Positions 1 to 64,000 of a stretch of DNA of 64,000 nucleotides are shown here, one piece after another. The stretch comes from Candidatus Latescibacterota bacterium (GTDB lineage Bacteria; Latescibacterota; UBA2968; UBA8231), in NCBI GenBank assembly GCA_965203175.1, contig OZ241867.1, positions 3,296,001-3,360,000 on the forward strand. The letters run 5' to 3'. Within the stretch, counting starts at the first letter, position 1, and each line of letters begins with the position of its first letter. Both the position numbers and the translations under genes were made by a program. The notes under the pieces are model-generated. The model saw nothing but the letters and a program-made list of their open reading frames with translations. It did no database searches and was not told the DNA's origin.

Positions 1-91
1 TGGTGGTCTGGGCTCGGACCGAGGTCCAGCCGCTGAGGAGCCACAGAGCGCTCGCGCCGATTGTAAAAATTCTAGGCGAGATTTTAGGCAT
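1..91 (-). CDS. 5' fragment of a secreted protein (runs off the window)
   Basis: ATG at 91, 7 nt after the stop of the upstream gene. Reads MPKISPRIFTIGASALWLLSGWTSVRAQTT, a Sec signal peptide with a VRA|Q site. Not in the ORF track. Confidence 0.65.
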   Translation of the reverse strand, partial: MPKISPRIFTIGASALWLLSGWTSVRAQTT

Positions 92-98
92 AGCACCG

Positions 99-2108
99 CT
101 AATACGCCACTGATACGGAACGAAATGCCGTGTCCGTAGCGCGGTCCGCATCGACAGATAGACGGAGGATGTAGAGGCCCGGCGGCAGCACCTGACCATC
201 GCCATCGGTGCCGGGCCACGAGAAATGAATCCGACCGCTGGTTATCTGGGTTTGCTGTAACACTCCGATGCGCGATCCTGTCAGCCCGTAGAGTTCGAGC
301 CGGGCGATGCCAGCGCCGGCGTTATCGACGTTGATGAGGTCGTACTCGATTAGCAACTCATCATTGGCCCGATCTCCATTTGGCGTTACCACCCGAGAAG
401 ACAGAGCGAAGCGCCCTATGGACTGCTTGCCCGTTTGTTGCAAAGCCACACTGAGCCTGTTGTTATCCACTAGATCGTCGGCATTGCCCGGCGTTACTGG
501 TTGGCGCACTTCGTAGGGCCGTTGGCTGTCCCAGACTGCGCCGGGAAATACCGTGCCAAAACGGAACACCTCTGCCTCGAAGACGACTTCGATCAACTCC
601 CCCGAATGGTCGTCGCCGATGCGGGGAATCCGCACTTCTAGGCCGGTGGCGTCCACCCGCAGGGCCTCCCATTCCACTTCGGCGCCGCTAATGTACACGG
701 ATTCGATCCGCGGCTCGATGGGCGTGCGGATCTCAATAGTGTCGAAACCCGGCTCCCCCAGTTGGACCTCGGGCAATACCTTGTAAATAAACCGCGTCGG
801 CTCGCCAGCGCCGACGACCGCGGGTGCTATTTCGGCCACGACTCCCGCTGCCATGGGCGGTTGCGTAACGGCGAATTGGAGATAGTCGAGCTGGCTGTTT
901 TCCCCTCCTGGCGGCGAGTGGAAATCGGCCTTGAACTGGAGAAACTGACGGGGTTTGAGGCGGCTCATCTCGGCGCGGCCATCCGCAAAGGAAAAGAAAG
1001 GTGGCCACAGTTCCCAATTCTGTTCGTCGGGGGTTATGCCCGCCTTTTCTCCCCCTTCCAACCTAGCGTAGGTGGTGCGACTGAGGGGTTGGCCATTGGC
1101 AGCGAAACGAGACCTTTCATCCCCTCTAAAGGTAAAGCGCCAGTACGTATTGGGATCGGACGTGTCGCCTCCGCGGGCCGTTAGGTCGATGCGCCCTGTC
1201 GGTGATTGGTTGCCGGACCAGGTCAATTTTCCGAGCACGGCCGGGCCGCCCAAATCGATAACACTCGAAACGTAGCTGGCAAAGGGAGCCGACCCCGTGC
1301 CAAAAATCTGGAACTCGGCGATTTCCCATTTGCCCTGAGGAGACTCGAACATGAGGATTTGCACAGGCTCGGGAGGCAATTGAAAGTCCAGGACCGCGTC
1401 TGTGTTCTCTAGGCGCTCGACAACGACATTCCAGTCGACGAAGGCCTTGCCGCGCCAAGTCAACTTGATCTCCCGCTCTCCGTCTTTGAGCGCATCCCCG
1501 TCGTTGGTGCCCAACCGGAAGGACCGCGGAAAAAAGGTGTCGCCCCGTCTCGGAGTGCCAAAAAATCGAACTCGGTCGATGATAAACGCCCCGCCCAAAT
1601 CGAATTTGAAATACCTGCATTGCGCAATGGGATCGCCCCCGAGGGCATCCATGATGCCGCTTCTCCCCGGGGTGCCATTAGCACAGCGCAGACTGCCTCC
1701 TATATCCCCTGAAAAGGCCGTGGTCTCGTCGTCGTCAAAGAGGAAATCTAGCTGCGCCTCGTCTTTCCAGCCGTACCCGTCGTTGATCTTGATGGATCCT
1801 CCTCGCTCGCGGATCAACGGCGTGAGATTGACCTCTTTGTCCAGAGTTTGGGGCCGAATATGACCCGGTTCTAGATCGAGCAGATTGACGCTGCCAAAGG
1901 CGTCGTCTTGGAAAGACATCCAAGAGCGCTGCTCGAATCGGAAAGATTCGGGTGGAACGCCGAAATCGGCCGCCTCGGCCTCGGGCAGATCTTCGCCGCC
2001 GATCCGGTAAACCGTCAATGCCCCGCTGTCTTGGTGCCCCCAAAGGGCGAGACAGAATCCAAAACACAGCAGAGACGCCAGGCGGCCTATTTGGACCAAT
2101 GGCATCAT
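99..2108 (-). CDS. Secreted protein with a discoidin/jelly-roll-like N-part, Ig-like region and C-terminal TPNGD/FlgD-Ig domain; paralog of 7946-10189
   Basis: Start moved to MMPLVQ (SD GAGGA). Hydrophobic signal. Motifs FDLGGAFIIDRVRFF, EIAEFQIFG and C-terminal VTPNGDRANDELLIEY...WPGTDGDGQVLPPGLY. Confidence 0.8.
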   Translation of the reverse strand: MMPLVQIGRLASLLCFGFCLALWGHQDSGALTVYRIGGEDLPEAEAADFGVPPESFRFEQRSWMSFQDDAFGSVNLLDLEPGHIRPQTLDKEVNLTPLIRERGGSIKINDGYGWKDEAQLDFLFDDDETTAFSGDIGGSLRCANGTPGRSGIMDALGGDPIAQCRYFKFDLGGAFIIDRVRFFGTPRRGDTFFPRSFRLGTNDGDALKDGEREIKLTWRGKAFVDWNVVVERLENTDAVLDFQLPPEPVQILMFESPQGKWEIAEFQIFGTGSAPFASYVSSVIDLGGPAVLGKLTWSGNQSPTGRIDLTARGGDTSDPNTYWRFTFRGDERSRFAANGQPLSRTTYARLEGGEKAGITPDEQNWELWPPFFSFADGRAEMSRLKPRQFLQFKADFHSPPGGENSQLDYLQFAVTQPPMAAGVVAEIAPAVVGAGEPTRFIYKVLPEVQLGEPGFDTIEIRTPIEPRIESVYISGAEVEWEALRVDATGLEVRIPRIGDDHSGELIEVVFEAEVFRFGTVFPGAVWDSQRPYEVRQPVTPGNADDLVDNNRLSVALQQTGKQSIGRFALSSRVVTPNGDRANDELLIEYDLINVDNAGAGIARLELYGLTGSRIGVLQQTQITSGRIHFSWPGTDGDGQVLPPGLYILRLSVDADRATDTAFRSVSVAY

Positions 2109-2172
2109 TCGTTCCTCTTTTTCAGGGGTGCTACACCACATAATATCGTACGTAATATACATACTGGTCGGC

Positions 2173-5112
2173 TCAGTGCAGACCCACTAGGATGGAGACG
2201 AAGAACAGCCCCGAGGCCTTCTGCTGGCGTTTGCCGCCGACCTGTTCTAGGGATCTCCGATCGTAGCGCATGCCCACCTCCGTGGTCAATTTGTAGCCCA
2301 AATAGGTAGTTGGATTCGTGAGTTGGAGCGCCAGCACTGTGCCGCGAAAATCGCCGCTGAGCTGGCCGACTTGCAGATTTTCTTCCGAGTCTAGGACCTC
2401 GTAGAAGAACCGCTGTTCCAAACCGCCTTCGATCTTGGTCGTACGCAGTACGCGAAAGTGGATCTGCAAAAAGAAAAGCGCGTCCCAAGTGCGGCGTTTG
2501 TCCAGCGTCCGGTCAAAGGGGGTCTGGCTGAGGAACTCGCTTTTTGCTTTGGGAGAGATGGTCAACCCCCGCCACAAATACTGGTATTCCGCCTTGTCGA
2601 TTAAGCCCAAAAATCCCGAGGACCGGCGACCGTTGCGGCCTTGTGGACCGAGGGGGTCGTAGAAGGCGACGGGTTCGCCGTCGGTGCCCACCTGACTGCC
2701 TTCGTCATCAACGAGTTCGTCCAAGAGGAAATCCACGCCCGTATTGCGCTGACGCCAGGTTTCCCATTTAAACCGGTGAAAGGTACTCCACTGGTTTGGA
2801 CTGGCGTATTTCCAGTCCGCATAGAAGGTGTTGATCCACGTATCTGCGGCCGCTAGGCGATCTGGAACTTGGACATGGCGTCCACTGTCGATTCCCGGAT
2901 CGCCAAATTCGGGCGTGGCTACGATCCACTGCGACAAGGGGTCGGGAATATCGTCTTTGGCCAATCTCAACATATCGAAGAGGCGCAGGCGGCCCTTGCC
3001 TGGCAGATCCTCGACCACGGTTAGGAGGCCATAGGTCGTCAGATTCTCCTCGCCCGTCTCGCGTTTTTCCTGCCGCAACTGTCCGAGCGTCAGCTTGGCT
3101 TGCGGGCCGAGTTGGAGGCTACTATAGGCATTGTAGCCCCAGTGATCTTTTTTGTACGGGTAATCGGGTAAATCGTCGTTCTCGAAGCGATCGACCCAAT
3201 TGTTGTTGTTCAGATCCATACCAAAGAGAAACTCGGGCCGGTCGGAGTGGTAGCGCAAAAACGGTTCGTCGTAATCGGGCAGCAGATTGCGGCGGATGGG
3301 ATTGTGGTTCTGGTTGAAGTCAGAGATGAAATCTCCGTTTTCGTCATAACCCGGAAAGACTTCTGGGTCGGCGACGCCGGTCTGGTCAATGTTAAAATCG
3401 CCTACTTGTGGCGGCACCAGACTACCCTGATTGAGGCGCTTTTGATCGGGTTGGCGATCTTGGTCGTCGTTGTCTTCGACAAAATCGTATAAAAGCTCGG
3501 TGGCTTCGGGTGCGTAATTGGCCACTCCAGATGGGGACACCGGACGAACGCTGGTGGAATAGGAGTCGTCCATGCCAAAGCCTTCCAAGAATGCCGACCA
3601 AGGGTAGCTTTGCCAAGAGAGATTAGCCAGCCAACCCAGCGACCTTTTGTCACCTGCAATACCCGCAATTGCGCGGTGATGCTTTTTGCGCCGATTCGGG
3701 TATTTTCGATAGTTGGAATTGATATTTACTTCCCCGTAGAAATCGAAACCGCGCATATTGCGCCATTCGGCGCTGAGGCCGTACAGCAGATTGGCCGTGG
3801 GCAGACCATAGTCGAAAACCACTTGGCGGCTGTTGGTTTCATTCTTGATGTTGCCTTCGGCTCTGGTGACCGGCAGGAATTGGGGCACGCCAAAGCGGTT
3901 GGTCTGCCGATCCGAGCTCATTTCCACACGGTAGTCATTGGCCAATACTAGGCGAAAGCGCACATTTTCGATCGCCTGAATTACATCTTGGGCCTCTGCC
4001 AAGCTCAGATTCAGTCGCTGTTGCAGCAACAGCCGCAAGGAGCCTTTTTCGCTCTCGCCCTCCGCAGGAGCGAAGACGTAATGCAGCACAATGCTCTCGG
4101 CTCCGTCGGCCACGAGCAGACCGTTTCGCACCGAACCGCCCTGAATGTGGGTGGCGTCGAAGCCAAAAGAACTGCCGACAATGAGGGTATCCCGTTCCAC
4201 TAATACCGTTGGGTCGGCAGGGGAAGGACGTTTGAGCTTGGTTTTTATCTCGATGTCCCTGTCGATGAGGATGGCCCCTGCCTCGCCGTCTTCTGGCGAG
4301 TCATCGCTGAGCCGCACTAGGACCGAGCGCAGTGCGTCCTCGAGCTGGCCGGTCGCTAGCTCGCCCTTGAAGGGGTTGCCGGCGAAACTTTCCCGACTGC
4401 CATTAGAAGTGTGGGAATTGACCAGATTCAGTCCTATGGTCAAGCCCTGGAACAGATCCACTTCGGAGCGGCCCGCTACCAGATTGGTGGAGTTGACTCT
4501 GGGATCGACCAGCCCCACGGTCTCTAGCAGCACCGGTCCCGAGATGCGGGAAAAGAGTCCTGTGAGGCGCAGGCGATTAGTCGCCAAGTTGGCCATGACC
4601 CCATTGAAGCCGGCTTTTCTGAACGTCATCGGCGTCAGGGTAGTATTGAGTTCATCGCCGACGAGGATGGAGAAGCTGTAATCTCCCTTGCTGTCAACGG
4701 CCAGCAATTGCCTGTTGAACCATCGCACGTACTGGCTCGCCTTAAATATCTGAGAGCTTTCGGCGATGCGCGGCTGCACCTGACGCCAGTCGTAAATGAG
4801 CCAGCCGCGAGTGATCAAGCTGCCAAAGCCATCGTAGAACAGATCTCCTTCCAAGGTGGGACTGACATAGCGCAGAAAGTGATCCCGGGCGTAGTTGGTG
4901 TATTCCCATTGGTGGTGATTTTCGGAGAATAAACTGGCCGGTAAATACCAGCGCTGTACTGTGGGCTCTAGGGCTTCGGTATAAATCGGCACGCCACGGG
5001 TGGAGTAGACGACATGGTCGCCGACTCGTTCGCCTAGCCGATAGCCGTACTCCGGCTGGGCAGAGGCGGTACCGGCCAGTCCTACCCAGAGGATCCAGGC
5101 GCGCGAGTTCAT
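2173..5112 (-). CDS. Large exported, probably outer-membrane hypothetical protein with acidic Ca-binding-like motifs; paralog of 5115-7928
   Basis: 979 aa, signal peptide ASA|Q, amphipathic beta-strand-like segments, motifs DNDDQDRQPD, DENGDFISD and DLNNNNWVD. Confidence 0.75.
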   Translation of the reverse strand: MNSRAWILWVGLAGTASAQPEYGYRLGERVGDHVVYSTRGVPIYTEALEPTVQRWYLPASLFSENHHQWEYTNYARDHFLRYVSPTLEGDLFYDGFGSLITRGWLIYDWRQVQPRIAESSQIFKASQYVRWFNRQLLAVDSKGDYSFSILVGDELNTTLTPMTFRKAGFNGVMANLATNRLRLTGLFSRISGPVLLETVGLVDPRVNSTNLVAGRSEVDLFQGLTIGLNLVNSHTSNGSRESFAGNPFKGELATGQLEDALRSVLVRLSDDSPEDGEAGAILIDRDIEIKTKLKRPSPADPTVLVERDTLIVGSSFGFDATHIQGGSVRNGLLVADGAESIVLHYVFAPAEGESEKGSLRLLLQQRLNLSLAEAQDVIQAIENVRFRLVLANDYRVEMSSDRQTNRFGVPQFLPVTRAEGNIKNETNSRQVVFDYGLPTANLLYGLSAEWRNMRGFDFYGEVNINSNYRKYPNRRKKHHRAIAGIAGDKRSLGWLANLSWQSYPWSAFLEGFGMDDSYSTSVRPVSPSGVANYAPEATELLYDFVEDNDDQDRQPDQKRLNQGSLVPPQVGDFNIDQTGVADPEVFPGYDENGDFISDFNQNHNPIRRNLLPDYDEPFLRYHSDRPEFLFGMDLNNNNWVDRFENDDLPDYPYKKDHWGYNAYSSLQLGPQAKLTLGQLRQEKRETGEENLTTYGLLTVVEDLPGKGRLRLFDMLRLAKDDIPDPLSQWIVATPEFGDPGIDSGRHVQVPDRLAAADTWINTFYADWKYASPNQWSTFHRFKWETWRQRNTGVDFLLDELVDDEGSQVGTDGEPVAFYDPLGPQGRNGRRSSGFLGLIDKAEYQYLWRGLTISPKAKSEFLSQTPFDRTLDKRRTWDALFFLQIHFRVLRTTKIEGGLEQRFFYEVLDSEENLQVGQLSGDFRGTVLALQLTNPTTYLGYKLTTEVGMRYDRRSLEQVGGKRQQKASGLFFVSILVGLH

Positions 5113-5114
5113 AG

Positions 5115-7928
5115 TTACTCGACCCCTGCAAAAACCGTGATAAAACTGGTCGTTTCCGAGCGCCCTTTACTCCCTTTCTCAAAGACGCCCGGCGCAGCTT
5201 CGCGAATGCGCTCGGTGCCGATGCGCCCGACCCGCAACCCGATCTGGGTGGTGAGGATATACCCGAGGTATCCCGAGGTGACCGACAGTTGGACGGCGAC
5301 CTGAGTCGAAGTCAAATCTCCGGTCTCTGCCGCGATTCCTCTGGCGAGCATGTCGTCTTCGTCGGCGACCAGATCGCGAAAGCGCAACAACTCGAGTCCC
5401 GTTTCGATCTTGGTATTGGGTGTCAGCCGCGTCTGGGCCAACACTTGGGCGATCCCGGCCCAGTGTTTATGGGGTTCCTCTTCCTGCAAGAATTCGCTCT
5501 GCCGGAAGTACTCGCTCTTTAGGCCAGGTCGCAGCAAAAAGGAACCCCATTCCGCGGTATAAGACGCTTTGTTGATCACACCGAGAAAACTGGTGAAGTC
5601 GCGGAGGGGCCGCTCATTGAGGTCCCTTGGATCGTCTAGCACTTGATGGTAGAAATCGTATTTCAGCTTAGAGGTTAATTCGAGGCCCGGCACTGCGAGA
5701 TGATCGACGGCGATGAACGACGAGTTGACCCAGGTATCCGCGGCCGGCAAAATATCCGGCACCAGCGGTCGGGCCGGGGCCGTTAAGAACGGCGTTGGTG
5801 CCCGGCGATCGTCTGGGATGGTGTCTTTAACCCGCTTGAGCATTTCGAAAACCCGCACGCGTCCAAAACCCGCCCAATTGCGGTCAAAGGTGAACAATCC
5901 ATAGGTGGATTCGTTTGCTCGCTTTTGGGAAAACATGCGCTCGTCCACCCGTCCCAACAAAAGACGCACATCTGGAGCGATGTCGAGCCCCACAAAGGCA
6001 TTGTACCCGCGGCGATCGGCCTTGTAGAGATAGTCCGGCAGCACATCGTCTTCAAAGCGGTCGATCCAGTCGTTGTTGTTGAGATCGATGCCGAAGAGAA
6101 ATTCCGGACGGTCCACTGCGAATCTCAGAAAAGGTTCTTCGTAATCGGGCAAGCTATTGGGTATGGTGGCGTTGTCGTTCTGATTGAAGTCAGAGATGAA
6201 GTCGTTGTTTTCATCCCAGCCGGGAAAGACAATATTATCGCCGACTGATTGCCCCCGGCGCACCCAATCGGGTAAACGGTCTTGATCGTCGTTGTCGTCG
6301 ACGAATTCGTAGAAGGCGGTCGTGGGCGAATCGTAGAGAATGTCACCGGAGTGGTCGACGACGAATGCCGCGGTCGTCGAATAGTCTTCGGCGATGGAAT
6401 AGCCCTCGAAAAAACCGAACCACGGGTATTGCTGTCTAGATAGGTTGAAAAAATAGGCATCGGCGTGCAGCGAAGAGATTTCGTGATTGCCGCTAGCCGA
6501 AAAAATGGCGGGATTGGGATACTGAAAAAAGCGCAGATTGCGATCCCACTCTCCGTTGAAATCAAAGCCGAATACATCTTTGCCTTCGATGGTGAAACCC
6601 CCAACCATATTGGCGGTGGGCAAACCGTATTCATACCGCACCCGTTGCAAGTTCGATATATCTCGCACATTGCCCTCCGCCCGCTGCAGCACAATCAGGG
6701 CGGGTTCACTTTCCTCGATGATTTGGTTGGTGATGGGTGGTGCTGGGGTGGAGCGCCGACCGGTCTGCTTGTTGGACCACATTTCCACTTTGAAGTCGTT
6801 GGCTAATACGTAGTCGAATTCGACCTTGACAATCGACAGTGGATCAGGACCGACGTAAGCCGGACTCTTGAAATCGTAGTTCAAGACAATGCGCTCGTCG
6901 CCATCGGCGGCCGTGAAGCCTTCTTTGGGAAACCCGCCAAAAATGACCGGCCACTCGAGCCCCTCGCGCACCACTTGCTGGAGCGTGAAGACCGTCTCTA
7001 GCTCTGTATCGAAATTGCGGGCGGTGATGCGAATGTCGTGACTGAAAAGGGCGGCTCCTCCGATCCCGTCTGCTGGTGAATCGTCGCTCAGCACCATGGC
7101 GATGGCGGTGACTGGTGTTGAAGACTGGCCGGCCGTTAGGCTGCCGGCGATCAGATCGCCGCTGAATACGTCCAAGCCAGTATTGGCGTTGCGGGCGTCC
7201 ACCAAGCTGCCGCCGAGGGTGATGAAGTCGCCCACTTGCACGGTCGCCCGTCCGCCAATGAGACTGGTGGAATTGGAGACTCTAGCAGGCTGTGGGGTAA
7301 CGCCCGTAGCCGGATCACTTATGCGCGAGGCAATGATAGTGGCCTGGTATTTATCTGCTGCGAAGTCCATCTGTAGCCCATTAAAACGAGGCTTGGAAAA
7401 TGTCATGGGGGTGAGGGTGGTGCGGATCTCATTGCCAACTGTGATCGCATAGGAAAACTGGCCCTCGGAATCGCTACTCACCGTGAGATTGTTGAACCAG
7501 TCGTTGAAGCGGCCATCCTTAAAGATGCTGCTGCCCAGGGCCTGGGGCTGATCCTGGTGCCAGTCGTACACCAGCCATCCGCGCGTGACGTAATGGCCGT
7601 AGATATCGTAGAAGTAATTACCTTCGAGGGCGGTATTGACATAGCGCTGGTAGGGCTGACGCGCGTAGTTGGAATATTCCCACTGACGCCACTGGTATTC
7701 GTTGTACAGTTCCTGCGGCACGTACCATTTGCGCACCGACGGGTCGAGCGCTCCGAATAGGACCCCCGGGCCACGGGGTTCAAAGCTCACCTCGCCGCCG
7801 CGCTGGGTTCCGAGGCGAGAGCCGTAGTCCTGGGCCTCCGAGCCGCCAACACCGATCAAAAGCGACAACAGCAGGAAGAATCCCCCCAGCTCATTTCGGT
7901 TTGCCCATAGGCCCAATGCAGATGCCAT
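5115..7928 (-). CDS. Large exported, probably outer-membrane hypothetical protein; paralog of 2173-5112
   Basis: ATG 7928 after GAGGTG, signal SEA|Q. Shares blocks QWEYxNYAR, TRGWLxYDW, TTLTPMTF and DRPEFLFG with its neighbour. Confidence 0.75.
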   Translation of the reverse strand: MASALGLWANRNELGGFFLLLSLLIGVGGSEAQDYGSRLGTQRGGEVSFEPRGPGVLFGALDPSVRKWYVPQELYNEYQWRQWEYSNYARQPYQRYVNTALEGNYFYDIYGHYVTRGWLVYDWHQDQPQALGSSIFKDGRFNDWFNNLTVSSDSEGQFSYAITVGNEIRTTLTPMTFSKPRFNGLQMDFAADKYQATIIASRISDPATGVTPQPARVSNSTSLIGGRATVQVGDFITLGGSLVDARNANTGLDVFSGDLIAGSLTAGQSSTPVTAIAMVLSDDSPADGIGGAALFSHDIRITARNFDTELETVFTLQQVVREGLEWPVIFGGFPKEGFTAADGDERIVLNYDFKSPAYVGPDPLSIVKVEFDYVLANDFKVEMWSNKQTGRRSTPAPPITNQIIEESEPALIVLQRAEGNVRDISNLQRVRYEYGLPTANMVGGFTIEGKDVFGFDFNGEWDRNLRFFQYPNPAIFSASGNHEISSLHADAYFFNLSRQQYPWFGFFEGYSIAEDYSTTAAFVVDHSGDILYDSPTTAFYEFVDDNDDQDRLPDWVRRGQSVGDNIVFPGWDENNDFISDFNQNDNATIPNSLPDYEEPFLRFAVDRPEFLFGIDLNNNDWIDRFEDDVLPDYLYKADRRGYNAFVGLDIAPDVRLLLGRVDERMFSQKRANESTYGLFTFDRNWAGFGRVRVFEMLKRVKDTIPDDRRAPTPFLTAPARPLVPDILPAADTWVNSSFIAVDHLAVPGLELTSKLKYDFYHQVLDDPRDLNERPLRDFTSFLGVINKASYTAEWGSFLLRPGLKSEYFRQSEFLQEEEPHKHWAGIAQVLAQTRLTPNTKIETGLELLRFRDLVADEDDMLARGIAAETGDLTSTQVAVQLSVTSGYLGYILTTQIGLRVGRIGTERIREAAPGVFEKGSKGRSETTSFITVFAGVE

Positions 7929-7945
7929 GCTCACCTCGTAGGCTT

Positions 7946-10189
7946 TTAATAGACAACGCCGACAGCACCGAGCCTTCTGTCAGCGCCGGTATCGGCGTTC
8001 AGCGTAACGGTGTATATGTAATGCCCCGGAGTCACGAGCCGACCCTCGTCATCGGTGCCCTCCCAAGCAATGGCAAAACGTCCGCTGGTCTGTTTTTCCA
8101 TTTGCAGAGACCGGATCGATCGGCCGGCCAAATCAAATAGTTCAATCTCCACGAGAACGGGACTAGCTATGTTGGTGATATCGTAGTGAATAGCAGTGCG
8201 GTCGTTGATTTGATCCCCATTGGGTGTAAATACGGCTGGCTCAGCGCGCACATTGGTCAATAGATCGTCGCTTATGGGCACCTCTACGGTCAGATTGGTG
8301 GGCACAGGAGCGCCAATGCGGGCTAGATCGGGATCTACTAGTGTCTCTCGTCCTAAATCCGCGGCATTGCCCGCGAGTATATTTTGTCCCACTGCGCCGA
8401 CTTCGGTATTGAATGCTCGAGCCGAGAATACCGTGCCAAAACGCAAAACCGCTGTTGCGAATTCTACTTTGACGAGCGCATTATTTTCGTTTACTGGCGG
8501 CAATTGCAAAAGTAGGCCATGGTCTGAGACGGCCAACACTGCAAAGCCGCCGCCTGCTTCGACGGGGAGATCGTCCAATGAGCGCGCTGAAAAATCGGCC
8601 GATTCGATCTCGCCATTGGGCCCGTGGACCTCTACCATGCCAATGGACTCCACCTTAAGCGGCGTCTCGATTTCCAATTGGTCAAAACCGGCCGTCGTCT
8701 GACCAATCTTCGCCAGGACGGCGTAGGAAAAAACAGTCGCTGCACCGACGTCGGCGTGCCGGGGAAACACTTCTCCGATGAGGGTATCGGCCAGAGCCGG
8801 CGTGGACAGATCAAAGCCCAAGGCTCCCAAGCCGGAGGCCGCGTCAAAACCCCGGCTGGCAAACTCAATCATAAATTGAAAATAGCGGCGGGGACTCGGG
8901 GAGAGGATCGGCGTTCCCGACTTGGGTATTTCCAAGGCTTGAGTCTCGACTATACCGGCGGCCGAGTACGGGGGAGACCAAGGACTCCAGTTCGTCAGAT
9001 CATCGCGAATCGGCCCCTTCTCTTTGAGCTTGCCGTACTCGGCTTGCGAAATCTCGAGCTGTGCTCGCAGTTTTAGTGGCAACTGAGTCCAGGCCAAAAG
9101 CGCCTCTTCTCCGCTCAGCAAATCGTCCTCTAGCTCGGTCTCGACCAAAGTTCTAAGTTCATCGTCCTCCACGTCTTGAGGGCGCTTCCAGGGCACTTTG
9201 ACCCGAATTTCTTCCAGATTCGACACGCCCCCTACCGTGCGGCTCACCTCGGTCAGTCCGATACTCTGGACGCCGACTCGGGTAAACTCGACCGGCTCGG
9301 GATCCATACCCGTGCGCGTGCGGATTTGTATATCCGAGAGCACGGAGTCACCGATGGTTTCTTGGAGCCAGCGCAAGTGGCCCAGCAAGGCCGGCTCGCC
9401 AAAATCGAATACATTGGACAGATAGGTCGCCTGCGGCACAAATCCCTCGGCAAAAACTTGGAACTCGGCAAGCTCGAAGTCGGCTGTCGTAAGCGATTTG
9501 AAGCGTATCTGGCGTACGAATTGGGTGGGGATACTGAGATCGACGACCGCTTCCTCGTTCTGGCCTTCGAGGGCGATTGTCGTCCATATCGGCCGATTGT
9601 TGAGATAGGATTCGGGCCGACCGTCATTGATAAAAATCTCGTACCCCTTGATAAAATCGTTCTGAAAGGGAAAGTCAGGTGCCGGTAGTTCGGGAGCGGC
9701 ATTGCGGGGGAAAAATCGGATGCGATTGACGGCGAATAGTGCGTTGAGATCGAATTCTAAGATCAGACCCAGCGCACCGGCACTGGAGGCGCTGGAAGTA
9801 GCTCTCACTTCCAACGCTGTTTGACCGTTGGCGTCGATCAATTTTTTATAATCGTTTTTGAAGCTGACTTGGGCACTGGGGATGGGACTGCTGATTGATC
9901 CGCCGCGCTCTTTGCTGGTGAGGCCGATGAGAATGTTGTCGGTCGTGTCGACCCTTTGCGGAAAAATCCACCCGGGAAAATCAATGGACTCGAAGTCGAT
10001 CACTCCACCGGGGGTATTGGTCTGATTGACGGTGGACTCATCCAAGATCGCAGTCGCCGCAATGGTCCCACCCCCTTCTTGCCACGGCAGTGATCCACTG
10101 CTGCCAATTAGGACGGTTTCTTCGACAGCGCTCCCGATATTTGCCGCGCCCAGACAAGAAATCACGAGCAGGAGGATTCTCTTTTTCAT
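7946..10189 (-). CDS. Secreted protein with C-terminal TPNGD/FlgD-Ig domain; paralog of 99-2108
   Basis: MKKRILLL signal peptide. Motifs FDLNALFAVNRIRFF, ELAEFQVF, PRRYFQF and FTPNGDQINDRTAIHY...WEGTDDEGRLVTPGHY. Confidence 0.8.
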   Translation of the reverse strand: MKKRILLLVISCLGAANIGSAVEETVLIGSSGSLPWQEGGGTIAATAILDESTVNQTNTPGGVIDFESIDFPGWIFPQRVDTTDNILIGLTSKERGGSISSPIPSAQVSFKNDYKKLIDANGQTALEVRATSSASSAGALGLILEFDLNALFAVNRIRFFPRNAAPELPAPDFPFQNDFIKGYEIFINDGRPESYLNNRPIWTTIALEGQNEEAVVDLSIPTQFVRQIRFKSLTTADFELAEFQVFAEGFVPQATYLSNVFDFGEPALLGHLRWLQETIGDSVLSDIQIRTRTGMDPEPVEFTRVGVQSIGLTEVSRTVGGVSNLEEIRVKVPWKRPQDVEDDELRTLVETELEDDLLSGEEALLAWTQLPLKLRAQLEISQAEYGKLKEKGPIRDDLTNWSPWSPPYSAAGIVETQALEIPKSGTPILSPSPRRYFQFMIEFASRGFDAASGLGALGFDLSTPALADTLIGEVFPRHADVGAATVFSYAVLAKIGQTTAGFDQLEIETPLKVESIGMVEVHGPNGEIESADFSARSLDDLPVEAGGGFAVLAVSDHGLLLQLPPVNENNALVKVEFATAVLRFGTVFSARAFNTEVGAVGQNILAGNAADLGRETLVDPDLARIGAPVPTNLTVEVPISDDLLTNVRAEPAVFTPNGDQINDRTAIHYDITNIASPVLVEIELFDLAGRSIRSLQMEKQTSGRFAIAWEGTDDEGRLVTPGHYIYTVTLNADTGADRRLGAVGVVY

Positions 10190-10234
10190 GTCAGTCCCTT
10201 TTCATTGAAACTAACCGAGAACGCGGCCACAAAT

Positions 10235-12127
10235 TCACTGACGGTCGGGAATGTACAGAAAGGGCAACTGCCGCTCAACCGCCTTGTTTTGCGGTAATGC
10301 TCCCTTTCCATAAAGGTCTCTGAGGCGCTGGGCCTCCGCGGGATGGTATTTAGACGCGACTTCCAGCACTCGCTCCGCCTTGGGGGCTTGGTCTTGTTGC
10401 AAGTACAGATCGATCAACTCGCTATAAGAGCCGTAAAAATTAAAGGCCGAGGGATTGCGGTGGAGGGCGGTTTCGTAGGCTTTTAGGGCCCGGTCGTTTT
10501 CCCCGAGTTGGCGGTGGGCCCGAGCTAGGCTGATCCACACCATGACTCTTTGCGGATAGACTCTCAACACCCGTTGAAAAGTGGGGATCGCAGCGCTGGC
10601 TTGGCCCTGGGCGGCCTGGACAGATGCCAAATTGTACCACGCCTGCCAGTAGGCCGAATCAAAGTACACGGCCCGCTCGAATGCCGCTTGCGCCCTTTCC
10701 AGTTCGCCCTCTTTGGCGTAGGCATTGCCCAGATTGTAGTGGACGGCGGCGTCGCCTTCCATATTCATCGGTGCCAGCCCCACATTGGCGAACACCGTAC
10801 AAAAGATCACCCCTGCGGCCATGGCGGCAGCAGCCGAGAAACGGTGCTGCCGCAGGGCATCCACAGCGCAGTACCCACCATAAGCGGCGTACACCAATAG
10901 CAAGGGAATGACCGGCAGGCGATAGCGTGCCGTTACGAAGAAGGTGATGACGGAAAGGGAGTACAGCACGACAAACAAAAGGGGCAAGGAGAAAGCGCGC
11001 TGGCGAATGGCCAGTGCGAGGCCCACCAGCGCCAGCGGACCGACCAGACCGAAGGGAAAGGCAAGGCCCCATTTCCACATAGTCGCGCTCAGGATGGCTG
11101 TATAGCGGCGCCAAAAATACAGATCCTGATTGCGGCCAATTTCATCGCCTTGCCAGAAAAGGTGGGTTTTTTTGGCCAGTAGGACCAAATAATCAACGGG
11201 TTGGGCGGCTATGTACTCGCGGGCTTTATCCATGTAAAAATCGGATTGCTGTACCAGTCGTTCGGCTTGGGCCTCGACCCTGGCTCGGTCCAATAGTTCG
11301 TACCATTCCCACCCCGGACGGATATTTACCGTGCGCTGGTAATCCGGATTGTTGCCAAGGTAGAAATTGATGCCGGCATTGGAAGAGATGAGCACGGCAT
11401 CGCCGCCGATGGCATAGTTGCGCAGGGTCACTGGGGCGATGGCGACGAGCAAACCCAATAGCAAGGCGCTGGGTAGGAGCAGTTGTTCCTGCAAAGGCCG
11501 GTTCTGCTTGCGGATTTCGTAGCAGACGTAGATAGTGGCTCCGAGCGCGAAGCTGAGCACGGTGGCCACCGTCAGAACGGCCAGACCAAACACCAAACCC
11601 GCCCCGGCAAAGCGCAAAAAAGAGGGACGACGAAGGGCCCTAAGCAGCAGCGCCAGTCCCGCCATATTGAGAAAGGTACCCAGCGTGGCCGGAAGTATTT
11701 CGCCGTCAAAAAAGATCAGCGGGCCATAGAGGGCGGCAGCGCAGGCCGCTGCTGCACCGACCGCGGTATTGAAAAGCTGTCGTCCTAGCGACCAAGTCAG
11801 GACGCAGAGCACAGCGCCGCACAGCGCCTGAAGAAAGCGCACCGCGTAAAAAAATAGATCGGGAGAAAGAGCATATAACAGGCCCAACAAGTAGGGATAT
11901 AGAGGCGGTTGCCAGAAGGCTTCCCGACCCTGTCCCAGCCAGTTTCCCGCTGCTAGGTCCTGGGCGTGCTCTACGTAGGTGAGGCCGTCGACGGGGGGGT
12001 GGGCAAACAGAGGACTGGTCTCGATCTGAAAAATGTAGGCCACCCGCATGGCCAAAGCCAGGACGAATACGCCCAGCGGGATGGAGAAAATGCCAAAAGA
12101 TTCGGCTTGTGTGCGCTTTTTAAACAA
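10235..12127 (-). CDS. GT-C fold (PMT/ArnT-like) membrane glycosyltransferase with C-terminal TPR repeats
   Basis: About 11-12 TM segments, early loop Asp (PVDG), PPLYPYLL, RYRLP, and TPRs (HYNLGNAY, AWYNLA). Start codon uncertain. Confidence 0.8.
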   Translation of the reverse strand: MFKKRTQAESFGIFSIPLGVFVLALAMRVAYIFQIETSPLFAHPPVDGLTYVEHAQDLAAGNWLGQGREAFWQPPLYPYLLGLLYALSPDLFFYAVRFLQALCGAVLCVLTWSLGRQLFNTAVGAAAACAAALYGPLIFFDGEILPATLGTFLNMAGLALLLRALRRPSFLRFAGAGLVFGLAVLTVATVLSFALGATIYVCYEIRKQNRPLQEQLLLPSALLLGLLVAIAPVTLRNYAIGGDAVLISSNAGINFYLGNNPDYQRTVNIRPGWEWYELLDRARVEAQAERLVQQSDFYMDKAREYIAAQPVDYLVLLAKKTHLFWQGDEIGRNQDLYFWRRYTAILSATMWKWGLAFPFGLVGPLALVGLALAIRQRAFSLPLLFVVLYSLSVITFFVTARYRLPVIPLLLVYAAYGGYCAVDALRQHRFSAAAAMAAGVIFCTVFANVGLAPMNMEGDAAVHYNLGNAYAKEGELERAQAAFERAVYFDSAYWQAWYNLASVQAAQGQASAAIPTFQRVLRVYPQRVMVWISLARAHRQLGENDRALKAYETALHRNPSAFNFYGSYSELIDLYLQQDQAPKAERVLEVASKYHPAEAQRLRDLYGKGALPQNKAVERQLPFLYIPDRQ

Positions 12128-12217
12128 TTTTAATGCCTTAACGCCGCGCTAAATGAGCGATATAGATGTTTTATCAACATATACGTTTGCTGTGTCCCGA
12201 TCAGCCATAAGAAAACA

Positions 12218-12250
12218 TTGACTTGCAATCTATAGATGGTTATCTATACT
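12218..12250 (+). promoter_or_regulatory. Sigma70-like promoter overlapped by palindrome TATAGAT-GGTT-ATCTATA
   Basis: TTGACT(12218)-17-TATCTA or TTGCAA(12223)-16-TATACT in an AT-rich divergent gap; inverted repeat at 12231-12248. Confidence 0.45.
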
Positions 12251-12310
12251 GAATAGCTACAAACCAATCCATAACCATAAGCTTTCTTGCAATTCCACAA
12301 GGAGGAATCT

Positions 12311-13228
12311 ATGAGCAAGCTCTTAAAGGGCGTTGTGTCCTTTGCCATCGCGATTGGCTTTACCACATCCGCTGGTGCCCACGATCCGCCGGGCGTGATT
12401 TTCGAAATGTGGCAATGGCCTTCTTCGCACTTACCGGTTCTGGATGCCGATTTGTCTGAGTGGGAGGTCGTGCCAGAGGAGTTGTGGATCACTGAACAGG
12501 ATCTAAACAACCTCTTGATCACCCAAATTGATGTCACTGATACCGAGCCGGATGCGTCTGACTTAGCCGTGCGTTTTACGTTTGGCTGGAACGACGAAAC
12601 CGAGCGCATCTACTTGGCTTATGATCGCTACGATGACTATTGGAGCCACCAGCGCGACGATATCGAACTGGCCGTCGATGCCGATCATTCGGGCGGGCTC
12701 TACTGGAGTTCGGAAGGGCAGAGCGATGAGGAAGCGCAACGTCAGCGCAACCGCCACGCCCAGATTTCCCACTTCTTCTTCCACAGCAAAACGGAAGAGG
12801 TTGGAGTACCTTGGAACTGGCATTGGATGACCCAAGCCGATTGGTATCGGGGGGAACCTTATTCCGATGGTGCCTATAAGTGGACCGAGCCCGAACTGGG
12901 CCAGGAATACAACTGGCAAATCGAGCTGTGGCACGTGTGGTGGGACGATTTCAACTGGCAAGATCCCGAAGGCAGTATCATCCACGATCTGCAAGAAGGG
13001 GAGATCATCGGCTTGGCAGCCCGCCACAAGGACGGGGACGTGGGCCTGTGCTGCGGCCATGACGAGACCGGCGAAGTCTTCTCCGACTGGGCCCTCAACT
13101 TCAATGAATCTTCTGAAAACGCCGACTTCCTACCGGACTGGATTCTCTTGCCGGTCAACGAGGAACTGCTAGCGACGGCCGTCGAAGACGATACTTGGGG
13201 CCATATCAAGGCATCTTTCAGTCGGTAA
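12311..13228 (+). CDS. Secreted acidic, Trp-rich protein (CBM9/DOMON-like fold possible) with C-terminal TAVExxTWGxIK tail
   Basis: SD AAGGAGG before ATG 12311, signal AGA|H, LDADLSEW motif, ends TAVEDDTWGHIKASFSR. Confidence 0.75.
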   Translation: MSKLLKGVVSFAIAIGFTTSAGAHDPPGVIFEMWQWPSSHLPVLDADLSEWEVVPEELWITEQDLNNLLITQIDVTDTEPDASDLAVRFTFGWNDETERIYLAYDRYDDYWSHQRDDIELAVDADHSGGLYWSSEGQSDEEAQRQRNRHAQISHFFFHSKTEEVGVPWNWHWMTQADWYRGEPYSDGAYKWTEPELGQEYNWQIELWHVWWDDFNWQDPEGSIIHDLQEGEIIGLAARHKDGDVGLCCGHDETGEVFSDWALNFNESSENADFLPDWILLPVNEELLATAVEDDTWGHIKASFSR

Positions 13229-13251
13229 AAGCTCCAATCATTTAATTTTTC

Positions 13252-13300
13252 ACTACAAACTCTCCCGTTGGCTTTTGGCTACAGCGGGAGAGTTTGTAGT
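13252..13300 (+). terminator. Long stem-loop, putative terminator or mRNA-stabilising hairpin
   Basis: ACTACAAACTCTCCCGTTG / CAGCGGGAGAGTTTGTAGT, 19-bp arms (one G-U), just after the stop at 13228. No clear U-tract. Confidence 0.55.
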
Positions 13301-13341
13301 ATTGGTCCCAGTTGGATGCCGGCCCAACTCATAAGCGAGAG

Positions 13342-14139
13342 GTGAATGGGTTGACCGAGTGGCAGCAGGCCGAATACGAAGGCCAAGGATATCTCCTCGT
13401 CGAAGATGCCCTGAGTGCAGATGAGCTCGACCGCGTCCGACGCGCTTTTGCTGAGGCCGCGCAGGTAGGCGCTCTGGAAGATCTGCCCAATCAAGACGAC
13501 TGTTTCATCCACCTAGCAGAACATCCGAATCTGTTCCCAATAATCCATCGGATCTTGTCCGACGATGTGTCTCTGCGCTCCCTGGCCGCGATCTCCGTCG
13601 AGCCTGGAGCAGCCGGCAGGGGTTGGCATCGGAAGGTCGCCAGCATGCTCGGGGTCCACCACGCCGCCTCCAACCTGTGCCTCCAGCTATTCGTGTGCCT
13701 AGACGATACCCCACCCGACGGTGGCTGTCTGACCGTGGTTCCGGCGAGCCACCGTTTCAAAGCTGAAGTCCCGTTTCCCGATATCACCTACATAGAAGAG
13801 ATGCCCCACCACCTGCCGCTGCGCCTAAAGGCGGGATCGGCCGCAGTGCTGCACGGCAATCTCTGGCAGGCGCGCACGGCCAACCGCGCTGATGCAGCGC
13901 TGCGATTGCTCGAATACACCTACGTCCATAGCTGGATGCGACAGGCCTTGCCAGAGCTATCGCCGCAGGCGCTGGAGACGATCGCTGCCAGAGATAACCT
14001 CGCCCACCTTTTCGGCGTTGCCGCCGCGCCCAGTTATTGGACGGGCAAGGTTAAGGGCTATCCGAGCTCGGATGGCCTTCCGCAGAGACACTACTCGCCG
14101 TTGAGCAGCGTCGGCAAGGGTACCGAGCCAAATTATTAA
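13342..14139 (+). CDS. Phytanoyl-CoA dioxygenase (PhyH) family protein with degenerate Fe ligands
   Basis: GYLLVEDALS, GCLTVVPASH and KAGSAAVLH motifs, but WHRK replaces HxD and LWQ replaces LWH. Start may be TTG 13351. Confidence 0.8.
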   Translation: MNGLTEWQQAEYEGQGYLLVEDALSADELDRVRRAFAEAAQVGALEDLPNQDDCFIHLAEHPNLFPIIHRILSDDVSLRSLAAISVEPGAAGRGWHRKVASMLGVHHAASNLCLQLFVCLDDTPPDGGCLTVVPASHRFKAEVPFPDITYIEEMPHHLPLRLKAGSAAVLHGNLWQARTANRADAALRLLEYTYVHSWMRQALPELSPQALETIAARDNLAHLFGVAAAPSYWTGKVKGYPSSDGLPQRHYSPLSSVGKGTEPNY

Positions 14140-14172
14140 ACCGCCAAACTTTATGAAAAACTGGGCCCCGAT

Positions 14173-14931
14173 ATGACACCTGAACAAGCTAGGCAACAGT
14201 ATAACTCACAGGGATTTGTCGTTATCCGCGGGGCGTTGTCGGGTGCCGAGGTGGAGCGGGTACTCAATGCCTTCGACCAGGCGGCGAAGAATGACTCGCT
14301 TTACGACCTGCTCCAGCAGGACGAGGTGTTCGTCGATATGGTGGATCATCCCGCCATCTTCCCCGTCGTGCGAGCGGTTATAGGAGAGGATGTGCAACTG
14401 CGCTATGCCCATGGGGGCATCAGGGAAGCCAACACCGATTCAGGCGGCGGCTGGCACTGCGATCTTTGCGACATAAAGGGCGTGTATTTGCCGGACTCGC
14501 TGATCATGACCAAAATTTTCACCTATCTAGTGGACGTCCCCGAAAACGGTGCCACCTTCGCCATCGTTCCCGGCAGTCATCGCTTTGAGATGGGACATCC
14601 CCTGCCCGACATTGAGGATCACGAGGATATGCCACATCACGCCAAGCTAACGGCTAAAGCTGGCGACGCGGTGCTCTTCAATGGCTACTGCTGGCACGCC
14701 CGCTTTCACAACCGCAGTAACAGCGACCGCAAGGTACTCGAGTACTCGTACGTCCGCTCGTGGATGAAGACGCAGTACGACTACCGGGATTTGCCCGCGT
14801 CCATTCAGCAGCGGATTACCCAATCCCACAATCGGCGCCAGCTCTTCGGCGTCCCAGAGCCTGGAGTGAGTGATTGGGAGCGACGACTTGAAGGCGGTGA
14901 ACCCTATCGCCCAATCGAAGTCGGCATTTGA
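14173..14931 (+). CDS. PhyH-family Fe(II)/2OG dioxygenase
   Basis: WHCD, IVPGSH, AGDAVLF...CWH and NxSxxxR motifs. Confidence 0.88.
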   Translation: MTPEQARQQYNSQGFVVIRGALSGAEVERVLNAFDQAAKNDSLYDLLQQDEVFVDMVDHPAIFPVVRAVIGEDVQLRYAHGGIREANTDSGGGWHCDLCDIKGVYLPDSLIMTKIFTYLVDVPENGATFAIVPGSHRFEMGHPLPDIEDHEDMPHHAKLTAKAGDAVLFNGYCWHARFHNRSNSDRKVLEYSYVRSWMKTQYDYRDLPASIQQRITQSHNRRQLFGVPEPGVSDWERRLEGGEPYRPIEVGI

Positions 14932-14939
14932 ATAACGTC

Positions 14940-16880
14940 TCACATGTAGGTTATGACATTGCCGCTCCCGCCCAGCAACGTATCGATGATGGCCCAGAAG
15001 GCGGCGACGGAGACTTCGCCTAAGATCAAGCCCAAGAAAAAGGGCTTTAAAATGCGGTAGAGTTTGGGGCCGCCAAAGTGCAGAATCGTCAATTTGCACA
15101 GATAGGCGAGCATGGCGGCAAACCATATCTCGCTGGTGAGCCAGCCAATGGCCAAAGGAAAACCCAAAGGATGGAACGGCCACCAGTACCAGCGCTTCTG
15201 GGCGACCATCAGAAAAGCCTCAAAGGCGGCACCACCGCCGGTGAATACCCAACCGCGCACATCCACCTCCCGGGGATTGTGCACCAGCGATAACCACAGG
15301 TCCCAGTTGCCGCCAAAGCCGGCATAGGATCCTAGGTTGATGCCGCCATAGGTGTACCCTAGATGCAAATTCATCATCGTCCCGCCGATCATACTGCACA
15401 CCAGAGCCAGTAGCAGGGCCAGCAAAAGGCGCCTCTTCGAGCCGCGGATCGATTCGGCCAGCTTGAGTGCGTTGGCGCAGGCGAGCATGGGGAAGAGGCG
15501 CATTTCCGCCTGCCATACCATAGTGAAGCACAGGGCTACCATGCCTTTGGCACCCAGAATCGAAGTGCCTAGTCCCGAGATGATGAAATAAGGTGCCACT
15601 AGCGGGGGCCGAGCCGTGGGCACGCCACCGGCCGAGACGACCCGGGTGATGAGAATGTAGTAGATCAGGCAAATAAAGAGAAAAACGGGAATGACGACGG
15701 GGGGAAGCCCCGAGCGCCACAGCCAGAAACAGACAAAGAGCAAACTGGCGATCAGGCCAAAAAAAGCCAGGCGGTAGGATATCAGCTCCTCGCTGTCGTC
15801 GACGCCACTAGCCGGCCGCCAAGCCGTGGCTACCACATCCCGCAAGTGGTGCCTGGCCGTCCACAATCCAAAAAGTACAAAGACTATGCTAGCGCCCACG
15901 GCCTGATGAGTCAGATCTGCCAACTGGGAGTACTCGTACTGACTCAACTGCTCGGTGCTGTGAATGCCCAAGGTGCGGAAGAGTCCGTCTTGGAGCTTGC
16001 CTATTAAAAAGAAGAACCAAATGCTAAGGGAAATATTCAGATCGACCAGATAGAAAAACCCGAGCCAGGCGTAACTAAGCGCCAAGCCTTCTCCCCAAGT
16101 GTTGATATCGCGAAACCAGTGAATCCAGGCGATGTAAAAGGGAAATTCGGGCACGACCGGCAGGTAGTGGTTTAACCCCGAAAAACTGAATAGAATGAAA
16201 GGCACGGCAAAGCCAAGCCACATTAGTTTATTTAAAAAAAAGGGTGCCACCTGCCCCGGACTCGTGCCTTCGATCATCTGCAGGGGCAACTGCGTCATAG
16301 GATAACTGAGACGCTCGTGGACCGACCACTGACGATGTAGAATAGTGGCCATGCATATCATCATAAAGCTCAAGCACAAAAAGAACGCAAACCAGTGCGA
16401 CAGGGGTTCGATCCACGCGGCCCAGGGAATGGATTGGCCACTTGGCAATCCCTCGTAGAGTGCAAAAATGGCCTGTTCATCTTGGGGGACCATCCAGTCG
16501 GGGATATAAGGCAGATAAACTTCGGCGAAATTGTTCTCCGGCGAGGCCATGTAGTAGGGGCCAGAAATCATGCCGATCAGATAGTTAAGGAAGTTGTAGG
16601 TCGGCAGGGTTACCGCCATCAGCAGCATGGAGTAAACGAGGATGAGGTCGGCTCGGCCCAAGGCAAACTGACGCTTAATCAGCCCGAGGACGACATTGAC
16701 GAAGAGGGTGAGGACAAAAAAGAAAAAGATGGCCCCGGGCGACGAACTGTTGATACCCATGGAGGAGGCCTGAAGCATAAAGACAACAAAGGGCGCGCAG
16801 AGGCTGACTATCAGTGAGAAGATGGCTCCGACGACGATGCCTTTGAAGGTGAACGGGGATTTAGCGGGTTCGGGTCGCAT
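14940..16880 (-). CDS. DUF6785/DUF6784-type polytopic membrane protein (putative transporter)
   Basis: About 16 TM segments. Motifs RQWSVHERLSYP, WWPFHPLG and PFFLGLILG shared with 22584-24578. Start MRPEP chosen to avoid overlap. Confidence 0.75.
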   Translation of the reverse strand: MRPEPAKSPFTFKGIVVGAIFSLIVSLCAPFVVFMLQASSMGINSSSPGAIFFFFVLTLFVNVVLGLIKRQFALGRADLILVYSMLLMAVTLPTYNFLNYLIGMISGPYYMASPENNFAEVYLPYIPDWMVPQDEQAIFALYEGLPSGQSIPWAAWIEPLSHWFAFFLCLSFMMICMATILHRQWSVHERLSYPMTQLPLQMIEGTSPGQVAPFFLNKLMWLGFAVPFILFSFSGLNHYLPVVPEFPFYIAWIHWFRDINTWGEGLALSYAWLGFFYLVDLNISLSIWFFFLIGKLQDGLFRTLGIHSTEQLSQYEYSQLADLTHQAVGASIVFVLFGLWTARHHLRDVVATAWRPASGVDDSEELISYRLAFFGLIASLLFVCFWLWRSGLPPVVIPVFLFICLIYYILITRVVSAGGVPTARPPLVAPYFIISGLGTSILGAKGMVALCFTMVWQAEMRLFPMLACANALKLAESIRGSKRRLLLALLLALVCSMIGGTMMNLHLGYTYGGINLGSYAGFGGNWDLWLSLVHNPREVDVRGWVFTGGGAAFEAFLMVAQKRWYWWPFHPLGFPLAIGWLTSEIWFAAMLAYLCKLTILHFGGPKLYRILKPFFLGLILGEVSVAAFWAIIDTLLGGSGNVITYM

Positions 16881-16899
16881 GGGTGAGGTTGGGCAATAT

Positions 16900-17730
16900 T
16901 CAGCGCTGGACGTACTTGTAGGCAGCGGCTGCATTCTGCCAAAAGTATTGCTGTGCCGCTAATGTCCCCTTGGACTTGAAATAAGCGCCGACAATGGCCT
17001 GCACGGTGGCGTGGTCGCTCGATATTTCACACACCGGCCAGTTGGAGCCGTATATGAGCCGGTCCTCGCCGAACGCGTCCCACAACACTTCTAGCGTGGG
17101 CAGATAAAATTCGAGGTCGGCCGGGGCTGGCTGCACCTGACTGTACTCTACTAGGCCGGAAACCTTGCAAAAAATCTGCGGCCAGGCCGCGGCTGTGCGC
17201 ACGTATTCGACCCAGTCGGGATCAGGCGCTTGGCCGTCTATCTTTGGCTGGCCGCAGTGGTTGAGTACCCAGCGCAGATCGGGCACTTGGCGCGCCACCA
17301 ACCATAGCGATTCGGCCTGCTGGGGGGACACGCTGATATCCACTTGTAGGTCGTGGTCGGCCATTGTCTTGGCGCGCTCCATGGCACTGCCGTCGTCTGC
17401 GACAAATTCAGGGCCAGCGCGAATACCTCTATACAGCGGGTCGGCGGCAAAACGCTTGATGTGGGTACCGAAGCTGGGTCCGGAATCGACGTGTCCGACG
17501 ACTCCAACGATCCAAGAGTCGTTGGCAGCTAGGTCGAGAAGCCACTGATTATCTTCGAGCCAGACACTAGCCGCCGTCACTACGGTGCCGCTGACGCCGG
17601 TGGGTTCGGCCACTGCTCTGTGGTGCTCTGGCAGTACGGTCCGGTAAATGGGTCCGTCCTCTTTATTGGGCCAAGGCACTCCCTGCGGGCGATGGGGATC
17701 GTAGAAATGGGTGTGAGCGTCGATGATCAC
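16900..17730 (-). CDS. Amidohydrolase_2 family metal-dependent hydrolase (sugar lactonase-like)
   Basis: IIDAHTH, LNHCGQP, CKVSG and RLIYGSNWPV motifs. Confidence 0.88.
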   Translation of the reverse strand: MIIDAHTHFYDPHRPQGVPWPNKEDGPIYRTVLPEHHRAVAEPTGVSGTVVTAASVWLEDNQWLLDLAANDSWIVGVVGHVDSGPSFGTHIKRFAADPLYRGIRAGPEFVADDGSAMERAKTMADHDLQVDISVSPQQAESLWLVARQVPDLRWVLNHCGQPKIDGQAPDPDWVEYVRTAAAWPQIFCKVSGLVEYSQVQPAPADLEFYLPTLEVLWDAFGEDRLIYGSNWPVCEISSDHATVQAIVGAYFKSKGTLAAQQYFWQNAAAAYKYVQR

Positions 17731-17810
17731 TAATAGTCTCCCAACGCCAGCTGATTGTCGATTCGATAGAACAGAGCTATTTTTCGATTTGCCAAGGAGG
17801 AGCTGAACTC

Positions 17811-18275
17811 ATGAAAGATGGAAAACTGCACGGAAAGAAGATCGAGTATTACGAAAGCGGGAAAATACGCAAAGAAGGCACATACGACAACGGCCATGAG
17901 GACGGACCATGGGTCGTCTGTTACGCCGATGGCGGGATAGAATACAAAGGGGAATACAAGAACGGGAAAAAACACGGTAAATGGGTCGGATATTTCGCTA
18001 GCGGTGAGCTGCGCTACGAGGGCCGCTTTGAGGATGATAAAAGCGAGGGAAGATGGGTTGAGTATTACAGAGATGGAAAAGTAAAGGAAGAGATAAACTA
18101 TAAAAATGGGCTGTTTGACGGGAAGTGGACTTATGTGGACGAGAACGGACAACTAAGAGGGGAAGGCACTTTTGCCATGGGAAGCGGGAAGTGGATCGAA
18201 TTTGACCCAACCGGGAAAAAGATCCAGGAGAGACTCTATAGAAACGGAGCGTATATCAAGGCCGTATCTGCATAG
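17811..18275 (+). CDS. MORN-variant repeat protein (YwqK-antitoxin-like)
   Basis: About five 24-aa repeats of GxYKNGKKxGKWxxYYxxG; SD AAGGAGG. Confidence 0.85.
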   Translation: MKDGKLHGKKIEYYESGKIRKEGTYDNGHEDGPWVVCYADGGIEYKGEYKNGKKHGKWVGYFASGELRYEGRFEDDKSEGRWVEYYRDGKVKEEINYKNGLFDGKWTYVDENGQLRGEGTFAMGSGKWIEFDPTGKKIQERLYRNGAYIKAVSA

Positions 18276-18312
18276 GTGAGCCCCACAGAAAAACCGTATG
18301 AGGAAATTCATC

Positions 18313-19143
18313 ATGTCACAGCCTCCCATTTTCGCTCCCGACAACAAGGAAGACATACTCGCTTTTTTTCAGCAGTATAAGTACGTCGTAGTCGCCGACG
18401 CCCTACCTGTTGGCGACATCTGGACCCTCAACGCCTTTGTCGATCGCTCTAAAGGGGAAATCCCCCGCGAATGGGGCCCCGACCGCTTGGGCGTTTTTTC
18501 GCATGGGCAGATCTTGGTTCACCATCCCGAGTTAGACCGCTTTATTCAGCCAGCGGTCTCCTATGATATAGTGCGGAGCATCATGGCGCCCCAACCTCGC
18601 TTTGCCCAATTCGATTTCCGCGACGTGCCCGCTGGCAAAGGAGATGGAGAGATGCGCTTCCATCGCGACCGGCCCTACCAACCCACCACCGAGACCGAGC
18701 CTGAGCGTCCCTATGAATGCACCTATGTCTGCGCCATCCACTACTTGAGCGACGTGGAGGCCAGCGATCCCTGTTTTTGCGTCGTGCCCAACAGTGGTCC
18801 TTACGAGACTTTGGAGGAGGCCCGCGCTCAATTGGGGTCGGATTATGAAGAAGTGCCTATCCGGGGTCCGGCCGGCACCTTGGTCCTGTACGACATTGCC
18901 ATTTTTCACACCCGCCTGCCCGGACAACGCGCCCGCGCCCGACGCACCTTGCACCACTACTACAGCCGCGCCGCCAGCCAGCCCCTGACCAATTGGGTGC
19001 TCCTCCCCCAGCGCTTGGCCGAACATCCCGACCCCGAGCAACGCACCTTTTACAGTCAGTGGTCCGCGGCTACCCAAGCCTACGCCGAGGCTGGTTTTTC
19101 CTCGGAGTACTACGAGGAACACGTGCTGGAGAAACTCACCTAG
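18313..19143 (+). CDS. PhyH-family dioxygenase
   Basis: FHRD, FCVVPNS and GPAGTLVLYDIAIFH motifs; SD GAGGA before ATG 18313. Confidence 0.85.
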   Translation: MSQPPIFAPDNKEDILAFFQQYKYVVVADALPVGDIWTLNAFVDRSKGEIPREWGPDRLGVFSHGQILVHHPELDRFIQPAVSYDIVRSIMAPQPRFAQFDFRDVPAGKGDGEMRFHRDRPYQPTTETEPERPYECTYVCAIHYLSDVEASDPCFCVVPNSGPYETLEEARAQLGSDYEEVPIRGPAGTLVLYDIAIFHTRLPGQRARARRTLHHYYSRAASQPLTNWVLLPQRLAEHPDPEQRTFYSQWSAATQAYAEAGFSSEYYEEHVLEKLT

Positions 19144-19200
19144 ATAGACGCAAAATCCCATCGCTAAAGCACGCCTTCACGCAACTGTGGAGAATTGATT

Positions 19201-20151
19201 GTGGACCCACTAGCTTTCGACGAATCGCAGCACCGCGCCGCACTCGACCACTTGCAGGATCACGGCTATGCGATCCTGCCCGGAGTGCTGGACGGGGAGT
19301 GCCTCGCAACGCTGCGGAATCAAGTCGATGCTGCTTTGGCCGCCGAACGCGCTGCGCCCTTCGATCCTGGGGATGGAATCCCAATGCCGGACGACGAAGC
19401 CATCGAAGCTTTTCTGGCGGCCAACTACGCGGTCAGCTCCGAGGAACAGGCCCGCCTCATGCGGCGCATTCGCCATACGCGGGCTGTCCAACTCGACACT
19501 CCTTGGCCGGTTGAGCCGGACCAAGTGCAAAAGCTCTTCCTGCACTTGCCGACCTTGTTCGACGGCGAGCGCTCGCAGCGGCTGTGGAATCTGCTGGACA
19601 AGTGCGAGGCAGCACCGGCCTTAGTTGAACATCTCGCGATCCTAAGTCTGACGCGGGCGGTCTTGGGAGCCGACTGCGTGTTGTCCGATTGCAGCGCCAC
19701 CAGCATCGGCCCTGGCACTGACGACGGCGGAGCTTGGCACGTCGATGTGCCGCTGGGCCAGCTCCCCGAGCCGTTGCCCGACTTTCCCCTGACGACTCAA
19801 AACGCGTGGATGCTCGACGATTTCACGCCCGACAACGGGGCCACTCGCGTGGTGCCGGGCAGTCACCGCTGGCGGCGCAAACCGCCTTGGGGAGGTGGTC
19901 CCTTGGCAGACGAGGTCGCTCTCACTGGACCGGCCGGTTCGGTGGCACTGTGGTTGTCCAACACGTGGCATCGCTCCGGTCCCAATCGGACTCAAGCCCC
20001 GCGCCGCGCCGTGTTGTGCTACTACTGCCGCTCGTGGGTCAAGCCCTTCAACGACTTCCACAACAGCATTGCGCCACACAAGGCGCGCGCTCTGTCGCCT
20101 ACCGTGCGCTACCTGATTGGTTACGGTGCCCACGGACTCGTGCGCGGCTGA
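19201..20151 (+). CDS. PhyH-family dioxygenase
   Basis: WHVD, DDFTPDNGATRVVPGSH and NTWHRSGPN motifs. Confidence 0.88.
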   Translation: MDPLAFDESQHRAALDHLQDHGYAILPGVLDGECLATLRNQVDAALAAERAAPFDPGDGIPMPDDEAIEAFLAANYAVSSEEQARLMRRIRHTRAVQLDTPWPVEPDQVQKLFLHLPTLFDGERSQRLWNLLDKCEAAPALVEHLAILSLTRAVLGADCVLSDCSATSIGPGTDDGGAWHVDVPLGQLPEPLPDFPLTTQNAWMLDDFTPDNGATRVVPGSHRWRRKPPWGGGPLADEVALTGPAGSVALWLSNTWHRSGPNRTQAPRRAVLCYYCRSWVKPFNDFHNSIAPHKARALSPTVRYLIGYGAHGLVRG

Positions 20152-20175
20152 AGCCCTTTTCCACAGGAGCGAACT

Positions 20176-21201
20176 GTGCAAATACAAGATCTATTCATCT
20201 CCGGCCAAGAAGGCTACCACACCTATCGCATCCCCGCTTTAGCCGTAGCGCCGGACGACGCAGTGCTGGCCTTTTGCGAAGCGCGCCGCCACACTGGCCG
20301 CGACGACGATCAAATCGACATTTTCCTGCGCCGCAGCATTGACGGCGGGCGCACTTGGGAACCTCGCCAATGGATCGTCGCCGACGGCGAGCGCACCTGC
20401 GGCAATCCCTGCCCTGTAGTTGATCGCGACCGCAGCACCGTGTTGCTGCCCTTTTGCAAAGACAACCAGGAGGTCTTTGTCAGCCGCAGCACCGACAGTG
20501 GACGCACCTGGACCGACCCCGTGGAAATTACCGCCCAAGTGAAGGCTTCTTCGTGGACCTATCTCGGTACCGGACCTGGACACGGCATTCAACTGCAAAG
20601 CGGTCGCTTGCTCGTGCCTTCTTGGGTCGATGAAAGTCCCGGCCCGGCCACGTGGCGTCAGCCTCCACCCACTTGGGGTCAAGTGCAATCCTCCATCGCT
20701 TTTTACAGCGACGACGGTGGCCACACTTGGCAGGTTGGAGCCAAGTTGACTCACGATGCGTCAGACGAATGCGAGGCGGTGGAAATGGTCGATGGCTCTC
20801 TGTACATGACGCTGCGCAGTCGCAACGAACGCCGCTGCCGGGGCTGGTCGCGCAGCGGCGATGGCGGCGCAACTTGGTCTGCGGTTGCCTACGAGCCGGC
20901 CTTGCCCGAACCTTCTTGCCAGGGCAGCATTGTGCGTCTCGACGACGGGCGCATTCTCACGGCGCATCCCAGCAAGCCCGACGAGCGCGCCGAGTTGACC
21001 TTGCGGTTGAGTGAGGACCAAGGGCACAGTTGGCCTGTAGCGCGAGTGCTCGAGCCGGGTGCGGCGGCGTACTCCGATTTGGCGGTGGCTCCCGACGGGC
21101 AGGTTTTGTGTCTATACGAGGCCGAGCGCTCCGGCTGTTTGCGCTTAGCTCGCTTTGCGCCGACGTGGTTGAGGGGAGGTCTTAATGAAATCGGAAATTG
21201 A
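20176..21201 (+). CDS. Sialidase/neuraminidase-like BNR-repeat hydrolase (GH33-like)
   Basis: YRIP motif, five SxDxGxTW Asp boxes, AAYSDL and LYE motifs. No signal peptide. Confidence 0.88.
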   Translation: MQIQDLFISGQEGYHTYRIPALAVAPDDAVLAFCEARRHTGRDDDQIDIFLRRSIDGGRTWEPRQWIVADGERTCGNPCPVVDRDRSTVLLPFCKDNQEVFVSRSTDSGRTWTDPVEITAQVKASSWTYLGTGPGHGIQLQSGRLLVPSWVDESPGPATWRQPPPTWGQVQSSIAFYSDDGGHTWQVGAKLTHDASDECEAVEMVDGSLYMTLRSRNERRCRGWSRSGDGGATWSAVAYEPALPEPSCQGSIVRLDDGRILTAHPSKPDERAELTLRLSEDQGHSWPVARVLEPGAAAYSDLAVAPDGQVLCLYEAERSGCLRLARFAPTWLRGGLNEIGN

Positions 21202-21252
21202 GTTACAAAAGCGCGTTCCAATGTACACCAAAAACAGCGCAGTGTCATAGAA

Positions 21253-22539
21253 ATGAAACACGTCATCATTGTAGGAGGAGGTTTTGCCGGTTTGAATGCG
21301 GCCAAGAAGCTCGGCGGCGCTCCTGATGTCCGCGTTACACTTGTCGATCGACAGAACTATCATTTGTTCCAACCTCTGCTCTATCAGGTGGCAATGGCTG
21401 GTTTGTCGCCGGCCGATATTGCCGCACCCATCCGCAGTCTACTCGCGCGCTACGAGAACGTCTCCGTGCTGCAGGGCAAGATCGAGAGTGTCGATTTGCA
21501 GGCCCAGACCGTCTCGGCGGATTTTGGTCAGCTCGAATTCGACTATTTGCTGCTTTGCTGTGGGGCGATTCCGACTTACTTCGGTCATGCGAACTGGGAA
21601 GAGTACGCCCCTAGCCTGAAAACTGTGCCGCAAGCAACCGAGATTCGCCGTCGCCTACTCAGTTCTTTCGAAGCGGCGGAACGGGTTGGCGATTCCGCAA
21701 GACGCCGACAGTTGTTGACGTTTGTCGTCATCGGTGGCGGGCCTACCGGAGTTGAGTTGGCGGGCGCTATCGGCGAAATGAGTCGTTTCACGCTCGCCAG
21801 GGACTTTCGCAAGATCGACACCAAACTCACGCGGGTCATTCTCATTGAATCCGGCCCGCGAATCCTCCCATCGTTCAGCGAGAAACAGGCGAGCCGCGCA
21901 ACGCGAGATTTGGAAAAGCTCGGTGTGCAAGTCTGGCCGAACAGTCTTGTGACCAGAATTGACGAGGACGGCGTTGAAGTGGGTGCGAAGCGAATCTACT
22001 CTTCAACCATACTCTGGGCAGCCGGAGTACGCGGAGTTGAATTCGCCCGGCGCGATGATTTGGAGGTAGATGAGCAGGGACGCGCAGTCGTCGACAAAGA
22101 TCTGAGCATTGACGGATACCCAAACGCGTTTGTCGCCGGCGACCAGGCAAGCTTCACCCACCAGACCGGCAAGCCGCTTCCGGGCACAGCACCAGTGGCA
22201 ATGCAACAGGGTCGTTTTGTGGCTAGGACGATCCTCCGCGACCTTGCAGGCAAACCGCGCGAAGCCTTTCGCTTTGTCGACAGGGGCCAGATGGCGACAA
22301 TCGGTCGCAGCCGCGCCATTGTCGAAATCGGCAAGCTGCGATTCTCCGGTTGGTTTGCGTGGCTCACCTGGTTGGTGGTGCACATCTACTTTCTCGTCGG
22401 CTTCAAGAACCGGCTATTCGTCGTGCTGAATTGGGCTTGGTCCTATGTGACGTTTCGACGCGGTGCCCGATTGATCGTCGAGCGCGAGTGGAGATTCAGT
22501 AAGATCGACGCCAACGACCAGACGCCATCAAAAAAATAA
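21253..22539 (+). CDS. ndh: Type II NADH:quinone oxidoreductase
   Basis: GGGFAG, FQPLLYQVA, GGGPTGVELAG, AGD and C-terminal WLxVHIxFL motifs. Confidence 0.9.
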   Translation: MKHVIIVGGGFAGLNAAKKLGGAPDVRVTLVDRQNYHLFQPLLYQVAMAGLSPADIAAPIRSLLARYENVSVLQGKIESVDLQAQTVSADFGQLEFDYLLLCCGAIPTYFGHANWEEYAPSLKTVPQATEIRRRLLSSFEAAERVGDSARRRQLLTFVVIGGGPTGVELAGAIGEMSRFTLARDFRKIDTKLTRVILIESGPRILPSFSEKQASRATRDLEKLGVQVWPNSLVTRIDEDGVEVGAKRIYSSTILWAAGVRGVEFARRDDLEVDEQGRAVVDKDLSIDGYPNAFVAGDQASFTHQTGKPLPGTAPVAMQQGRFVARTILRDLAGKPREAFRFVDRGQMATIGRSRAIVEIGKLRFSGWFAWLTWLVVHIYFLVGFKNRLFVVLNWAWSYVTFRRGARLIVEREWRFSKIDANDQTPSKK

Positions 22540-22583
22540 AAAGGCGCTATTTTCAGGAGGCCGTGGCCTTGGCTTGGGAACGG

Positions 22584-24578
22584 TCAGTACATCACTGGAA
22601 TTTCATTGCCCACTGTGCCGGTAAACGCGTCAATGACCAGCCACAGACCTCCGGTGGCGAATTGACCGGCGATCAGGCCGAGGAAAAAGGGGCGGATTTT
22701 GTGGTATAGACCAACGCCGCCGTAGCGCAGGATGACGAGTTTGATCAGCCAAGCCAAAAAGACGGAGAACCAGATGTAGCGCATGGTCCACCCGGCGCTG
22801 ACGGCAAAGCCCAGCGGGTGGAAGGGCCACCACATCAGGCGCTGGCGGGCGATCATGAGGAGGGCCATAACTAGGCCGCCGCTCAAGGTCCAGAGCCAGC
22901 CGTCGACGCTGACTCCGGAGGGCTCATTCAATTTGCGCAGGGCGAATTTAGAGGGATAGCCCGGGAAGCTCTGGCCGAAGAACTGGTTGTGGAGATTGAC
23001 CCCGCCATAGTCATAGGCCAGGTGGAGGGTGTAGTAGATGGAGACGGCTAGAGTGATGAACATGGCCCCGGCAATGCCCCACAAGAGCCGGCGCCGGTTG
23101 CCCGTGGTCTCGCTGGTCAGGCGCAGGCTGTTGGACAGGGGCGCCATCATAAAGACCAGCAATTCGCCGACCCAGATGAGGGAGTAGGCCGCGGCCACCA
23201 TGCCCTTGGCCCCCAAGGCCGGGACGCCTACCCCGGAAACCACGAAACCGAGGGGCACCATGGCCGGGCTCAATGTGGGGATGCCGGCCTCGACAATGGC
23301 GCGCGTCAGGCCGATGAAGATGACGAGGGCCGAAAAGACGAACAGCGGCGCGACCCAGGCGGGAATGCCGCTTTGCCACAGCCAGAGGGTCATGCCCGCG
23401 GTGCCGATGAGAAGCCCCAACAGGGCGCTGCGGTAGGACATGATCTCATCGGCATCGTCGCCCGAGGCCTTCTTGGACACGGCTTGGCGCCACACCTCGG
23501 CTAGGTGATGCCGTCCCACCCACAGGCCCGCCCCTACCATTACAATCAGAGCTCCCATCATCTGGTGGCCGGTCACTGGAGTGCTCCAAGGGCCGAGGGT
23601 GGCCTGTAGAGTGTCGATGCCCAACAGGCCGAGGACGTGTTGTTGCAGCGTATAGACCAGAAGGAAGAACCACAGGCTGAGCGAGAGGGTGGAATTGATG
23701 AGGAAGGAGAAGCCCAGCATGAGGAAATTGAGGTTGACCGGCAGATTGGCGCCGAAGAAGGACACGCTGGTCTTCAGACTGATCTGGGCCACGGAGGGGA
23801 AATAGTGGTGCAGGGCATTGAGGCTGCCGACTAGGAAAGGGATGGCAAAGCCGATCCACATGAGCCTGTTTTTAAAAAAGGGCTTGAGCAGGGAGGATCG
23901 GCCCTCGTCCTCGATCATGGCTAGGGCCACCTGGGCCAAGGGATAGGCTAGGCGCTCGTGTTCGACCCACTGGCGGCGCAGGATCACGGCAATGGAGATG
24001 AGGGTGAGGTACAAGGCGGCGTAGAACAGCAGCCAGTAGCCGAGGGGGGGCAACCAGTTGGCCCAGGGGATGGCTGTGGTGCCGATACTGCCTTCGTAGA
24101 AACCGCGCACGGCCTCGGGGTCGCCCATCAGCATCCATTCGGTGAGATGGGGATGGACGACTTCGGCCCATTTGTTCTCGGCCGAGGCATAGTAGTAGGT
24201 CCCGGTAATCATGGGCAGGAGCATGCCGGTTACGCCCCGGGAGGGGATGGCCGCGGCGACCATCATCATAATGGCGATGGTGACCAGTTCGCCCCATTGC
24301 AGACCCCATTGCCGCTTGGGCAGGGCCAGCACCACGTGGACGGTGATCAGAAGAAAAAAAAGCAGACAGTACGCCGCTGGGGTCGACGAGGAAAAGCCCA
24401 TGGGCGTGCCCTTGACCAGCATGGTGGTATGGGGCACGCCGAGGGCAATGGCAACGCACAGCAGGGCACCGAGAAACAGGCCGCGGAAAGTGATGTGGGC
24501 GTTGGGGCGTTCCCGGGCTCGGGGCGCGGCGCGTTCGGCGAGACGGGCCCGCAGACTGGCGGGGATTTTTCTTTTCAA
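22584..24578 (-). CDS. DUF6785/DUF6784-type polytopic membrane protein
   Basis: RRQWVEHERLAYP, WWPFHPLG and PFFLGLIAG motifs; paralog of 14940-16880. Confidence 0.75.
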   Translation of the reverse strand: MKRKIPASLRARLAERAAPRARERPNAHITFRGLFLGALLCVAIALGVPHTTMLVKGTPMGFSSSTPAAYCLLFFLLITVHVVLALPKRQWGLQWGELVTIAIMMMVAAAIPSRGVTGMLLPMITGTYYYASAENKWAEVVHPHLTEWMLMGDPEAVRGFYEGSIGTTAIPWANWLPPLGYWLLFYAALYLTLISIAVILRRQWVEHERLAYPLAQVALAMIEDEGRSSLLKPFFKNRLMWIGFAIPFLVGSLNALHHYFPSVAQISLKTSVSFFGANLPVNLNFLMLGFSFLINSTLSLSLWFFLLVYTLQQHVLGLLGIDTLQATLGPWSTPVTGHQMMGALIVMVGAGLWVGRHHLAEVWRQAVSKKASGDDADEIMSYRSALLGLLIGTAGMTLWLWQSGIPAWVAPLFVFSALVIFIGLTRAIVEAGIPTLSPAMVPLGFVVSGVGVPALGAKGMVAAAYSLIWVGELLVFMMAPLSNSLRLTSETTGNRRRLLWGIAGAMFITLAVSIYYTLHLAYDYGGVNLHNQFFGQSFPGYPSKFALRKLNEPSGVSVDGWLWTLSGGLVMALLMIARQRLMWWPFHPLGFAVSAGWTMRYIWFSVFLAWLIKLVILRYGGVGLYHKIRPFFLGLIAGQFATGGLWLVIDAFTGTVGNEIPVMY

Positions 24579-24733
24579 GCCGGATGCCTAATTGCAGTCG
24601 CTCGATGGGCTGAGTGCGGGGATTTTGTGGAGGCCAAGCCCTGGCCTATCTTTGTCCCAACCTATGTTTTCCAGCCGAAGTTTGTCAATGTCTTGTTGGG
24701 TCCGATGGACCACTTAGAAAAGGGAGGGCGGAA

Positions 24734-25972
24734 GTGAACGGCGTGAGGGAATCTGCAAAAATCCCGAGACAGAAAAAGCCCTTTGATCGCATTCTAGGGC
24801 ACCAGTACACCGTCTTCGACGGGCTAGCTGGGATGCAGGTGGAAGACATCTACCAAGATCAGCGTGGCCTGCTGTGGATCGCCACAGCCGACGGCGGCGT
24901 GAGCCGGTTCGACGGAACGCACTTCGATACCTTTGGCCTGTCGGATGGGCTTCCCAGTCTCACGGTATCGACCATCGCCGAGGACGCAGACGGGCGACTG
25001 CTCTTTGGTACGCTCGGCGGCGGACTGGCGGCCTATGACGAGCGCGGTTTTCAGGTGTACACCACCGAGCACAGGCTACCCTCCAACGACATAGTGAGCC
25101 TGCAACCGCAGGCCGATGGTTCAATACGGGTGCTGACCGATGGAGGGATAGGCTGGTTTGCCGAGGGGCGATGCGTAGAGCGCGTGACAGAAATTGCGGG
25201 TCAGCCGCTAGGGTGGGTGTACGACATGGCCACTGACACAACGGGTACGACGTGGCTGGCGACGCAGCAACGGGGGACCATCAGCCTGGACGGTCGGCGC
25301 ATGAGTGCGGAGAATGGCGCAATGCAGTGGCCGTGGAAGTTTGCCCAAGACGCCTCTGGTCCTCTGTGGATCGCCTTTCGCTACGTTGGCACCAAAGTCG
25401 TTATAGGCCGCTACGATCCAGACAGTCAACGGCTCGACCTGATCGAGGCAGACGCAGCTATCGAAGGGACGGAGGCCGTAAATCACGGTACTCGCCATGT
25501 GCGCTTGGACGATAAAGGCCGGTTGTGGATGGCTCGCCAGGGCGTGCTAGTGTACGACGGGAAGGAATGGCATCCTTTTTCCGCTGGCTTGCCGGATGTT
25601 CACTTTTCGGATGCGCGGCTGACCTATGCGGACCGCGAAGGAAATATCTGGGTGGGATTGTGGGGCGGCGGACTGATTTTTTGTGATCCGGTTAGTGTTC
25701 AGTTATACACCGGAGCGGATGGCCTGCCCGACAGCGGGGTCCACCAGCTCAGCGAAGACCATCAAGGCCGGGTCTGGATCGGCACGATGGGGGGGCTAGC
25801 TTGTCTTGAAGACGGCCGGATTCGCTCAGTGGAGACCGGGCACAAGGTCACGGCGTTGGCGATAGACCGCCAAGGACAGATCTGGCGCGAGAGCCCCGAG
25901 GGGTCTGTCCGTCAATGGCATTCTGGCTCTGACGGCCGACCCTCAACAAGGGTGTCTGTGGATTGGGACTAG
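24734..25972 (+). CDS. N-terminal part of a split sigma-54 activator: two-component-regulator-type beta-propeller
   Basis: GTG 24734 after GGGAGG. Repeated DGLP...I.ED..G.LW.GT.GG blades; similarity is lost after GQIW (about 25886). Confidence 0.7.
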   Translation: MNGVRESAKIPRQKKPFDRILGHQYTVFDGLAGMQVEDIYQDQRGLLWIATADGGVSRFDGTHFDTFGLSDGLPSLTVSTIAEDADGRLLFGTLGGGLAAYDERGFQVYTTEHRLPSNDIVSLQPQADGSIRVLTDGGIGWFAEGRCVERVTEIAGQPLGWVYDMATDTTGTTWLATQQRGTISLDGRRMSAENGAMQWPWKFAQDASGPLWIAFRYVGTKVVIGRYDPDSQRLDLIEADAAIEGTEAVNHGTRHVRLDDKGRLWMARQGVLVYDGKEWHPFSAGLPDVHFSDARLTYADREGNIWVGLWGGGLIFCDPVSVQLYTGADGLPDSGVHQLSEDHQGRVWIGTMGGLACLEDGRIRSVETGHKVTALAIDRQGQIWRESPEGSVRQWHSGSDGRPSTRVSVDWD

Positions 25973-25982
25973 CGGCGGAGGC

Positions 25983-27455
25983 GTGCTGAAGTACGATGGC
26001 CGGGGGTTTCAGAGCATCCGTTTGGGCAAATCCACCTTGGAGAATATCGTCGAGGCCATCCTGCGCGATAGTCGGGGCCGGCTGTGGTTCGGGACGAGGG
26101 CGGGGCTGATTGCGTATCAACCTGGCAATACGCCCCCGGGTATCGTGATTCGCCAAGTTGTGGCGGGGCGTCTGTTGGAGATGCCCCAAGCCGTGTCCTG
26201 TCCAGATAGCACCCCTGAGATTCAGTTCCACTTCCAGGGCCTTAGCTTCCGAAGCGGGGCCGAGCAGATGCGCTACAGCCATCGGCTCGTCAGCCACAGC
26301 CCGGCAGAAGAGTGGAGTGCGTTCACGTCTTCCAACAGAGTGTCGTACAACGGCGTACCGGTCGGCCAGTTCCGCTTTGAGGTACGGGTTTTAGATCGGG
26401 ATGGCCTCATGTCGGAAGTCGCTAGCCTCGATGTACAGGTGTTTGCCGACGAGAAGAGCGTGCGCCTTCAGCGCTTAGAACACATGCTGCGGGATGCGGA
26501 TCAGGACTTTCTCTATCAGAGCCAAGCCATGACCCAGCTCTTAGAGAGGATCGAGCAGATGGCCGATACTGATATGACGATGCTGGTGCTAGGCGAGACC
26601 GGCGTGGGCAAGGGCGTGCTCGCCCAGAGGATCCACAACCTGAGCCGACGCCGAGGGCAGCCCTTTGTCGCGCTCAATTGCGGCTCCCTGCCCGCCGGGC
26701 TGATTGAGAGCGAGTTGTTCGGCCACGAGCGAGGGGCTTTTACTGGTGCCGTGAAGCGGCATATCGGCTGTTTTGAACGGGCTAACTACGGCACCTTGTT
26801 CCTCGATGAAATCGGCGATCTGTCGTTAGAAGTCCAACAGGCACTGCTCCGCATTCTGGAGAATCGCTACCTGACGCGCGTCGGCGGCGAGCAGTCGATC
26901 CCGGTGGATGTGCGGGTGATTGCGGCGACCAACAAGGATCTGAAAGAGGCCATCCGGGCGGGGACGTTCCGGGAAGATCTGTTCTACCGCTTGAGCGCGT
27001 GGCCGGTGAAGCTGCCGCCGCTGCGGGAGCGTCGAGAGGATATCCCGCTCTTGACGGCGCATTTTGCGCGTCGGTATGCCCAAAATTTGCAGCGATCGGT
27101 GCCAGCGTTGGGCGACGGAGTGGTGAAGCATTTGCAGGCGTATGCGTGGCCGGGAAATGTGCGCGAGTTGGAGCATCTGATCTGGCGGGCGGTGGTGCTA
27201 TGCCAAGGGGAGGCCATTCAGATGGAGGATGTGCCGCTGGCTGCTGAAGACGAAGCCACGGAGAAGCCTCTTGAGCCGCCGCCCGCGCCAGTTGAAGCCG
27301 AATTCAAAGACGAGAAACAGCAAATCGCGGAGGCGCTACAAGCGACCAACTGGATGGTTTATGGCGAGCGGGGTGCGGCGCGCTTGTTGGGCATGAACCC
27401 GGAGAAGCTGCGCTACCGCATGCAGAAGTACGGGTTGCGCCGACCGAAGAGGTAG
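25983..27455 (+). CDS. C-terminal part: last propeller blades, Y_Y_Y domain, sigma-54 AAA+ enhancer-binding domain and Fis-type HTH
   Basis: GETGVGK, ESELFGHERGAFTGA, LFLDEIG, WPGNVRELE and GAARLLG motifs. This frame stays open upstream as GLSVNGILALTADPQQGCLWIGTSGGG. Confidence 0.88.
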   Translation: MLKYDGRGFQSIRLGKSTLENIVEAILRDSRGRLWFGTRAGLIAYQPGNTPPGIVIRQVVAGRLLEMPQAVSCPDSTPEIQFHFQGLSFRSGAEQMRYSHRLVSHSPAEEWSAFTSSNRVSYNGVPVGQFRFEVRVLDRDGLMSEVASLDVQVFADEKSVRLQRLEHMLRDADQDFLYQSQAMTQLLERIEQMADTDMTMLVLGETGVGKGVLAQRIHNLSRRRGQPFVALNCGSLPAGLIESELFGHERGAFTGAVKRHIGCFERANYGTLFLDEIGDLSLEVQQALLRILENRYLTRVGGEQSIPVDVRVIAATNKDLKEAIRAGTFREDLFYRLSAWPVKLPPLRERREDIPLLTAHFARRYAQNLQRSVPALGDGVVKHLQAYAWPGNVRELEHLIWRAVVLCQGEAIQMEDVPLAAEDEATEKPLEPPPAPVEAEFKDEKQQIAEALQATNWMVYGERGAARLLGMNPEKLRYRMQKYGLRRPKR

Positions 27456-27491
27456 TACGCAACACTCCCGAGTATAGAGACGCGCCGGCCA

Positions 27492-27549
27492 ACACGGAAA
27501 GTCGTGGAGAATCCACGGAAAATCGTGGAAAGCCCACGGAAAATCGTGG
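27492..27549. promoter_or_regulatory. Three palindromes (C/A)CACG-N6-CGTGG at 21-bp period; putative upstream activator sequences
   Basis: Units start at 27492, 27513 and 27534, about 120-180 bp upstream of a -24/-12 promoter. Confidence 0.7.
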
Positions 27550-27670
27550 AAAGTCTTGCACTACGGCTGAGGCCGCGCAGCGCAGAAAAATTCGTCTCAT
27601 ACGTTAAGTGTCATTCCTTCAATTCTTTAGGGTGTTCCTAAAGAATTTTTTTGTGCGGGGTCTCTTGGGG

Positions 27671-27686
27671 TGGCACGAAATATGCT
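27671..27686 (+). promoter_or_regulatory. Sigma-54 (-24/-12) promoter
   Basis: TGGCACGAAATATGCT matches TGGCACG-N4-TTGCW with exact GG-N10-GC spacing and one mismatch; lies downstream of a bEBP gene. Confidence 0.8.
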
Positions 27687-27775
27687 CATACCTAATTGAT
27701 CCTTCACATCCTCCAGTACATAGAGCCGCGCTGGGAACCGGCTACTACACCACCCACCGACTTTGGAGGTGAACT

Positions 27776-29854
27776 ATGCGCTGCATGCTCTTTGCAATTC
27801 TACTGTTGGTCGCTCCGCGCGGCGTAGTTGCCCTAACGTGGGATTTCGACGACGGCATCACTTGGGGCTGGACCGCCCGGGAAGGTTTTCATAGCAATAC
27901 AAGAAGCGGTTTTGAACTACTACAGAGCGAAGTCATCGATGGGGTCTGGCGCATCGCGCCCGTGCCCGGTCGCAGACCCACCGTTCAATTGTGTTCACCG
28001 TTGATCGGGGAGGACTCGGCCCTGTTCGACCGCCTCACCCTACGGCTGCGCCTCATACACCATAGTCCCACCGAAGAACAATTCGCGATGTACTGGTCCA
28101 ATGCTGTGAGCCGCCCTGACTCTGACACAAAAGGAGTATTTGGTACGGGACGGCAGCAATCCTATCCCCTTGAATGGGAAGAAATCACCATAGACCTACG
28201 CGCCTTGGCAGAAGCAGACACAGAATGGGCGATCACCTGGCAGGATACTCTTTTTAATTTTTCTCTAGACATGCTGTTATATCGAGACTCTCAGGATGTG
28301 GACAACCACCCAAAGTTTTTAGAAATAGACTGGATCCAGCTTATAGGAGCCGAAGAGTTGGCGCAGGGAGAATTGTCGCCTCGGGATCTCGGTGTGGAGT
28401 TGGAGCCGCCCGGCACGCTGTTCGCCGACCCCGACTTTTTCCCGCTCGGAGAGGGCATCGGCACCCCAAACTATCGGCGAGCATCGCAAGGTGCGGTGGG
28501 CGACGTAGACGGCGATGGCGATGCGGATCTCGTGGTGGCCTGGAACCGCCTTGTGGACCGCGGCAGAGAACTGGGCTGGACCGTGGCGTCCAACGACGGG
28601 CTAGGCGGCTTTGAACCCACCCAAGAAGTCCCCCTTTTAACCACATTTGACTTTCCATTCATGGATCTCTGGGGAAGCGACTTCGACGACGATGGACTCC
28701 TAGATCTGGTCGTTGCCGAAAGCGGAATCGTCGAACTGTGGTACAACTGGGGCGACGGCTTTGATCTCACCCTGCAACTGTCCGATGTCTGGCCCATTGG
28801 CTTAGCCGATGGCGACGGTGACGGCGATACGGACCTGTTGGTCTGGGAGTACGACGCGTTGTCCCGAAAAGTGATTCTGTGGATTAACGACGGCTACGAG
28901 TTTGTCCGCGGTGAGGAATTTGTCCTCGGCAGCGAAGAGCATCTCCTTGCCTACCTACCCGCCGGGCAACCCTTAGGCGAAGCTGCGAGCCTGTTGTGGC
29001 ACCAGCCGCAGGGGCCTTGGCAACTGACCCGGCCGTGGGCCGCCAGCCAAGAACCACTGCGCTCTTTCGAAGCCGGGGTCAATCCCTATGCCCTGCACTT
29101 ACTGGCAGATCTCGACGGCAATGGGATGGTGGACCTACTCGGCTCCCCTGAGAGCATAGATAGGTTCGGTGAAACCGACTACTACGGCTTGGCTCTGTGG
29201 CGTCTGGACGCTTCCGGCGGGATGGCACGCCATTACTTGCTCGCCTGGAAGGCGTTCATAGCGCACGAAGCCACCGCCAGCGACCTCAACGGCGATGGCG
29301 TGCTGGATTTGGCTATGGTCGCTGGCAACTTGACCATCGGTCGTCCAGCTCTATTGGTGTGGCTCGGCCAGCGCAACGGCGCACCCGTCTTCGAAGGCTA
29401 TTACCCCTTATCCGGCGAGGGCAATCAGGTCCTCGCCAGCGATGTCAACGGCGATGGCGACCTCGATCTGGTCGTGCTGGGAACGAATCCGATAAGTGGT
29501 CTCGGCGGCGTCTTCGTCTTGATCAACCAAGGCAGCTCGGCCACCGCCGTAGCGGCCGAGGTGGCCACGCCAACTACCTTTGCTTTAGGTGCCAACTATC
29601 CCAATCCGTTCAATCCCGCCACAACCATCCCCTTGACCGTGCCCGCTGGAGCCAAAAACGTGGACTTAACTATCTACAATGTCTTGGGGCAGCCGCTGCG
29701 TCGAGTGTGGACGGGTTCTCTGCCTGCCGGCGAGCATCGGCTGACTTGGGATGGCCGGGATGCGCAAGGCCGACCTGTCGCCACTGGGGTCTATGTGTAT
29801 CGGTTGCAGGTGGACGAGCAGACGCGCACCCGCAAAATGGTTAAACTTGAATAG
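27776..29854 (+). CDS. Secreted FG-GAP/VCBS-repeat protein with C-terminal T9SS type A-like/FlgD-Ig domain
   Basis: SD GGAGGT, signal peptide, multiple GDVDGDGDADL repeats, NYPNPFNP...WDGRDAQGRPVATGVYVY. Confidence 0.88.
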   Translation: MRCMLFAILLLVAPRGVVALTWDFDDGITWGWTAREGFHSNTRSGFELLQSEVIDGVWRIAPVPGRRPTVQLCSPLIGEDSALFDRLTLRLRLIHHSPTEEQFAMYWSNAVSRPDSDTKGVFGTGRQQSYPLEWEEITIDLRALAEADTEWAITWQDTLFNFSLDMLLYRDSQDVDNHPKFLEIDWIQLIGAEELAQGELSPRDLGVELEPPGTLFADPDFFPLGEGIGTPNYRRASQGAVGDVDGDGDADLVVAWNRLVDRGRELGWTVASNDGLGGFEPTQEVPLLTTFDFPFMDLWGSDFDDDGLLDLVVAESGIVELWYNWGDGFDLTLQLSDVWPIGLADGDGDGDTDLLVWEYDALSRKVILWINDGYEFVRGEEFVLGSEEHLLAYLPAGQPLGEAASLLWHQPQGPWQLTRPWAASQEPLRSFEAGVNPYALHLLADLDGNGMVDLLGSPESIDRFGETDYYGLALWRLDASGGMARHYLLAWKAFIAHEATASDLNGDGVLDLAMVAGNLTIGRPALLVWLGQRNGAPVFEGYYPLSGEGNQVLASDVNGDGDLDLVVLGTNPISGLGGVFVLINQGSSATAVAAEVATPTTFALGANYPNPFNPATTIPLTVPAGAKNVDLTIYNVLGQPLRRVWTGSLPAGEHRLTWDGRDAQGRPVATGVYVYRLQVDEQTRTRKMVKLE

Positions 29855-29912
29855 GCGATAGGGCTTGGAGATGGGGAGCTAACCTCACGACCACAAACTT
29901 TGGAGGTATATT

Positions 29913-32048
29913 ATGCGCCGCGTTCTCTTTGCAATGTTGTTGGTGGCTGCTCCACACGGAGTCTCTGATTTAACGTGGGATTTTTCTGCGGGCTGGGCGG
30001 CACAGGAGAGTTCCGCAACGACTGCCATGGTGAGTAGCGAAATCGTGACGTCGAGTGCTCGTCTGGACGCAGACAGTACTCAGAGCCAGCCGTCGGTTGT
30101 GATCATCACCGGCGAAGTCCAGAATCCTCGCTCGCGAAAAATCACATTTAGATACGAATCGCCGTCGGCGCTGGAAAGCTCCGAGCAGCGCGTTGCACTC
30201 GACAGCTTGGATCGCTTCGCCTTCGAACTGCCTGTCGTCCGGGGGACCTTCGTCAGTGGGTATTTCGAAGGCGGGCAGCCAAGATGGGAATGGGTGCAGT
30301 GGTTAGGATCGTTCCTTTTCGAGCGCAGATCCCTGGCTCTTTTCGTCGAACCCGGCGATAGTCTGCACGTGGCCGTGGAGGAGGGCTTTTTCGCTTCTTC
30401 CTATTCGTTCAGCGGCTCCAACGCGGACAACAGCCGCTTCACTTCTGAGTGGATCCCGCAATTCTACTCCTTACGCCTCGACCGCGACGCATACAAGGGT
30501 CTGGGGATCGAGGATTTCAAGGACCTAATGGAACAGTGGCGACGGGATCAGTTCGAGTTCTTGGCCGAGGAGCGCGAGCAATACGCGCTGTCTTCAGGGT
30601 GCGTCGACTATGTGACGAACTACGTCAACTACGAGTGGGCCCTTAGGATGGTTGATTACCCGTCGCGTTACCAGTTTGCCAACGGACGAGAGAACAGAGA
30701 CATCACCCCGGAGTACTACGACTTCCTGCAGGAATTTCCCCTAGTGGACGAAAAGGCCATAGGCATAGGCCATTATCGCTGGTTTCTGGAACGAGCCTTG
30801 GACCGTGACCATGACGATGACCATAGCCCCAAGCTGTCTAAGATGTATGATCTATCGGGTTTGGAGTTGTCGGAGGAGACCCACGCGCAACTCGACTCCC
30901 TGTACGAAAAAGACGGCCGACAGCCCGTGCTATCGAAAATGGTCGATTTGTCGGCGTTTGGTGTTGCGGAAAGCGCTCAATCGCAACTGGACTCCCTGTA
31001 CGAAAAAGAGGGCCGATGGCTCAAGCTTTCCGAGCGGTACGATTTGTCGGCGTTTGGCGTTGCGGAAAGCGCTCAATCGCAACTCGACTCCCTGTACGAA
31101 AAGTCCGATAGGTCCCTCAACTTCTACTGGTTCAGTGAGGAAGAAAAGCCTAAGGCGGATACGACGGGCGGGGAGTTGGTGCTCCACATACCTTCTGGAG
31201 TGCGGTTGGATTCCCTAGCCAAAGAGCCGCCCAAGCTATCGGCGAAGATGGATCTATCGATTTTGAAGCTGTCGGAAGCCGCTCAGGCTCAGCTCGACTC
31301 GATGTACGAACATCGTCAACCGCTCGGGCTGTCGGCGAAGATTGATCTATCGGGATTGGGGCTGTCGGAAGCTGCTCAGGCCCAACTCGACTCGATCTAT
31401 GCCGGAAAAGGACATTGGTTTGGGTCTAGATACAATCTGGCCAAAGAAAAACTCGAAGGGAGAGTGCTCTACTGGTTTTTAGCCGGAGAGTTGATCAATA
31501 CGCTCAAGCGCGGTAGCAGTGAAGCCTTTGCGTGGGCCCAGCACAAGTGGGAAGAGTTCCAAGAGGTCAACCCGTATCCGGAATACAATGAGGCCGTGCT
31601 AGTGGCTCTTGCTGCCGCCCTGAAGCTACAACCCGGAGAACCCGCACCCGACTTCACGCTCGACGACCTCGACGGTCAGCCCGTATCGCTGAGCCAGTTC
31701 AAGGGGAAAGTGGTTCTGCTCGATTTCTGGGCGAGTTGGTGCGGGCCGTGTATCAACGACCTACCCTATCTCCGAGAAGTCAAGAAAAAGACGTCTGACT
31801 GGCCGGTCGTCTTCCTCAACATATCGCTGGACGCGGATGATGCTGCTTGGCGAGAGGCGATTGATGAACACGAGATCAAAGGCGTCCACGTGCGCGCGGA
31901 CGGCTGGGGCGCAGAGGTAGCCAAAACCTACCAAGTGATGGGCATCCCTTCGTATTATTTGGTGGACTCACAAGGGCTGATCGTAGAGAATCATGGCCTA
32001 AGGGGGGATGCAGACACGACGGTAGCGACGATCGAGGAGAGTTTGTGA
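29913..32048 (+). CDS. Exported TlpA/ResA-family thiol-disulfide oxidoreductase with long repeat-containing N-extension
   Basis: APDFTL...VLLDFWASWCGPC and GIPSYYLVD motifs; signal peptide; SD GGAGGT. Confidence 0.88.
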   Translation: MRRVLFAMLLVAAPHGVSDLTWDFSAGWAAQESSATTAMVSSEIVTSSARLDADSTQSQPSVVIITGEVQNPRSRKITFRYESPSALESSEQRVALDSLDRFAFELPVVRGTFVSGYFEGGQPRWEWVQWLGSFLFERRSLALFVEPGDSLHVAVEEGFFASSYSFSGSNADNSRFTSEWIPQFYSLRLDRDAYKGLGIEDFKDLMEQWRRDQFEFLAEEREQYALSSGCVDYVTNYVNYEWALRMVDYPSRYQFANGRENRDITPEYYDFLQEFPLVDEKAIGIGHYRWFLERALDRDHDDDHSPKLSKMYDLSGLELSEETHAQLDSLYEKDGRQPVLSKMVDLSAFGVAESAQSQLDSLYEKEGRWLKLSERYDLSAFGVAESAQSQLDSLYEKSDRSLNFYWFSEEEKPKADTTGGELVLHIPSGVRLDSLAKEPPKLSAKMDLSILKLSEAAQAQLDSMYEHRQPLGLSAKIDLSGLGLSEAAQAQLDSIYAGKGHWFGSRYNLAKEKLEGRVLYWFLAGELINTLKRGSSEAFAWAQHKWEEFQEVNPYPEYNEAVLVALAAALKLQPGEPAPDFTLDDLDGQPVSLSQFKGKVVLLDFWASWCGPCINDLPYLREVKKKTSDWPVVFLNISLDADDAAWREAIDEHEIKGVHVRADGWGAEVAKTYQVMGIPSYYLVDSQGLIVENHGLRGDADTTVATIEESL
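30828..31400 (+). repeat. Five roughly 32-aa (96-bp) coding repeats LSxxxDLSxxxLSExAQAQLDSLYE
   Basis: Units 2 and 3 are nearly identical in DNA (GATTTGTCGGCGTTTGG.GTTGCGGAAAGCGCTCAATCGCAACT). Confidence 0.85.
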
Positions 32049-32212
32049 GAAGCCGTAGTGAGATGCTCGACAGAATCGTCCCACTCCTACTTGCCTTGGC
32101 GCTAGCACACAAAATCCAATAGCACCAATTCTCTGGAAGCGCATTATGCGTGACATTCTCTTGGCGATTTGATGTTGGCGGCCCCACGCGGGGTGTTTTC
32201 CTGTGAGGTAAT

Positions 32213-33331
32213 ATGATTGATTATCCGCTTCAGAACGGTCTCGTCCAGGCAAGTGCTCCGGTCGAAGTGGGCCAGGACACCGGCCATTTTTGGTTTCCGT
32301 CTCTGCACCAAGTCGGCGACGACGCGCTGATCTGCGCCTGCATTCGCTCCGCTGACATCGCGCAGGGGAAGTGGCCAGCCGATCTTTTTGTGAGCTATGA
32401 TGCTGGTAGTAGCTGGCACCCGGATCAGCGTATCGACTCGTACGGCCATACCTCCGTCCGGGATGCGTCGAGCACGTTGATGATGCCGTACGAGCAATGG
32501 CCGCAAGCGCCGGGAGACCGGCAAAATTGCGTTGCTCCGGGCAACGTTCTGACGATGGTCGATGGTGCGCTCGTAGTCGAACCTCGGGACGTGCGGGTCT
32601 GCAATTTTCCGCGCCCGCTCGCCGATTATCACGAAGATGTATTGCGGCTTCAGCACAACGGCAACATCTTGCGCCTTGAGGATGGGAACCTGTTGGCGAC
32701 GATGTACGGAAAGTTCGACGGGGAAGAAGGCTATAACACGTTCGCCGTAGTCAGCGACGACGGCGGCTTTTCGTGGACGTACCGCAGTACTGTCGCTGGC
32801 CCGGATGCCGCGCCCGGCGCGCCCGAAGGTCCTAACGAATCCAACACCCTGCGGCTGGACAACGGCGACCTGCTGTGCGTCTATCGCGTCGGCAGTAGGT
32901 GGGACTTTCACAAGAGCGTCAGCGCGGATGAAGGCCGGACGTGGTCGCCGTCGGTGCGGATGGAGGGGATGGCCTCGGTGCAGCCAAGGCTAGCTCGGTT
33001 GGGCAATGGCGCGATAGTGCTGACCGGTGGCCGTCCGGGTCTGTTCTTTTGGCTCTGCGCCGATGGACAGGGCGAAAAATGGGAGCGGGTAAATCTAGGG
33101 GTGCATCACAATCGACTGGTCGAGCCGAATGCGGGTTTTTCAGACGCCTTCTGCAACGCGCAGGCCGGAGAGGACCCCGCCATGAGTACGTCGTACACCG
33201 CGCTGATGCCTTGGGGAGCCGATGGGTTGATCGTGGCCTACGACCGCTTGGCCAACGGCTGGGCTGGTGCCCCAGGGCCGAACGGGGACGTCGATCGGGT
33301 ATTTAGCTTATCAGTAGCAATTTCCATCTAA
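32213..33331 (+). CDS. BNR/Asp-box repeat (sialidase-fold) protein
   Basis: SYDAGSSW, SDDGGFSW and SADEGRTW boxes; FWFP in place of RIP. Confidence 0.78.
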   Translation: MIDYPLQNGLVQASAPVEVGQDTGHFWFPSLHQVGDDALICACIRSADIAQGKWPADLFVSYDAGSSWHPDQRIDSYGHTSVRDASSTLMMPYEQWPQAPGDRQNCVAPGNVLTMVDGALVVEPRDVRVCNFPRPLADYHEDVLRLQHNGNILRLEDGNLLATMYGKFDGEEGYNTFAVVSDDGGFSWTYRSTVAGPDAAPGAPEGPNESNTLRLDNGDLLCVYRVGSRWDFHKSVSADEGRTWSPSVRMEGMASVQPRLARLGNGAIVLTGGRPGLFFWLCADGQGEKWERVNLGVHHNRLVEPNAGFSDAFCNAQAGEDPAMSTSYTALMPWGADGLIVAYDRLANGWAGAPGPNGDVDRVFSLSVAISI

Positions 33332-33346
33332 AAGAAAGGACCGGCC

Positions 33347-34837
33347 ATGCCCCGGCAAACGCCCAATATCATCTACATCCTCGCCGACGACATGGGATAC
33401 GGCGATATGGGATGCAACAACTCCGGCTGCAAAATTCCCACGCCCCACCTCGACCGCCTCGCTGCCCAGGGGATGCGCTTTACCGACGCCCATGCCTCCT
33501 CCAGCGTCTGCTCACCCAGCCGCTACGCCCTGCTTACGGGGCGCTATTGCTGGCGCACTCCGCTCAAGAGCAGCGTCCTGTGGCCCTGGGATCCGCCCTT
33601 GATAGAAGCCGATCGCCCCACAGTAGCCAAGCTGCTGCGCCAGCAGGGCTACCGCACCGCCTGCATCGGCAAGTGGCACCTCGGCTGGGAATGGGCGACC
33701 AAGGACGGCAAACCAGCCTACGGCGACGAGTCCATCGGCCGCCTCAACCGCGAGCAGCGCCAAGCCCTGGAGCGCAATATTGACTACAGTAAACCCATCG
33801 GCGGAGGCCCCCTAGCCTGTGGCTTTGACTCTTACTTTGGCGTCGATGTGCCTAACTTCCCGCCCTACACTTGGTTTGAGCAGGACCGGCTGGCCGCGGC
33901 CCCGACCGAGCAAAAACCCGAGGAGATGTTCGGCCTGCCCGGGGCCATGAAGCCGGACTGGAAATTGGAGGACATGGTCCCTGAATTCGTCCGCCGCGCC
34001 CGCGCTTACATCGCCGAAGCTGGCTCTGATCCCTTTTTCCTCTACCTGCCGCTGACCTCGCCGCACACGCCGATTGTTCCCAACCAGGACTTCATCGGTC
34101 GCAGCGGGGCGGGTCTGTATGGCGATTTTGTCTGCGAAGTTGATTGGGTGGTCGGGGAAATTATGGCCGCGCTCGACGCGCAAGGGCTAACCGACGACAC
34201 GCTGCTCATCTTCACCAGCGACAACGGCCCCGAGTGCAGCCGAGCTGCGGCTGGCGGCTGCTACGAGCACGTGCGTCAATTCGGGCACTACAGCATGGCC
34301 CATTTGCGCGGCGCCAAGCGCGACACTTGGGAAGGTGGCCACCGCGTGCCCTTTGTCGCTCGCTGGCCTGGGGTTACGCCGGCCGGATCGGTCTGTGACC
34401 AGCTCGCTTTGTTGGGCGATTTTATGGCCACTTGCGCCCAGTTGACCGGAGTCCAGTTGCCCTCGGGAGCAGCCGAGGACAGCATTAGCATATTGCCCTT
34501 GTTGCAGGGTCAGGTTGACGCGCCGGTGCGCCGCTCGGCCGTACACCACAGTTGCGCGGGCCGCTTTGCCCTGCGCCAAGACGACTGGGTCTTTATCGAC
34601 GCCCCTTCCGGCGACGACAACCGCGAGCCGGATTGGTTTAAGGCGGAGCGGGGTTATAGCGACCACGATTTTCCTGGGGAACTGTTCAACCTCAAAGACG
34701 ATATCGCCGAGCGGCAGAATTTGTACGGCCAGCACCCGGATATGGTGCACAGCATGTCGCGCCGCCTAGAGAAAATCAAAGTCCAAGGAGAAGCGCTGGC
34801 CGGTCCTTACGACGAGACGCTGGAGGAATCGGAGTAG
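33347..34837 (+). CDS. Formylglycine-dependent sulfatase (arylsulfatase A-like)
   Basis: PNIIYILADDMG, CSPSRYALLTG, GKWHLG, SDNG and EGGHRVP motifs. Confidence 0.93.
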   Translation: MPRQTPNIIYILADDMGYGDMGCNNSGCKIPTPHLDRLAAQGMRFTDAHASSSVCSPSRYALLTGRYCWRTPLKSSVLWPWDPPLIEADRPTVAKLLRQQGYRTACIGKWHLGWEWATKDGKPAYGDESIGRLNREQRQALERNIDYSKPIGGGPLACGFDSYFGVDVPNFPPYTWFEQDRLAAAPTEQKPEEMFGLPGAMKPDWKLEDMVPEFVRRARAYIAEAGSDPFFLYLPLTSPHTPIVPNQDFIGRSGAGLYGDFVCEVDWVVGEIMAALDAQGLTDDTLLIFTSDNGPECSRAAAGGCYEHVRQFGHYSMAHLRGAKRDTWEGGHRVPFVARWPGVTPAGSVCDQLALLGDFMATCAQLTGVQLPSGAAEDSISILPLLQGQVDAPVRRSAVHHSCAGRFALRQDDWVFIDAPSGDDNREPDWFKAERGYSDHDFPGELFNLKDDIAERQNLYGQHPDMVHSMSRRLEKIKVQGEALAGPYDETLEESE

Positions 34838-36348
34838 AGAGGTGTAAAGCGGTACGCAAAGTCGCTGTATGGCGCAGCGAATGTATAGGCTCCCGGCTGT
34901 GCGGTCCCAATGGGGACGATTTTCATGTTCCACGTATCGACGGCGTCGATTTTATACGGTTGATTTCCCGACAATTCGAGGGTTATCGTCTGTGGGTCGG
35001 TGGTGTAAACGAGATAGTATTCCCCAGGTTTGGCGAGGACATACCGCCCGCTGTCGTCGCCAATCGGTTCGAGCGCATCAAATGCTGGCGCGTCTGCCAT
35101 AAACGATTTGAGGAATGCTATGCGCTTGGGGCTGTCGCCGTGCAGCACGCCGCCTTTTGCCCACCAGAGTAGGTCTTCGGGGTGTTTGTACGTTTCCCCG
35201 TGCCCGACGTAGCAACCGGAAACAGTCCCCGCCCAAAAGTGTTGCACCATCTGCCGTGCGCTGATATTTCCCCATCCTTGCGGAATGTCGCCCTCGTAGC
35301 GGCACTCGTCGTAAATCACGGGTTTTTTGTATTGGCTGAGATAGCGGATGCCGTGTTCCATATTGGAGGTTTGAATACTGGTGTGCGTTACCCACGGCTT
35401 GCTGTGGTCGTACCAGCGCCGCCCATTGTGAATCCCGCGCAATCGCTGATACGGGTCGTGGTCGCGGATGATTTGGAAAAATCGATCCCAGTCTGATTCT
35501 TCCTTTGCTGGCATGAAGTCGTATTCATTGGCCAGCGACCACCACACATTGCGGAAAGCGGCTAACCGCGCGACGGCGTAGCGGATGTAGCGGTCGTCAC
35601 TGGCCGCGTCCATGTTTTCGAAATCCCAGCGATCGTAGGTGTGAAACAGGATTAAATCGGCTTCAATACCAAGCTGCAAAAGGTCGAGCACGCGCTGCTC
35701 AAAGTGACGCCAGAACTCGGGATTAAATCGCGTGAAGTCCCAATTTTTCAGCGGCGAGCCTTCGAACGGATAGTACACCGGCTCGTTTTTGTTGTACACG
35801 TAATCTTTGGGGAAGATGCACATCCGCAGCTTGTTGAACGGTGCATTGGCGAGGGTTTGGAGCGTCTGTTCCTCCATGGCCTCTCCTTGATGCGCCCAAG
35901 CGTAACAGGTTGTCCCGAATTGGTGATACGGTGTTCCGTTGGCATACTGGAAGTAGAAGTCGTTGTGAATGCGCACGGGTCCGTGATTGTCTGCGGATGG
36001 TGCAATGCACGTAAACTGGCCGGTCTTGCCGTCGAGGGCGGCGTGGTTGCTTTTTGTGATATACGTCCATTCGCCGACCTCATCGGGCATAAAGCGAATT
36101 TTGTACACGCCGTCTCCATCGTAAAATCCGTGCGGCTCAAAGACGCGACCGTTTAGTGCAAATTCTGCTGTTAATTCGACATCGACGAATGGATTGCCCG
36201 TCTCCGGGCCGGTTAGTGTGAGTTCATACATGCCCCAGCGTTCGACCATGTTTATCTCCAAGTCTTGTGTAGATTCAGCGGAAGCTACGCCCAGCGAGAA
36301 GATAGCCATGAGAATCACCACCTGTAAAACTCGTCGGACTATTGGCAC
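34807..36348 (-). CDS. DUF5060/DUF4038/DUF5605-type putative glycoside hydrolase
   Basis: Signal peptide, GNPFVDV, GTTCYAW, PFNKLRM, WWSLANEYD and DECRYEG motifs. Confidence 0.8.
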   Translation of the reverse strand: MPIVRRVLQVVILMAIFSLGVASAESTQDLEINMVERWGMYELTLTGPETGNPFVDVELTAEFALNGRVFEPHGFYDGDGVYKIRFMPDEVGEWTYITKSNHAALDGKTGQFTCIAPSADNHGPVRIHNDFYFQYANGTPYHQFGTTCYAWAHQGEAMEEQTLQTLANAPFNKLRMCIFPKDYVYNKNEPVYYPFEGSPLKNWDFTRFNPEFWRHFEQRVLDLLQLGIEADLILFHTYDRWDFENMDAASDDRYIRYAVARLAAFRNVWWSLANEYDFMPAKEESDWDRFFQIIRDHDPYQRLRGIHNGRRWYDHSKPWVTHTSIQTSNMEHGIRYLSQYKKPVIYDECRYEGDIPQGWGNISARQMVQHFWAGTVSGCYVGHGETYKHPEDLLWWAKGGVLHGDSPKRIAFLKSFMADAPAFDALEPIGDDSGRYVLAKPGEYYLVYTTDPQTITLELSGNQPYKIDAVDTWNMKIVPIGTAQPGAYTFAAPYSDFAYRFTPLYSDSSSVSS

Positions 36349-36387
36349 CTTTTATCTCCCTCAAATGCAAACATTATTGCAAATTTC

Positions 36388-36422
36388 TTTACAAAATAGG
36401 ATTCTAAGTTCTATATTGTAAA
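36388..36422 (+). promoter_or_regulatory. Promoter inside an inverted repeat; probably leaderless transcript
   Basis: TTTACA-18-TATATT ends 7 nt before ATG 36425; arms TTTACAAAATAG / CTATATTGTAAA; no SD. Confidence 0.5.
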
Positions 36423-36424
36423 AA

Positions 36425-37591
36425 ATGTATATCCAACGTCAGCTCAGTTCCCAGCTCAAAAAGCTGGTCCCGCTCTATCCAATTCTCTCGGTCTCCGGTC
36501 CGCGTCAGTCGGGCAAGACTACGCTTGTGCGCGAGGTTTTCCCCGACTACGCCTACGTTAATCTCGAACGGCTCGACGACCGTTTAGCAGCCGAAGAAGA
36601 TCCGCGGCGCTTTCTGGAAAGGCATGAGGGCCAGGGGCTAATCATCGACGAGGCGCAGAAGGTGCCGGCGTTGTTTTCCTACTTGCAGGTGCTGGTGGAC
36701 GAGTGCGGCACCATGGGCCAATTCGTCCTTACAGGTTCGCAAAATTTCTTGCTGCTGGAGCAGGTCAGCCAATCGCTGGCCGGACGCGTCGCTCTGCACA
36801 CGCTGCTGCCCTTTTCCCAGCAGGAGCTTGCGGCTAGCTCCGATCTAAGCCTAGACGAAAGCCTGTTCAAAGGCGGCTATCCCGTCCTCTACGATCGCGG
36901 CGTCGCCCCGCCAGACTACTATCCAGCCTATATCCAGACCTATGTCGAGCGCGATGTGAGGAGCCTGCGCAATATCGGCGACCTGAGCGCCTTCCAGCGC
37001 TTTTTGCGAGTCTGTGCTGGGCGCGTCGGACAATTGCTCGATTTGAGCAGCCTCGGCAATGACCTAGGGATCAACTACAAGACGGTGCGCGCTTGGATTT
37101 CAGTATTGGAAGCGAGTTATATCGCCTTCTTGCTCTATCCACATCACGAGAATTTTTCCAAGCGGCTCATCAAGTCGCCCAAGCTCTACTTCTACGACAC
37201 GGGCCTGCTGTGCTCGCTTTTGGGGCTGGAGGCGGCCGACCAACTCGCCACCCACTATTTGCGCGGGGCGATTTTTGAGAATTGGGTCATCGCCGAGATA
37301 ATCAAACAGCACGTCAACGCGGGCTGTCGTCCAGACCTCTACTTCTGGCGCGACAACATTGGCAACGAGTTAGACTTGCTCTACGAGCGGGGAGGTCGGC
37401 GACAGGTGGTCGAAATCAAGGCAGGCGCGACGCTGGGGACGGATCAGTTCAAGGGTTTGCGCTACTATAAGAAATTGGCGACGGCCTTGCCGGTGGAGCA
37501 GGACTACTATCTGATCTACGGTGGGGAGGAGCGTCAGGAACGCGCCCATGGGATCGTCTTGGGATGGCGGGATGTTGGGGAACTGATCTAG
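36425..37591 (+). CDS. AAA_14 ATPase with DUF4143 domain
   Basis: GPRQSGKT, IIDEAQ, LTGSQ, KSPKLYFYDTGL and ELD...VEIK motifs. Confidence 0.9.
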   Translation: MYIQRQLSSQLKKLVPLYPILSVSGPRQSGKTTLVREVFPDYAYVNLERLDDRLAAEEDPRRFLERHEGQGLIIDEAQKVPALFSYLQVLVDECGTMGQFVLTGSQNFLLLEQVSQSLAGRVALHTLLPFSQQELAASSDLSLDESLFKGGYPVLYDRGVAPPDYYPAYIQTYVERDVRSLRNIGDLSAFQRFLRVCAGRVGQLLDLSSLGNDLGINYKTVRAWISVLEASYIAFLLYPHHENFSKRLIKSPKLYFYDTGLLCSLLGLEAADQLATHYLRGAIFENWVIAEIIKQHVNAGCRPDLYFWRDNIGNELDLLYERGGRRQVVEIKAGATLGTDQFKGLRYYKKLATALPVEQDYYLIYGGEERQERAHGIVLGWRDVGELI

Positions 37592-37698
37592 TATGCGGCG
37601 ACGGTCAGTTGGACTTTCCTCGTTGCGGTGGCATAATGCGATCAGCCAATTCTCGGGTTAAGTACAAGTATCGAGTACTGACCAATGGTGTCTGATGG

Positions 37699-39459
37699 TT
37701 ATCTAACCAACATCGTCTTGCCCACGAACTCCGCCTCTGCGTCTTCGGTTTTCAACCTATAGAAGTACAAACCGTCGCTGAGTTCGCGGCCGGCATCGTC
37801 TCGCCCGTCCCAGACGATACTATAGTTGCCGGGATTCTGATGGCCCAAAGCAAAGGTTCGAACGTGCTGTCCGGCTACATCGTAAATAGCTAACTCAGCC
37901 GATGTGGCGGTGGCTATTTCATACGAGATGGTCGGGGTAACGGGTTTGAGCGCGCGAAGTTTGGCCTTCAGTTCGGCGGGCCATTCGTCCGGATCGGTCG
38001 CCTCTCGCCAAGGCATGCGCTGACGGACCTCCTCGGCGAATAGAAGCTGGCGTTCCAACTCTTCGGACCATTCCTCTTCGGACCATTCGTCCGGATCGGT
38101 CGCCATTGCCTGCTGCCAGATCCTATTATCCGAACTCGGCTTAGCCGCGCCTTTGGCCTTCGCCGGTTGCGGTTCCGTGGCGATGATCTGATTGACGAGC
38201 CCTACTTGACGGGCGATATCCATGATCTGGACGATCTGACTGTGCGTGGCGCGCTCGTCTCCTTGGATAAAAATCATCGTGGTGTTGTCCAACTGTTGTC
38301 TCTTCGCCTGCAATTCCTCTTTGAGGGTTGTAAACGTCACTGACTTGTTGTTCAGCTTCATGTTGCCGTCTTGATCCACGATGAGAAAGATATTCTTCTT
38401 ACTCGACTCAGTCGCGACTTTGGACACTTTCGAAGTGATGCCACAAGAGGGCAGCGTCACGGCGGCTAGGGGGCATAGCAGTACCGCCGCTAACACGCGC
38501 GCCCGCGTGCCCATCCGGCGCGCACTGCCGCCAAGCGTCCTGCGGATTCTCAGTGCCAAATCCGATTCGGTTGCTGCAAAAGCGTTCATCGTGGGGATTC
38601 TCCTCATCAAAGGGTTTAAGTGAGCCACCTGTTCGGCGACGTGAGCTAGGCCGCGCGCATAGGCTTCTGAGCGGCCGGTGACGCATACGACGAGATCGTC
38701 GCAGGCTTGTTCGGCTTCCCGCCGCAACATGCGACCGCACAGCCATACGGCGGGGTGGAAGAACAATACAGCGGAGACTAGTCGGTGCAGCAGCATCGTG
38801 AGGTTGTCCCAGCGGCGCACGTGTGCTAGCTCGTGCGTGAGGACCAAGGAGAGTTCGTCGGTGCGCAGTTTCTCCACGAGATCGGTGGGCAATACAATGA
38901 TCGGTCTCAGAATGCCCAGCGCCATCGGCGAGTTGATAGAAGGGGAGGTTGCCACTTCGATCTTGGGATAGCCATCGAGTATCCGACGTGCTTGCTGCAG
39001 GGCGTCGAAAAGCGGGCCGTCGTGCTGTACCTGCGCTTGTTGTCGCAAGTGCCAGACGATGCCGTAGCCGATCAGAAGTCGCCCGATGAGCAGCGCCGCA
39101 CCTATTAGCCACAGTATTACTCCCCAGCCGGCTGTAGTAAGTTGCACACTACTTGTGGCAATTGTCGGAGAAGCCGCTACTTGCATCGTTGGATGCTCGA
39201 CGTGCAAGGACGGGGCATTCCAATCAGGTCCCAAGAGTGATACCAATGGCGTGAATAGCGAATAGGGCGAACTGACCGCGATGGAAACGAGCGGCTTGAG
39301 CAGCACGACCGCCCACAACAGGTGACGCAAGGCCGGCGACTTTATTGGCAATAGGCGACTGGTGACTAGGACTAAGACCGCCAGCGCTGCTAACTCGATA
39401 CTTAGCTGACTAAACCAACCGAATAGCTGGCTACCTAACTCGTTTAAAGCCGCGTTCAT
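37699..39459 (-). CDS. BlaR1/M56 metallopeptidase fused to an ExbD-like domain, acidic helical repeats and a FlgD-Ig domain
   Basis: HELAH, FFHPAVW, EQACDD; IQGDERATHSQIVQIMD; WDGRDDAGRELSDGLYFY. Confidence 0.88.
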   Translation of the reverse strand: MNAALNELGSQLFGWFSQLSIELAALAVLVLVTSRLLPIKSPALRHLLWAVVLLKPLVSIAVSSPYSLFTPLVSLLGPDWNAPSLHVEHPTMQVAASPTIATSSVQLTTAGWGVILWLIGAALLIGRLLIGYGIVWHLRQQAQVQHDGPLFDALQQARRILDGYPKIEVATSPSINSPMALGILRPIIVLPTDLVEKLRTDELSLVLTHELAHVRRWDNLTMLLHRLVSAVLFFHPAVWLCGRMLRREAEQACDDLVVCVTGRSEAYARGLAHVAEQVAHLNPLMRRIPTMNAFAATESDLALRIRRTLGGSARRMGTRARVLAAVLLCPLAAVTLPSCGITSKVSKVATESSKKNIFLIVDQDGNMKLNNKSVTFTTLKEELQAKRQQLDNTTMIFIQGDERATHSQIVQIMDIARQVGLVNQIIATEPQPAKAKGAAKPSSDNRIWQQAMATDPDEWSEEEWSEELERQLLFAEEVRQRMPWREATDPDEWPAELKAKLRALKPVTPTISYEIATATSAELAIYDVAGQHVRTFALGHQNPGNYSIVWDGRDDAGRELSDGLYFYRLKTEDAEAEFVGKTMLVR

Positions 39460-39535
39460 CGCGGGTCTCCTTTTCTGCGCTCAAGGGTTGGGTCCAGTTC
39501 CTCCCGGATCGCCGTCAATTCCTCGTCCGTGAGCG
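39456..39535 (-). pseudogene. 3' remnant of blaI carried along in the tandem duplication
   Basis: Matches 41883-41962 (CCGGATCGCCGTCAATTCCTCGTCCGTGAGCG identical) and supplies the SD of 37699-39459. Confidence 0.8.
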
Positions 39536-39582
39536 ACTAGTCATCTGGCAGTTTAACCATCTTGCGGGTGCACGTTTGATGG

Positions 39583-41886
39583 TTATCTAACCAATATCAT
39601 CCTGTACGCTATATGCTTGTTCGCTTCTCTGTCGGATTTCAATGAATAGAAGTACACGCCGTTGCTGCGCTCGCGGCCGGCATCGTCCCGTCCGTCCCAG
39701 ACGATGCTATATTTGCCGGGACTCTGATCGCCCAAAAAAAAGGTTCGAACGAGCTCTCCGGCTACATTGGAAATAAATAATTCTTCAGCCGGTGAGGCGG
39801 TGGCTATTTCATACGAGATATTACCGGGTTTGAGTGCGAGGAGCTGGGTTTTGAGTTCGTCAGACCACTCGTCTGAATCGGTCTCTTCCACCTGCCGCCA
39901 AAGCCTTCTCTGACGGACCTTCTCGGCGATTTCCTCGATGGTACTGTCAGGCTCAAGCCCGAAAAGCAGGGTTTTGAGTGCGAGGAGCAGGGTTTTGAGT
40001 TCGTCAGACCATTCATCTGGATCAGTGGCCATCGCCTCTTGCCGGATTTTATCCCAGCTCTGACGGACCGCATAGGCGATTTCCTTGATGGTTCTGTTGG
40101 GTTTGAGTGCGAGGAGCTGGGTTTTGAGTTCGTCGGACCATCTATCTGGATTAGTGGCCATCGCCTCTTGCCAGATTCTGTCATGCCGACTTGGCTCAAC
40201 CGCTACTTTGGTCACTTCCGGTTGCGGTTTCGTGGCCACTAACTGATCGACAAGCCCTACTTGGCGGGCGAAATCCATGATCCCGGCGATCATTCCGTGC
40301 GGAGCACGCTCGTCTCCTTGGATGATAATCATCGTAGTATTGTCCAATAGTCGTCTCTTCGTCCGCAATATATCTTTAAGATCCGTAAACGCCACTGATT
40401 TGTCGTTCAGCATTATATTGCCGTGCTGGTCCACGACGATAAAGGGATTTTCCGCGGTAAGGTTATCGTCATTCCGACTCAACTCAGTCGCGACATTGGC
40501 CACCTCCGGAGTAGTGTCACAAACGACCATATCGACGAGCCCTACTTGGCGGGCGACATACATGATCTGGACGATCTGCCCGTGCGGGGTGTGCCCGTCG
40601 CTTTGGATGACAATCATCGTAGTATTGTCCAACAGTCGTCTCTTCGCCTGCAGTTCTTCTTTAAGCGTTTCAAAAGTCACCGACTCGTCGTTCAGCTTCA
40701 TGTTGCCGTCTTGATCCACGACCAGAAGGATACGCTCATCCTGACCCGACAGCAGTCGTCTCTTCGCCTGCAATTCCTCTTTGAGGGTCGCAAACGTCAC
40801 TGGTTTGTCGTCTTGCTTCACGAGGATAAAGGGACGCTTATCCTGACTCGACTCAGCCGAGATTTTGGATACAGAGGGTAGGGTTATGGCGGCTAGGGGG
40901 CATAGCAATACCGCCGCCAACACGCGCGTCCGCATGCCCATCCGGCGCGCACCGCCGCCAAGCGTCCTACGAATTCTCAGCGCCAGATCCGATTCCGCTG
41001 CAAAGGCGTTCATGGTGGGGATTCTCCTTATCAAAGGGTTTGAGTGGACCACCCGTTCAGCGACGTGAGCCAAGCCGCGCGCATAGGCTTCTGAGCGGCC
41101 AGTGGAGCATACCACCAGATCGTCGCAGGCCTGTTCGGCTTCCCGCCGCAACATGCGACCGCACAGCCACACAGCGGGATGGAAGAATAATACAGCGGAG
41201 ACTAGTCGGTGCAGCAGCCTTGTGAGGTTGTCCCAGCGGCGCACGTGTGCCAGTTCGTGCATGAGGATCAAGGCGAGTTCGTCGGTGCGCAGTTTCTCTA
41301 CGAGATCGGCGGGGAAAACAATGATCGGTCTCAGGATGCCCAGCGCCATTGGCGAACTGATAGAAGGAGAGATCGCCACCTCGACCTTGGGATAGCAGTC
41401 GAGCGTCCGACGCGCTTGCCGCAGAGCGTCGCAAAGTGGCCCGTCGTGCCGCACTTGTACCTGCTGCCGCAAGCACCAGACGATGCCGTAGCCGACCAGA
41501 ATCCGCCCGATGAGCAGCACCGCACCTGCTATCCACAGTATCGCTCCCCAGCCGGCTGTAGTAAGCGGCACACTACTTGTGGCAATTGTTGGAGAAGCCG
41601 CTACTTGCATCGTTGGGTACTCGACGGGCGAGAATGCGAGGGTGTCCCGACTGGGTTCCAAGAGTGACACGAACGGTGTAAATAGCGTATAGGGCGAGCT
41701 GATTGCGATGGCGACGAGCGGCTTGAGCAGCACGATTGCCCACAACAGGTGGCGCAAGGCCGGCGACTTTATTGGCAATAGGTAACTGGCGACTAGAACT
41801 AAGACCGCTAGCGCCGCTAGTTCGATACTTAATTGACCAAACCAGCCGAATAGTTGGTTACCTAACTCGTTCAAAGCCGCATTCAT
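39583..41886 (-). CDS. BlaR1/M56 metallopeptidase fused to about 2.5 ExbD-like domains, three WSDELK repeats and a FlgD-Ig domain
   Basis: HELAH; close paralog of 37699-39459; ATGA overlap with blaI. Confidence 0.88.
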   Translation of the reverse strand: MNAALNELGNQLFGWFGQLSIELAALAVLVLVASYLLPIKSPALRHLLWAIVLLKPLVAIAISSPYTLFTPFVSLLEPSRDTLAFSPVEYPTMQVAASPTIATSSVPLTTAGWGAILWIAGAVLLIGRILVGYGIVWCLRQQVQVRHDGPLCDALRQARRTLDCYPKVEVAISPSISSPMALGILRPIIVFPADLVEKLRTDELALILMHELAHVRRWDNLTRLLHRLVSAVLFFHPAVWLCGRMLRREAEQACDDLVVCSTGRSEAYARGLAHVAERVVHSNPLIRRIPTMNAFAAESDLALRIRRTLGGGARRMGMRTRVLAAVLLCPLAAITLPSVSKISAESSQDKRPFILVKQDDKPVTFATLKEELQAKRRLLSGQDERILLVVDQDGNMKLNDESVTFETLKEELQAKRRLLDNTTMIVIQSDGHTPHGQIVQIMYVARQVGLVDMVVCDTTPEVANVATELSRNDDNLTAENPFIVVDQHGNIMLNDKSVAFTDLKDILRTKRRLLDNTTMIIIQGDERAPHGMIAGIMDFARQVGLVDQLVATKPQPEVTKVAVEPSRHDRIWQEAMATNPDRWSDELKTQLLALKPNRTIKEIAYAVRQSWDKIRQEAMATDPDEWSDELKTLLLALKTLLFGLEPDSTIEEIAEKVRQRRLWRQVEETDSDEWSDELKTQLLALKPGNISYEIATASPAEELFISNVAGELVRTFFLGDQSPGKYSIVWDGRDDAGRERSNGVYFYSLKSDREANKHIAYRMILVR

Positions 41887-42290
41887 CGCTGGTCTCCTTT
41901 TCTGCGCTCGAGGGTTTTGTCCAGGTCTGCCCGGATCGCCGTCAATTCCTCGTCCGTGAGCGCTTGGCCGTTCAGCAGTTGGCTGACGAGTGCTTCGGCC
42001 GAGCCGGCAAAGAACGAGTCGATGACTTCGCCCAGCGAGCGCCGTCCCATGTCCTCGCGCGTGACCACCGGGCGATAGAGATCGGACCGGCCTTCTCGTT
42101 CCGATATCACAAAGCCCTTATCGCGCAGGATGCGCATTATGGTCAGCACGGTATTGTAAGCCATCGGCTTGACGGCTGTTAGCCGCTCTTGCACCTGCTT
42201 GACGGCTGCGGGCGACTCGTCCCACAGGACGTTCATAATGAGGGTTTCGAGCGGGGTCAGCTTTTTGTCGGGTTTGTCCTTGGTCGCCAT
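41883..42290 (-). CDS. blaI: BlaI/MecI/CopY family repressor
   Basis: LTPLETLIMNVLW, AYNTVLTIMRILRDKG and FFAGS motifs; SD AAAGGA before ATG 42290. Confidence 0.9.
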   Translation of the reverse strand: MATKDKPDKKLTPLETLIMNVLWDESPAAVKQVQERLTAVKPMAYNTVLTIMRILRDKGFVISEREGRSDLYRPVVTREDMGRRSLGEVIDSFFAGSAEALVSQLLNGQALTDEELTAIRADLDKTLERRKGDQR

Positions 42291-42301
42291 AGCAAGTCCT
42301 T

Positions 42302-42365
42302 TCAACTAAGAATTTAGTTGAGTATACTCGACGGCAATTGGTTTGTCAACTAAAATTTTAGTTGA
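42302..42365 (-). promoter_or_regulatory. Sigma70 promoter flanked by two 20-bp palindromic operators
   Basis: TTGACA(42349-44)-17-TATACT(42326-21). Operators TCAACTAAGAATTTAGTTGA (42302-21) and perfect TCAACTAAAATTTTAGTTGA (42346-65). Confidence 0.85.
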
Positions 42366-42476
42366 TATGATTAGTGATAGATCGTATTGACTATCATTTT
42401 ACGATACAGCTTCTTGTGTTTATAATAATATTGTTATTTTTATCTTACTCAGGGAACGATATTGTAAAGGGTTTCC

Positions 42477-42863
42477 ATGCCCGCTACTCAGGTATTCTTC
42501 TTCCAGGATAAACAAGATATTCCAGTGAGAAGTTGGTTACAGGAATTGCGGCGAACAGACAAACGGGTTTATGCCAAGTGCGTCGCACGCATCCGCTCGC
42601 TAGCCCAACTCGGCCACGAACTCCGCCGTCCACTGGCTGACTATCTGGAAGAAGACATCTACGAACTGCGCATCCGCCGCGGTCGGGTCAACTATCGCAT
42701 TCTTTACTTCTTCCATGGTCAGAACATAGCGATCTTGACTCATGGGCTGGTCAAAGAAGACGTGATTCCCCAGGCAGACCTGACGCGGGCGATCAAACGG
42801 AAAGAAGCTTTCCTGAAAGATCCGGAGAAACACACCTACGAGGAGAATATTTCTCATGCCTAA
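42477..42863 (+). CDS. RelE/ParE-superfamily (HigB/Gp49-like) toxin
   Basis: LRRPLADYL, IYELR, YRILYFF and LTHG motifs; lies upstream of an HTH antitoxin. Confidence 0.85.
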   Translation: MPATQVFFFQDKQDIPVRSWLQELRRTDKRVYAKCVARIRSLAQLGHELRRPLADYLEEDIYELRIRRGRVNYRILYFFHGQNIAILTHGLVKEDVIPQADLTRAIKRKEAFLKDPEKHTYEENISHA

Positions 42864-43170
42864 GACGCGAGATGCAACCCAGATTCTCGACCGGATGACG
42901 GGCGACGATGAGGAAATGCGGCAACTGATTGCCGAGGAAACTCTTAACGCCGAAGTGGCTCGTTTGATCTACGAAGCACGGACAGTAGCGGGGCTAACTC
43001 AAGCCGAATTGGCCGAGCGAATCGGCACCAAGCAACCAGTGATCGCACGCTTGGAAGATGCCGATTACGAAGGACATTCGCTGTCTATGCTCCAGCGCAT
43101 CGCCCTTGCATTGAACCAGCGCGTCGAACTCCACTTCGTTCCTCTTGAGAAAACCTCAGAAGCGGCATAG
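42856..43170 (+). CDS. XRE-family HTH antitoxin (HigA-like)
   Basis: GLTQAELAERIGTKQPVIARLE motif; overlaps the toxin by 8 nt. Confidence 0.88.
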   Translation: MPKTRDATQILDRMTGDDEEMRQLIAEETLNAEVARLIYEARTVAGLTQAELAERIGTKQPVIARLEDADYEGHSLSMLQRIALALNQRVELHFVPLEKTSEAA

Positions 43171-43240
43171 GCATCTAGCGGATGCGGCTTATAGAGCATT
43201 CCACGAGTTGTAGAGATTGGTCTAGCCTGCTGGCTAAGAG

Positions 43241-43286
43241 ATCAAAACCCTTCTCGCGCAAGATGCGCATCGTGGGCAGCACGGTT
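43241..43286 (-). pseudogene. Internal fragment of a second blaI
   Basis: Translates TVLPTMRILREKGF versus TVLTIMRILRDKGF in blaI (about 42110-42152). Confidence 0.65.
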
Positions 43287-43435
43287 AACGATTATAGTCA
43301 AGGCGCGGATAGAGCGCATTGACTGTCATTCAGCGATGAAATTCATTAAAATGATACGGTTGAATACGAGTTCATTTCGCAGAGCAACTAAAAAACTGAG
43401 AGCCTGCCCTGAGCAGAGCCTAAGGGAGCGCCACC

Positions 43436-44203
43436 ATGTCCGACTACACTGCCTATAAAGCTGATTATGACCGCGACGGCTTCGTCCTCGTGCGCAACTT
43501 CCTGCCCGCCGACGAACTCAAAGACCTAACGGCTCAGGTCGACCGCTACGTCCGCGACGTGGTGCCGACCCTGCCCGATCAGGCCGCCTTCTACCAAGAC
43601 AAGGCCCGGCCCGAAACCCTGAAACAACTACAGCACATGGGCAAATACGATGCCTTCTTCTCCGAGTACCGCGACCAACCGCGCTGGAGGGCCCTGGCTC
43701 AGACCCTCATCGGCGAGGCCGCGCAGGTGAGCCAACCCGAGTGGTTCAACAAGCCGCCACAGACCGAACACCCCACGCCGCCGCATCAGGACAATTTCTA
43801 CTTCAACCTCACGCCGCCCAACGTCGCCTCCATTTGGCTGGCCCTCGACCCGGTTGACGAGGAAAACGGCTGCCTGCGCTACAGCCCCGGCTCTCATCTC
43901 AAGGGCATCCGGCCACACAACCGCACTGCGGTTTTAGGTTTTTCGCAGGGCATTGCCGATTACGGCCCCCAAGACCAAGCCAACGAAGTCGCGGTGCATT
44001 TGCAGCCTGGTGACGCAGTCGTCCACCACGGCGAAATCATCCACCGGGCCGACCCCAATCGCTCGTCGCAGCGCCACCGCCGCGCTTTTGCTATGGTCTT
44101 CGAAGGCGTCAGTTGCAAGATCGATGAGGAAGGCCGGCGGAGATACCAAGAGGCCCTGCAGAGCCAGCATCAGAAGATGGGGCTGGAGACCTCTTCTACA
44201 TAA
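43436..44203 (+). CDS. PhyH-family dioxygenase
   Basis: [18 protein letters not shown] and PGDAVVHH...IHRA motifs. Confidence 0.9.
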
Positions 44204-45138
44204 TGCGCGTGCTGATCACCGGCGGCGCAGGTTTCTTGGGGTCGCATTTGAGCGACCTGCTGCTGGAAAAAGGCTGCGAAATCATCTGCATGGACAACTT
44301 CCTCACGGGTCGGCCCGAGAACATCGCCCATCTGCTCGGCCACTCGCGATTCCAGTTTGTTCAATACGACGTCACCAACTACATCCACGTAGATGGTCCG
44401 CTCGACTTCATCCTGCACCTCGCCAGCCCGGCTAGCCCGGCCGATTTCGAACGGTTGGGGATCAACATCCTCAAGGTCGGCGCGTTGGGCACGCACAAGA
44501 CCTTGGGGTTGGCCGTGGCCAAGCAGGCCAAGTTCCTGCTGGCCTCCACCTCGGAAGTCTATGGCGACCCTTTGGTGCATCCCCAGTCCGAGGAGTACCT
44601 CGGCAACGTCAACCCCATTGGCATCCGCGGCGTGTACGACGAGGCCAAGCGCTTTGCCGAGGCCATGACCATGGCGTACCACCGCATGCACGGCACGGAC
44701 GTGCGCATTGCGCGCATATTCAATACGTATGGCGAGCGCATGCGCCAAGACGACGGCCGGGCCGTACCCAACTTCATCATCCAAGCCCTCAAGGGCCGCG
44801 ATCTAACGGTCTATGGCGACGGCCAGCAAACGCGCAGCATCTGCCATTACAGCGACCTGATCGCCGGCCTCTACAAGCTCATGTTGTCCGACGTGACCAC
44901 CCCGGTCAATCTCGGCAACCCCAGTGAAATCACCATGCTAGACTTGGCCCACAAGATCGTCGCCATGACGGGGTCCAAGAGCTGCATCGCCTTCGGCGAG
45001 CTGCCGCAGGACGACCCTCGGGTGCGCCTGCCCGACATTGCCAAGGCCCGCTCTCTCCTCGGCTGGACGCCCCGCGTGGGGCCGGACGAGGGGTTGGGCC
45101 GGACGATAGCATGGTTCAAACGAGAATTGGAGAAATAG
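44203..45138 (+). CDS. UDP-glucuronate decarboxylase / NAD-dependent epimerase-dehydratase
   Basis: [29 protein letters not shown] and RIFNTYG motifs. Confidence 0.92.
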
Positions 45139-45140
45139 CT

Positions 45141-46007
45141 ATGTGTGCTTTTGAATTGCGAGAAAACGCCCTCGGCCTTGAAATCCACGCGGGCGATCAA
45201 CTGCTTGCCTTGTACCGCGCTACCGAGGAGCTGCCCCGCAGCGAATCGCCCAAGCCCTGCTTCGCGCCTCTGTACACGCTTTCCGGCCAGCTCGTGACCG
45301 AGTATCGTCCGCCCGACCACGCTTGGCATACGGGGCTGTTCTTCGGCTGGGTCCACGTCAACGACGCGAATTTGTGGGGTGGGCGTTGGTATTTGCCGGA
45401 AACAAAGAAATACGAACACGTCGCCGACAGCCACGGCGTGCAGCGGCACGATGGCTTTACAGCTTTGGAAGTGGACAGTGTGACTGAGTCGCTTTCTTGG
45501 CTCGACGGCCGCGATCAGCTCATGGCGCGGGAGTCGCGTTCTTTTGGCTTTTACAGTACTGAGGGCGGCTACTGCTTGCGGATATCCACGCGCATCGAGC
45601 CAGCCGGCGATCGCCTGGTGATGGGGGCCTCGCGGGCGGCGCGCTACTCGGGGCTGGTGCTGCGCATGGGGCCTTCCTTTGCCGAAGCCGACCACTATTG
45701 TAGCGCAGGACGCCAGGGCCACGCGAACATCATGCACCAGCGCGCCCGTTGGGTGGGGGCGCGCGGAAAAAGCGGCGGCTTTGTCGCGCTCATGGATCAT
45801 CCGAGCAACCCGCGCCATCCGGTCACTTGGTTCACTCGGGCAAACTTGCTGGGCACGGGCCTGCTGATAGAAGGCGACTTAGAGCTAGCGGCTGGCGAGT
45901 GCTTGGAACTGCACCACGCGTTCTTCGTCTTAGACCAGGACCCCGGTCCCACACAAATAGAATCCCTGTACGCGGACTTTGCTGCTTCTCCTGGAGAATT
46001 GCCATGA
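45141..46007 (+). CDS. 'PmoA'-named/DUF6807-type soluble hypothetical protein (not methane monooxygenase)
   Basis: KPCFAPL, PDHAWHTGLFFG, NLWG and DHPSNPRHP motifs; no TM helices. Confidence 0.7.
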   Translation: MCAFELRENALGLEIHAGDQLLALYRATEELPRSESPKPCFAPLYTLSGQLVTEYRPPDHAWHTGLFFGWVHVNDANLWGGRWYLPETKKYEHVADSHGVQRHDGFTALEVDSVTESLSWLDGRDQLMARESRSFGFYSTEGGYCLRISTRIEPAGDRLVMGASRAARYSGLVLRMGPSFAEADHYCSAGRQGHANIMHQRARWVGARGKSGGFVALMDHPSNPRHPVTWFTRANLLGTGLLIEGDLELAAGECLELHHAFFVLDQDPGPTQIESLYADFAASPGELP

Positions 46008-47422
46008 GGCCGTTGTGCCTCCCGGTACTGTTTCTACTCGCCTGTGCTTCGGCCCCCAAAGTCGAATACCCGGCCCTCGACTTGGCCCAGCCGGACCAAT
46101 GGACGGCTGGGGCTTCAGAGGGTACAGTCGCCGACCACTGGTGGCGCGATATGGGGGCCGCGCACCTCGACAGTCTCGTGGCGTTGGCCTTGGAGCACAA
46201 CTACAATCTCAAGATCGCCGGTGCGCGTCTGGCCCAAGCCCAGGCCCAAGCCCGGGCGGCTGGTGCGCCGCTCTGGCCCCAACTCGGCGTCAATGCCAAT
46301 GGCTCGCGGCGCAAACAGAATTTCGTCGGCCTGCCCATCCCCGGGAGAGACCCAGACCAGGTCTTGACCTCCAAGAGCACGTCCTTTGGCGTCGATCTGA
46401 CCGCGAGTTGGGAAGCCGACCTATGGGGTCGCCTGCGCGCTGGTGCCCAAGCTGCGCTCGCCGATGCCGATGCTGCCGCCGCTGATTTCCGCGCGGCGCG
46501 CCTCTCGCTGGCAGCGCAGACGGCGCGGGCTTATTTCGCCGCGGTCGAAGCGGGTCACCAAGTCGAGCTAGCGCGGGCGACCGTTGCAAACTACCGGCTC
46601 TCCGCCGAGCAGATCGAAGATCGCTATCGCCGCGGCTTGCGCTCGTCGCTCGATGTGCGCTTGGGCCGGTCGAGCTTGGCCGCGGTCGAAGCGACCCTCG
46701 CCCAGCGCCGCCAGCAACGGGATGCTGCTCTGCGCCAGCTCGAATTGATCTTGGGCCGCTATCCCAGCGCCCGGATTAAAGTCGGAGACGAGTTGCCCGC
46801 TGTTGGTGGCCCGGTTCCAGCCGGTTTGCCAGCCCAACTCGTAGGCCGACGCCCCGACCTCGTGGCTGCTGAGCGTCGTCTCGCCGCGGCCGACCGTCGG
46901 CTGGTCCAAGCTCGGCGCGCCTTGTTGCCCCGCATCAGTCTCACGGCCTCTACGGGCCGCTCGTCGAGCGCGTTGAGCGACTTGCTCGACGGCGATTTTT
47001 CGGTGTGGAATCTCGTGGGCAATATCGCGCAGCCCTTGCTGCAAGGTGGGCGTCTGCGCGCGGGCGTTGATCAGGCCGCTTCCGCAGCCGAGCAAGCTGT
47101 CTTTACCTATGCCCAGAGCGCACTTAGAGCATACGGCGAGGTGGAGGCGGCGCTGAATGCCGAAGGTTTGCTCGCCGACCAAGAACGAGCACTAACCACG
47201 GCTGCGGAAGAAGCCGTGGCCGCGCGCGCCTTAGCCGAAGATCGCTACGCCAGGGGGCTTGCCGATCTCATCGCCCTGCTAGAGTCTCAGCGCCGGGCTT
47301 TTGACGCTGAGAGCCGCCTGCTCGCCGTCCGTCGCCAGCGCCTCGATACCCGCATCGACTTGCACCTAGCCCTTGGCGGCGGCTTTGCCCTTGCCTCTCA
47401 GCACGCGGAGATTCCGCAATGA
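46004..47422 (+). CDS. NodT/OprM-type efflux outer-membrane lipoprotein
   Basis: Lipobox LLAC, WEADLWG, RRPDLVAAE and ALGGG motifs; start moved to ATG 46004. Confidence 0.92.
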   Translation: MRPLCLPVLFLLACASAPKVEYPALDLAQPDQWTAGASEGTVADHWWRDMGAAHLDSLVALALEHNYNLKIAGARLAQAQAQARAAGAPLWPQLGVNANGSRRKQNFVGLPIPGRDPDQVLTSKSTSFGVDLTASWEADLWGRLRAGAQAALADADAAAADFRAARLSLAAQTARAYFAAVEAGHQVELARATVANYRLSAEQIEDRYRRGLRSSLDVRLGRSSLAAVEATLAQRRQQRDAALRQLELILGRYPSARIKVGDELPAVGGPVPAGLPAQLVGRRPDLVAAERRLAAADRRLVQARRALLPRISLTASTGRSSSALSDLLDGDFSVWNLVGNIAQPLLQGGRLRAGVDQAASAAEQAVFTYAQSALRAYGEVEAALNAEGLLADQERALTTAAEEAVAARALAEDRYARGLADLIALLESQRRAFDAESRLLAVRRQRLDTRIDLHLALGGGFALASQHAEIPQ

Positions 47423-48663
47423 TGCGCGTCTTTAAAATAATTTTGCCCGTCCTCATCCTCGCCCTCGGCTTTGGGGCCTACCAACTGCTGGCCTCGATGC
47501 GCGAGCCGCCCCAGCGTGTCTCTCGCTCCTATGACGGCCCGCTCGTCGAAGCCATTGCCGCCCCGCTGCAACAGGTCCAGGTCGTCGTTGAAGGGCAGGG
47601 CACGGTGCGTCCTGACGCTCAGATTGACCTAGTGCCGCAGGTGTCGGGCATTGTGGTGTGGAAGGATGCCGATTTCAAACCGGGCGGGACCTTTGCCAAG
47701 GGCGCGCTGCTGTTTCGGATTGACCCGCGCGATTACGAGCTTGCTGTGCAACAAGCCGCGGTCCAAGTGGCGCAGGCGCGCTACCAACTCGACTTGGCCC
47801 GCGAGGAAGCCGCCATCGCCGAAGAGGAGTGGGAGCGACTCCACGCGGAAGAAGCTCCCACTGACTTGGTGTTGCGCAAACCCCAGTTACGCGCCGCCGA
47901 GGCTAGCCTCCAAGGGGCTGAAGCGCGCCTCGCCGAAGCGCAGTTGCGCTTGGACCGCACCAAAGTGTACGCCCCGTTTGCCGGCCGGGTGCGCACCGCG
48001 CGCGTCGATGTTGGCCAGCATATCAACGCCGGCCAAGCCATTGCCCAGATATACAGTATTGAAAAGGCCGAGATCGTCGTCCCCGTCCCCGACGAGGATC
48101 TCGGGTGGTTCACCCTGCCGCTACCCATCGACATCGCCGCGGCCAGCACACCTAACATTGGGGTCGTATCCAATCCTAACGCCGAGGGCGGATCCCGCGC
48201 TTTTGCTTTTAGCCGAGAGGGAGCTAGCGCTATGGTCAGCGGCGCTTTTGCCGGTCGTCAGCACCAGTGGAGCGGGCGCGTCGTTCGCACCGAAGGTGAG
48301 CTCGACCCGCGAAGCCGGATGGTCCGCTTAGTCGTCGAGGTCGAAGCGCCCTACGGCGGCATTGCCGATGGAATCCCGCCGCTGACGGTGGGGATGTTCG
48401 TCGAGGTGGCCATCGCCGGCCGCATGGTCGATGGCGTCCGCGTCCTGCCCCGCGTCGCGCTACGCCAGGGCGACCGCGCGTGGACGGTGGGCCGCGACGG
48501 CGTTCTCAGCATCCGCCCAGTGCAAGTGGTACGCGCCCTTGAGGATGAAGTGCTCGCTTATATCGACATGCCTCCGGAAGAGCGGATCATCGTCTCGCAG
48601 CTCAGCGGCGTTACCGACGGTATGCAGGTGCGCCTCGCGGATGGGTTAGGAGGTCAGCCGTGA
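47419..48663 (+). CDS. RND efflux periplasmic adaptor (MFP)
   Basis: N-terminal TM, PQVSG, coiled coil, APFAG and GMFV motifs. Confidence 0.92.
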   Translation: MMRVFKIILPVLILALGFGAYQLLASMREPPQRVSRSYDGPLVEAIAAPLQQVQVVVEGQGTVRPDAQIDLVPQVSGIVVWKDADFKPGGTFAKGALLFRIDPRDYELAVQQAAVQVAQARYQLDLAREEAAIAEEEWERLHAEEAPTDLVLRKPQLRAAEASLQGAEARLAEAQLRLDRTKVYAPFAGRVRTARVDVGQHINAGQAIAQIYSIEKAEIVVPVPDEDLGWFTLPLPIDIAAASTPNIGVVSNPNAEGGSRAFAFSREGASAMVSGAFAGRQHQWSGRVVRTEGELDPRSRMVRLVVEVEAPYGGIADGIPPLTVGMFVEVAIAGRMVDGVRVLPRVALRQGDRAWTVGRDGVLSIRPVQVVRALEDEVLAYIDMPPEERIIVSQLSGVTDGMQVRLADGLGGQP

Positions 48664-51600
48664 AAGCACCTGTGTCTTGGATGGCGAAGAATCACGTCGC
48701 CGCCAATCTGCTGATGGGTTTCATCATGTTGAGCGGTCTGTTTGCCATGATGCAGACCAAGAAAGAAACCTTCCCCGAGATGTCGCTCGACCAGGTGCAA
48801 ATCCAGGTGCCCTACTTGGGCGCGACACCAGCCGAGGTCGAAGACGCCGTCTGCAAGCGCATTGAGGAACGGGTGCGCGGCCTAGAGGGAGTGCGCCGCG
48901 TGCGCTCTACGGCCGCTGAGGGCATGGGCGTAGTCAGCATCGAGCTAGAGCGCGGTGCCGACATGGACAAGCTCCTCGACGACATCAAAAACGAGATCGA
49001 TCGCATCGACACCTTCCCCGCCGAGATCGAAGAGCCGGTCATCAAGGAGTTGACTCGCCGCAATCAAGCCATCGACGTGGTGCTCTACGGCGATGTCGAG
49101 GAGAAGGCCCTCAAAGTCGCCGCCGAGCTCGTGCGCGACGACCTGCGCAGCAGCGGCGTTATTTCGCAGGTCGAGCTCAAGGGCGTGCGCGTTGATGAGA
49201 TTGCCATCGAAGTCTCCGAAGAGGCCCTGCGGCGCTACAGCCTAACCTTCGCGCAGGTCGCCGACGCGGTCCGCCGCACGAGCATTGACCTACCCGCCGG
49301 CAGCGTCGAGAGCGAGGATGGCGCGATATTGCTCCGCACGCAGGGGCTGATGCGCGTGGGACGCGAATACGAAGAGGTCGTCGTCCTCACCCGTCCCGAC
49401 GGCACGGCCCTCAAGCTCAAAGATGTGGCCACGGTCGTCGATGGCTTTGAGGATACCGATCTCGTCTCGCGCTTCAACGGCCAGCCAGCGGCCGTGGTGC
49501 AGGTCTTTCGCATTGGGGACCAGAACGCCCTCGACATCTCCGCCTATGTCCACCAGTACATTGAAGACAAACGCTCAACCCTGCCGGAGGGAATCCACAT
49601 CGGCTACGCGCGCGACGATGCGCGCATCCTGCGCAGCCGCATCGATTTGCTGATCCGCAACGCCTGCCTCGGTCTGGTGTTGGTCTTCATCTGTCTGAGT
49701 TTTTTCCTCGACTTGCGCTTGGCCTTCTGGGTGATGATGGGCATCCCCATCAGCTTTTTGGGGGCCTTCGTGCTGATGCAGCCTTTCGACGCCTCGATCA
49801 ACATGCTTTCGCTGTTCGCCTTTATCGTGGCCTTGGGCATCGTCGTGGACGACGCGATCATCGTCGGCGAAAATATCTTTTCCCACCGAGTGCAGGGGAA
49901 ATCCTTCGGCCGTGCCGCTATCGATGGCGCGCTCGAAGTGAGCACGCCGGTCCTGTTCGCGGTGATGACCTCGATTGCGGCCTTTATGCCGCTGTTTTTC
50001 GTCGAGGGCATGATGGGCAAGTTCATGTCGGTCATCCCCGTAATCGTCATCTCAGTGCTCCTACTGTCACTGATCGAGAGTCTGTTCATTCTGCCGGCGC
50101 ACCTGTCTTCTAAGGGGGACGGACCACTCAGCCGCTTGTTTCGCCGGGTTTTCATCCGCCCACTCGATTGGCACGCCCGGGTCGTCGTTTCCTTTGACCG
50201 CGGCCTCAAGCACGTCATCCGCAACGCCTATCAGCCCACGCTGCGCTTGGCGCTGGCCCATCCGATTTCCAGCACCGCCCTAGCTTTATCGCTGATGCTA
50301 TGTACCGCCGGACTGGTCGTCGGCGGCCATATCAAGTTTGTATTCATGCCCGAGATCGGGGCCGATTGGGTGACGATATCGGTCAACATGCCCCAGAGTA
50401 CCACGGCGACCCAAACCGCCAAGGTCGTGCGACACATCGAAGAAAAGGCCATCGTCCTGCGCGACCAGATCGACGCCGAGCGTGAGGGCGGGGATTCAAT
50501 CTACCGCAATTTTTTCACTTACATCGGCGACCAACCCTCGGCCCGGCGTTCTTCCTTTGCAAGCACTCCAAGTGCTGGTGGCCAAGGCCATCTAGCCGAA
50601 ATTACCATCGAACTTTTACCTTCCGAGGAGCGCGATCTCGACAGCGCGGAGATTGAGGCGCGGCTGCGCCAACTGGTCGGCGAGGTACCCGGCCCCGAAT
50701 CCATTGTTTTTTTCTCGTCGCTGTTTTCCGCTGGCAATCCCATCGAGGTCGAGTTGGCCTCGGACAACTTTGACCAGCTCTTGTTGGCCGTTGATCGCCT
50801 CAAGGGCAAAATCGCCGAGTACGCCGGCACTGGCGATATCCAAGACAGCTTTGAGGAGGGCAAGCTGGAGATGAAACTCCGGCTCAAGCCCCAAGCCCGC
50901 ACCCTCGGCCTCACGCTCGCCGATCTAGCCCGCCAGGTGCGCCAGGGCTTCTACGGCGACCAAGCGCTGAGATTCCAGCGCGGCTCGGACGATGTGCGGG
51001 TGATGGTGCGCTACCCCAAAGACGAGCGCCGGAACTTGGGCGATGTGCGCTCGATGCGCGTGCGCACGCCTGCGGGTGCCGAGGTGCCCTTTGCCGAGGT
51101 GGCTACCGTCACCATCGGCCACGCCTCTGCCTCCATCCAGCGCACCGATGGCCAGCGCGTCGTGCGGGTGAGTGCCTCTGTAGATGACCAAGTCGCCAAT
51201 GCCGACGAAATCAACCGCGATCTCGAAGCGTCGTTCCTGCCTGCGCTGGTGCAGGAGTATCCCGGTCTCGGTCTGCGCTACCGCTTCGCCGGCGAGCAGC
51301 AGGAGCGGCAGGACTCGCTGATGAGCCTGCGCCTCAACTTCATCATCGCCCTTGCCGCCATCTACGTGTTGCTGGCCGTGCCATTCAAATCGTACACGCA
51401 GCCCCTCGTCGTCATGAGCGCGATTCCATTTGGCATCATTGGCGCGGTTTGGGGGCATTTGATCATGGGCTTGGACTTGGCGCTTTTGAGCCTGTTTGGG
51501 ATCGTCGCGCTCTCGGGCGTGGTGGTCAATGATTCGCTGGTACTGCTGACCTTCTACAACCAGATGCGGCGCGAGGGATCGTCGCACGAGGACGCTCTAG

Positions 51601-51869
51601 TCTCTGCCGGGGCCGCCCGCTTCCGCCCGATCCTACTGACCTCGCTGACGACCTTCTTTGGCCTACTGCCGATGATCCTCGAAAAAAGCCTTCAGGCACA
51701 GTTTTTGATCCCAATGGCCGTCAGTCTAGGCTTTGGCATCCTCTTTGCTACTTTCATCATTTTGCTAGGCGTCCCGATAGGAATGCGCCTGTTGGTGGGC
51801 GTCCAAGAGTTTTGGGGGCGGTTGAACGAGGATAAAACCGCCAAGGTCGCGCCGGTTACCGGGTCTTGA
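48660..51869 (+). CDS. RND efflux permease (AcrB/AcrD/AcrF family)
   Basis: 1069 aa; GIVVDDAII, GVVVNDS and RFRPILLT motifs. Confidence 0.94.
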   Translation: MKAPVSWMAKNHVAANLLMGFIMLSGLFAMMQTKKETFPEMSLDQVQIQVPYLGATPAEVEDAVCKRIEERVRGLEGVRRVRSTAAEGMGVVSIELERGADMDKLLDDIKNEIDRIDTFPAEIEEPVIKELTRRNQAIDVVLYGDVEEKALKVAAELVRDDLRSSGVISQVELKGVRVDEIAIEVSEEALRRYSLTFAQVADAVRRTSIDLPAGSVESEDGAILLRTQGLMRVGREYEEVVVLTRPDGTALKLKDVATVVDGFEDTDLVSRFNGQPAAVVQVFRIGDQNALDISAYVHQYIEDKRSTLPEGIHIGYARDDARILRSRIDLLIRNACLGLVLVFICLSFFLDLRLAFWVMMGIPISFLGAFVLMQPFDASINMLSLFAFIVALGIVVDDAIIVGENIFSHRVQGKSFGRAAIDGALEVSTPVLFAVMTSIAAFMPLFFVEGMMGKFMSVIPVIVISVLLLSLIESLFILPAHLSSKGDGPLSRLFRRVFIRPLDWHARVVVSFDRGLKHVIRNAYQPTLRLALAHPISSTALALSLMLCTAGLVVGGHIKFVFMPEIGADWVTISVNMPQSTTATQTAKVVRHIEEKAIVLRDQIDAEREGGDSIYRNFFTYIGDQPSARRSSFASTPSAGGQGHLAEITIELLPSEERDLDSAEIEARLRQLVGEVPGPESIVFFSSLFSAGNPIEVELASDNFDQLLLAVDRLKGKIAEYAGTGDIQDSFEEGKLEMKLRLKPQARTLGLTLADLARQVRQGFYGDQALRFQRGSDDVRVMVRYPKDERRNLGDVRSMRVRTPAGAEVPFAEVATVTIGHASASIQRTDGQRVVRVSASVDDQVANADEINRDLEASFLPALVQEYPGLGLRYRFAGEQQERQDSLMSLRLNFIIALAAIYVLLAVPFKSYTQPLVVMSAIPFGIIGAVWGHLIMGLDLALLSLFGIVALSGVVVNDSLVLLTFYNQMRREGSSHEDALVSAGAARFRPILLTSLTTFFGLLPMILEKSLQAQFLIPMAVSLGFGILFATFIILLGVPIGMRLLVGVQEFWGRLNEDKTAKVAPVTGS

Positions 51870-51875
51870 AGGGCT

Positions 51876-53483
51876 GTGGCGCGATTGAAGTGGGGTGGTT
51901 TGTTGCCGCTGTGCATGGTGGCCTGCGCGCCTGCCGACGGCCCTTCCTTTCCCTTCATTGACAAGGCTAGTGAGTGGGGCTTGGAGCAGTCCCACGTCGG
52001 CGGCGGTGCGGAGAAGCGCTATATCGTCGAAGCCAAAGGCGGTGGGGCCGCGCTCCTCGATGCGGACGGCGACGGCGATTTGGACATCTACTGGGTCAAT
52101 GGGGAGGGCGGTGACAATGCCCTCTATCGCAACGACCGGGGCCGGGGCTTTGTCGATCGAGCGGCCGCAGCCGGTGCTGCGGGTCGCGGCTGGGGCATGG
52201 GCGCGCTGAGCGCGGATTACGATGCCGATGGCGACGCCGACCTGTACATCACGTGCCTGCGAGAAAACATCCTCTATCGCAACGACGGGTTGGAGCAATT
52301 CGCCGATGCCACGGCCCGCGCCGGGCTGGCGCTGCCGGTGTGGAGCACGGGCGCGGCCATGGGCGATGTGGATTTGGACGGCGACTTGGATTTGTATGTG
52401 GCCAATTACGCGGATTTTGATTCGTCCGCGGTGCGGCCCTTGGGCACGCAGTGGAAGGGCCGGGATGTATTCATCGGCCCGCTGGGCTTGCCCGCGTTGC
52501 CGGACGCGCTCTATCGCAACGATGGCGCGGGTACTTTTGCCGAGGTAACGGCGGCTAGCGGCCTCGGTCAGCACGACCCGGGCTATGGGTTTGCCGTGCT
52601 CTTCATCGACAGCGACGACGACGGGGATTTGGACCTGTACGTGGCCAACGACTCGACGCCCAATTTCCTCTACCGCAACGATGGCGCTGGCACTTTTGCC
52701 GAAGTGGGGCTACAGGCCCATGCCGCGCTGGGGGAAACGGGCTTGGCGCAGGCCGGCATGGGTGCGGCTTGGGGCGATTACGACAACGACGGCGACGGCG
52801 ATTTGCTGGTCACCAATTTTGAGGACGACTACAACACGCTGTATCGCAACACAGGCGGCGGCACGTTTGCGGATGTGAGCTTTGCCGCGGGCTTGGGCCG
52901 CATTAGCCTTCCCTACGTGGGGTTTGGCGCGGTCTTCCTCGATTTTGACAACGACGCCGACCAAGACTTGTTCGTGGCCAACGGGCACGTGTATCCGCAG
53001 ATCGAACGCCCGGGCAGCGGCGCGACCTACGCGCAAGCGAACCACTTGTTCGCCAATGACGCCGGCCATTTTCGCCTCGTCGAACTGGGCGAGGATCGGG
53101 CGGTTAGTCGCGGCGCAGTGGCCGGGGATTTTGACGACGACGGCCGCGTGGATCTGTTCGTCACCAACCTCAACGGCCGGCCCTCCTTGCTGCACAACCG
53201 GACGGCCGCTGATCATCACTGGCTCGGCCTGCGCCTTGTGGGCGCGGGGAAAAATCGCGAGGCCGTCGGCGCGAAGGTCGTATTGTGGAGTGGCGGCCAA
53301 AGGCAGCGGCGAGATGTGCTCTGCGGCGAGAGCTTCTTGGGCAGCGGCGACCGGCGCGTGCACTTTGGCTTGGGCGCGGCGGGCCGGGTGGATTCGCTGC
53401 ACATCTATTGGCCGAGTGGCGCGCTGCAAAGGCTGACTGACTTGCCGATTGACGCGTATGTGAGGGTTGAGGAGGGGGGCTAG
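51876..53483 (+). CDS. CRTAC1/ASPIC-UnbV family FG-GAP repeat protein (probable lipoprotein)
   Basis: Many DxDxDGDxDL/LYRN repeats; C-terminal AVGAKV...HFGLG...WPSG; MVAC lipobox-like site. Confidence 0.88.
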   Translation: MARLKWGGLLPLCMVACAPADGPSFPFIDKASEWGLEQSHVGGGAEKRYIVEAKGGGAALLDADGDGDLDIYWVNGEGGDNALYRNDRGRGFVDRAAAAGAAGRGWGMGALSADYDADGDADLYITCLRENILYRNDGLEQFADATARAGLALPVWSTGAAMGDVDLDGDLDLYVANYADFDSSAVRPLGTQWKGRDVFIGPLGLPALPDALYRNDGAGTFAEVTAASGLGQHDPGYGFAVLFIDSDDDGDLDLYVANDSTPNFLYRNDGAGTFAEVGLQAHAALGETGLAQAGMGAAWGDYDNDGDGDLLVTNFEDDYNTLYRNTGGGTFADVSFAAGLGRISLPYVGFGAVFLDFDNDADQDLFVANGHVYPQIERPGSGATYAQANHLFANDAGHFRLVELGEDRAVSRGAVAGDFDDDGRVDLFVTNLNGRPSLLHNRTAADHHWLGLRLVGAGKNREAVGAKVVLWSGGQRQRRDVLCGESFLGSGDRRVHFGLGAAGRVDSLHIYWPSGALQRLTDLPIDAYVRVEEGG

Positions 53484-53547
53484 GGGCGGTTGCTGTGCGG
53501 CGTGCAGCGGCTATATTTGCGGACACCCACTCATATGGAGGCCTCTT

Positions 53548-53931
53548 ATGCGCGAATACCCATATCCAGAATACGACGGAGTGCGAAGCATTTTACTGGG
53601 AATAGTCCTCAGCATTCTGACGCTTGGGATTTACTATTTCTATTGGCAATACAAACAGATGGAAACGCTCAATGCGTGGCTGGGGCGGGAGGAGTACAAC
53701 TTCTGGCTTTGGCTCGTACTTTTTATCCTGACGTGCAGCATATTTGAGCTTTACTACGAATACAAGATGGCGAAGGGCATCAACGAGATTCAGGAGAACA
53801 ATAGTCTGCGCGTCAACGGAGACCTAGCGTTGATCTGCGTCCTAATTTCTATTTTTTCCCTCGGCTTGGCCGCTACTGCTATCCAGCAGTGGGAAGTCAA
53901 CAAGTTCTACGGTGAAAGTGCCGACGATTAG
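53548..53931 (+). CDS. DUF4234-type small membrane protein
   Basis: LSILTLGIYYFYWQYK and a second LTCxIFxLYYxYK copy; SD GGAGG. Confidence 0.75.
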   Translation: MREYPYPEYDGVRSILLGIVLSILTLGIYYFYWQYKQMETLNAWLGREEYNFWLWLVLFILTCSIFELYYEYKMAKGINEIQENNSLRVNGDLALICVLISIFSLGLAATAIQQWEVNKFYGESADD

Positions 53932-54301
53932 TCCAGTTCACCTCGCGCGAATTTTCCTCGTTGGGTTGGCGCTCGTCGCTGCATTCTTGTCGTGGCTTGG
54001 CCCAGTGCTCGCCGAGACGTGGCCGACCCTGTGCCCCTTCCGTTTCCTCATCCAACTGCCCTGCCCAGGCTGCGGCATGGGGCGCGCCTGCATAGCCCTT
54101 GCCCAAGGCAACCTCGCCAGCGCTTGGCACTACCACCCCTTCGCGTTTTTCCTCGTCCCATTGGCCTTCGGCCTCGCGTGCTATCCGAGTCGATTCGGCC
54201 GCGCTTGGCTCGCGCTGCCCCCGTCTCTCCGCAAGGGCTTTGCCGGGGGCGTGCTGGCTCTCGTGCTGGCGTTGTGGGGGTATCGCTTACTGCTCGTCTA
54301 G
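53912..54301 (+). CDS. DUF2752-type membrane protein
   Basis: CPFR...PCPGCGMGRA...AWHYHP motif. Confidence 0.82.
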   Translation: MKVPTISPVHLARIFLVGLALVAAFLSWLGPVLAETWPTLCPFRFLIQLPCPGCGMGRACIALAQGNLASAWHYHPFAFFLVPLAFGLACYPSRFGRAWLALPPSLRKGFAGGVLALVLALWGYRLLLV

Positions 54302-54957
54302 TGGCTCAGCGCCCAGACCGCGATGTTGGCCCCCATTTTGAGGGCATCGAGTCGCTTGCTCTCCGGGTCGGTGTGGACGTCGGGGTCCTCCCATCCGTCG
54401 CCTAGATCTGCCTCATACGTGTACAGCACGGCTAGGCGCTCGCCCACAAAAAGCGCGAGCGCTTGTGGCCTTTTGCCGTCGTGTTCGTGGACTTTGGGCA
54501 GGCCCGCTGGCAACTCGAAGTGGCAGTGGAACAGGGGATGCTCGGGCGGCAGTTCCACCCACTCGGCGTTGGGGAAGACTTGGCGCATGGCGCGGCGGAA
54601 GCTCTCGTCCATGCCGTAGTTGTCGTCGGCGTGGAGAAAGCCGCCGCTTTCCAAGTAGTGCCGAAGCCGCACCGCCTCCTCAGCGGAAAAGGCCACATTG
54701 CCGTGCCCAGTCATGTAGATGTACGGATAGGAAAACAACTCCTCATCCATGATTTGCACGCGCGCCTCGGCTTCGGCCGCGTCGATTTGGGTGTGTTCCC
54801 TTAAGAAGCGGAGGAGGTTGGGTAGGGAAGAGGGGTCGCTGTACCAGTCCCCGCCGCCGCCGTATTGCAGCCGCGCAATGGTAAATAGGGGCTGGGCCGG
54901 GCCGTCCACTGCGAGGAGCGCGCTGGTGAGCGCGGCGTAGAGGGCGAGGCTGCGCAT
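54298..54957 (-). CDS. DUF4159 domain protein
   Basis: YGGGGDWY, YMTGHG, GGFLHADDNYG and DLGDGWED motifs. Confidence 0.85.
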   Translation of the reverse strand: MRSLALYAALTSALLAVDGPAQPLFTIARLQYGGGGDWYSDPSSLPNLLRFLREHTQIDAAEAEARVQIMDEELFSYPYIYMTGHGNVAFSAEEAVRLRHYLESGGFLHADDNYGMDESFRRAMRQVFPNAEWVELPPEHPLFHCHFELPAGLPKVHEHDGKRPQALALFVGERLAVLYTYEADLGDGWEDPDVHTDPESKRLDALKMGANIAVWALSH

Positions 54958-54958
54958 G

Positions 54959-57169
54959 TCAGCGGCTGTTGATCACGGCGAATTTGCCGCGCACCGCGTT
55001 GCCGGTTTCAGCCTGCGCGACAAAGTAGTAAATACCCGACCCTACGAGAAAACCCGCCACACTCTGGCCATTCCAAGTGACTGCGCCTTCGCCCGCCGCG
55101 CCGTCGAGCTGACGGATGAGTTCGCCCGCCGCGGTGAAAATGCGCACGCCAGCGCCCAGCGGCAGGTCGGCAAAGGTCAGGGATGCGCCGCGCACGCCGA
55201 TGTAAAAGGGGTTGGGATACGCGTACGCTTGAGGCCCCGCCGCCGTCCCCGAGGCACCCAATTGCAGACGGCTCATTCCGTCGAGTGTGCCAATCCACAG
55301 CGCGTCGTTTTCACGGTCGAAGTACAGTGAGTTGACGCGGTTGTTGACGAGGCCGTCGCTGGTGTCGAGCGCGAACTCGACCTGGCCCTCGGTGTCGATG
55401 CGGGCCAAGCCGCCTTCGGTGCCGACCCAGATGCGCCCCCAGTCGTCTTCGGCCAGCGACGTGACCGCGGTGTTCGGCAGGCCGTTGTCGGCGTTGTACA
55501 CCTTCCAGCTTTCGACAGCAAAATGCGCGTCAGGGCGCGAATACTCGCCGCGCACTGCATTGAGGCCGTTGTTCGTGGCGACCCACACCCGCCCCGAGCG
55601 ATCGACGTGAATGTCGTTGACGGTATCGCTAGTCAGGCTTGGATATGTGGCCGTGTCGAAGGCGAGGCCGATCTCGTCGCCGGTCTCAAAAGAGGTCCCG
55701 CCATCGTCGAAGAGGAAAAAGCCGTCGAGCGCCGTCCCGACCCACTTCAGGTCGTCGGGACCAATGGCGATTTTGGTCATGTCCCGTCCCGCGGACATGC
55801 CGAAGTCCAACTGACTGTTGAGTGTGGCCCGTTGGGGCGGCCACCCATCCATGACGACTAGCCCATTTTGGACATTGGCAATCCACATCAAGCCGTTGGC
55901 ATCGCGGTCGATGTCGCTGATGGCGGCAAACGTATCGCCTTGGATACCTTCGAGGACCGAGTTCTTGGTGTTGAGGTGCTGCCACCGGCCACTGGCGTCG
56001 CGCACGTCAATGCCCACGCCCCAATTGCCGACCCACAGCAGGCCCTCGGCATCGGTTTCTACGGCCGAGACTTTATTGGACGACAGATTGGCCCTTCTGT
56101 TGTAGGTAGTCCAACCCTCGCCGTCGAACTCGTACAGACCAAAAGCGGGTAGATTGTCCTTGGGCACGGAGGCGACCCACAGATGACCGTTGGGGGTCTG
56201 GGTCATGTCGAAGAAGAAGTTGGCTCTAGGTTCGCGGGGCGGCGTCGGTGAGTCGGTGCCGAGGACGCGGAGGCCGCTCGCGCTGGCCACCCACAGGGGG
56301 CCGTCGGTATCGGACAGGTCGGCGGTACTGCTGATGTCCGACGCACTGAGCGGCTGCCAGCGGTTGCCTTGGCGCTGGGATAAGACGCCGTCAGCTGCCC
56401 CAGCGACGATGCTCCCCTCGAATAGTCCGAGGGCAACACTACTGGTCGTAGAGTAATCGATCTCGGGGTGGTCGAGCGCGGGATGCACTCGCCAGAGGCC
56501 GTCCGAAGCTGCGACGAAGAGCGTGTCTTGATAGACTAGCATGTCGCGCACCTCGCCTCTTATTATTAACTCAGCCTCCCAACTGCTGGGATCTTGGAGA
56601 TTGGGCTGGTCCAAATCTGCCCACACTAGACCGTTGACGGTCCCGGCCCACAGGAGACCGGCAAACACCTCAATGCTGGTCACCTCGGTGTCTTTGGCCA
56701 GACTCCCCAAGCGGCGATAGGTCTCCTTGACCTCCTCTTTGCTGATGATAAACGCACTGACGCCGCGTTCGCTGCCGACGTAGAGGATGTCCCCATGGGG
56801 CTCAAGGGCGTTGATGCGGAGGTTTTGGAAGTCGAGGAAGGGCGGATCGAAGTCATTTTTCTCAGGCCGATAGCGGCTCAAGCCCTGGGAGTGCGTACCA
56901 AACCACAGGTGGCCGTTGGCATCTACAGCTAAGCTCAAGATGAGGTTGCCTGGCAGGCCGTCGCGGCGGGTGAAGCGCGTATAGGTTTGGGTCTGCTGGT
57001 CGTAGCGCAGGACGCCGCCGCTGGTGCCGGCCCAGACTGCGTCTTGGTGGACGAGCACCCGGTTGATTTGGCGCATGCTGGTATAGGCTTCAAATCGGTC
57101 GTCGTCGGATAGCTGGGCACGGACGGGCAGGACCAAAAGCAGCAGTGGAGCAAGACAGAGCAAAAGCAT
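54959..57169 (-). CDS. PorZ-like secreted double beta-propeller protein with T9SS/FlgD-like C-terminal domain
   Basis: Signal VRA|Q, W.GT..G blades, DDLKWVGT, AYPNPF...IFTAAGELIR...SGIYYF...GKFAVI. Confidence 0.72.
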   Translation of the reverse strand: MLLLCLAPLLLLVLPVRAQLSDDDRFEAYTSMRQINRVLVHQDAVWAGTSGGVLRYDQQTQTYTRFTRRDGLPGNLILSLAVDANGHLWFGTHSQGLSRYRPEKNDFDPPFLDFQNLRINALEPHGDILYVGSERGVSAFIISKEEVKETYRRLGSLAKDTEVTSIEVFAGLLWAGTVNGLVWADLDQPNLQDPSSWEAELIIRGEVRDMLVYQDTLFVAASDGLWRVHPALDHPEIDYSTTSSVALGLFEGSIVAGAADGVLSQRQGNRWQPLSASDISSTADLSDTDGPLWVASASGLRVLGTDSPTPPREPRANFFFDMTQTPNGHLWVASVPKDNLPAFGLYEFDGEGWTTYNRRANLSSNKVSAVETDAEGLLWVGNWGVGIDVRDASGRWQHLNTKNSVLEGIQGDTFAAISDIDRDANGLMWIANVQNGLVVMDGWPPQRATLNSQLDFGMSAGRDMTKIAIGPDDLKWVGTALDGFFLFDDGGTSFETGDEIGLAFDTATYPSLTSDTVNDIHVDRSGRVWVATNNGLNAVRGEYSRPDAHFAVESWKVYNADNGLPNTAVTSLAEDDWGRIWVGTEGGLARIDTEGQVEFALDTSDGLVNNRVNSLYFDRENDALWIGTLDGMSRLQLGASGTAAGPQAYAYPNPFYIGVRGASLTFADLPLGAGVRIFTAAGELIRQLDGAAGEGAVTWNGQSVAGFLVGSGIYYFVAQAETGNAVRGKFAVINSR

Positions 57170-57178
57170 GGGGACGGC

Positions 57179-59635
57179 CTACATCATCGTTAAAGGGTCG
57201 ATATTGATGGAAAAGTGGAGGGCGTGATCTTTGGCGGCCTCGCGCATGGCCGGCAGCGCGCTGAAGGCCGTTGCGCGCAAGTGGCGCGCCGAGGGGCCGC
57301 GCAGAAGGGCTTGCCAACGGTAATGACCGCGCAGCCGCGCCAGCGGGGCCGGCGCAGGCCCGAACACGAGTGTATCTGCATCGAGGCCCTGCCGCAGGGC
57401 ATTTACGCCTTGTTGCGCCCCGATTTCAACGGCTTGTTCGCAGGGGCCGCGCCAGCGGAAGACGATTAGGCGGCCAAAAGGGGGGAACCCGGCCTGCCGC
57501 CGCTGGGCCAATTCATTGTGGGCAAAGCCCGCGTAATTTTGGTTTGCGGCCGCGCGCAGGGCTGCGTCGTCGGGCAGAAGCGTCTGGATGACGACTTCGC
57601 CGGCCGTGTGGCCGCGCCCCGAGCGGCCGGCGACTTGGGTCAGGAGCTGGAAGCTCCGCTCGGCCGCGCGGAAGTCGGGCAGGTGCATGCCGGTGTCGGC
57701 GGAAATCACGCCGACTAGCGTGACTTCGGGAAGGTCGAGTCCCTTGGCGATCATTTGGGTACCGAGCAGCACGTCGGCCTCGCCGCTGCGGAAGCGCTCG
57801 ATGAGTGCGTCGTGCGCGCCTTTCCAAGCGGTGGTGTCCACGTCCATGCGTATGACGCGGATGCCGGGAAATTGTTCCAAGAGGGCGCTTTCGACCCGTT
57901 GGGTCCCTACCCCGTCGAAGCGCAGCTCCGAGCTGCCGCAGGACGGGCACACCGGCGGCGGTGGGGCCGCAAAATCGCAGTAATGACAGCGGGTCTCAGA
58001 GGCAGCGGGTCGCCGGTGATAGGTCAGCGAGACTCGGCAACTGGGGCACTGGATCGGCTCACCACAGGCAGTGCAGCTAATGAAGGGCGCAAAGCCACGG
58101 CGATTTTGCAACAGGATGATTTTTTCGCCGCGATCAAGGCGGTCCTGTATCTTGCGCCGCAAGTCGTGCGAGAAGATGGCTCGCTGCTGCCTTTGGAAAG
58201 GCTCCTTCTTCATATCGACGACTGTCACTTGGGGCAAGGGGCGGTCGTCGATGCGGCGGGGCAAGGTGTGGAGGTGGTACTTGCCCGTGACGGCATTCCA
58301 ATGCGACTCTAGGCTGGGAGTGGCCGAGCCGAGGACAACGACGGCGTTGCCGTGCTGTCCGCGGACTAAGGCGAGGTCGCGGGCGTTGTAGGTGAGGGGA
58401 TGGCTGCTGTCTAGGTCCTCTTGCTTGTACGAGGTATCGTGCTCTTCATCCACGACAATCAGTCCCAAATTGTCCACCGGTGCGAGGATGGCCGAGCGAG
58501 CGCCTATGAGCACGCGCTGCTCGCGACGGCGCAAGCGCCGCCAAGTGTCGTAGCGCTCTCCGGTCGAGAGCTGGCTGTGGAGGACGGCGACTGCCTCGCC
58601 AAAGTGCTCCTTGAAGCGCCGCACCATCTGCCAAGCGAGGGCGATTTCTGGAACCAAGATGATTGCACCGCGCCCCGCGGCCAACGCCTGCGCTGCGAGT
58701 CGGACGTACACGAGGGTCTTGCCCGCACCGGTGACGCCTTGCAGTAGGGCTGGATAGAATTTTCGAGTGTCGAGCGCTGCCGACAGGGCGTCGAGTACCT
58801 GTTGTTGGTCGGCCGTAGGGACGAGGTCCGGCGGGGTACTGCTGGCGATGTGGGCGAGGGGATCGCGGACGACTTCCTCGGTAGTCGCCTCAAGCAAGCC
58901 ACGGCCTTCGAGGGCCTTGAGTACGGCCGAGGAAAATCCCGCCGCGCTCAGTTCGCTGCGCACGGCCGTGGGGTGATCGAGCAAGTAGCGCAGACAGGCC
59001 GCTTGGCGCGGCGCGCGTTTTTCGATGTCGGCGATGGCGGTGTGCGCGGCCGCTTCGTCGTTTAGGAGGAAGCGGCGTTGGCTCAGGGCGCGCGGCCGCC
59101 GGTCTTCGAGTACAGGCGCAATTTCAATGTGCCCGTTGCGGCGCAGAGTGCGCATCCCCTTCTCCAAGCCACGGCTGCCGAGTCGGCGCTTGAGGGTGCT
59201 AACCTTGAGAGAGCCGCTGCGATGGAGTTCGCTGAGTATCTGTGCCTCCATGCCCGTGTGGTGGACAGCGGCAGCGGACGCGTCGCGCAATTGTACGAGG
59301 CGGTTGGAACTGAGTTTGACGCCTGGGGGCAAGGCGGCCATCAGCGCACTGCCGAGGGGTGCCATGTAGTAGGAAGCCATCCAGCGGCAGAGCGCAACGA
59401 TCTCGGGGCTGAGGAGCGAGGTGTCGAGGATTTGTTCGATAGGGCGGATCTTACTTGGGGGGAGGTCTCCGAGTGTGGCTGGCCCCAAGACGATGCCGGT
59501 GAGCCGGCGCTGGACCACTGGCACCAACACCAAAGCCCCAGACCGCGCTTCAGCGGCGAGTTCAGCAGGTACGCCATAGGTCAACTCGCGCGCTACAGGT
59601 GGCGGCAGGGCGACCTCTACGTAGCCTTGGATCAT
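57179..59635 (-). CDS. priA: Primosomal protein N' (replication restart helicase)
   Basis: GVTGAGKT, DEEH, four CxxC and GTQMIAKG motifs; start moved to ATG 59635. Confidence 0.96.
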   Translation of the reverse strand: MIQGYVEVALPPPVARELTYGVPAELAAEARSGALVLVPVVQRRLTGIVLGPATLGDLPPSKIRPIEQILDTSLLSPEIVALCRWMASYYMAPLGSALMAALPPGVKLSSNRLVQLRDASAAAVHHTGMEAQILSELHRSGSLKVSTLKRRLGSRGLEKGMRTLRRNGHIEIAPVLEDRRPRALSQRRFLLNDEAAAHTAIADIEKRAPRQAACLRYLLDHPTAVRSELSAAGFSSAVLKALEGRGLLEATTEEVVRDPLAHIASSTPPDLVPTADQQQVLDALSAALDTRKFYPALLQGVTGAGKTLVYVRLAAQALAAGRGAIILVPEIALAWQMVRRFKEHFGEAVAVLHSQLSTGERYDTWRRLRRREQRVLIGARSAILAPVDNLGLIVVDEEHDTSYKQEDLDSSHPLTYNARDLALVRGQHGNAVVVLGSATPSLESHWNAVTGKYHLHTLPRRIDDRPLPQVTVVDMKKEPFQRQQRAIFSHDLRRKIQDRLDRGEKIILLQNRRGFAPFISCTACGEPIQCPSCRVSLTYHRRPAASETRCHYCDFAAPPPPVCPSCGSSELRFDGVGTQRVESALLEQFPGIRVIRMDVDTTAWKGAHDALIERFRSGEADVLLGTQMIAKGLDLPEVTLVGVISADTGMHLPDFRAAERSFQLLTQVAGRSGRGHTAGEVVIQTLLPDDAALRAAANQNYAGFAHNELAQRRQAGFPPFGRLIVFRWRGPCEQAVEIGAQQGVNALRQGLDADTLVFGPAPAPLARLRGHYRWQALLRGPSARHLRATAFSALPAMREAAKDHALHFSINIDPLTMM

Positions 59636-60540
59636 GGTTGGGCGTCGGGAGCCTCTTCTGTGAGGGGCTGTAAATTCGATCCTAGTATTTGTATGCCGTC
59701 GGCTGTGGCGCGGAAGCGCAGCACTTGATTGGGGTTGCCAAGCTGGCCGCCACCGAGTAATTCGCCGTCCAACCAATAGCTTATGCCGTGGGGATTGGTC
59801 GAGAGTACGACGAAGTGATCGCGGGCTTCAAAGCGGCGGCGCTCACCGGGCGCGATTGTACCCTCAAAATTTTCTACTGCCCCATCCCAGCGAATTTGCA
59901 CCCAAGTGGAGTCGCGGGCCTCTAGCTCGAGAACGACAAGGGAGGCGGTTTGCGCAGTAGCCGCGATCGTCGAGGTGTCTGCGGTAGCAGGTGCTTCAGA
60001 AGCCTCCGACTCGGTTGACGACTGGACGAGCAGGGTGTCGCTCAGGGCGACTACCGGCTGGGATTCGGTCGGAGGGGAGATCGTTTGTGCCGGGGTGTCT
60101 ATTTGCGTCGGGGCGGCGGATTGGGCTGGGGCCGTTGACGGTGCGGCTATCTTATCGCCGAAGAAGTAATACGCCACAGCGAGCAGGCAGCAGACGCCTA
60201 CTACCAAGCCGATGACGATCAGCGGCGTCCGCGAGCTACGCTGGGGCTTGGGCTGCTCTAGTAAGACCGTAGAGCGTTGACGAGGTCGGAGGACCTGTCT
60301 TTGCTGTTGGTCGAAGCGGGACAGTAACGGCTCGGGATCGAGGCCGAGGTATTCGGCATACTCTTTCAGGGCTAAACGGGCGAAGACCGGCTCGACCACA
60401 TCGAACTGGTCGGTTTCTAGGCCCTGTAAGACGGACAAACTAATGCCGGTCTGTTCTTGGATTTCTTCGAGATTGAGGCCGCGCGCTTGGCGTGCGGCCG
60501 ACAATTCTTCTGCAATGGTTTGTTGTTTTTCTTCGCTCAT
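59632..60540 (-). CDS. rodZ: RodZ-like protein (HTH, TM, DUF4115)
   Basis: N-terminal HTH (YAEYLGL), single TM, Ala/Thr/Pro linker, C-terminal beta domain. Confidence 0.8.
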   Translation of the reverse strand: MSEEKQQTIAEELSAARQARGLNLEEIQEQTGISLSVLQGLETDQFDVVEPVFARLALKEYAEYLGLDPEPLLSRFDQQQRQVLRPRQRSTVLLEQPKPQRSSRTPLIVIGLVVGVCCLLAVAYYFFGDKIAAPSTAPAQSAAPTQIDTPAQTISPPTESQPVVALSDTLLVQSSTESEASEAPATADTSTIAATAQTASLVVLELEARDSTWVQIRWDGAVENFEGTIAPGERRRFEARDHFVVLSTNPHGISYWLDGELLGGGQLGNPNQVLRFRATADGIQILGSNLQPLTEEAPDAQP

Positions 60541-61124
60541 TTTTGGGCCTGATGGTTTAGGTCGTACCCCACTGCGCGCAAAAGGACACAAAGACGGGCT
60601 AAGGGCAGACCTACTACATTATAATAACAACCTGCGATGCGTTCAATAAAGCGCGCCCCTAACCCTTGGATGCCATAGCCACCAGCTTTGTCGAGGGGTT
60701 CGCCGCTGGCGACGTAAGCGGCGATGTCAGCAGCGGTCAAGGCTCGCATCTCCACTTGGGTGCAAACGACTTCCTGCAGAAGCTGATCGCCGCTTTGGAT
60801 GGCCAGTCCGGTATAGACCTGATGGACCTTGCCCGAGAGGCGACCGAGCATGGAGGCTGCGTCGGCTGCGTCGGCGGGTTTGCCCAATATCGCGCCGTTG
60901 CAGCAGACGATGGTGTCCGCCGCGATAATAATGGCGTCTGCTGAGACTGCGCCGGCCACAGCGCGTGCTTTGGCCACGGCCGATTCGAGTGCGTAGTCGG
61001 CCGGGATGGACGTTGCGGGCACCGGCTCTGCCACCGGACTGGGGACGACTGTAAAGGGCAGGGCGAGTTGGCGCAACAAATCGGCGCGTCGGGGCGAGGC
61101 CGAGCCGAGGATGAGTGGCTTCAC
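60537..61124 (-). CDS. maf: Maf/YhdE nucleoside triphosphate pyrophosphatase
   Basis: LILGSASPRR, ADTIV, DKAGGYGIQG and NVVGLP motifs. Confidence 0.95.
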   Translation of the reverse strand: MKPLILGSASPRRADLLRQLALPFTVVPSPVAEPVPATSIPADYALESAVAKARAVAGAVSADAIIIAADTIVCCNGAILGKPADAADAASMLGRLSGKVHQVYTGLAIQSGDQLLQEVVCTQVEMRALTAADIAAYVASGEPLDKAGGYGIQGLGARFIERIAGCYYNVVGLPLARLCVLLRAVGYDLNHQAQK

Positions 61125-61564
61125 GCTGGAGACTCCACCATTAAGGTGACTGGGCCGTCGTTGTGGATTTCGACCTGCATGTAAGCGCCGAAGACGCCGC
61201 GTTGGGGCGGCAAGCCTTGTTCGGCGAGCAGGTCGAGAAAGCGCTCGTACAGGCGCTCGGCAACCGGGGGTGGAGCGGCTTGCACGAAACTGGGGCGGCG
61301 GCCCTTGCGGCAGTCGCCGTACAGGGTGAACTGAGAGATGGCGAGCACGCCGCCACCAACGTCGAGTACCGAGCGATTCATTTTGCCTTGGTCATCGGCG
61401 AAGATGCGCAGGTGAGCGCACTTTTCAGCGCAGAAGCGCAACGCTTGCTCGTCGTCGCTAGGGCCGAAGCCGACGAGCAGGACCAGACCCTGGCCGATTT
61501 GGCCGTGGAGCTCGCCATCGATGTGGACGCTAGCGTGGCTGACGCGCTGGACGAGGACTTTCAC
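61121..61564 (-). CDS. dtd: D-aminoacyl-tRNA deacylase
   Basis: QRV, SQFTL, GRRPSF and NDGPVT motifs. Confidence 0.96.
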   Translation of the reverse strand: MKVLVQRVSHASVHIDGELHGQIGQGLVLLVGFGPSDDEQALRFCAEKCAHLRIFADDQGKMNRSVLDVGGGVLAISQFTLYGDCRKGRRPSFVQAAPPPVAERLYERFLDLLAEQGLPPQRGVFGAYMQVEIHNDGPVTLMVESPA

Positions 61565-61579
61565 GGGCGGGAGTGGACT

Positions 61580-61615
61580 GTGATTATCGTGATTACTGTG
61601 ATTACCGTGATTGAG
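61580..61615. repeat. 9-bp tandem repeat GTGATTAYY x4
   Basis: gtgattatc gtgattact gtgattacc gtgattgag. Confidence 0.8.
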
Positions 61616-61686
61616 ATGATATACCGGAGATGCGAGTTGTCAGAAGTCCAAGCCTTTGAGGCTTGGGGATCATCACATGAGTTTCA

Positions 61687-61714
61687 AATGTACCCCTCGC
61701 CGCACCTCTGTCAA
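61687..61714 (-). promoter_or_regulatory. Putative sigma70 promoter for the dtd-maf-rodZ-priA operon
   Basis: TTGACA-16-TACATT immediately after the lptD stop. Confidence 0.5.
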
Positions 61715-61720
61715 CTACGC

Positions 61721-64000
61721 CTAGAATCGCCGCTGGCCGCGCTCGAGTTTGAGCTGTGGGATGTCCTTTAACTGTAGCTTAAAAAAGAACGCCTGGTTTT
61801 TGTGGAAGGTGCTCGGCTGTACGTTGAGGGTCGCAGTCCAGTCGTGGAATTCCTTTTGCAGGGACAACAGCTCGGAAGTGAAGCGCTCGGTGGACAAAAG
61901 CCGCGTCCCCGGGGCGCGCAGATTGTAGTTGAGCGAATAATTGCAATGCCAGCTCGCCAAGCTAAAGCCGGCCGCGGCCCGTATCCAAGAGCGGATGAAG
62001 CCAGAGGTCGTAGTCGTGGCGCGGCGGTGCGAGATGTAGTGGCTGAGTTGGAAGCGGGCGCCGCGCCGGCGGTTGTCAATGTCGCGCATGAGGCCACTTT
62101 CAAAGCCGAAGGATTCCCGGCCACTGGAGGAGCCAAAGCTGCTCTGTCCGTAGGGGCTGGAGGAGCCGAAGCTGCTTTGTCCATAGGGGCTGGAGGAGCC
62201 GAAACCCCTCTGTCCATATCGGCTGGAAGAGTCAAAATCATCGAGTTGGTCGGCGTCCATGCGCGACGCTTGGGACCGCCGCGACCAGCTAGCTGAGGTC
62301 CGCACTTCAAGCTGCTTGCGACTCGGGGCCAACAGGTGCCGTTGGTTTTGCTCGTCGTAGAACTCGTGGCGCAAGGTCAACCGCGAATTTAGGTAGCGAC
62401 CTGCCTCGACGTTTAGGGTGGTCCGCAGGTCGTCTAGTTGACGCTCCTTTTTCTCAAAGTCATAGGCCGTATAAAAATTGAACTGGACTAGGCGCACTTT
62501 GTGTTCCTCCTCGTCGCGCAGGATTTTGGCCCAGAAGGTGTTGTCGAGGCGGAAGTCCAAGCGCCGCCGGTGTTGGAGCTGGCTGCCGTCGCCACCAAAT
62601 CCGAAGACGCCGCCGGTGTCGGCGCGGGAGGCTTGGTAGTTGAACGAGATGCTGGGTTTGAGTACGTGGCGCAGGGCTTGGAGCGGGCCGATGGATGGGT
62701 TGAAAAGGCCGTAGAAGGTCTGGCTCAAGGCTGCACGGGTTGAGAAGCGGTCGCTGCGCCGGCTGCGGGTTGCGCTCTCGCGCAGGTCCTGGTCGCTCCA
62801 GCTTTGGTTGAGCGACGGACTGAGGTTGAACCAAGAAAAGGGGCGGTACTGCGCGCTGACGCGCCAGTTCACTTGAGCCCTAGTTTTGCTGGTGGTGTCT
62901 GTGCGGCTGCCGCTCTGTGTGTTGCGCAGGCTGGCGTTGCCGTCGTAGTAAATGCGACTGTACCAGGGGCGATTTTGACGGCTTTGGCGGCTTTGGCCCC
63001 TTGGAGCTTGGCCCCAAATCGGCTTGCGGCTCTTGCGCAGGCTGAGCTCGGGCAGGACGGTGGAGAACCTCTCGGTGTCGAGGTATTTGGTCTGGCTCGC
63101 TTTTAGGCTGAAGCTATTGCCCGAGCCGCGCCAGCGCCGGGAGTAGCTGAGGTTGGAGCGCAGGGTGCGGTTGAGGCGGTCTTGGAGGCTTACACTGTTG
63201 TCTTGGGCAAAGCTGTTGTTGCTCTGGAAGGTGCCGTTGGCCCGCAGGCTCGCGTCTCGTCCTAGCTCTTGGCTGTGCCTGAATTCCAGCCGCCAGTTGC
63301 GCGAGGCCGTGCGGCCGTCTTGGCGGTTTTCAAACTGGGTTCTGACGTGGCCTCTGAATCGGTAGCGCGCGGAGTAGTTGAGGCGGGCACGCCCTAGCCA
63401 GCCCGAGCGCTGCCGTAAGTCGGCTGCGAGGGACAGATCCCAATAGTCGTTGGGTGCGAGGTAGTAGCCCAAGTTGCGCAGCTCCCACTCGCTTTGGCGC
63501 GCCCCAAATCTAAGGGTGCGTTGCCCAAAACTCGGCGTCAAAATTCCGGACTGGCGGTCTTCGCGCAGTGAGAATACATAGAAGGGAATCCACAACAGCC
63601 GCCGCTCCTTGATGCGGAAATACACCGGGCGCGCCACGGCCATGTCGCCGGCTATGACCTTGATCCGTGGGCTGTAGAAGTCGAAGTGCGGATGGTCGGC
63701 GTCGCACGTGGTGTACGAGCCTTGGTGGACGTGGAATTCGGTGCTGCTGCGGGTCTGGATCAAACGTCCGGCATAAAATCCCTTGTCGCGGTGGATCTTG
63801 CCTTTGAGGATGGTTCCTTGTTCGGTGGATAGGTTGTAGAGGATGCGCTCGCCGCGCAGGGTTTGGTCGCCTTTGCGCAACACCGGGCGGCCGACGACCC
63901 GCCCCAGCGAATCGAGGGCCGCTCGCGCTTCGACTTGGTCGAGGTCGCGGCGGAAGACGATCTCGGCGGCCTCTAGCTCAGCGCCCTTGTGCGAGACGCG
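61721..64000 (-). CDS. lptD: LPS-assembly protein LptD-like outer-membrane beta-barrel (5' truncated by the window)
   Basis: YTTC..HPHF, RQSGILTP, LGYY and LRHVLKP motifs; frame open to the window edge. Confidence 0.85.
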   Translation of the reverse strand, partial: RVSHKGAELEAAEIVFRRDLDQVEARAALDSLGRVVGRPVLRKGDQTLRGERILYNLSTEQGTILKGKIHRDKGFYAGRLIQTRSSTEFHVHQGSYTTCDADHPHFDFYSPRIKVIAGDMAVARPVYFRIKERRLLWIPFYVFSLREDRQSGILTPSFGQRTLRFGARQSEWELRNLGYYLAPNDYWDLSLAADLRQRSGWLGRARLNYSARYRFRGHVRTQFENRQDGRTASRNWRLEFRHSQELGRDASLRANGTFQSNNSFAQDNSVSLQDRLNRTLRSNLSYSRRWRGSGNSFSLKASQTKYLDTERFSTVLPELSLRKSRKPIWGQAPRGQSRQSRQNRPWYSRIYYDGNASLRNTQSGSRTDTTSKTRAQVNWRVSAQYRPFSWFNLSPSLNQSWSDQDLRESATRSRRSDRFSTRAALSQTFYGLFNPSIGPLQALRHVLKPSISFNYQASRADTGGVFGFGGDGSQLQHRRRLDFRLDNTFWAKILRDEEEHKVRLVQFNFYTAYDFEKKERQLDDLRTTLNVEAGRYLNSRLTLRHEFYDEQNQRHLLAPSRKQLEVRTSASWSRRSQASRMDADQLDDFDSSSRYGQRGFGSSSPYGQSSFGSSSPYGQSSFGSSSGRESFGFESGLMRDIDNRRRGARFQLSHYISHRRATTTTSGFIRSWIRAAAGFSLASWHCNYSLNYNLRAPGTRLLSTERFTSELLSLQKEFHDWTATLNVQPSTFHKNQAFFFKLQLKDIPQLKLERGQRRF
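62124..62230 (-). repeat. 33-bp coding tandem repeat (SSPYGQSSFGS) x3 in lptD
   Basis: CTGGAGGAGCC(A/G)AAGCTGCT(C/T)TGTCC(G/A)TAGGGG units. Confidence 0.85.

Follow-up and report, generated by a model that had tools for sequence, protein, structure and literature searches.

The question raised by this locus is whether it holds a complete sigma-54 circuit, as proposed in a sequence-only reading, namely an activator, three phased enhancer sites, a promoter and two exported targets. The locus lies within a stretch of 64,000 nucleotides that was analysed as a whole (the window). It was compared with 12 related Latescibacterota loci for which downstream sequence is available (L001–L010, L012 and L013), of which L001 is the closest relative of the window. 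L011, whose contig ends inside the gene, and L014 and L015, which encode unrelated bEBPs (42–48% identity), were left out. The following features were annotated:

24734..25972, + strand: ORF1, 5' fragment of the activator gene with an N-terminal Reg_prop beta-propeller sensor; start GTG 24734
25903..25904, + strand: deletion junction, at which 425 bp of L001 (5497–5921) are absent from the window
25983..27455, + strand: ORF2, 3' part of the split activator gene; 490 aa when counted from the first GTG, frame open from 25866
27492..27549, no strand assigned: putative enhancer (UAS) array, three dyads (period 21 bp) whose six half-sites, CACGG/CGTGG, alternate
27621..27654, + strand: terminator-like hairpin between enhancer and promoter, stem of 10–12 pairs (AATTCTTTAGG/CCTAAAGAATT) followed by T7
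27671..27686, + strand: predicted sigma-54 type -24/-12 promoter TGGCACGAAATATGCT, GG at 27672–27673 and GC at 27684–27685
27776..29854, + strand: target gene 1, predicted exported FG-GAP repeat protein of 692 aa with a T9SS type A sorting domain at its C-terminus
29913..32048, + strand: target gene 2, predicted exported protein of 711 aa with a C-terminal TlpA/ResA-like thioredoxin-fold domain, CxxC at residues 610–613

The activator gene and its deletion

The Reg_prop profile of Pfam was found in ORF1 (E = 7.8e-26), and residues 41–432 of the ORF 24614–25972 were 91% identical to residues 1–392 of the 1050-aa homologue P0002. ORF2, which is 90% identical to residues 533–1050 of the same homologue, encodes the last propeller blade, a Y_Y_Y domain (1.2e-6), a sigma-54 AAA+ domain (Sigma54_activat, PF00158, 1.8e-68), an AAA lid (AAA_lid_14, 6e-26) and a Fis-type HTH (HTH_8, 7.9e-6; 25.9 bits against a cutoff of 22). 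Its translation shows the motifs GETGVGKG, GAFTGA and LFLDEIGD, so the characteristic parts of a bEBP are present in ORF2: an AAA+ domain with GAFTGA and Walker A/B motifs and a C-terminal Fis-type HTH. An intact full-length coding sequence was not found in the window, where the gene is divided between two frames and residues ~393–532 are gone.

A tblastn search with the L001 activator matched its residues 1–392 to 24734–25909 in frame 2. In the BLASTN alignment, window positions 21242–25903 correspond to L001 830–5496 and positions 25904–28104 to L001 5922–8113; comparison with L002 revealed the same break, with L002 5495–5921 missing from the window. The deletion has shortened the beta-propeller sensor by about 140 residues and shifted the reading frame, and the premature TAG that ends ORF1 arises from this frameshift. 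No microhomology or repeat was visible at the flanks of the junction 25903/25904. In 10 of the 12 relatives the activator is a single uninterrupted frame of about 1045 aa (intact relatives, ~1045–1050 aa), and the activator of L007 carries a frameshift. The sequence-only reading had described a complete circuit with a GAFTGA activator gene. The GAFTGA motif and the Sigma54_activat and HTH_8 domains were confirmed, but the gene is split into two frames, and because of its 425-bp out-of-frame deletion the circuit of this genome cannot be called complete.

The expression of ORF2 is doubtful, since a GGAGG sequence lies just 1 nt upstream of GTG 25983, a poor spacing for initiation. The stop codon of ORF1 is located 11 nt before the same GTG. 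The dN/dS ratio relative to L001 was 0.12 in both halves of the activator, equal to that of the neighbouring intact genes; therefore, either the break is recent or the pieces are still functional. No TM-like stretch was found in the activator (highest 19-residue Kyte-Doolittle mean, 1.14), and a cytoplasmic sensor is predicted from the absence of both a signal peptide and a TM segment.

The putative enhancer array

The array begins directly 3' of the activator stop. A motif scan placed dyad 1 at 27492–27507 (ACACG..CGTGG, one mismatch) and dyads 2 and 3, both exact, at 27513–27528 and 27534–27549, with the consensus (A/C)CACG-N6-CGTGG. The dyad starts (27492, 27513 and 27534) are spaced by exactly 21 bp, and Tandem Repeats Finder reported a 21-bp unit in 2.9 copies with 90% matches. 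Three palindromes exactly 21 bp apart, as claimed earlier, are thus borne out, dyad 1 having one mismatch. Single dyads are not rare in the 64-kb window (4 matches at no more than one mismatch, with 3.47 expected); at least four CGTGG/CCACG pentamers within 70 bp, for which the expectation is 0.18 pentamers per 70 bp, were found in this array only. The pairing of the half-sites is ambiguous and can be read as three CCACG-N6-CGTGG or as two CGTGG-N5-CCACG units. The window array, three consecutive dyad-symmetric sites upstream of the promoter, covers about -205 to -150 relative to the predicted TSS.

The predicted promoter and the hairpin before it

The element TGGCACGAAATATGCT shows the correct GG-N10-GC spacing upstream of a gene and differs by one mismatch from the sigma-54 promoter consensus TGGCAC-N5-TTGCW, its -12 element being ATGC instead of TTGC. 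By itself the pattern is at chance level in the window (2 matches, 2.35 expected), and the second match (51734) lies inside an AcrB-type ORF. The GG and GC were invariant in all 13 aligned cassettes, and two extra cassettes, L004:13318 and L006:9917, carry the element as well; these results and the spacing agree with the promoter named in the sequence-only reading. The TSS predicted at ~27697 by counting from the GC at 27684–27685 agrees with the position predicted there. No rpoN was found by profile search among the ORFs of the window.

An AT-rich stretch upstream of the promoter had also been described, and the GC content is indeed 0.37–0.40 at 27580–27659, compared with 0.588 in the whole window. 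At sigma-54 promoters, IHF or bent DNA is usually found between enhancer and promoter. No match to the IHF consensus (at most one mismatch) was found between 27550 and 27670, while 27 were found elsewhere in the window, and a role of IHF in this stretch was not borne out. A terminator, rather than a site for IHF, is the better reading of the stretch.

The terminator scan gave a match at 27621–27647, and RNA folding of the hairpin yielded -13 kcal/mol (z = -3.19). The motif occurs once in the window, with 0 expected. Its stem is kept in 16 of 16 related hairpins, the T-run is conserved and the loop is free to vary. Changes on both sides of the stem were found in 2 of 12 pairs among the 16 sequences: pair 10/33 is UA in 14, AU in one and GC in one, and pair 11/32 is CG in 14 and UA in two. 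A stable stem-loop with a U-run and compensatory stem changes is what characterizes an intrinsic terminator, and from these features the hairpin is probably the terminator of the activator gene, the stem being of modest strength because it is AT-rich with three GC pairs. The same hairpin was found 3' of an FG-GAP gene at L004:9914, where no promoter follows it.

Conservation of the cassette

The order of activator stop, half-site array, hairpin with T-run and GG-N10-GC was kept in all 12 related loci, which supports the earlier proposal of a sigma-54 enhancer/promoter cassette. The array keeps the same distance from the predicted TSS in every cassette, spanning about -215 to -150. The window-type dyad CACG-N6-CGTGG was found in three cassettes only among the 15 loci: L001, which carries the orthologous array, L004:9822 and L006:9761–9796. 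The L006 array precedes another sigma-54 promoter and has no activator gene upstream.

Nine loci contain instead CGTAT-N3-ATACG, in exactly three copies each and in the cassette only, spaced by 21/21 bp (21/20 in L002). Across L002–L010, all 30 dyad-arm columns were invariant, compared with 4 of 9 columns in the dyad centres and 7 of 16 in the spacers; the conservation of the arms partly reflects shared ancestry, because conservation in these loci is high throughout the intergenic region (62 of 86 columns invariant from the third repeat to the hairpin). Three dyads are present in 11 of 13 main cassettes, the exceptions L012 and L013 having another arrangement. Only two dyads were found in each of the extra cassettes L004:13150 and L006:9761; six sites are therefore not needed everywhere. 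The geometry of the sites also differs by class (convergent N6, N3, and direct repeats with an 11-bp period in L012 and L013), so no single binding mode is evident.

Co-variation of the HTH and the half-site

The half-site sequence was found to vary together with the recognition helix of the HTH across the loci:

EKLRYRMQKY: half-site CGTGG (window, L001)
ERLRSRMRVF/VY: half-site CGTAT (9 loci)
ERLRSRMRYY: ATACG-N6-CGTAT (second paralogue of L004)
EKLRYRMRKH: half-site CGTTC (L012, L013)

This supports binding of the repeats by the activator, as predicted from the sequences, and is no statistical proof of it, since there are only four HTH classes and few independent events. Over its C-terminal 45 residues the L001 activator is 73–76% identical to L002 and L010, versus about 91% over residues 1–950; the same 45 residues are 91–93% identical to the paralogues P0065 and P0053, which are ~63% identical elsewhere. 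The HTH string of the window was found exactly in 11 among the 120 homologues listed. Because the HTH-coding 3' end adjoins its putative enhancer, a single recombination could swap both together.

Comparison with known systems

The AAA+ domain matched the solved structures of NifA, ZraR, NtrC1, FleQ and PspF (E from 1e-60 to 1e-75), the closest being NifA (9qq6), ZraR (1ojl) and NtrC1 (1ny5/4l4u) with E from 1e-71 to 1e-75. Like bEBPs of the NtrC/NifA/ZraR type, the activator combines an AAA+ domain with GAFTGA, an AAA lid and a C-terminal Fis-type HTH. Unlike them, it has no receiver, GAF or PAS input; its N-terminal ~700 residues consist of the propeller and Y_Y_Y. All matches of the activator to NCBIfam equivalogs were below the cutoff.

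The sequence-only reading had proposed that three sites template three dimers into one hexamer. According to PMC2831303, a model of this kind is already published for NorR at norVW of E. coli, where three dimers on three enhancer sites, with DNA promoting the assembly, would form the active hexamer; there, as in the window, a sigma-54 promoter is preceded by three dyad-symmetric UAS sites in succession. Nor is a three-dimer template universal in the present family, given the two cassettes with two dyads and the direct repeats of L012 and L013. NorR senses NO via a GAF domain, whereas the activator of the window has a double propeller and Y_Y_Y; the NorR core site is GT-N7-AC, compared with CACG-N6-CGTG(G) at an exact 21-bp period; and the norVW region is bound by IHF, whereas the window has a terminator hairpin and no IHF-like site between UAS and promoter. 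The NCBIfam NorR model scored 324.6 against a cutoff of 476, and the activator is therefore no NorR equivalog.

The sensor resembles the periplasmic sensors of Bacteroides HTCS (3v9f, 4a2l/4a2m, 3va6/3ott), in which a Reg_prop propeller is likewise followed by Y_Y_Y (E from 3e-40 to 5e-28; for 3v9f and 4a2l, 1e-38 to 1e-40). Membership of the HTCS was rejected: the sensor fold is present, but the hydropathy scan showed no TM-like stretch, and Pfam no histidine kinase, receiver or AraC output. The activator also lacks a signal peptide, and its output is a sigma-54 AAA+ motor. To judge from its fold, the sensor may work like an HTCS sensor. A literature search for the combination of a propeller/Y_Y_Y sensor with a sigma-54 AAA+ domain returned nothing relevant.

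The target genes

Target gene 1 showed matches to FG-GAP_3 (6.8e-19), FlgD_ig (4.9e-12) and TIGR04183 of NCBIfam (38.1 bits, cutoff 23); the last, together with a hydrophobic N-terminus, identifies its product as a predicted T9SS cargo. Target gene 2, which starts 58 bp after gene 1, matched Redoxin (7.8e-23) and remained below the NCBIfam cutoffs for ResA (84 bits, cutoff 170) and TlpA (63.3, cutoff 230). Its long N-terminal part (570 aa) carries internal repeats and was not assigned to any Pfam or NCBIfam family. These domains and the hydrophobic N-termini, from which export was predicted by a hydropathy heuristic, agree with the two signal-peptide targets, an FG-GAP-CTD and a TlpA-like protein, described earlier.

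The further suggestion that an adhesin is accompanied by its redox partner is weak. The FG-GAP protein has cysteines at residues 3 and 73 only, leaving one in the mature protein, and the two genes are adjacent in the window and L001 only, the FG-GAP gene of L001 being broken (within the DNA fetched, they are adjacent in none of the 10 other loci). The class of cargo nevertheless recurs 3' of the cassettes, which speaks for a cassette with such targets: FG-GAP proteins with a CTD (window, L002 twice, L003, L004), PD40 propellers (L002, L006, L007, L009, L010), CHU_C-CTD proteins (L007, L008) and TlpA-like proteins (window, L001, L012, L013).

Proposed mechanism and alternative explanations

The region is likely to be one instance of a modular sigma-54 cassette governed by paralogous one-component enhancer-binding proteins in Latescibacterota-like bacteria. 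In such a cassette an intact activator of ~1045 aa, with a cytoplasmic double beta-propeller and Y_Y_Y sensor for some signal, a GAFTGA AAA+ motor and a C-terminal Fis-type HTH, would bind through its HTH domains the six half-sites, all on one DNA face, and so be concentrated for assembly of the hexameric ring. It would then loop the DNA to the sigma-54 holoenzyme. About 70 bp past the array the hairpin with its T-run would end the activator transcript and insulate the promoter, which lies ~25 bp farther on and would drive the operon of the T9SS-sorted FG-GAP protein and the TlpA-like periplasmic thiol-disulfide oxidoreductase. Such a circuit would be an ordinary kind of switch, distinguished by its uncharacterised propeller sensor and the co-variation of HTH and enhancer. 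In the window genome, the out-of-frame loss of 425 bp means that the switch is off, or is operated by a paralogue in trans, or by the sensor-truncated product of ORF2, which could run it provided that ORF2 is translated at all.

A recent pseudogene remnant, in which the activator is dead, ORF2 is untranslated and the FG-GAP/TlpA operon stays silent in the absence of another regulator, has an appreciable chance of being the correct description, though one short of even. The deletion and frameshift seen against both L001 and L002, the continuous frame in most relatives, the poor spacing before GTG 25983 and decay of the same locus elsewhere (the broken FG-GAP gene of L001, the frameshifted activator of L007) all point to it. 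Its weak points are the low dN/dS of both halves, the intact target genes, enhancer, hairpin and promoter, the paralogues with an identical HTH that could act in trans, and the ORF1 stop so close to GTG 25983 that reinitiation is conceivable. That the deletion is an assembly or consensus artefact in an organism with an intact 1045-aa activator is unlikely: the source genome may be metagenome-assembled, both halves are under purifying selection and the propeller blades are internally repetitive, but the junction offers no repeat or microhomology to favour collapse, and natural disruptions occur in the chromosome-level relatives L007 and L001.

The repeats might also act as RNA, forming nested stem-loops in the 3' UTR of the activator that affect stability or termination, or bind another protein, the hairpin then being a dyad protein site or bending element. 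In the window the alternating inverted repeats give an RNA fold of -26 kcal/mol (z = -2.8), and the L008 array gives one of -19.8 kcal/mol (z = -4.6). RNA pairing would also be kept by the co-variation of one arm with the other between classes, and the hairpin with its T7 tract sits at the usual position of IHF or bent DNA in sigma-54 promoters. However, the direct repeats of L012 and L013 are unable to pair, the half-site sequence follows the HTH helix, and the L006 array, with no activator gene upstream, is in no activator 3' UTR. The variable loop, compensatory stem changes and conserved T-run are typical of an intrinsic terminator, and the hairpin at L004:9914 has no promoter after it. We consider this explanation highly improbable.

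Possible significance of the proposed sigma-54 cassette

On a more speculative and rather doubtful reading, Latescibacterota have exploited the linkage of HTH and enhancer to diversify a large family of sigma-54 activators with cytoplasmic propeller sensors into mutually insulated channels. If so, each channel would turn on T9SS-exported propeller, FG-GAP or TlpA-like proteins, making the family a sigma-54 equivalent of the HTCS/PUL regulators of Bacteroides. The pairs of HTH and half-site that occur in nature would then provide a readable recognition code for the Fis-type HTH, in which RYRMQKY would correspond to CGTGG, RSRMRVF or RSRMRYY to CGTAT, and RYRMRKH to CGTTC.

Organization of the Regulatory Region

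The cassette is composed of the activator stop codon, an array of half-sites, a hairpin with a T-run, a −24/−12 promoter and genes of exported proteins. The following elements were located in the window:

24734–25972, + strand: 5′ fragment of the activator gene (ORF1)
25983–27455, + strand: 3′ fragment of the activator gene (ORF2)
27492, 27513 and 27534: starts of three dyads, in exact 21-bp steps
27621–27654: hairpin AATTCTTTAGG-N5-CCTAAAGAATT followed by T7
27671–27686: predicted sigma-54 promoter TGGCACGAAATATGCT with correct GG-N10-GC spacing
27697 (approximate): predicted transcription start site (TSS), counted from the GC at 27684–27685
27776–29854: gene 1, product with FG-GAP repeats and a T9SS type A sorting domain, the latter scoring above the curated cutoff
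29913–32048: gene 2, product with a 570-aa region before a TlpA/ResA-like domain that carries CxxC and scores below the equivalog cutoffs

The intergenic region 27456–27775 holds the motifs listed in the sequence-only reading, and the TSS predicted there falls at the same position in our count. That reading described three CCACG-N6-CGTGG palindromes 21 bp apart; their number and spacing were confirmed, but the first one begins with ACACG. Tandem Repeats Finder reported a 21-bp unit in 2.9 copies with 90% matches. Lone dyads are commonplace (4 matches with at most one mismatch vs. 3.47 expected in 64 kb), and the dyad array is the sole cluster in the window of at least four CGTGG/CCACG pentamers within 70 bp. 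No other array of at least four CGTGG/CCACG, CGTAT/ATACG or CGTTC/GAACG pentamers per 70 bp was found in the window, and CGTAT-N3-ATACG occurred there once, at chance level.

The AT-rich stretch noted earlier is present, with a GC content of 0.37–0.40 at 27580–27659 vs. 0.588 window-wide, but its reading as a site for IHF did not hold, as the DNA from enhancer to promoter contains no consensus match. A scan with the IHF consensus WATCAANNNNTTR gave 27 matches in the window (at most one mismatch) vs. 21.3 expected, none of them at 27550–27670. The T-tract could bend DNA. The hairpin was flagged by the terminator scan, has a fold energy of −13 kcal/mol (z −3.19) and is unique within the window (0 expected). 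Twelve pairs were predicted across 16 instances of the hairpin, where the loop varies freely, two pairs show compensatory two-sided changes (UA/AU/GC and CG/UA) and a single A-C mismatch occurs in each of two sequences. In the related locus L004, a relic at 9822–9932 retains one window-type dyad and the hairpin (9914) 3′ of an FG-GAP gene and has no promoter, which fits a terminator. No Rfam family matched 27400–27800 at E ≤ 1.

A second sigma-54-like motif, TGGCATCCTCTTTGCT, was found at 51734–51749, 127 bp upstream of an FG-GAP/ASPIC gene. It lies inside an AcrB-type coding sequence, without a half-site cluster or hairpin, and was judged a chance match. A match to TGGCAC-N6-TGC in a related locus (L008:11375) was likewise rejected as a promoter, because it falls inside a PD40 coding sequence. 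In another locus, a near-consensus sigma-54 promoter, TGGCACGATAGTTGCA (L012:11284–11298), precedes a signal-peptide ORF without a Pfam family; AT-rich DNA lies upstream of it, with no hairpin or repeat array.

Split Activator Gene

The activator had been read as one intact gene, but in the window it is split. The ORF listing gave two ORFs in different frames, 24614–25972 (true start GTG 24734) and 25983–27455. The former contains only Reg_prop repeats, and ORF2 contains one Reg_prop repeat, Y_Y_Y, Sigma54_activat, AAA_lid_14 and HTH_8 domains, with the GAFTGA and Walker motifs present. The typical homologue is about 1045 aa long (862–1081 aa across the 120 matches listed, in a search limited to proteins of 859–2450 aa), and most of these listed matches carry both Reg_prop and Sigma54_activat. 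The window matches residues 1–392 and 533–1050 of the homologous activator P0002 (1050 aa) with 90–91% identity. DNA comparison with L001, the closest relative of the window, revealed that 425 bp (L001 5497–5921) are absent from the window, the loss being out of frame, and the identical break is seen against L002. No microhomology was found at the deletion junction. In 10 of the 12 related loci, a single continuous frame covers all 1045 residues. The L007 activator has a separate frameshift (L007:5383–5404) without a large deletion, and tblastn splits this gene into two frames.

The dN/dS values of the window vs. L001 were 0.119 and 0.124 for the N and C parts of the activator, similar to those of the intact neighbouring genes (DUF6785, 0.124; NDH2, 0.120). 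Thus, the deletion may be recent, it may be an artefact, or the gene pieces may still function. A GTG at 25983, 11 nt past the ORF1 stop codon, has GGAGG just 1 nt upstream; independent translation of ORF2 is uncertain. Being split by a deletion, the activator of the window should not be annotated as intact. No sigma-70-type promoter was reported upstream of 24734 by a scan that may not suit this phylum.

A 664-aa DUF6785+DUF6784 membrane protein is encoded twice on the − strand of the window (14940–16934 and 22584–24578), both copies near PhyH and BNR/sialidase-like genes. One copy is divergent from the activator gene, an arrangement kept in L001 and L002.

Comparison of Related Loci

The genome comparison yielded 15 loci, with relatives L001–L013 at 69–94% identity. 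L011 was left out because its contig ends within the gene, as were L014 and L015, which have unrelated activators (42–48% identity). In all 12 loci, the activator stop is followed by a repeat array, about 90 bp of conserved DNA, an inverted repeat with a T-run, and GG-N10-GC. In every case the array occupies positions of about −215 to −150 relative to the predicted TSS. Each repeat class is paired with a different HTH recognition helix, and the CGTAT half-site is common to both LRSRMR helix classes.

Repeat classes and HTH recognition helices of the related loci
Window and L001: CACG-N6-CGTGG, three times; EKLRYRMQKY
L002–L010 (9 loci): CGTAT-N3-ATACG, exactly three times, spacing 21/21 (L002, 21/20); ERLRSRMRVF/VY
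L012 and L013: direct CGTTC repeats with an 11-bp period and one inverted copy; EKLRYRMRKH
L004, second paralogue (9949–13128): ATACG-N6-CGTAT, twice; ERLRSRMRYY

The invariant columns among L002–L010 amount to 30/30 in the arms, 4/9 in the dyad centres and 7/16 in the spacers, with the wider region from the third repeat to the hairpin also well conserved (62/86). A two-dyad ATACG-N6-CGTAT cassette is located 3′ of the second paralogous activator (L004:13150–13332). The window-type dyad was found among the loci only in L001, at L004:9822 and at L006:9761–9796. At L006:9761–9931, two such dyads, the hairpin and the promoter precede a PD40 gene with no adjoining activator gene, which implies that this putative site is served in trans by a window-type paralogue. 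The exact HTH string of the window occurs in 11 of the 120 homologues listed; four more, including P0065, differ at one HTH position outside the recognition helix.

The alternating inverted repeats fold well as RNA, and on energy alone they could act in that form. Such a role seems unlikely, because the arrays of L012 and L013 are direct repeats and the L006 site stands apart from any activator gene. The sequence comparison indicates that the conserved sigma-54 cassette is real.

The L001 activator shares about 91% identity with those of L002 and L010 over residues 1–950 and 73–76% over the last 45 residues. Over those 45 residues its identity to the paralogues P0065 and P0053 reaches 91–93%, against about 63% overall. 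In the window/L001 lineage, the HTH has thus changed along with the enhancer next to it, perhaps by gene conversion from a paralogous cassette, perhaps by co-evolution.

The public phylum labels of near-identical loci differ, being mostly Candidatus Latescibacterota, with Gemmatimonadota/Gemmatimonadetes for L003, L005 and L008. The label of L011 is Pseudomonadales. One of the conflicting phylum labels probably stems from an error of binning or classification.

Target Genes

The two target genes have a nearly identical RBS, signal peptide and LTWDF start (27750–27850 and 29890–29990), which looks like a duplicated 5′ module. A similar leader is found on the FG-GAP genes of L003 and L005. Within the 570-aa region of gene 2, a unit of about 32 aa that ends in QLDS(L/M/I)Y is repeated five times (residues ~300–500; window 30830–31400), and these repeats are visible as internal DNA self-matches in blastn vs. 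L001.

Genes downstream in the relatives belong to the same classes in different combinations. The proposed pairing of an adhesin with its redox partner was not borne out: within the DNA compared, the FG-GAP gene adjoins a TlpA-like gene only in the window and L001, where the FG-GAP gene is broken, and only a single Cys is present in the mature FG-GAP protein, leaving a dedicated redox partnership unsupported. L001 is the reverse of the window, with an intact activator (1045 aa), an intact TlpA-like gene and the FG-GAP target damaged at L001:7785–8700 (about 1.2 kb missing, frameshifts).

The 5′ UTRs of sigma-54-driven PD40 genes at L002:7800–7890, L009:7820–7890 and L010:7800–7880 contain duplicated units, each made up of an RBS, an ATG and a few codons. 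These units may represent short upstream ORFs or may result from the start region having been duplicated in tandem. Elsewhere in the window (37699–42305, − strand), two BlaR1-type Peptidase_M56 proteins are encoded after a BlaI-like repressor gene (Penicillinase_R); these two proteins bear ExbD and FlgD_ig domains as well, an unusual combination.

Relation to Known Systems and Significance

The activator has the same motor and HTH as NtrC-family enhancer-binding proteins, and its sensor matches the periplasmic domains of Bacteroides HTCS (3v9f, 4a2l). A TM segment and the kinase, receiver and AraC parts of an HTCS are all absent; the predicted sensor resembles that of an HTCS, but the activator is not one. 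Literature searches for the propeller and sigma-54 combination, and for sigma-54 or rpoN in Latescibacteria, found nothing relevant.

NorR/norVW is the direct precedent for a three-dyad enhancer. All three enhancer sites of norVW are needed, and the assembly of three dimers into a hexameric ring is the model of the NorR authors (PMC2831303). The earlier proposal that three sites template one hexamer is not new, since NorR provides an experimental precedent for the three-site enhancer (PMC2831303).

The mechanism is textbook sigma-54 control; the sensor domain is unusual and uncharacterised, and HTH and enhancer co-vary neatly. Binding, transcription start and termination at the cassette are predicted. 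The cassette provides a regulatory map for an uncultured phylum, in which enhancer, terminator, promoter and cargo can be read confidently from comparative sequence alone. It also reveals an input domain uncharacterised for an enhancer-binding protein, namely a predicted cytoplasmic HTCS-like double propeller, in an expanded paralogue family. The loci offer a small natural set of HTH variants, each with its matching half-site variant, and the mosaic HTH points to a DNA-binding module that moves along with its enhancer.

Follow-up and report, generated by a model that had tools for sequence, protein, structure and literature searches.

Within the window, by which is meant the whole 64-kb stretch of DNA that was analysed, the locus consists of a sigma-54 activator gene divided between two reading frames, followed by a candidate enhancer, a hairpin, a putative promoter and genes for secreted proteins (Table 1). 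The two frames, 24614..25972 and 25866..27455, overlap by 107 nt. The gene is taken to start at GTG 24734, in agreement with the start of its syntenic orthologue in a related genome (L021). Past the junction the 5' frame continues out of register as far as a TAG at 25970-25972, and the 3' frame has 529 open codons.

Table 1. Features of the activator locus, in window positions.
Feature	Position	Strand	Basis
Activator pseudogene, 5' part (blades 1 to ~9)	24734..25903	+	ORF, translation; Reg_prop 88.6 bits
Deletion junction, frame-shifting	25903/25904	+	blastn vs par1, L021, L024
Activator pseudogene, 3' part, other frame	25904..27455	+	Pfam, NCBIfam; ends in stop
Last two blades, in 3' part before Y_Y_Y	within 25904..27455	+	
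Y_Y_Y	~26256-26441	+	Pfam 28.5 bits, cut-off 26.6
Linker helix between Y_Y_Y and AAA+	~26442-26513	+	
Sigma54_activat (PF00158)	26514-27008	+	229.7 bits, cut-off 20.2
AAA lid (AAA_lid_14)	27024-27266	+	90.3 bits
HTH_8	27312-27431	+	25.8 bits, cut-off 22
Candidate enhancer (UAS), three CCACG-N6-CGTGG-type palindromes, 21 bp apart	27492..27549	+	Sequence; alignment with 8 paralogous intergenic regions
12-bp hairpin then T-run, 17-18 nt upstream of -24 element	27621..27654	+	Terminator scan
Putative sigma-54 -24/-12 promoter, TGGCACGAAATATGC	27671..27685	+	Pattern match
Presumed target: secreted FG-GAP repeat protein with T9SS type A sorting domain, frame intact	27776..29854	+	Pfam FG-GAP_3, FlgD_ig
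Next gene: secreted TlpA/ResA-like redoxin with long repeat-rich N-terminal part	29913..32048	+	Pfam Redoxin/AhpC-TSA

A first-pass annotation of this DNA had described a propeller and a Y_Y_Y domain fused to a sigma-54 AAA+ domain. All three are found by Pfam, together with the AAA lid and HTH_8, and Reg_prop matches occur in the 5' frame and again in the 3' frame. The linker quoted in that annotation, VQVFADEKSVRLQRLEHMLRD, was located in the translation, and the 3' frame retains the Walker A and B motifs and the loop (GETGVGKG, LFLDEIG and GHERGAFTGA). The lack of a kinase or receiver was also borne out: Pfam gave no match at E <= 0.01 to HisKA, HATPase_c, Response_reg or HTH_AraC in the window gene. 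The NCBIfam models for NifA, NorR and NtrC match, all under their equivalog cut-offs; the NtrC, AtoC and ZraR models align from the AAA+ domain onward only, likewise below cut-off.

The half-site class of the window enhancer agrees with the HTH class of the window gene. An A/T-rich, IHF-like stretch lies directly upstream of the hairpin, whose core is invariant in all nine paralogous regions. Among 64 modules of the same type, a -24/-12 element lies 165-411 nt past the stop codon in 52, the other 12 having no promoter match within 600 nt. The hairpin is present in 48 of the 52 promoter-bearing modules, and its arms show compensatory changes. Hairpin and T-run could form a terminator or insulator, or alternatively a protein-binding palindrome. 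The promoter is the sole match to its pattern in the window; a strict pattern (TGGCAY-N5-TTGCW) gave a site at only one of 11 copies, and was replaced by one allowing any base before TGC.

The presumed target product has a hydrophobic N-terminus and matches the sorting-domain model TIGR04183 at 38.1 against a cut-off of 23. The product of the next gene matches the NCBIfam ResA/TlpA models under their cut-offs. Across the family, the targets are FG-GAP proteins with a T9SS sorting domain, TlpA-like redoxins and PD40 propellers. Their N-terminal parts gave nothing usable in Pfam at E <= 1, and a model of the target protein, built from a 4-row alignment, has a pLDDT of 50, too low for a structural comparison.

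The first-pass annotation implied that the two frames could be rejoined into one protein. They are not one base slip apart: relative to L021, 425 nt of coding sequence are gone (L021 5171-5595; about 142 codons, covering blades 9-12 of 14), and the junction is blunt. Up to 25903, nucleotide identity to L021 is 93.4%. Compared with par1, a paralogue in the same genome, residues 393-534 are missing (net 431 nt), with the 5' part of the window gene 89% identical to par1 residues 1-392 and the 3' part 90% identical to residues 535-1047. The syntenic orthologues in two related genomes are intact (L021, 1045 aa; L024, 1051 aa), and of 29 database relatives, 20 match both halves, every one of them having 138-147 residues in between. 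A product rejoined from the two frames would be short of about 3.3 blades of the second propeller. With such an internal deletion the window copy cannot be a working sensor. A single intact frame is present in 8 close paralogues, L021 and L024 but not in the window copy. The cytoplasmic sensor-bEBP fusion put forward in the first-pass annotation is supported for the intact relatives and not for the locus for which it was proposed. The dN/dS ratio relative to L021 is 0.12 in both halves, which fits a recent break. On these comparisons the window copy is a pseudogene, apparently one that was inactivated recently.

Loss of the sensor need not mean loss of all function. Activators of the NtrC1, DctD and XylR types act constitutively when stripped of their sensors, and the 3' frame might be expressed alone by re-initiation at GTG 25983, giving a 490-aa sensorless activator constitutively active at the neighbouring promoter. 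This GTG sits 11 nt past the TAG of the 5' frame and is immediately preceded by GGAGG, but the 2 nt between them is a poor spacing. Walker A/B, GAFTGA, lid and HTH are all kept in the 3' frame, and enhancer, promoter and target are undamaged; against this, the two orphan blades that would precede Y_Y_Y may misfold. The low dN/dS would also agree with continued function, but mostly records the time before the deletion. On balance we think expression of this kind unlikely.

We consider it improbable that the deletion arose in assembly or is confined to a minority allele, with the organism carrying an intact gene of about 1045 aa at this position. The blade repeats and nine paralogues at 60-90% identity do invite mis-joins, and the orthologue of one paralogue is also frame-broken in another single-contig assembly, which could mean assembly error. 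In sequencing run X3, loose ends at 25902-25904 run on into undeleted sequence, which may stem from an intact allele or from par1. However, unitig-type contigs from two other runs (X1 and X2) span the junction, matching it without a single mismatch over 175-190 nt at a depth of 10.6-23, although both runs come from one study, possibly that of the source sample, and their support is therefore not independent. Moreover, the junction has no collapse-prone repeat or microhomology, and the 93% identity of its flanks is to the syntenic orthologue, not to a paralogue. It is extremely improbable that the locus encodes one intact cytoplasmic sensor-activator interrupted by a simple frameshift (sequencing error or programmed slippage), in spite of the frame overlap and the CCCC and GGGG runs near the junction, because the absent sequence is present in both syntenic orthologues and all 20 spanning relatives, and no slip can restore what is missing and not merely shifted; programmed frameshifting was rejected for this reason.

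We consider it likely that the activator of this locus was inactivated recently and that it belongs to a family of soluble one-component sigma-54 activators, expanded in this lineage, each of which lies upstream of its own cassette. None of the ten intact paralogues in the same genome, 8 close and 2 distant, has a hydrophobic segment. There is one rpoN locus (Sigma54_DBD, 205.7 bits), and the propeller is found on 11 of the 26 strong Sigma54_activat genes. The GAFTGA loop and Walker motifs are kept in nine of the ten paralogues, the loop of the distant paralogue far2 being degenerate, and in intact relatives the Y_Y_Y sensor is joined to the AAA+ domain by one helix of about 17-27 residues. 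All nine close copies, the window copy included, are followed by 2-4 palindromes, the hairpin with its T-run, a -24/-12 promoter and then secreted-protein genes. The combination of hairpin and promoter occurs ten times in 6.58 Mb: nine times beside family genes and once as an orphan.

A search for the architecture (Reg_prop, Y_Y_Y and sigma-54 AAA+) shows that it is common: 75 of the best 150 representatives of 50%-identity clusters have the fusion with no membrane helix. Records of fusion carriers are labelled Candidatus Latescibacterota and Poribacteria. As a lead on habitat, several sequencing runs that contain 0.21-0.28 of the sampled words bear the label sponge metagenome. The first-pass annotation knew of no characterisation of this architecture, and literature searches agree, having produced no paper on a propeller/Y_Y_Y-sigma-54 fusion (papers on Reg_prop were judged by title and abstract); nor was a double propeller with Y_Y_Y met there among bEBP sensor types.

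The absence of a signal peptide or hydrophobic helix was checked with a Kyte-Doolittle scan (19-residue windows, threshold 1.6). No such window reached 1.6 in either half of the window gene or in the ten paralogues. The controls were positive, with 60 windows in a neighbouring membrane protein and 7 in the secreted target, at its signal peptide. The open frame of par1 begins at its start codon and there is therefore no room for an N-terminal signal. The prediction of a cytoplasmic protein thus holds for the close homologues, and does not extend to all distant ones, since in 20 of the best 150 representatives a membrane helix separates Y_Y_Y from AAA+, in most cases accompanied by an N-terminal hydrophobic segment. 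These membrane-anchored proteins (for example P0182, P0206 and P0218) have the same three modules as the soluble family, in the same order and with HTH_8, but differ in the N-terminal segment and in the membrane helix straight after Y_Y_Y, with 66-106 or more residues ahead of the AAA+ domain. Given these two hydrophobic elements, their sensor is presumably outside the cytoplasm. In a quick tree they adjoin a minor clade that has no membrane helix. They are likewise uncharacterised.

Across the 64 modules, changes at two or three positions of the recognition helix go together with changes at two half-site bases. An LRSR helix goes with an ATACG half-site in 20 of 22 modules, LRYRMRKH with GAACG in 13 of 15, and LRYRMQKY with CCACG in 8 of 11, although the modules are related by descent and these counts overstate their independence. 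In a further class, LRYRxRKY, the picture is mixed, with CC in only 3 of 13 and no half-site dominant in 6 of 13. In L024, the sensor is orthologous to that of the window gene, the HTH is of another class, and the enhancer matches that other class. From this covariation the paralogues appear to be wired to private enhancers. The paralogue par5 has a helix class and half-sites identical to those of the window module, and could serve its enhancer, promoter and target, all of which are intact.

In the AlphaFold2 model of par1 (pLDDT 88), 14 blades are followed by a sandwich (613-714), a helix (717-731) and, from 741, the AAA+ domain. An intact member would thus run from two seven-bladed propellers and the Y_Y_Y sandwich, through a short helix, to an AAA+ domain with GAFTGA and a Fis-type HTH, and would lie directly upstream of its own cassette, made up of palindromic enhancer sites at 21-bp spacing, an A/T-rich stretch, the hairpin with its T-run and the promoter, which would drive genes for secreted or surface proteins. 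For BT4663, the review PMC8534201 describes the scissor model of Lowe et al. 2012, in which the signal is proposed to shift the two Y_Y_Y ends relative to each other. By analogy, a cytoplasmic signal bound by a dimer of the propellers would shift the Y_Y_Y ends of a family member, and the linker helix would relay this shift and free the AAA+ domains for assembly into the ring by which the sigma-54 holoenzyme is remodelled. A homodimer prediction for two copies of par1 612-990 (Y_Y_Y, linker and AAA+) returned a score of 0.00 with no verdict, and speaks neither for nor against dimerisation. The role of intracellular ligand sensor proposed in the first-pass annotation, the ligand itself and the switching mechanism are points that we infer only. 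In the window, the blunt deletion would have removed four blades and broken the frame while sparing the enhancer, promoter and target.

The signal may not be a small ligand at all. PspF is controlled by the protein PspA, and it is possible, if somewhat doubtful, that the propellers similarly serve as the docking site for another protein, for example an anti-activator or a reporter of secretion or envelope stress. Beta-propellers are common platforms for protein interaction, and variability between the paralogues peaks in a single patch, par1 391-480. The targets are secreted proteins and not catabolic or glycan-utilisation genes, which also weakens the analogy with the ligands of the hybrid two-component systems (HTCS) of Bacteroides. 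On the other hand, the nearest solved relatives are ligand-binding glycan sensors, and no conserved partner gene lies beside the nine copies; neither point is decisive.

Returning to the family as a set of soluble activators that would sense a cytoplasmic signal, we tentatively suggest that its intact members may be natural, mutually orthogonal and self-contained sigma-54 circuits. The double-propeller sensor would read a cytoplasmic cue, perhaps an imported glycan fragment, and two or three helix residues (S or Y; Q or R; Y or H) would choose among at least three half-site classes (ATACG, CCACG and GAACG). Whole modules, from regulator through enhancer, insulating hairpin and promoter to the secreted cargo, would duplicate, swap their HTH-enhancer ends and decay, and so re-programme the cell surface lineage by lineage. 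The decayed copy in the window would be one sign of this turnover. Because the family accounts for so many of the strong sigma-54 activator genes and lies in front of genes for secreted and surface proteins, it is probably a major layer of control over the exterior of the cell in these uncultivated organisms. If it works as proposed, it would add a sensor class to those of the bEBPs, as well as a naturally diversified set of activator-enhancer pairs with a specificity readable from their sequence. It would also provide a soluble full-length system for the study of propeller/Y_Y_Y signalling and, the whole protein being soluble, a membrane-free model of signal transfer.

The closest known sensors are those of the HTCS BT4663, BT3049 (3v9f) and BT4673 (3ott/3va6), which like the family have a Y_Y_Y sandwich after two seven-bladed Reg_prop propellers. 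The fold matches are strong (BT4663, 4a2l/4a2m, E 2e-44; BT3049, E 1.6e-40; also BT4673), extending over about 780 columns with target TM-scores of 0.65-0.70 for 4a2l/4a2m and 3v9f, although identity is only about 20%; matches by sequence to HTCS structures range from E 6e-42 (3v9f) to 1e-30. The window copy shares Reg_prop and Y_Y_Y with these sensors, and lacks blades 9-12. In both systems the output part directly follows Y_Y_Y. In the Bacteroides HTCS, a membrane helix comes after the periplasmic glycan sensor, and then the histidine kinase, receiver and AraC domains. In the family, signal peptide, membrane helix, kinase and receiver are all absent, and a sigma-54 AAA+ domain together with a Fis-type HTH provides the output.

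On the output side, the family resembles bEBPs such as NtrC1 (1ny5/1ny6), ZraR (1ojl), FlrC, FleQ and DmpR (6iy8) in having an AAA+ domain with GAFTGA, a lid and a C-terminal HTH_8, and in the use of an upstream enhancer and a -24/-12 promoter. The AAA+ fold matches are to FlrC, NtrC1 and ZraR, and the target TM-score against bEBP AAA+ domains is at least 0.9. In the inactive NtrC1 dimer a short helix connects the regulatory domain to the AAA+ domain, as in the family. The sigma-54 activators known so far are under the control of small domains (receiver, GAF, PAS, V4R and the like), and NtrC-family response regulators have an N-terminal receiver with a phospho-acceptor Asp, for which the window gene has no Response_reg match. 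Here the regulatory module is not a receiver, GAF, PAS, V4R or ACT domain but a double propeller and Y_Y_Y of about 715 residues, a sensor otherwise known from the periplasm of Bacteroides and in this family predicted to be cytoplasmic, one helix away from an AAA+ motor.

The window gene is split over two overlapping open frames, of which the 5′ frame starts at GTG 24734, preceded by a GGAGG-type ribosome site. Pfam identifies Reg_prop repeats in the first frame (88.6 bits), and in the second one additional Reg_prop match, Y_Y_Y (28.5 bits, cut-off 26.6), Sigma54_activat (229.7 bits), AAA_lid_14 (90.3 bits) and HTH_8 (25.8 bits, cut-off 22). No kinase or receiver family was matched by Pfam in either frame. 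This bears out the domain set proposed in the first-pass annotation, and the linker sequence that it had read between Y_Y_Y and AAA+ is found in the translation. The motor motifs Walker A, Walker B and GAFTGA are all kept. NCBIfam models (NifA, NorR, NtrC and others) match only the AAA+/HTH part, all under cut-off.

Features of the window regulator and of the region downstream of it
Feature	Coordinates	Strand	Basis or remark
5′ open frame	24614..25972	+	overlaps second frame
3′ open frame	25866..27455	+	overlaps first frame
Palindromes (candidate enhancer)	27492-27549	+	sequence
Hairpin and T-run	27621-27654	+	terminator scan, sequence
Sigma-54 type -24/-12 promoter	27671-27685	+	pattern match
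Presumed target gene	27776..29854	+	frame intact

It had been supposed that the two frames could simply be rejoined. Comparison with intact relatives shows instead that coding sequence has been deleted, and that the break is no simple slip. The genome (one contig, 6.58 Mb, 93% complete) contains eight close paralogues, par1 to par8, with open frames of 1049-1075 codons, and two distant ones. Relative to par1, the closest (89-90% identical), the first frame corresponds to residues 1-392 and the second to 535-1047, and at the DNA level a net 431 nt is absent. Syntenic orthologues in two related genomes, with the same NDH-2-like and DUF6785 membrane-protein genes upstream, are both intact (L021, 1045 aa; L024, 1051 aa), and what is missing from the window is precisely the 425 nt of L021 5171-5595, with a blunt junction at 25903/25904. 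Both halves are matched in 20 of 29 database relatives, always with 138-147 residues between the matches (20/20); in the other nine the 3′ half alone is matched. Contigs from two sequencing runs span the junction with zero mismatches, both runs being from one study and possibly from the source sample itself. In a third run, from a different study, loose ends at 25902-25904 run on into undeleted sequence, the origin of which may be an intact allele or par1.

The deleted segment covers, in the par1 model described below, the last part of blade 9 and blades 10 to 12, and is the stretch most variable among the paralogues (identity 0.50 over par1 391-480, against 0.8-0.9 in blades 1-2). Measured against L021, dN/dS is 0.12 in both halves of the window gene, and the break is thus young compared with the split between the two genomes. 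The window locus is a decayed copy, and its interest lies in the family behind it.

Some further observations concern the neighbourhood. The divergent upstream gene (22584..24578, minus strand) encodes a DUF6785/DUF6784 membrane protein (400.8 bits), and its position is kept in both syntenic orthologues. In the L021 genome, where the regulator is intact, the FG-GAP target gene is short of about 1.36 kb (L021 7894-8043 against window 28215-29575); thus regulator and target have each decayed in a different lineage. In another single-contig genome the par1 orthologue (L019 4001-7143) is interrupted, with two overlapping frames, 354 and 786 codons long, in place of one; either a second member of the family is broken or the assembly carries an indel there.

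The first-pass annotation had reported neither signal peptide nor hydrophobic helix, and a Kyte-Doolittle scan supports this: none of the ten paralogues and neither half of the window gene has a 19-residue window that reaches 1.6, as against 60 such windows in the adjacent membrane protein and 7 in the secreted target. In par1 the open frame starts at the start codon itself, and in par3 and par5-7 only 9-15 codons before it, so there is no room for a hidden signal peptide. Since the AAA+/HTH output acts on DNA and there is no membrane-spanning segment, the whole protein should be cytoplasmic, judging from this simple hydropathy scan.

A profile of the ten paralogues was compared with 1.84 billion cluster representatives, and the best 150 were classed using local HMMs and the hydropathy scan, with examples of each class confirmed by Pfam. 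Half of them (75) combine propeller, Y_Y_Y and AAA+ and show no hydrophobic segment, Y_Y_Y and AAA+ being mostly 22-37 residues apart (in a few up to about 100). The proposed membrane-free architecture holds for these, but not for a further 20, in which a membrane helix separates Y_Y_Y from AAA+, accompanied in 15 cases by an N-terminal hydrophobic segment. The remaining 55 are other fusions, for example histidine kinases. Several proteins, including P0182, P0206 and P0218, have a signal or membrane helix, propellers, Y_Y_Y, membrane helix, AAA+ and HTH_8; this type would be a one-component transmembrane sigma-54 activator. Another membrane-anchored member, P0200, has an inserted PAS domain. 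A tree of the Y_Y_Y and AAA+ parts, made by a quick method only, needs two changes for the no-helix label, and one clade, of 53 rows, lacks the helix throughout.

The 62 best genome loci are mostly labelled Candidatus Latescibacterota or Latescibacteria, the exceptions being three bins labelled Gemmatimonadota/Gemmatimonadetes and two single outliers. A second clade, around database protein P0130, carries Candidatus Poribacteria labels and the automatic names 'sigma 54-interacting transcriptional regulator' and 'NtrC family response regulator/ligand-binding sensor domain'. In that clade the same sensor is also found with other outputs (SpoIIE/PP2C phosphatase, HisKA-HATPase-receiver, NACHT-like ATPase, cyclase), and CarboxypepD_reg or SdrD_B-like N-terminal domains are frequent. 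All 70 members of the nearest Atlas cluster have Reg_prop and Sigma54_activat. When 168 genomes of the phylum were searched with Y_Y_Y, linker and the start of AAA+, the full-query matches among those listed came from the same genus, many genomes of the same family and four further families; beyond these, the matches listed cover the AAA+ part alone.

Within its own genome the family accounts for 11 of 26 strong Sigma54_activat matches, and rpoN is single copy. One distant paralogue, far2 (L017:3010-6195; G000 1682809-1685997), may not contact sigma-54, because GRENERANTA replaces the GAFTGA loop. The window also encodes a 736-aa protein (54959..57169, minus strand, adjoining priA at 57179..59776) that has Reg_prop repeats and weakly matches the PorZ N-terminal propeller; it is another kind of propeller protein, outside the activator family.

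The same cassette follows the stop codon in all nine close copies. It consists of two to four palindromes NNACG-N6-CGTNN, successive copies being 21 bp apart, then a moderately conserved stretch and an A/T-rich segment, an invariant hairpin CTTTAGG...CCTAAAG with a T-run, and, 17-18 nt further on, the promoter TGGCAC-N5-NTGC. The 64-kb window holds a single match to the promoter pattern against 0.65 expected, which could be a chance match; what gives it weight is where it lies and that it is conserved. In the whole genome, counting both strands, the loose pattern has 129 matches, or about 0.006 expected per 600-nt stretch of one strand, yet it follows 9/9 close copies. Hairpin and promoter pattern together occur ten times, nine of them adjoining the nine family genes. 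The tenth (G000 2464756-2464815, minus strand) precedes a gene paralogous to the window's FG-GAP target, in a region (G000:C1:2464756-2464914, minus strand) that has three CCACG-type palindromes but no regulator of the family next to it, which suggests that regulons extend beyond one promoter. Among 64 modules of regulator, cassette and targets (9 own, 55 from other genomes), the promoter lies within 600 nt in 52, and 48 of these have the hairpin, whose outer pairs show compensatory changes (ACCC/GGGT, ATTC/GAAT, ATCT/AGAT, GTCC/GGAC).

Recognition helix and palindrome covary. The helix ...LRSRMR... goes with dominant half-site ATACG in 20 of 22 modules, ...LRYRMRKH... with GAACG in 13 of 15 and ...LRYRMQKY... 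with CCACG in 8 of 11, while ...LRYRxRKY... (13 modules) is mixed, with CC in 3 and no dominant site in 6; relatedness among modules inflates these counts. These classes are split over the two sensor clades of the genome: LRSR into par1 and par2 versus par6 and par8, LRY into the window copy and par3 versus par4, par5 and par7. L024 is orthologous to the window gene over the sensor, and syntenic, yet has an LRSR helix and an ATACG enhancer; HTH and enhancer therefore move together. There is thus good but not conclusive support, at the sequence level, for the palindromes as cognate sites of the adjoining activators. The class LRYRMQKY/CCACG is common to the window copy, par5 and the orphan cassette, and par5 could therefore still drive the window promoter.

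The same-strand downstream genes encode FG-GAP proteins with a T9SS type A sorting domain (TIGR04183, 38.1, cut-off 23), TlpA/ResA-like redoxins with long N-terminal parts, PD40 or TolB-like propellers and WD40 repeats, and, after one distant paralogue, an LRR protein. No identity was found for the N-terminal domain of the window target. The translated redoxin gene at 29913..32048 (plus strand) has several N-terminal copies of a tandem motif of about 30 residues, LS..DLS..GLSE.AQ.QLDS.YEK, a part with no Pfam match.

The searched full text, whose scope excludes subscription journals, yielded no paper in which a Reg_prop/Y_Y_Y sensor is linked to a sigma-54 activator, in keeping with the earlier remark that the architecture was not known to be characterised; judging from titles and abstracts, papers mentioning Reg_prop deal with other fusions. 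The family proteins are already named automatically in databases, so the family is unstudied rather than unseen.

A mechanism can be proposed by analogy. In NtrC1 and DctD a linker helix holds the AAA+ domains off, and the single linker helix here would likewise restrain them until a cue arrives. The sensor would dimerise, as in BT4663, and a bound cue would shift the Y_Y_Y ends; a scissor model for BT4663 signalling is described in PMC8534201. The hairpin would stop read-through from the regulator gene, leaving the target dependent on sigma-54 alone. The HTCS analogy suggests a sugar fragment as the cue; the targets do not point there, and a protein partner of the propellers is a live alternative.

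The par1 model, from a 54-row alignment (mean pLDDT 88, pTM 0.69), has 14 four-stranded blades up to residue 605, a beta sandwich (613-714), one helix (717-731), AAA+ from residue 741 and a C-terminal helical HTH. Foldseek matches its AAA+ part to FlrC, NtrC1, ZraR and FleQ (target TM-scores around 0.9), and its sensor to BT4663 (4a2l/4a2m; E 2e-44, target TM-score 0.65-0.68), BT3049 (3v9f; 0.70) and BT4673 (3ott), the same four sensor entries that a PDB sequence search returns.
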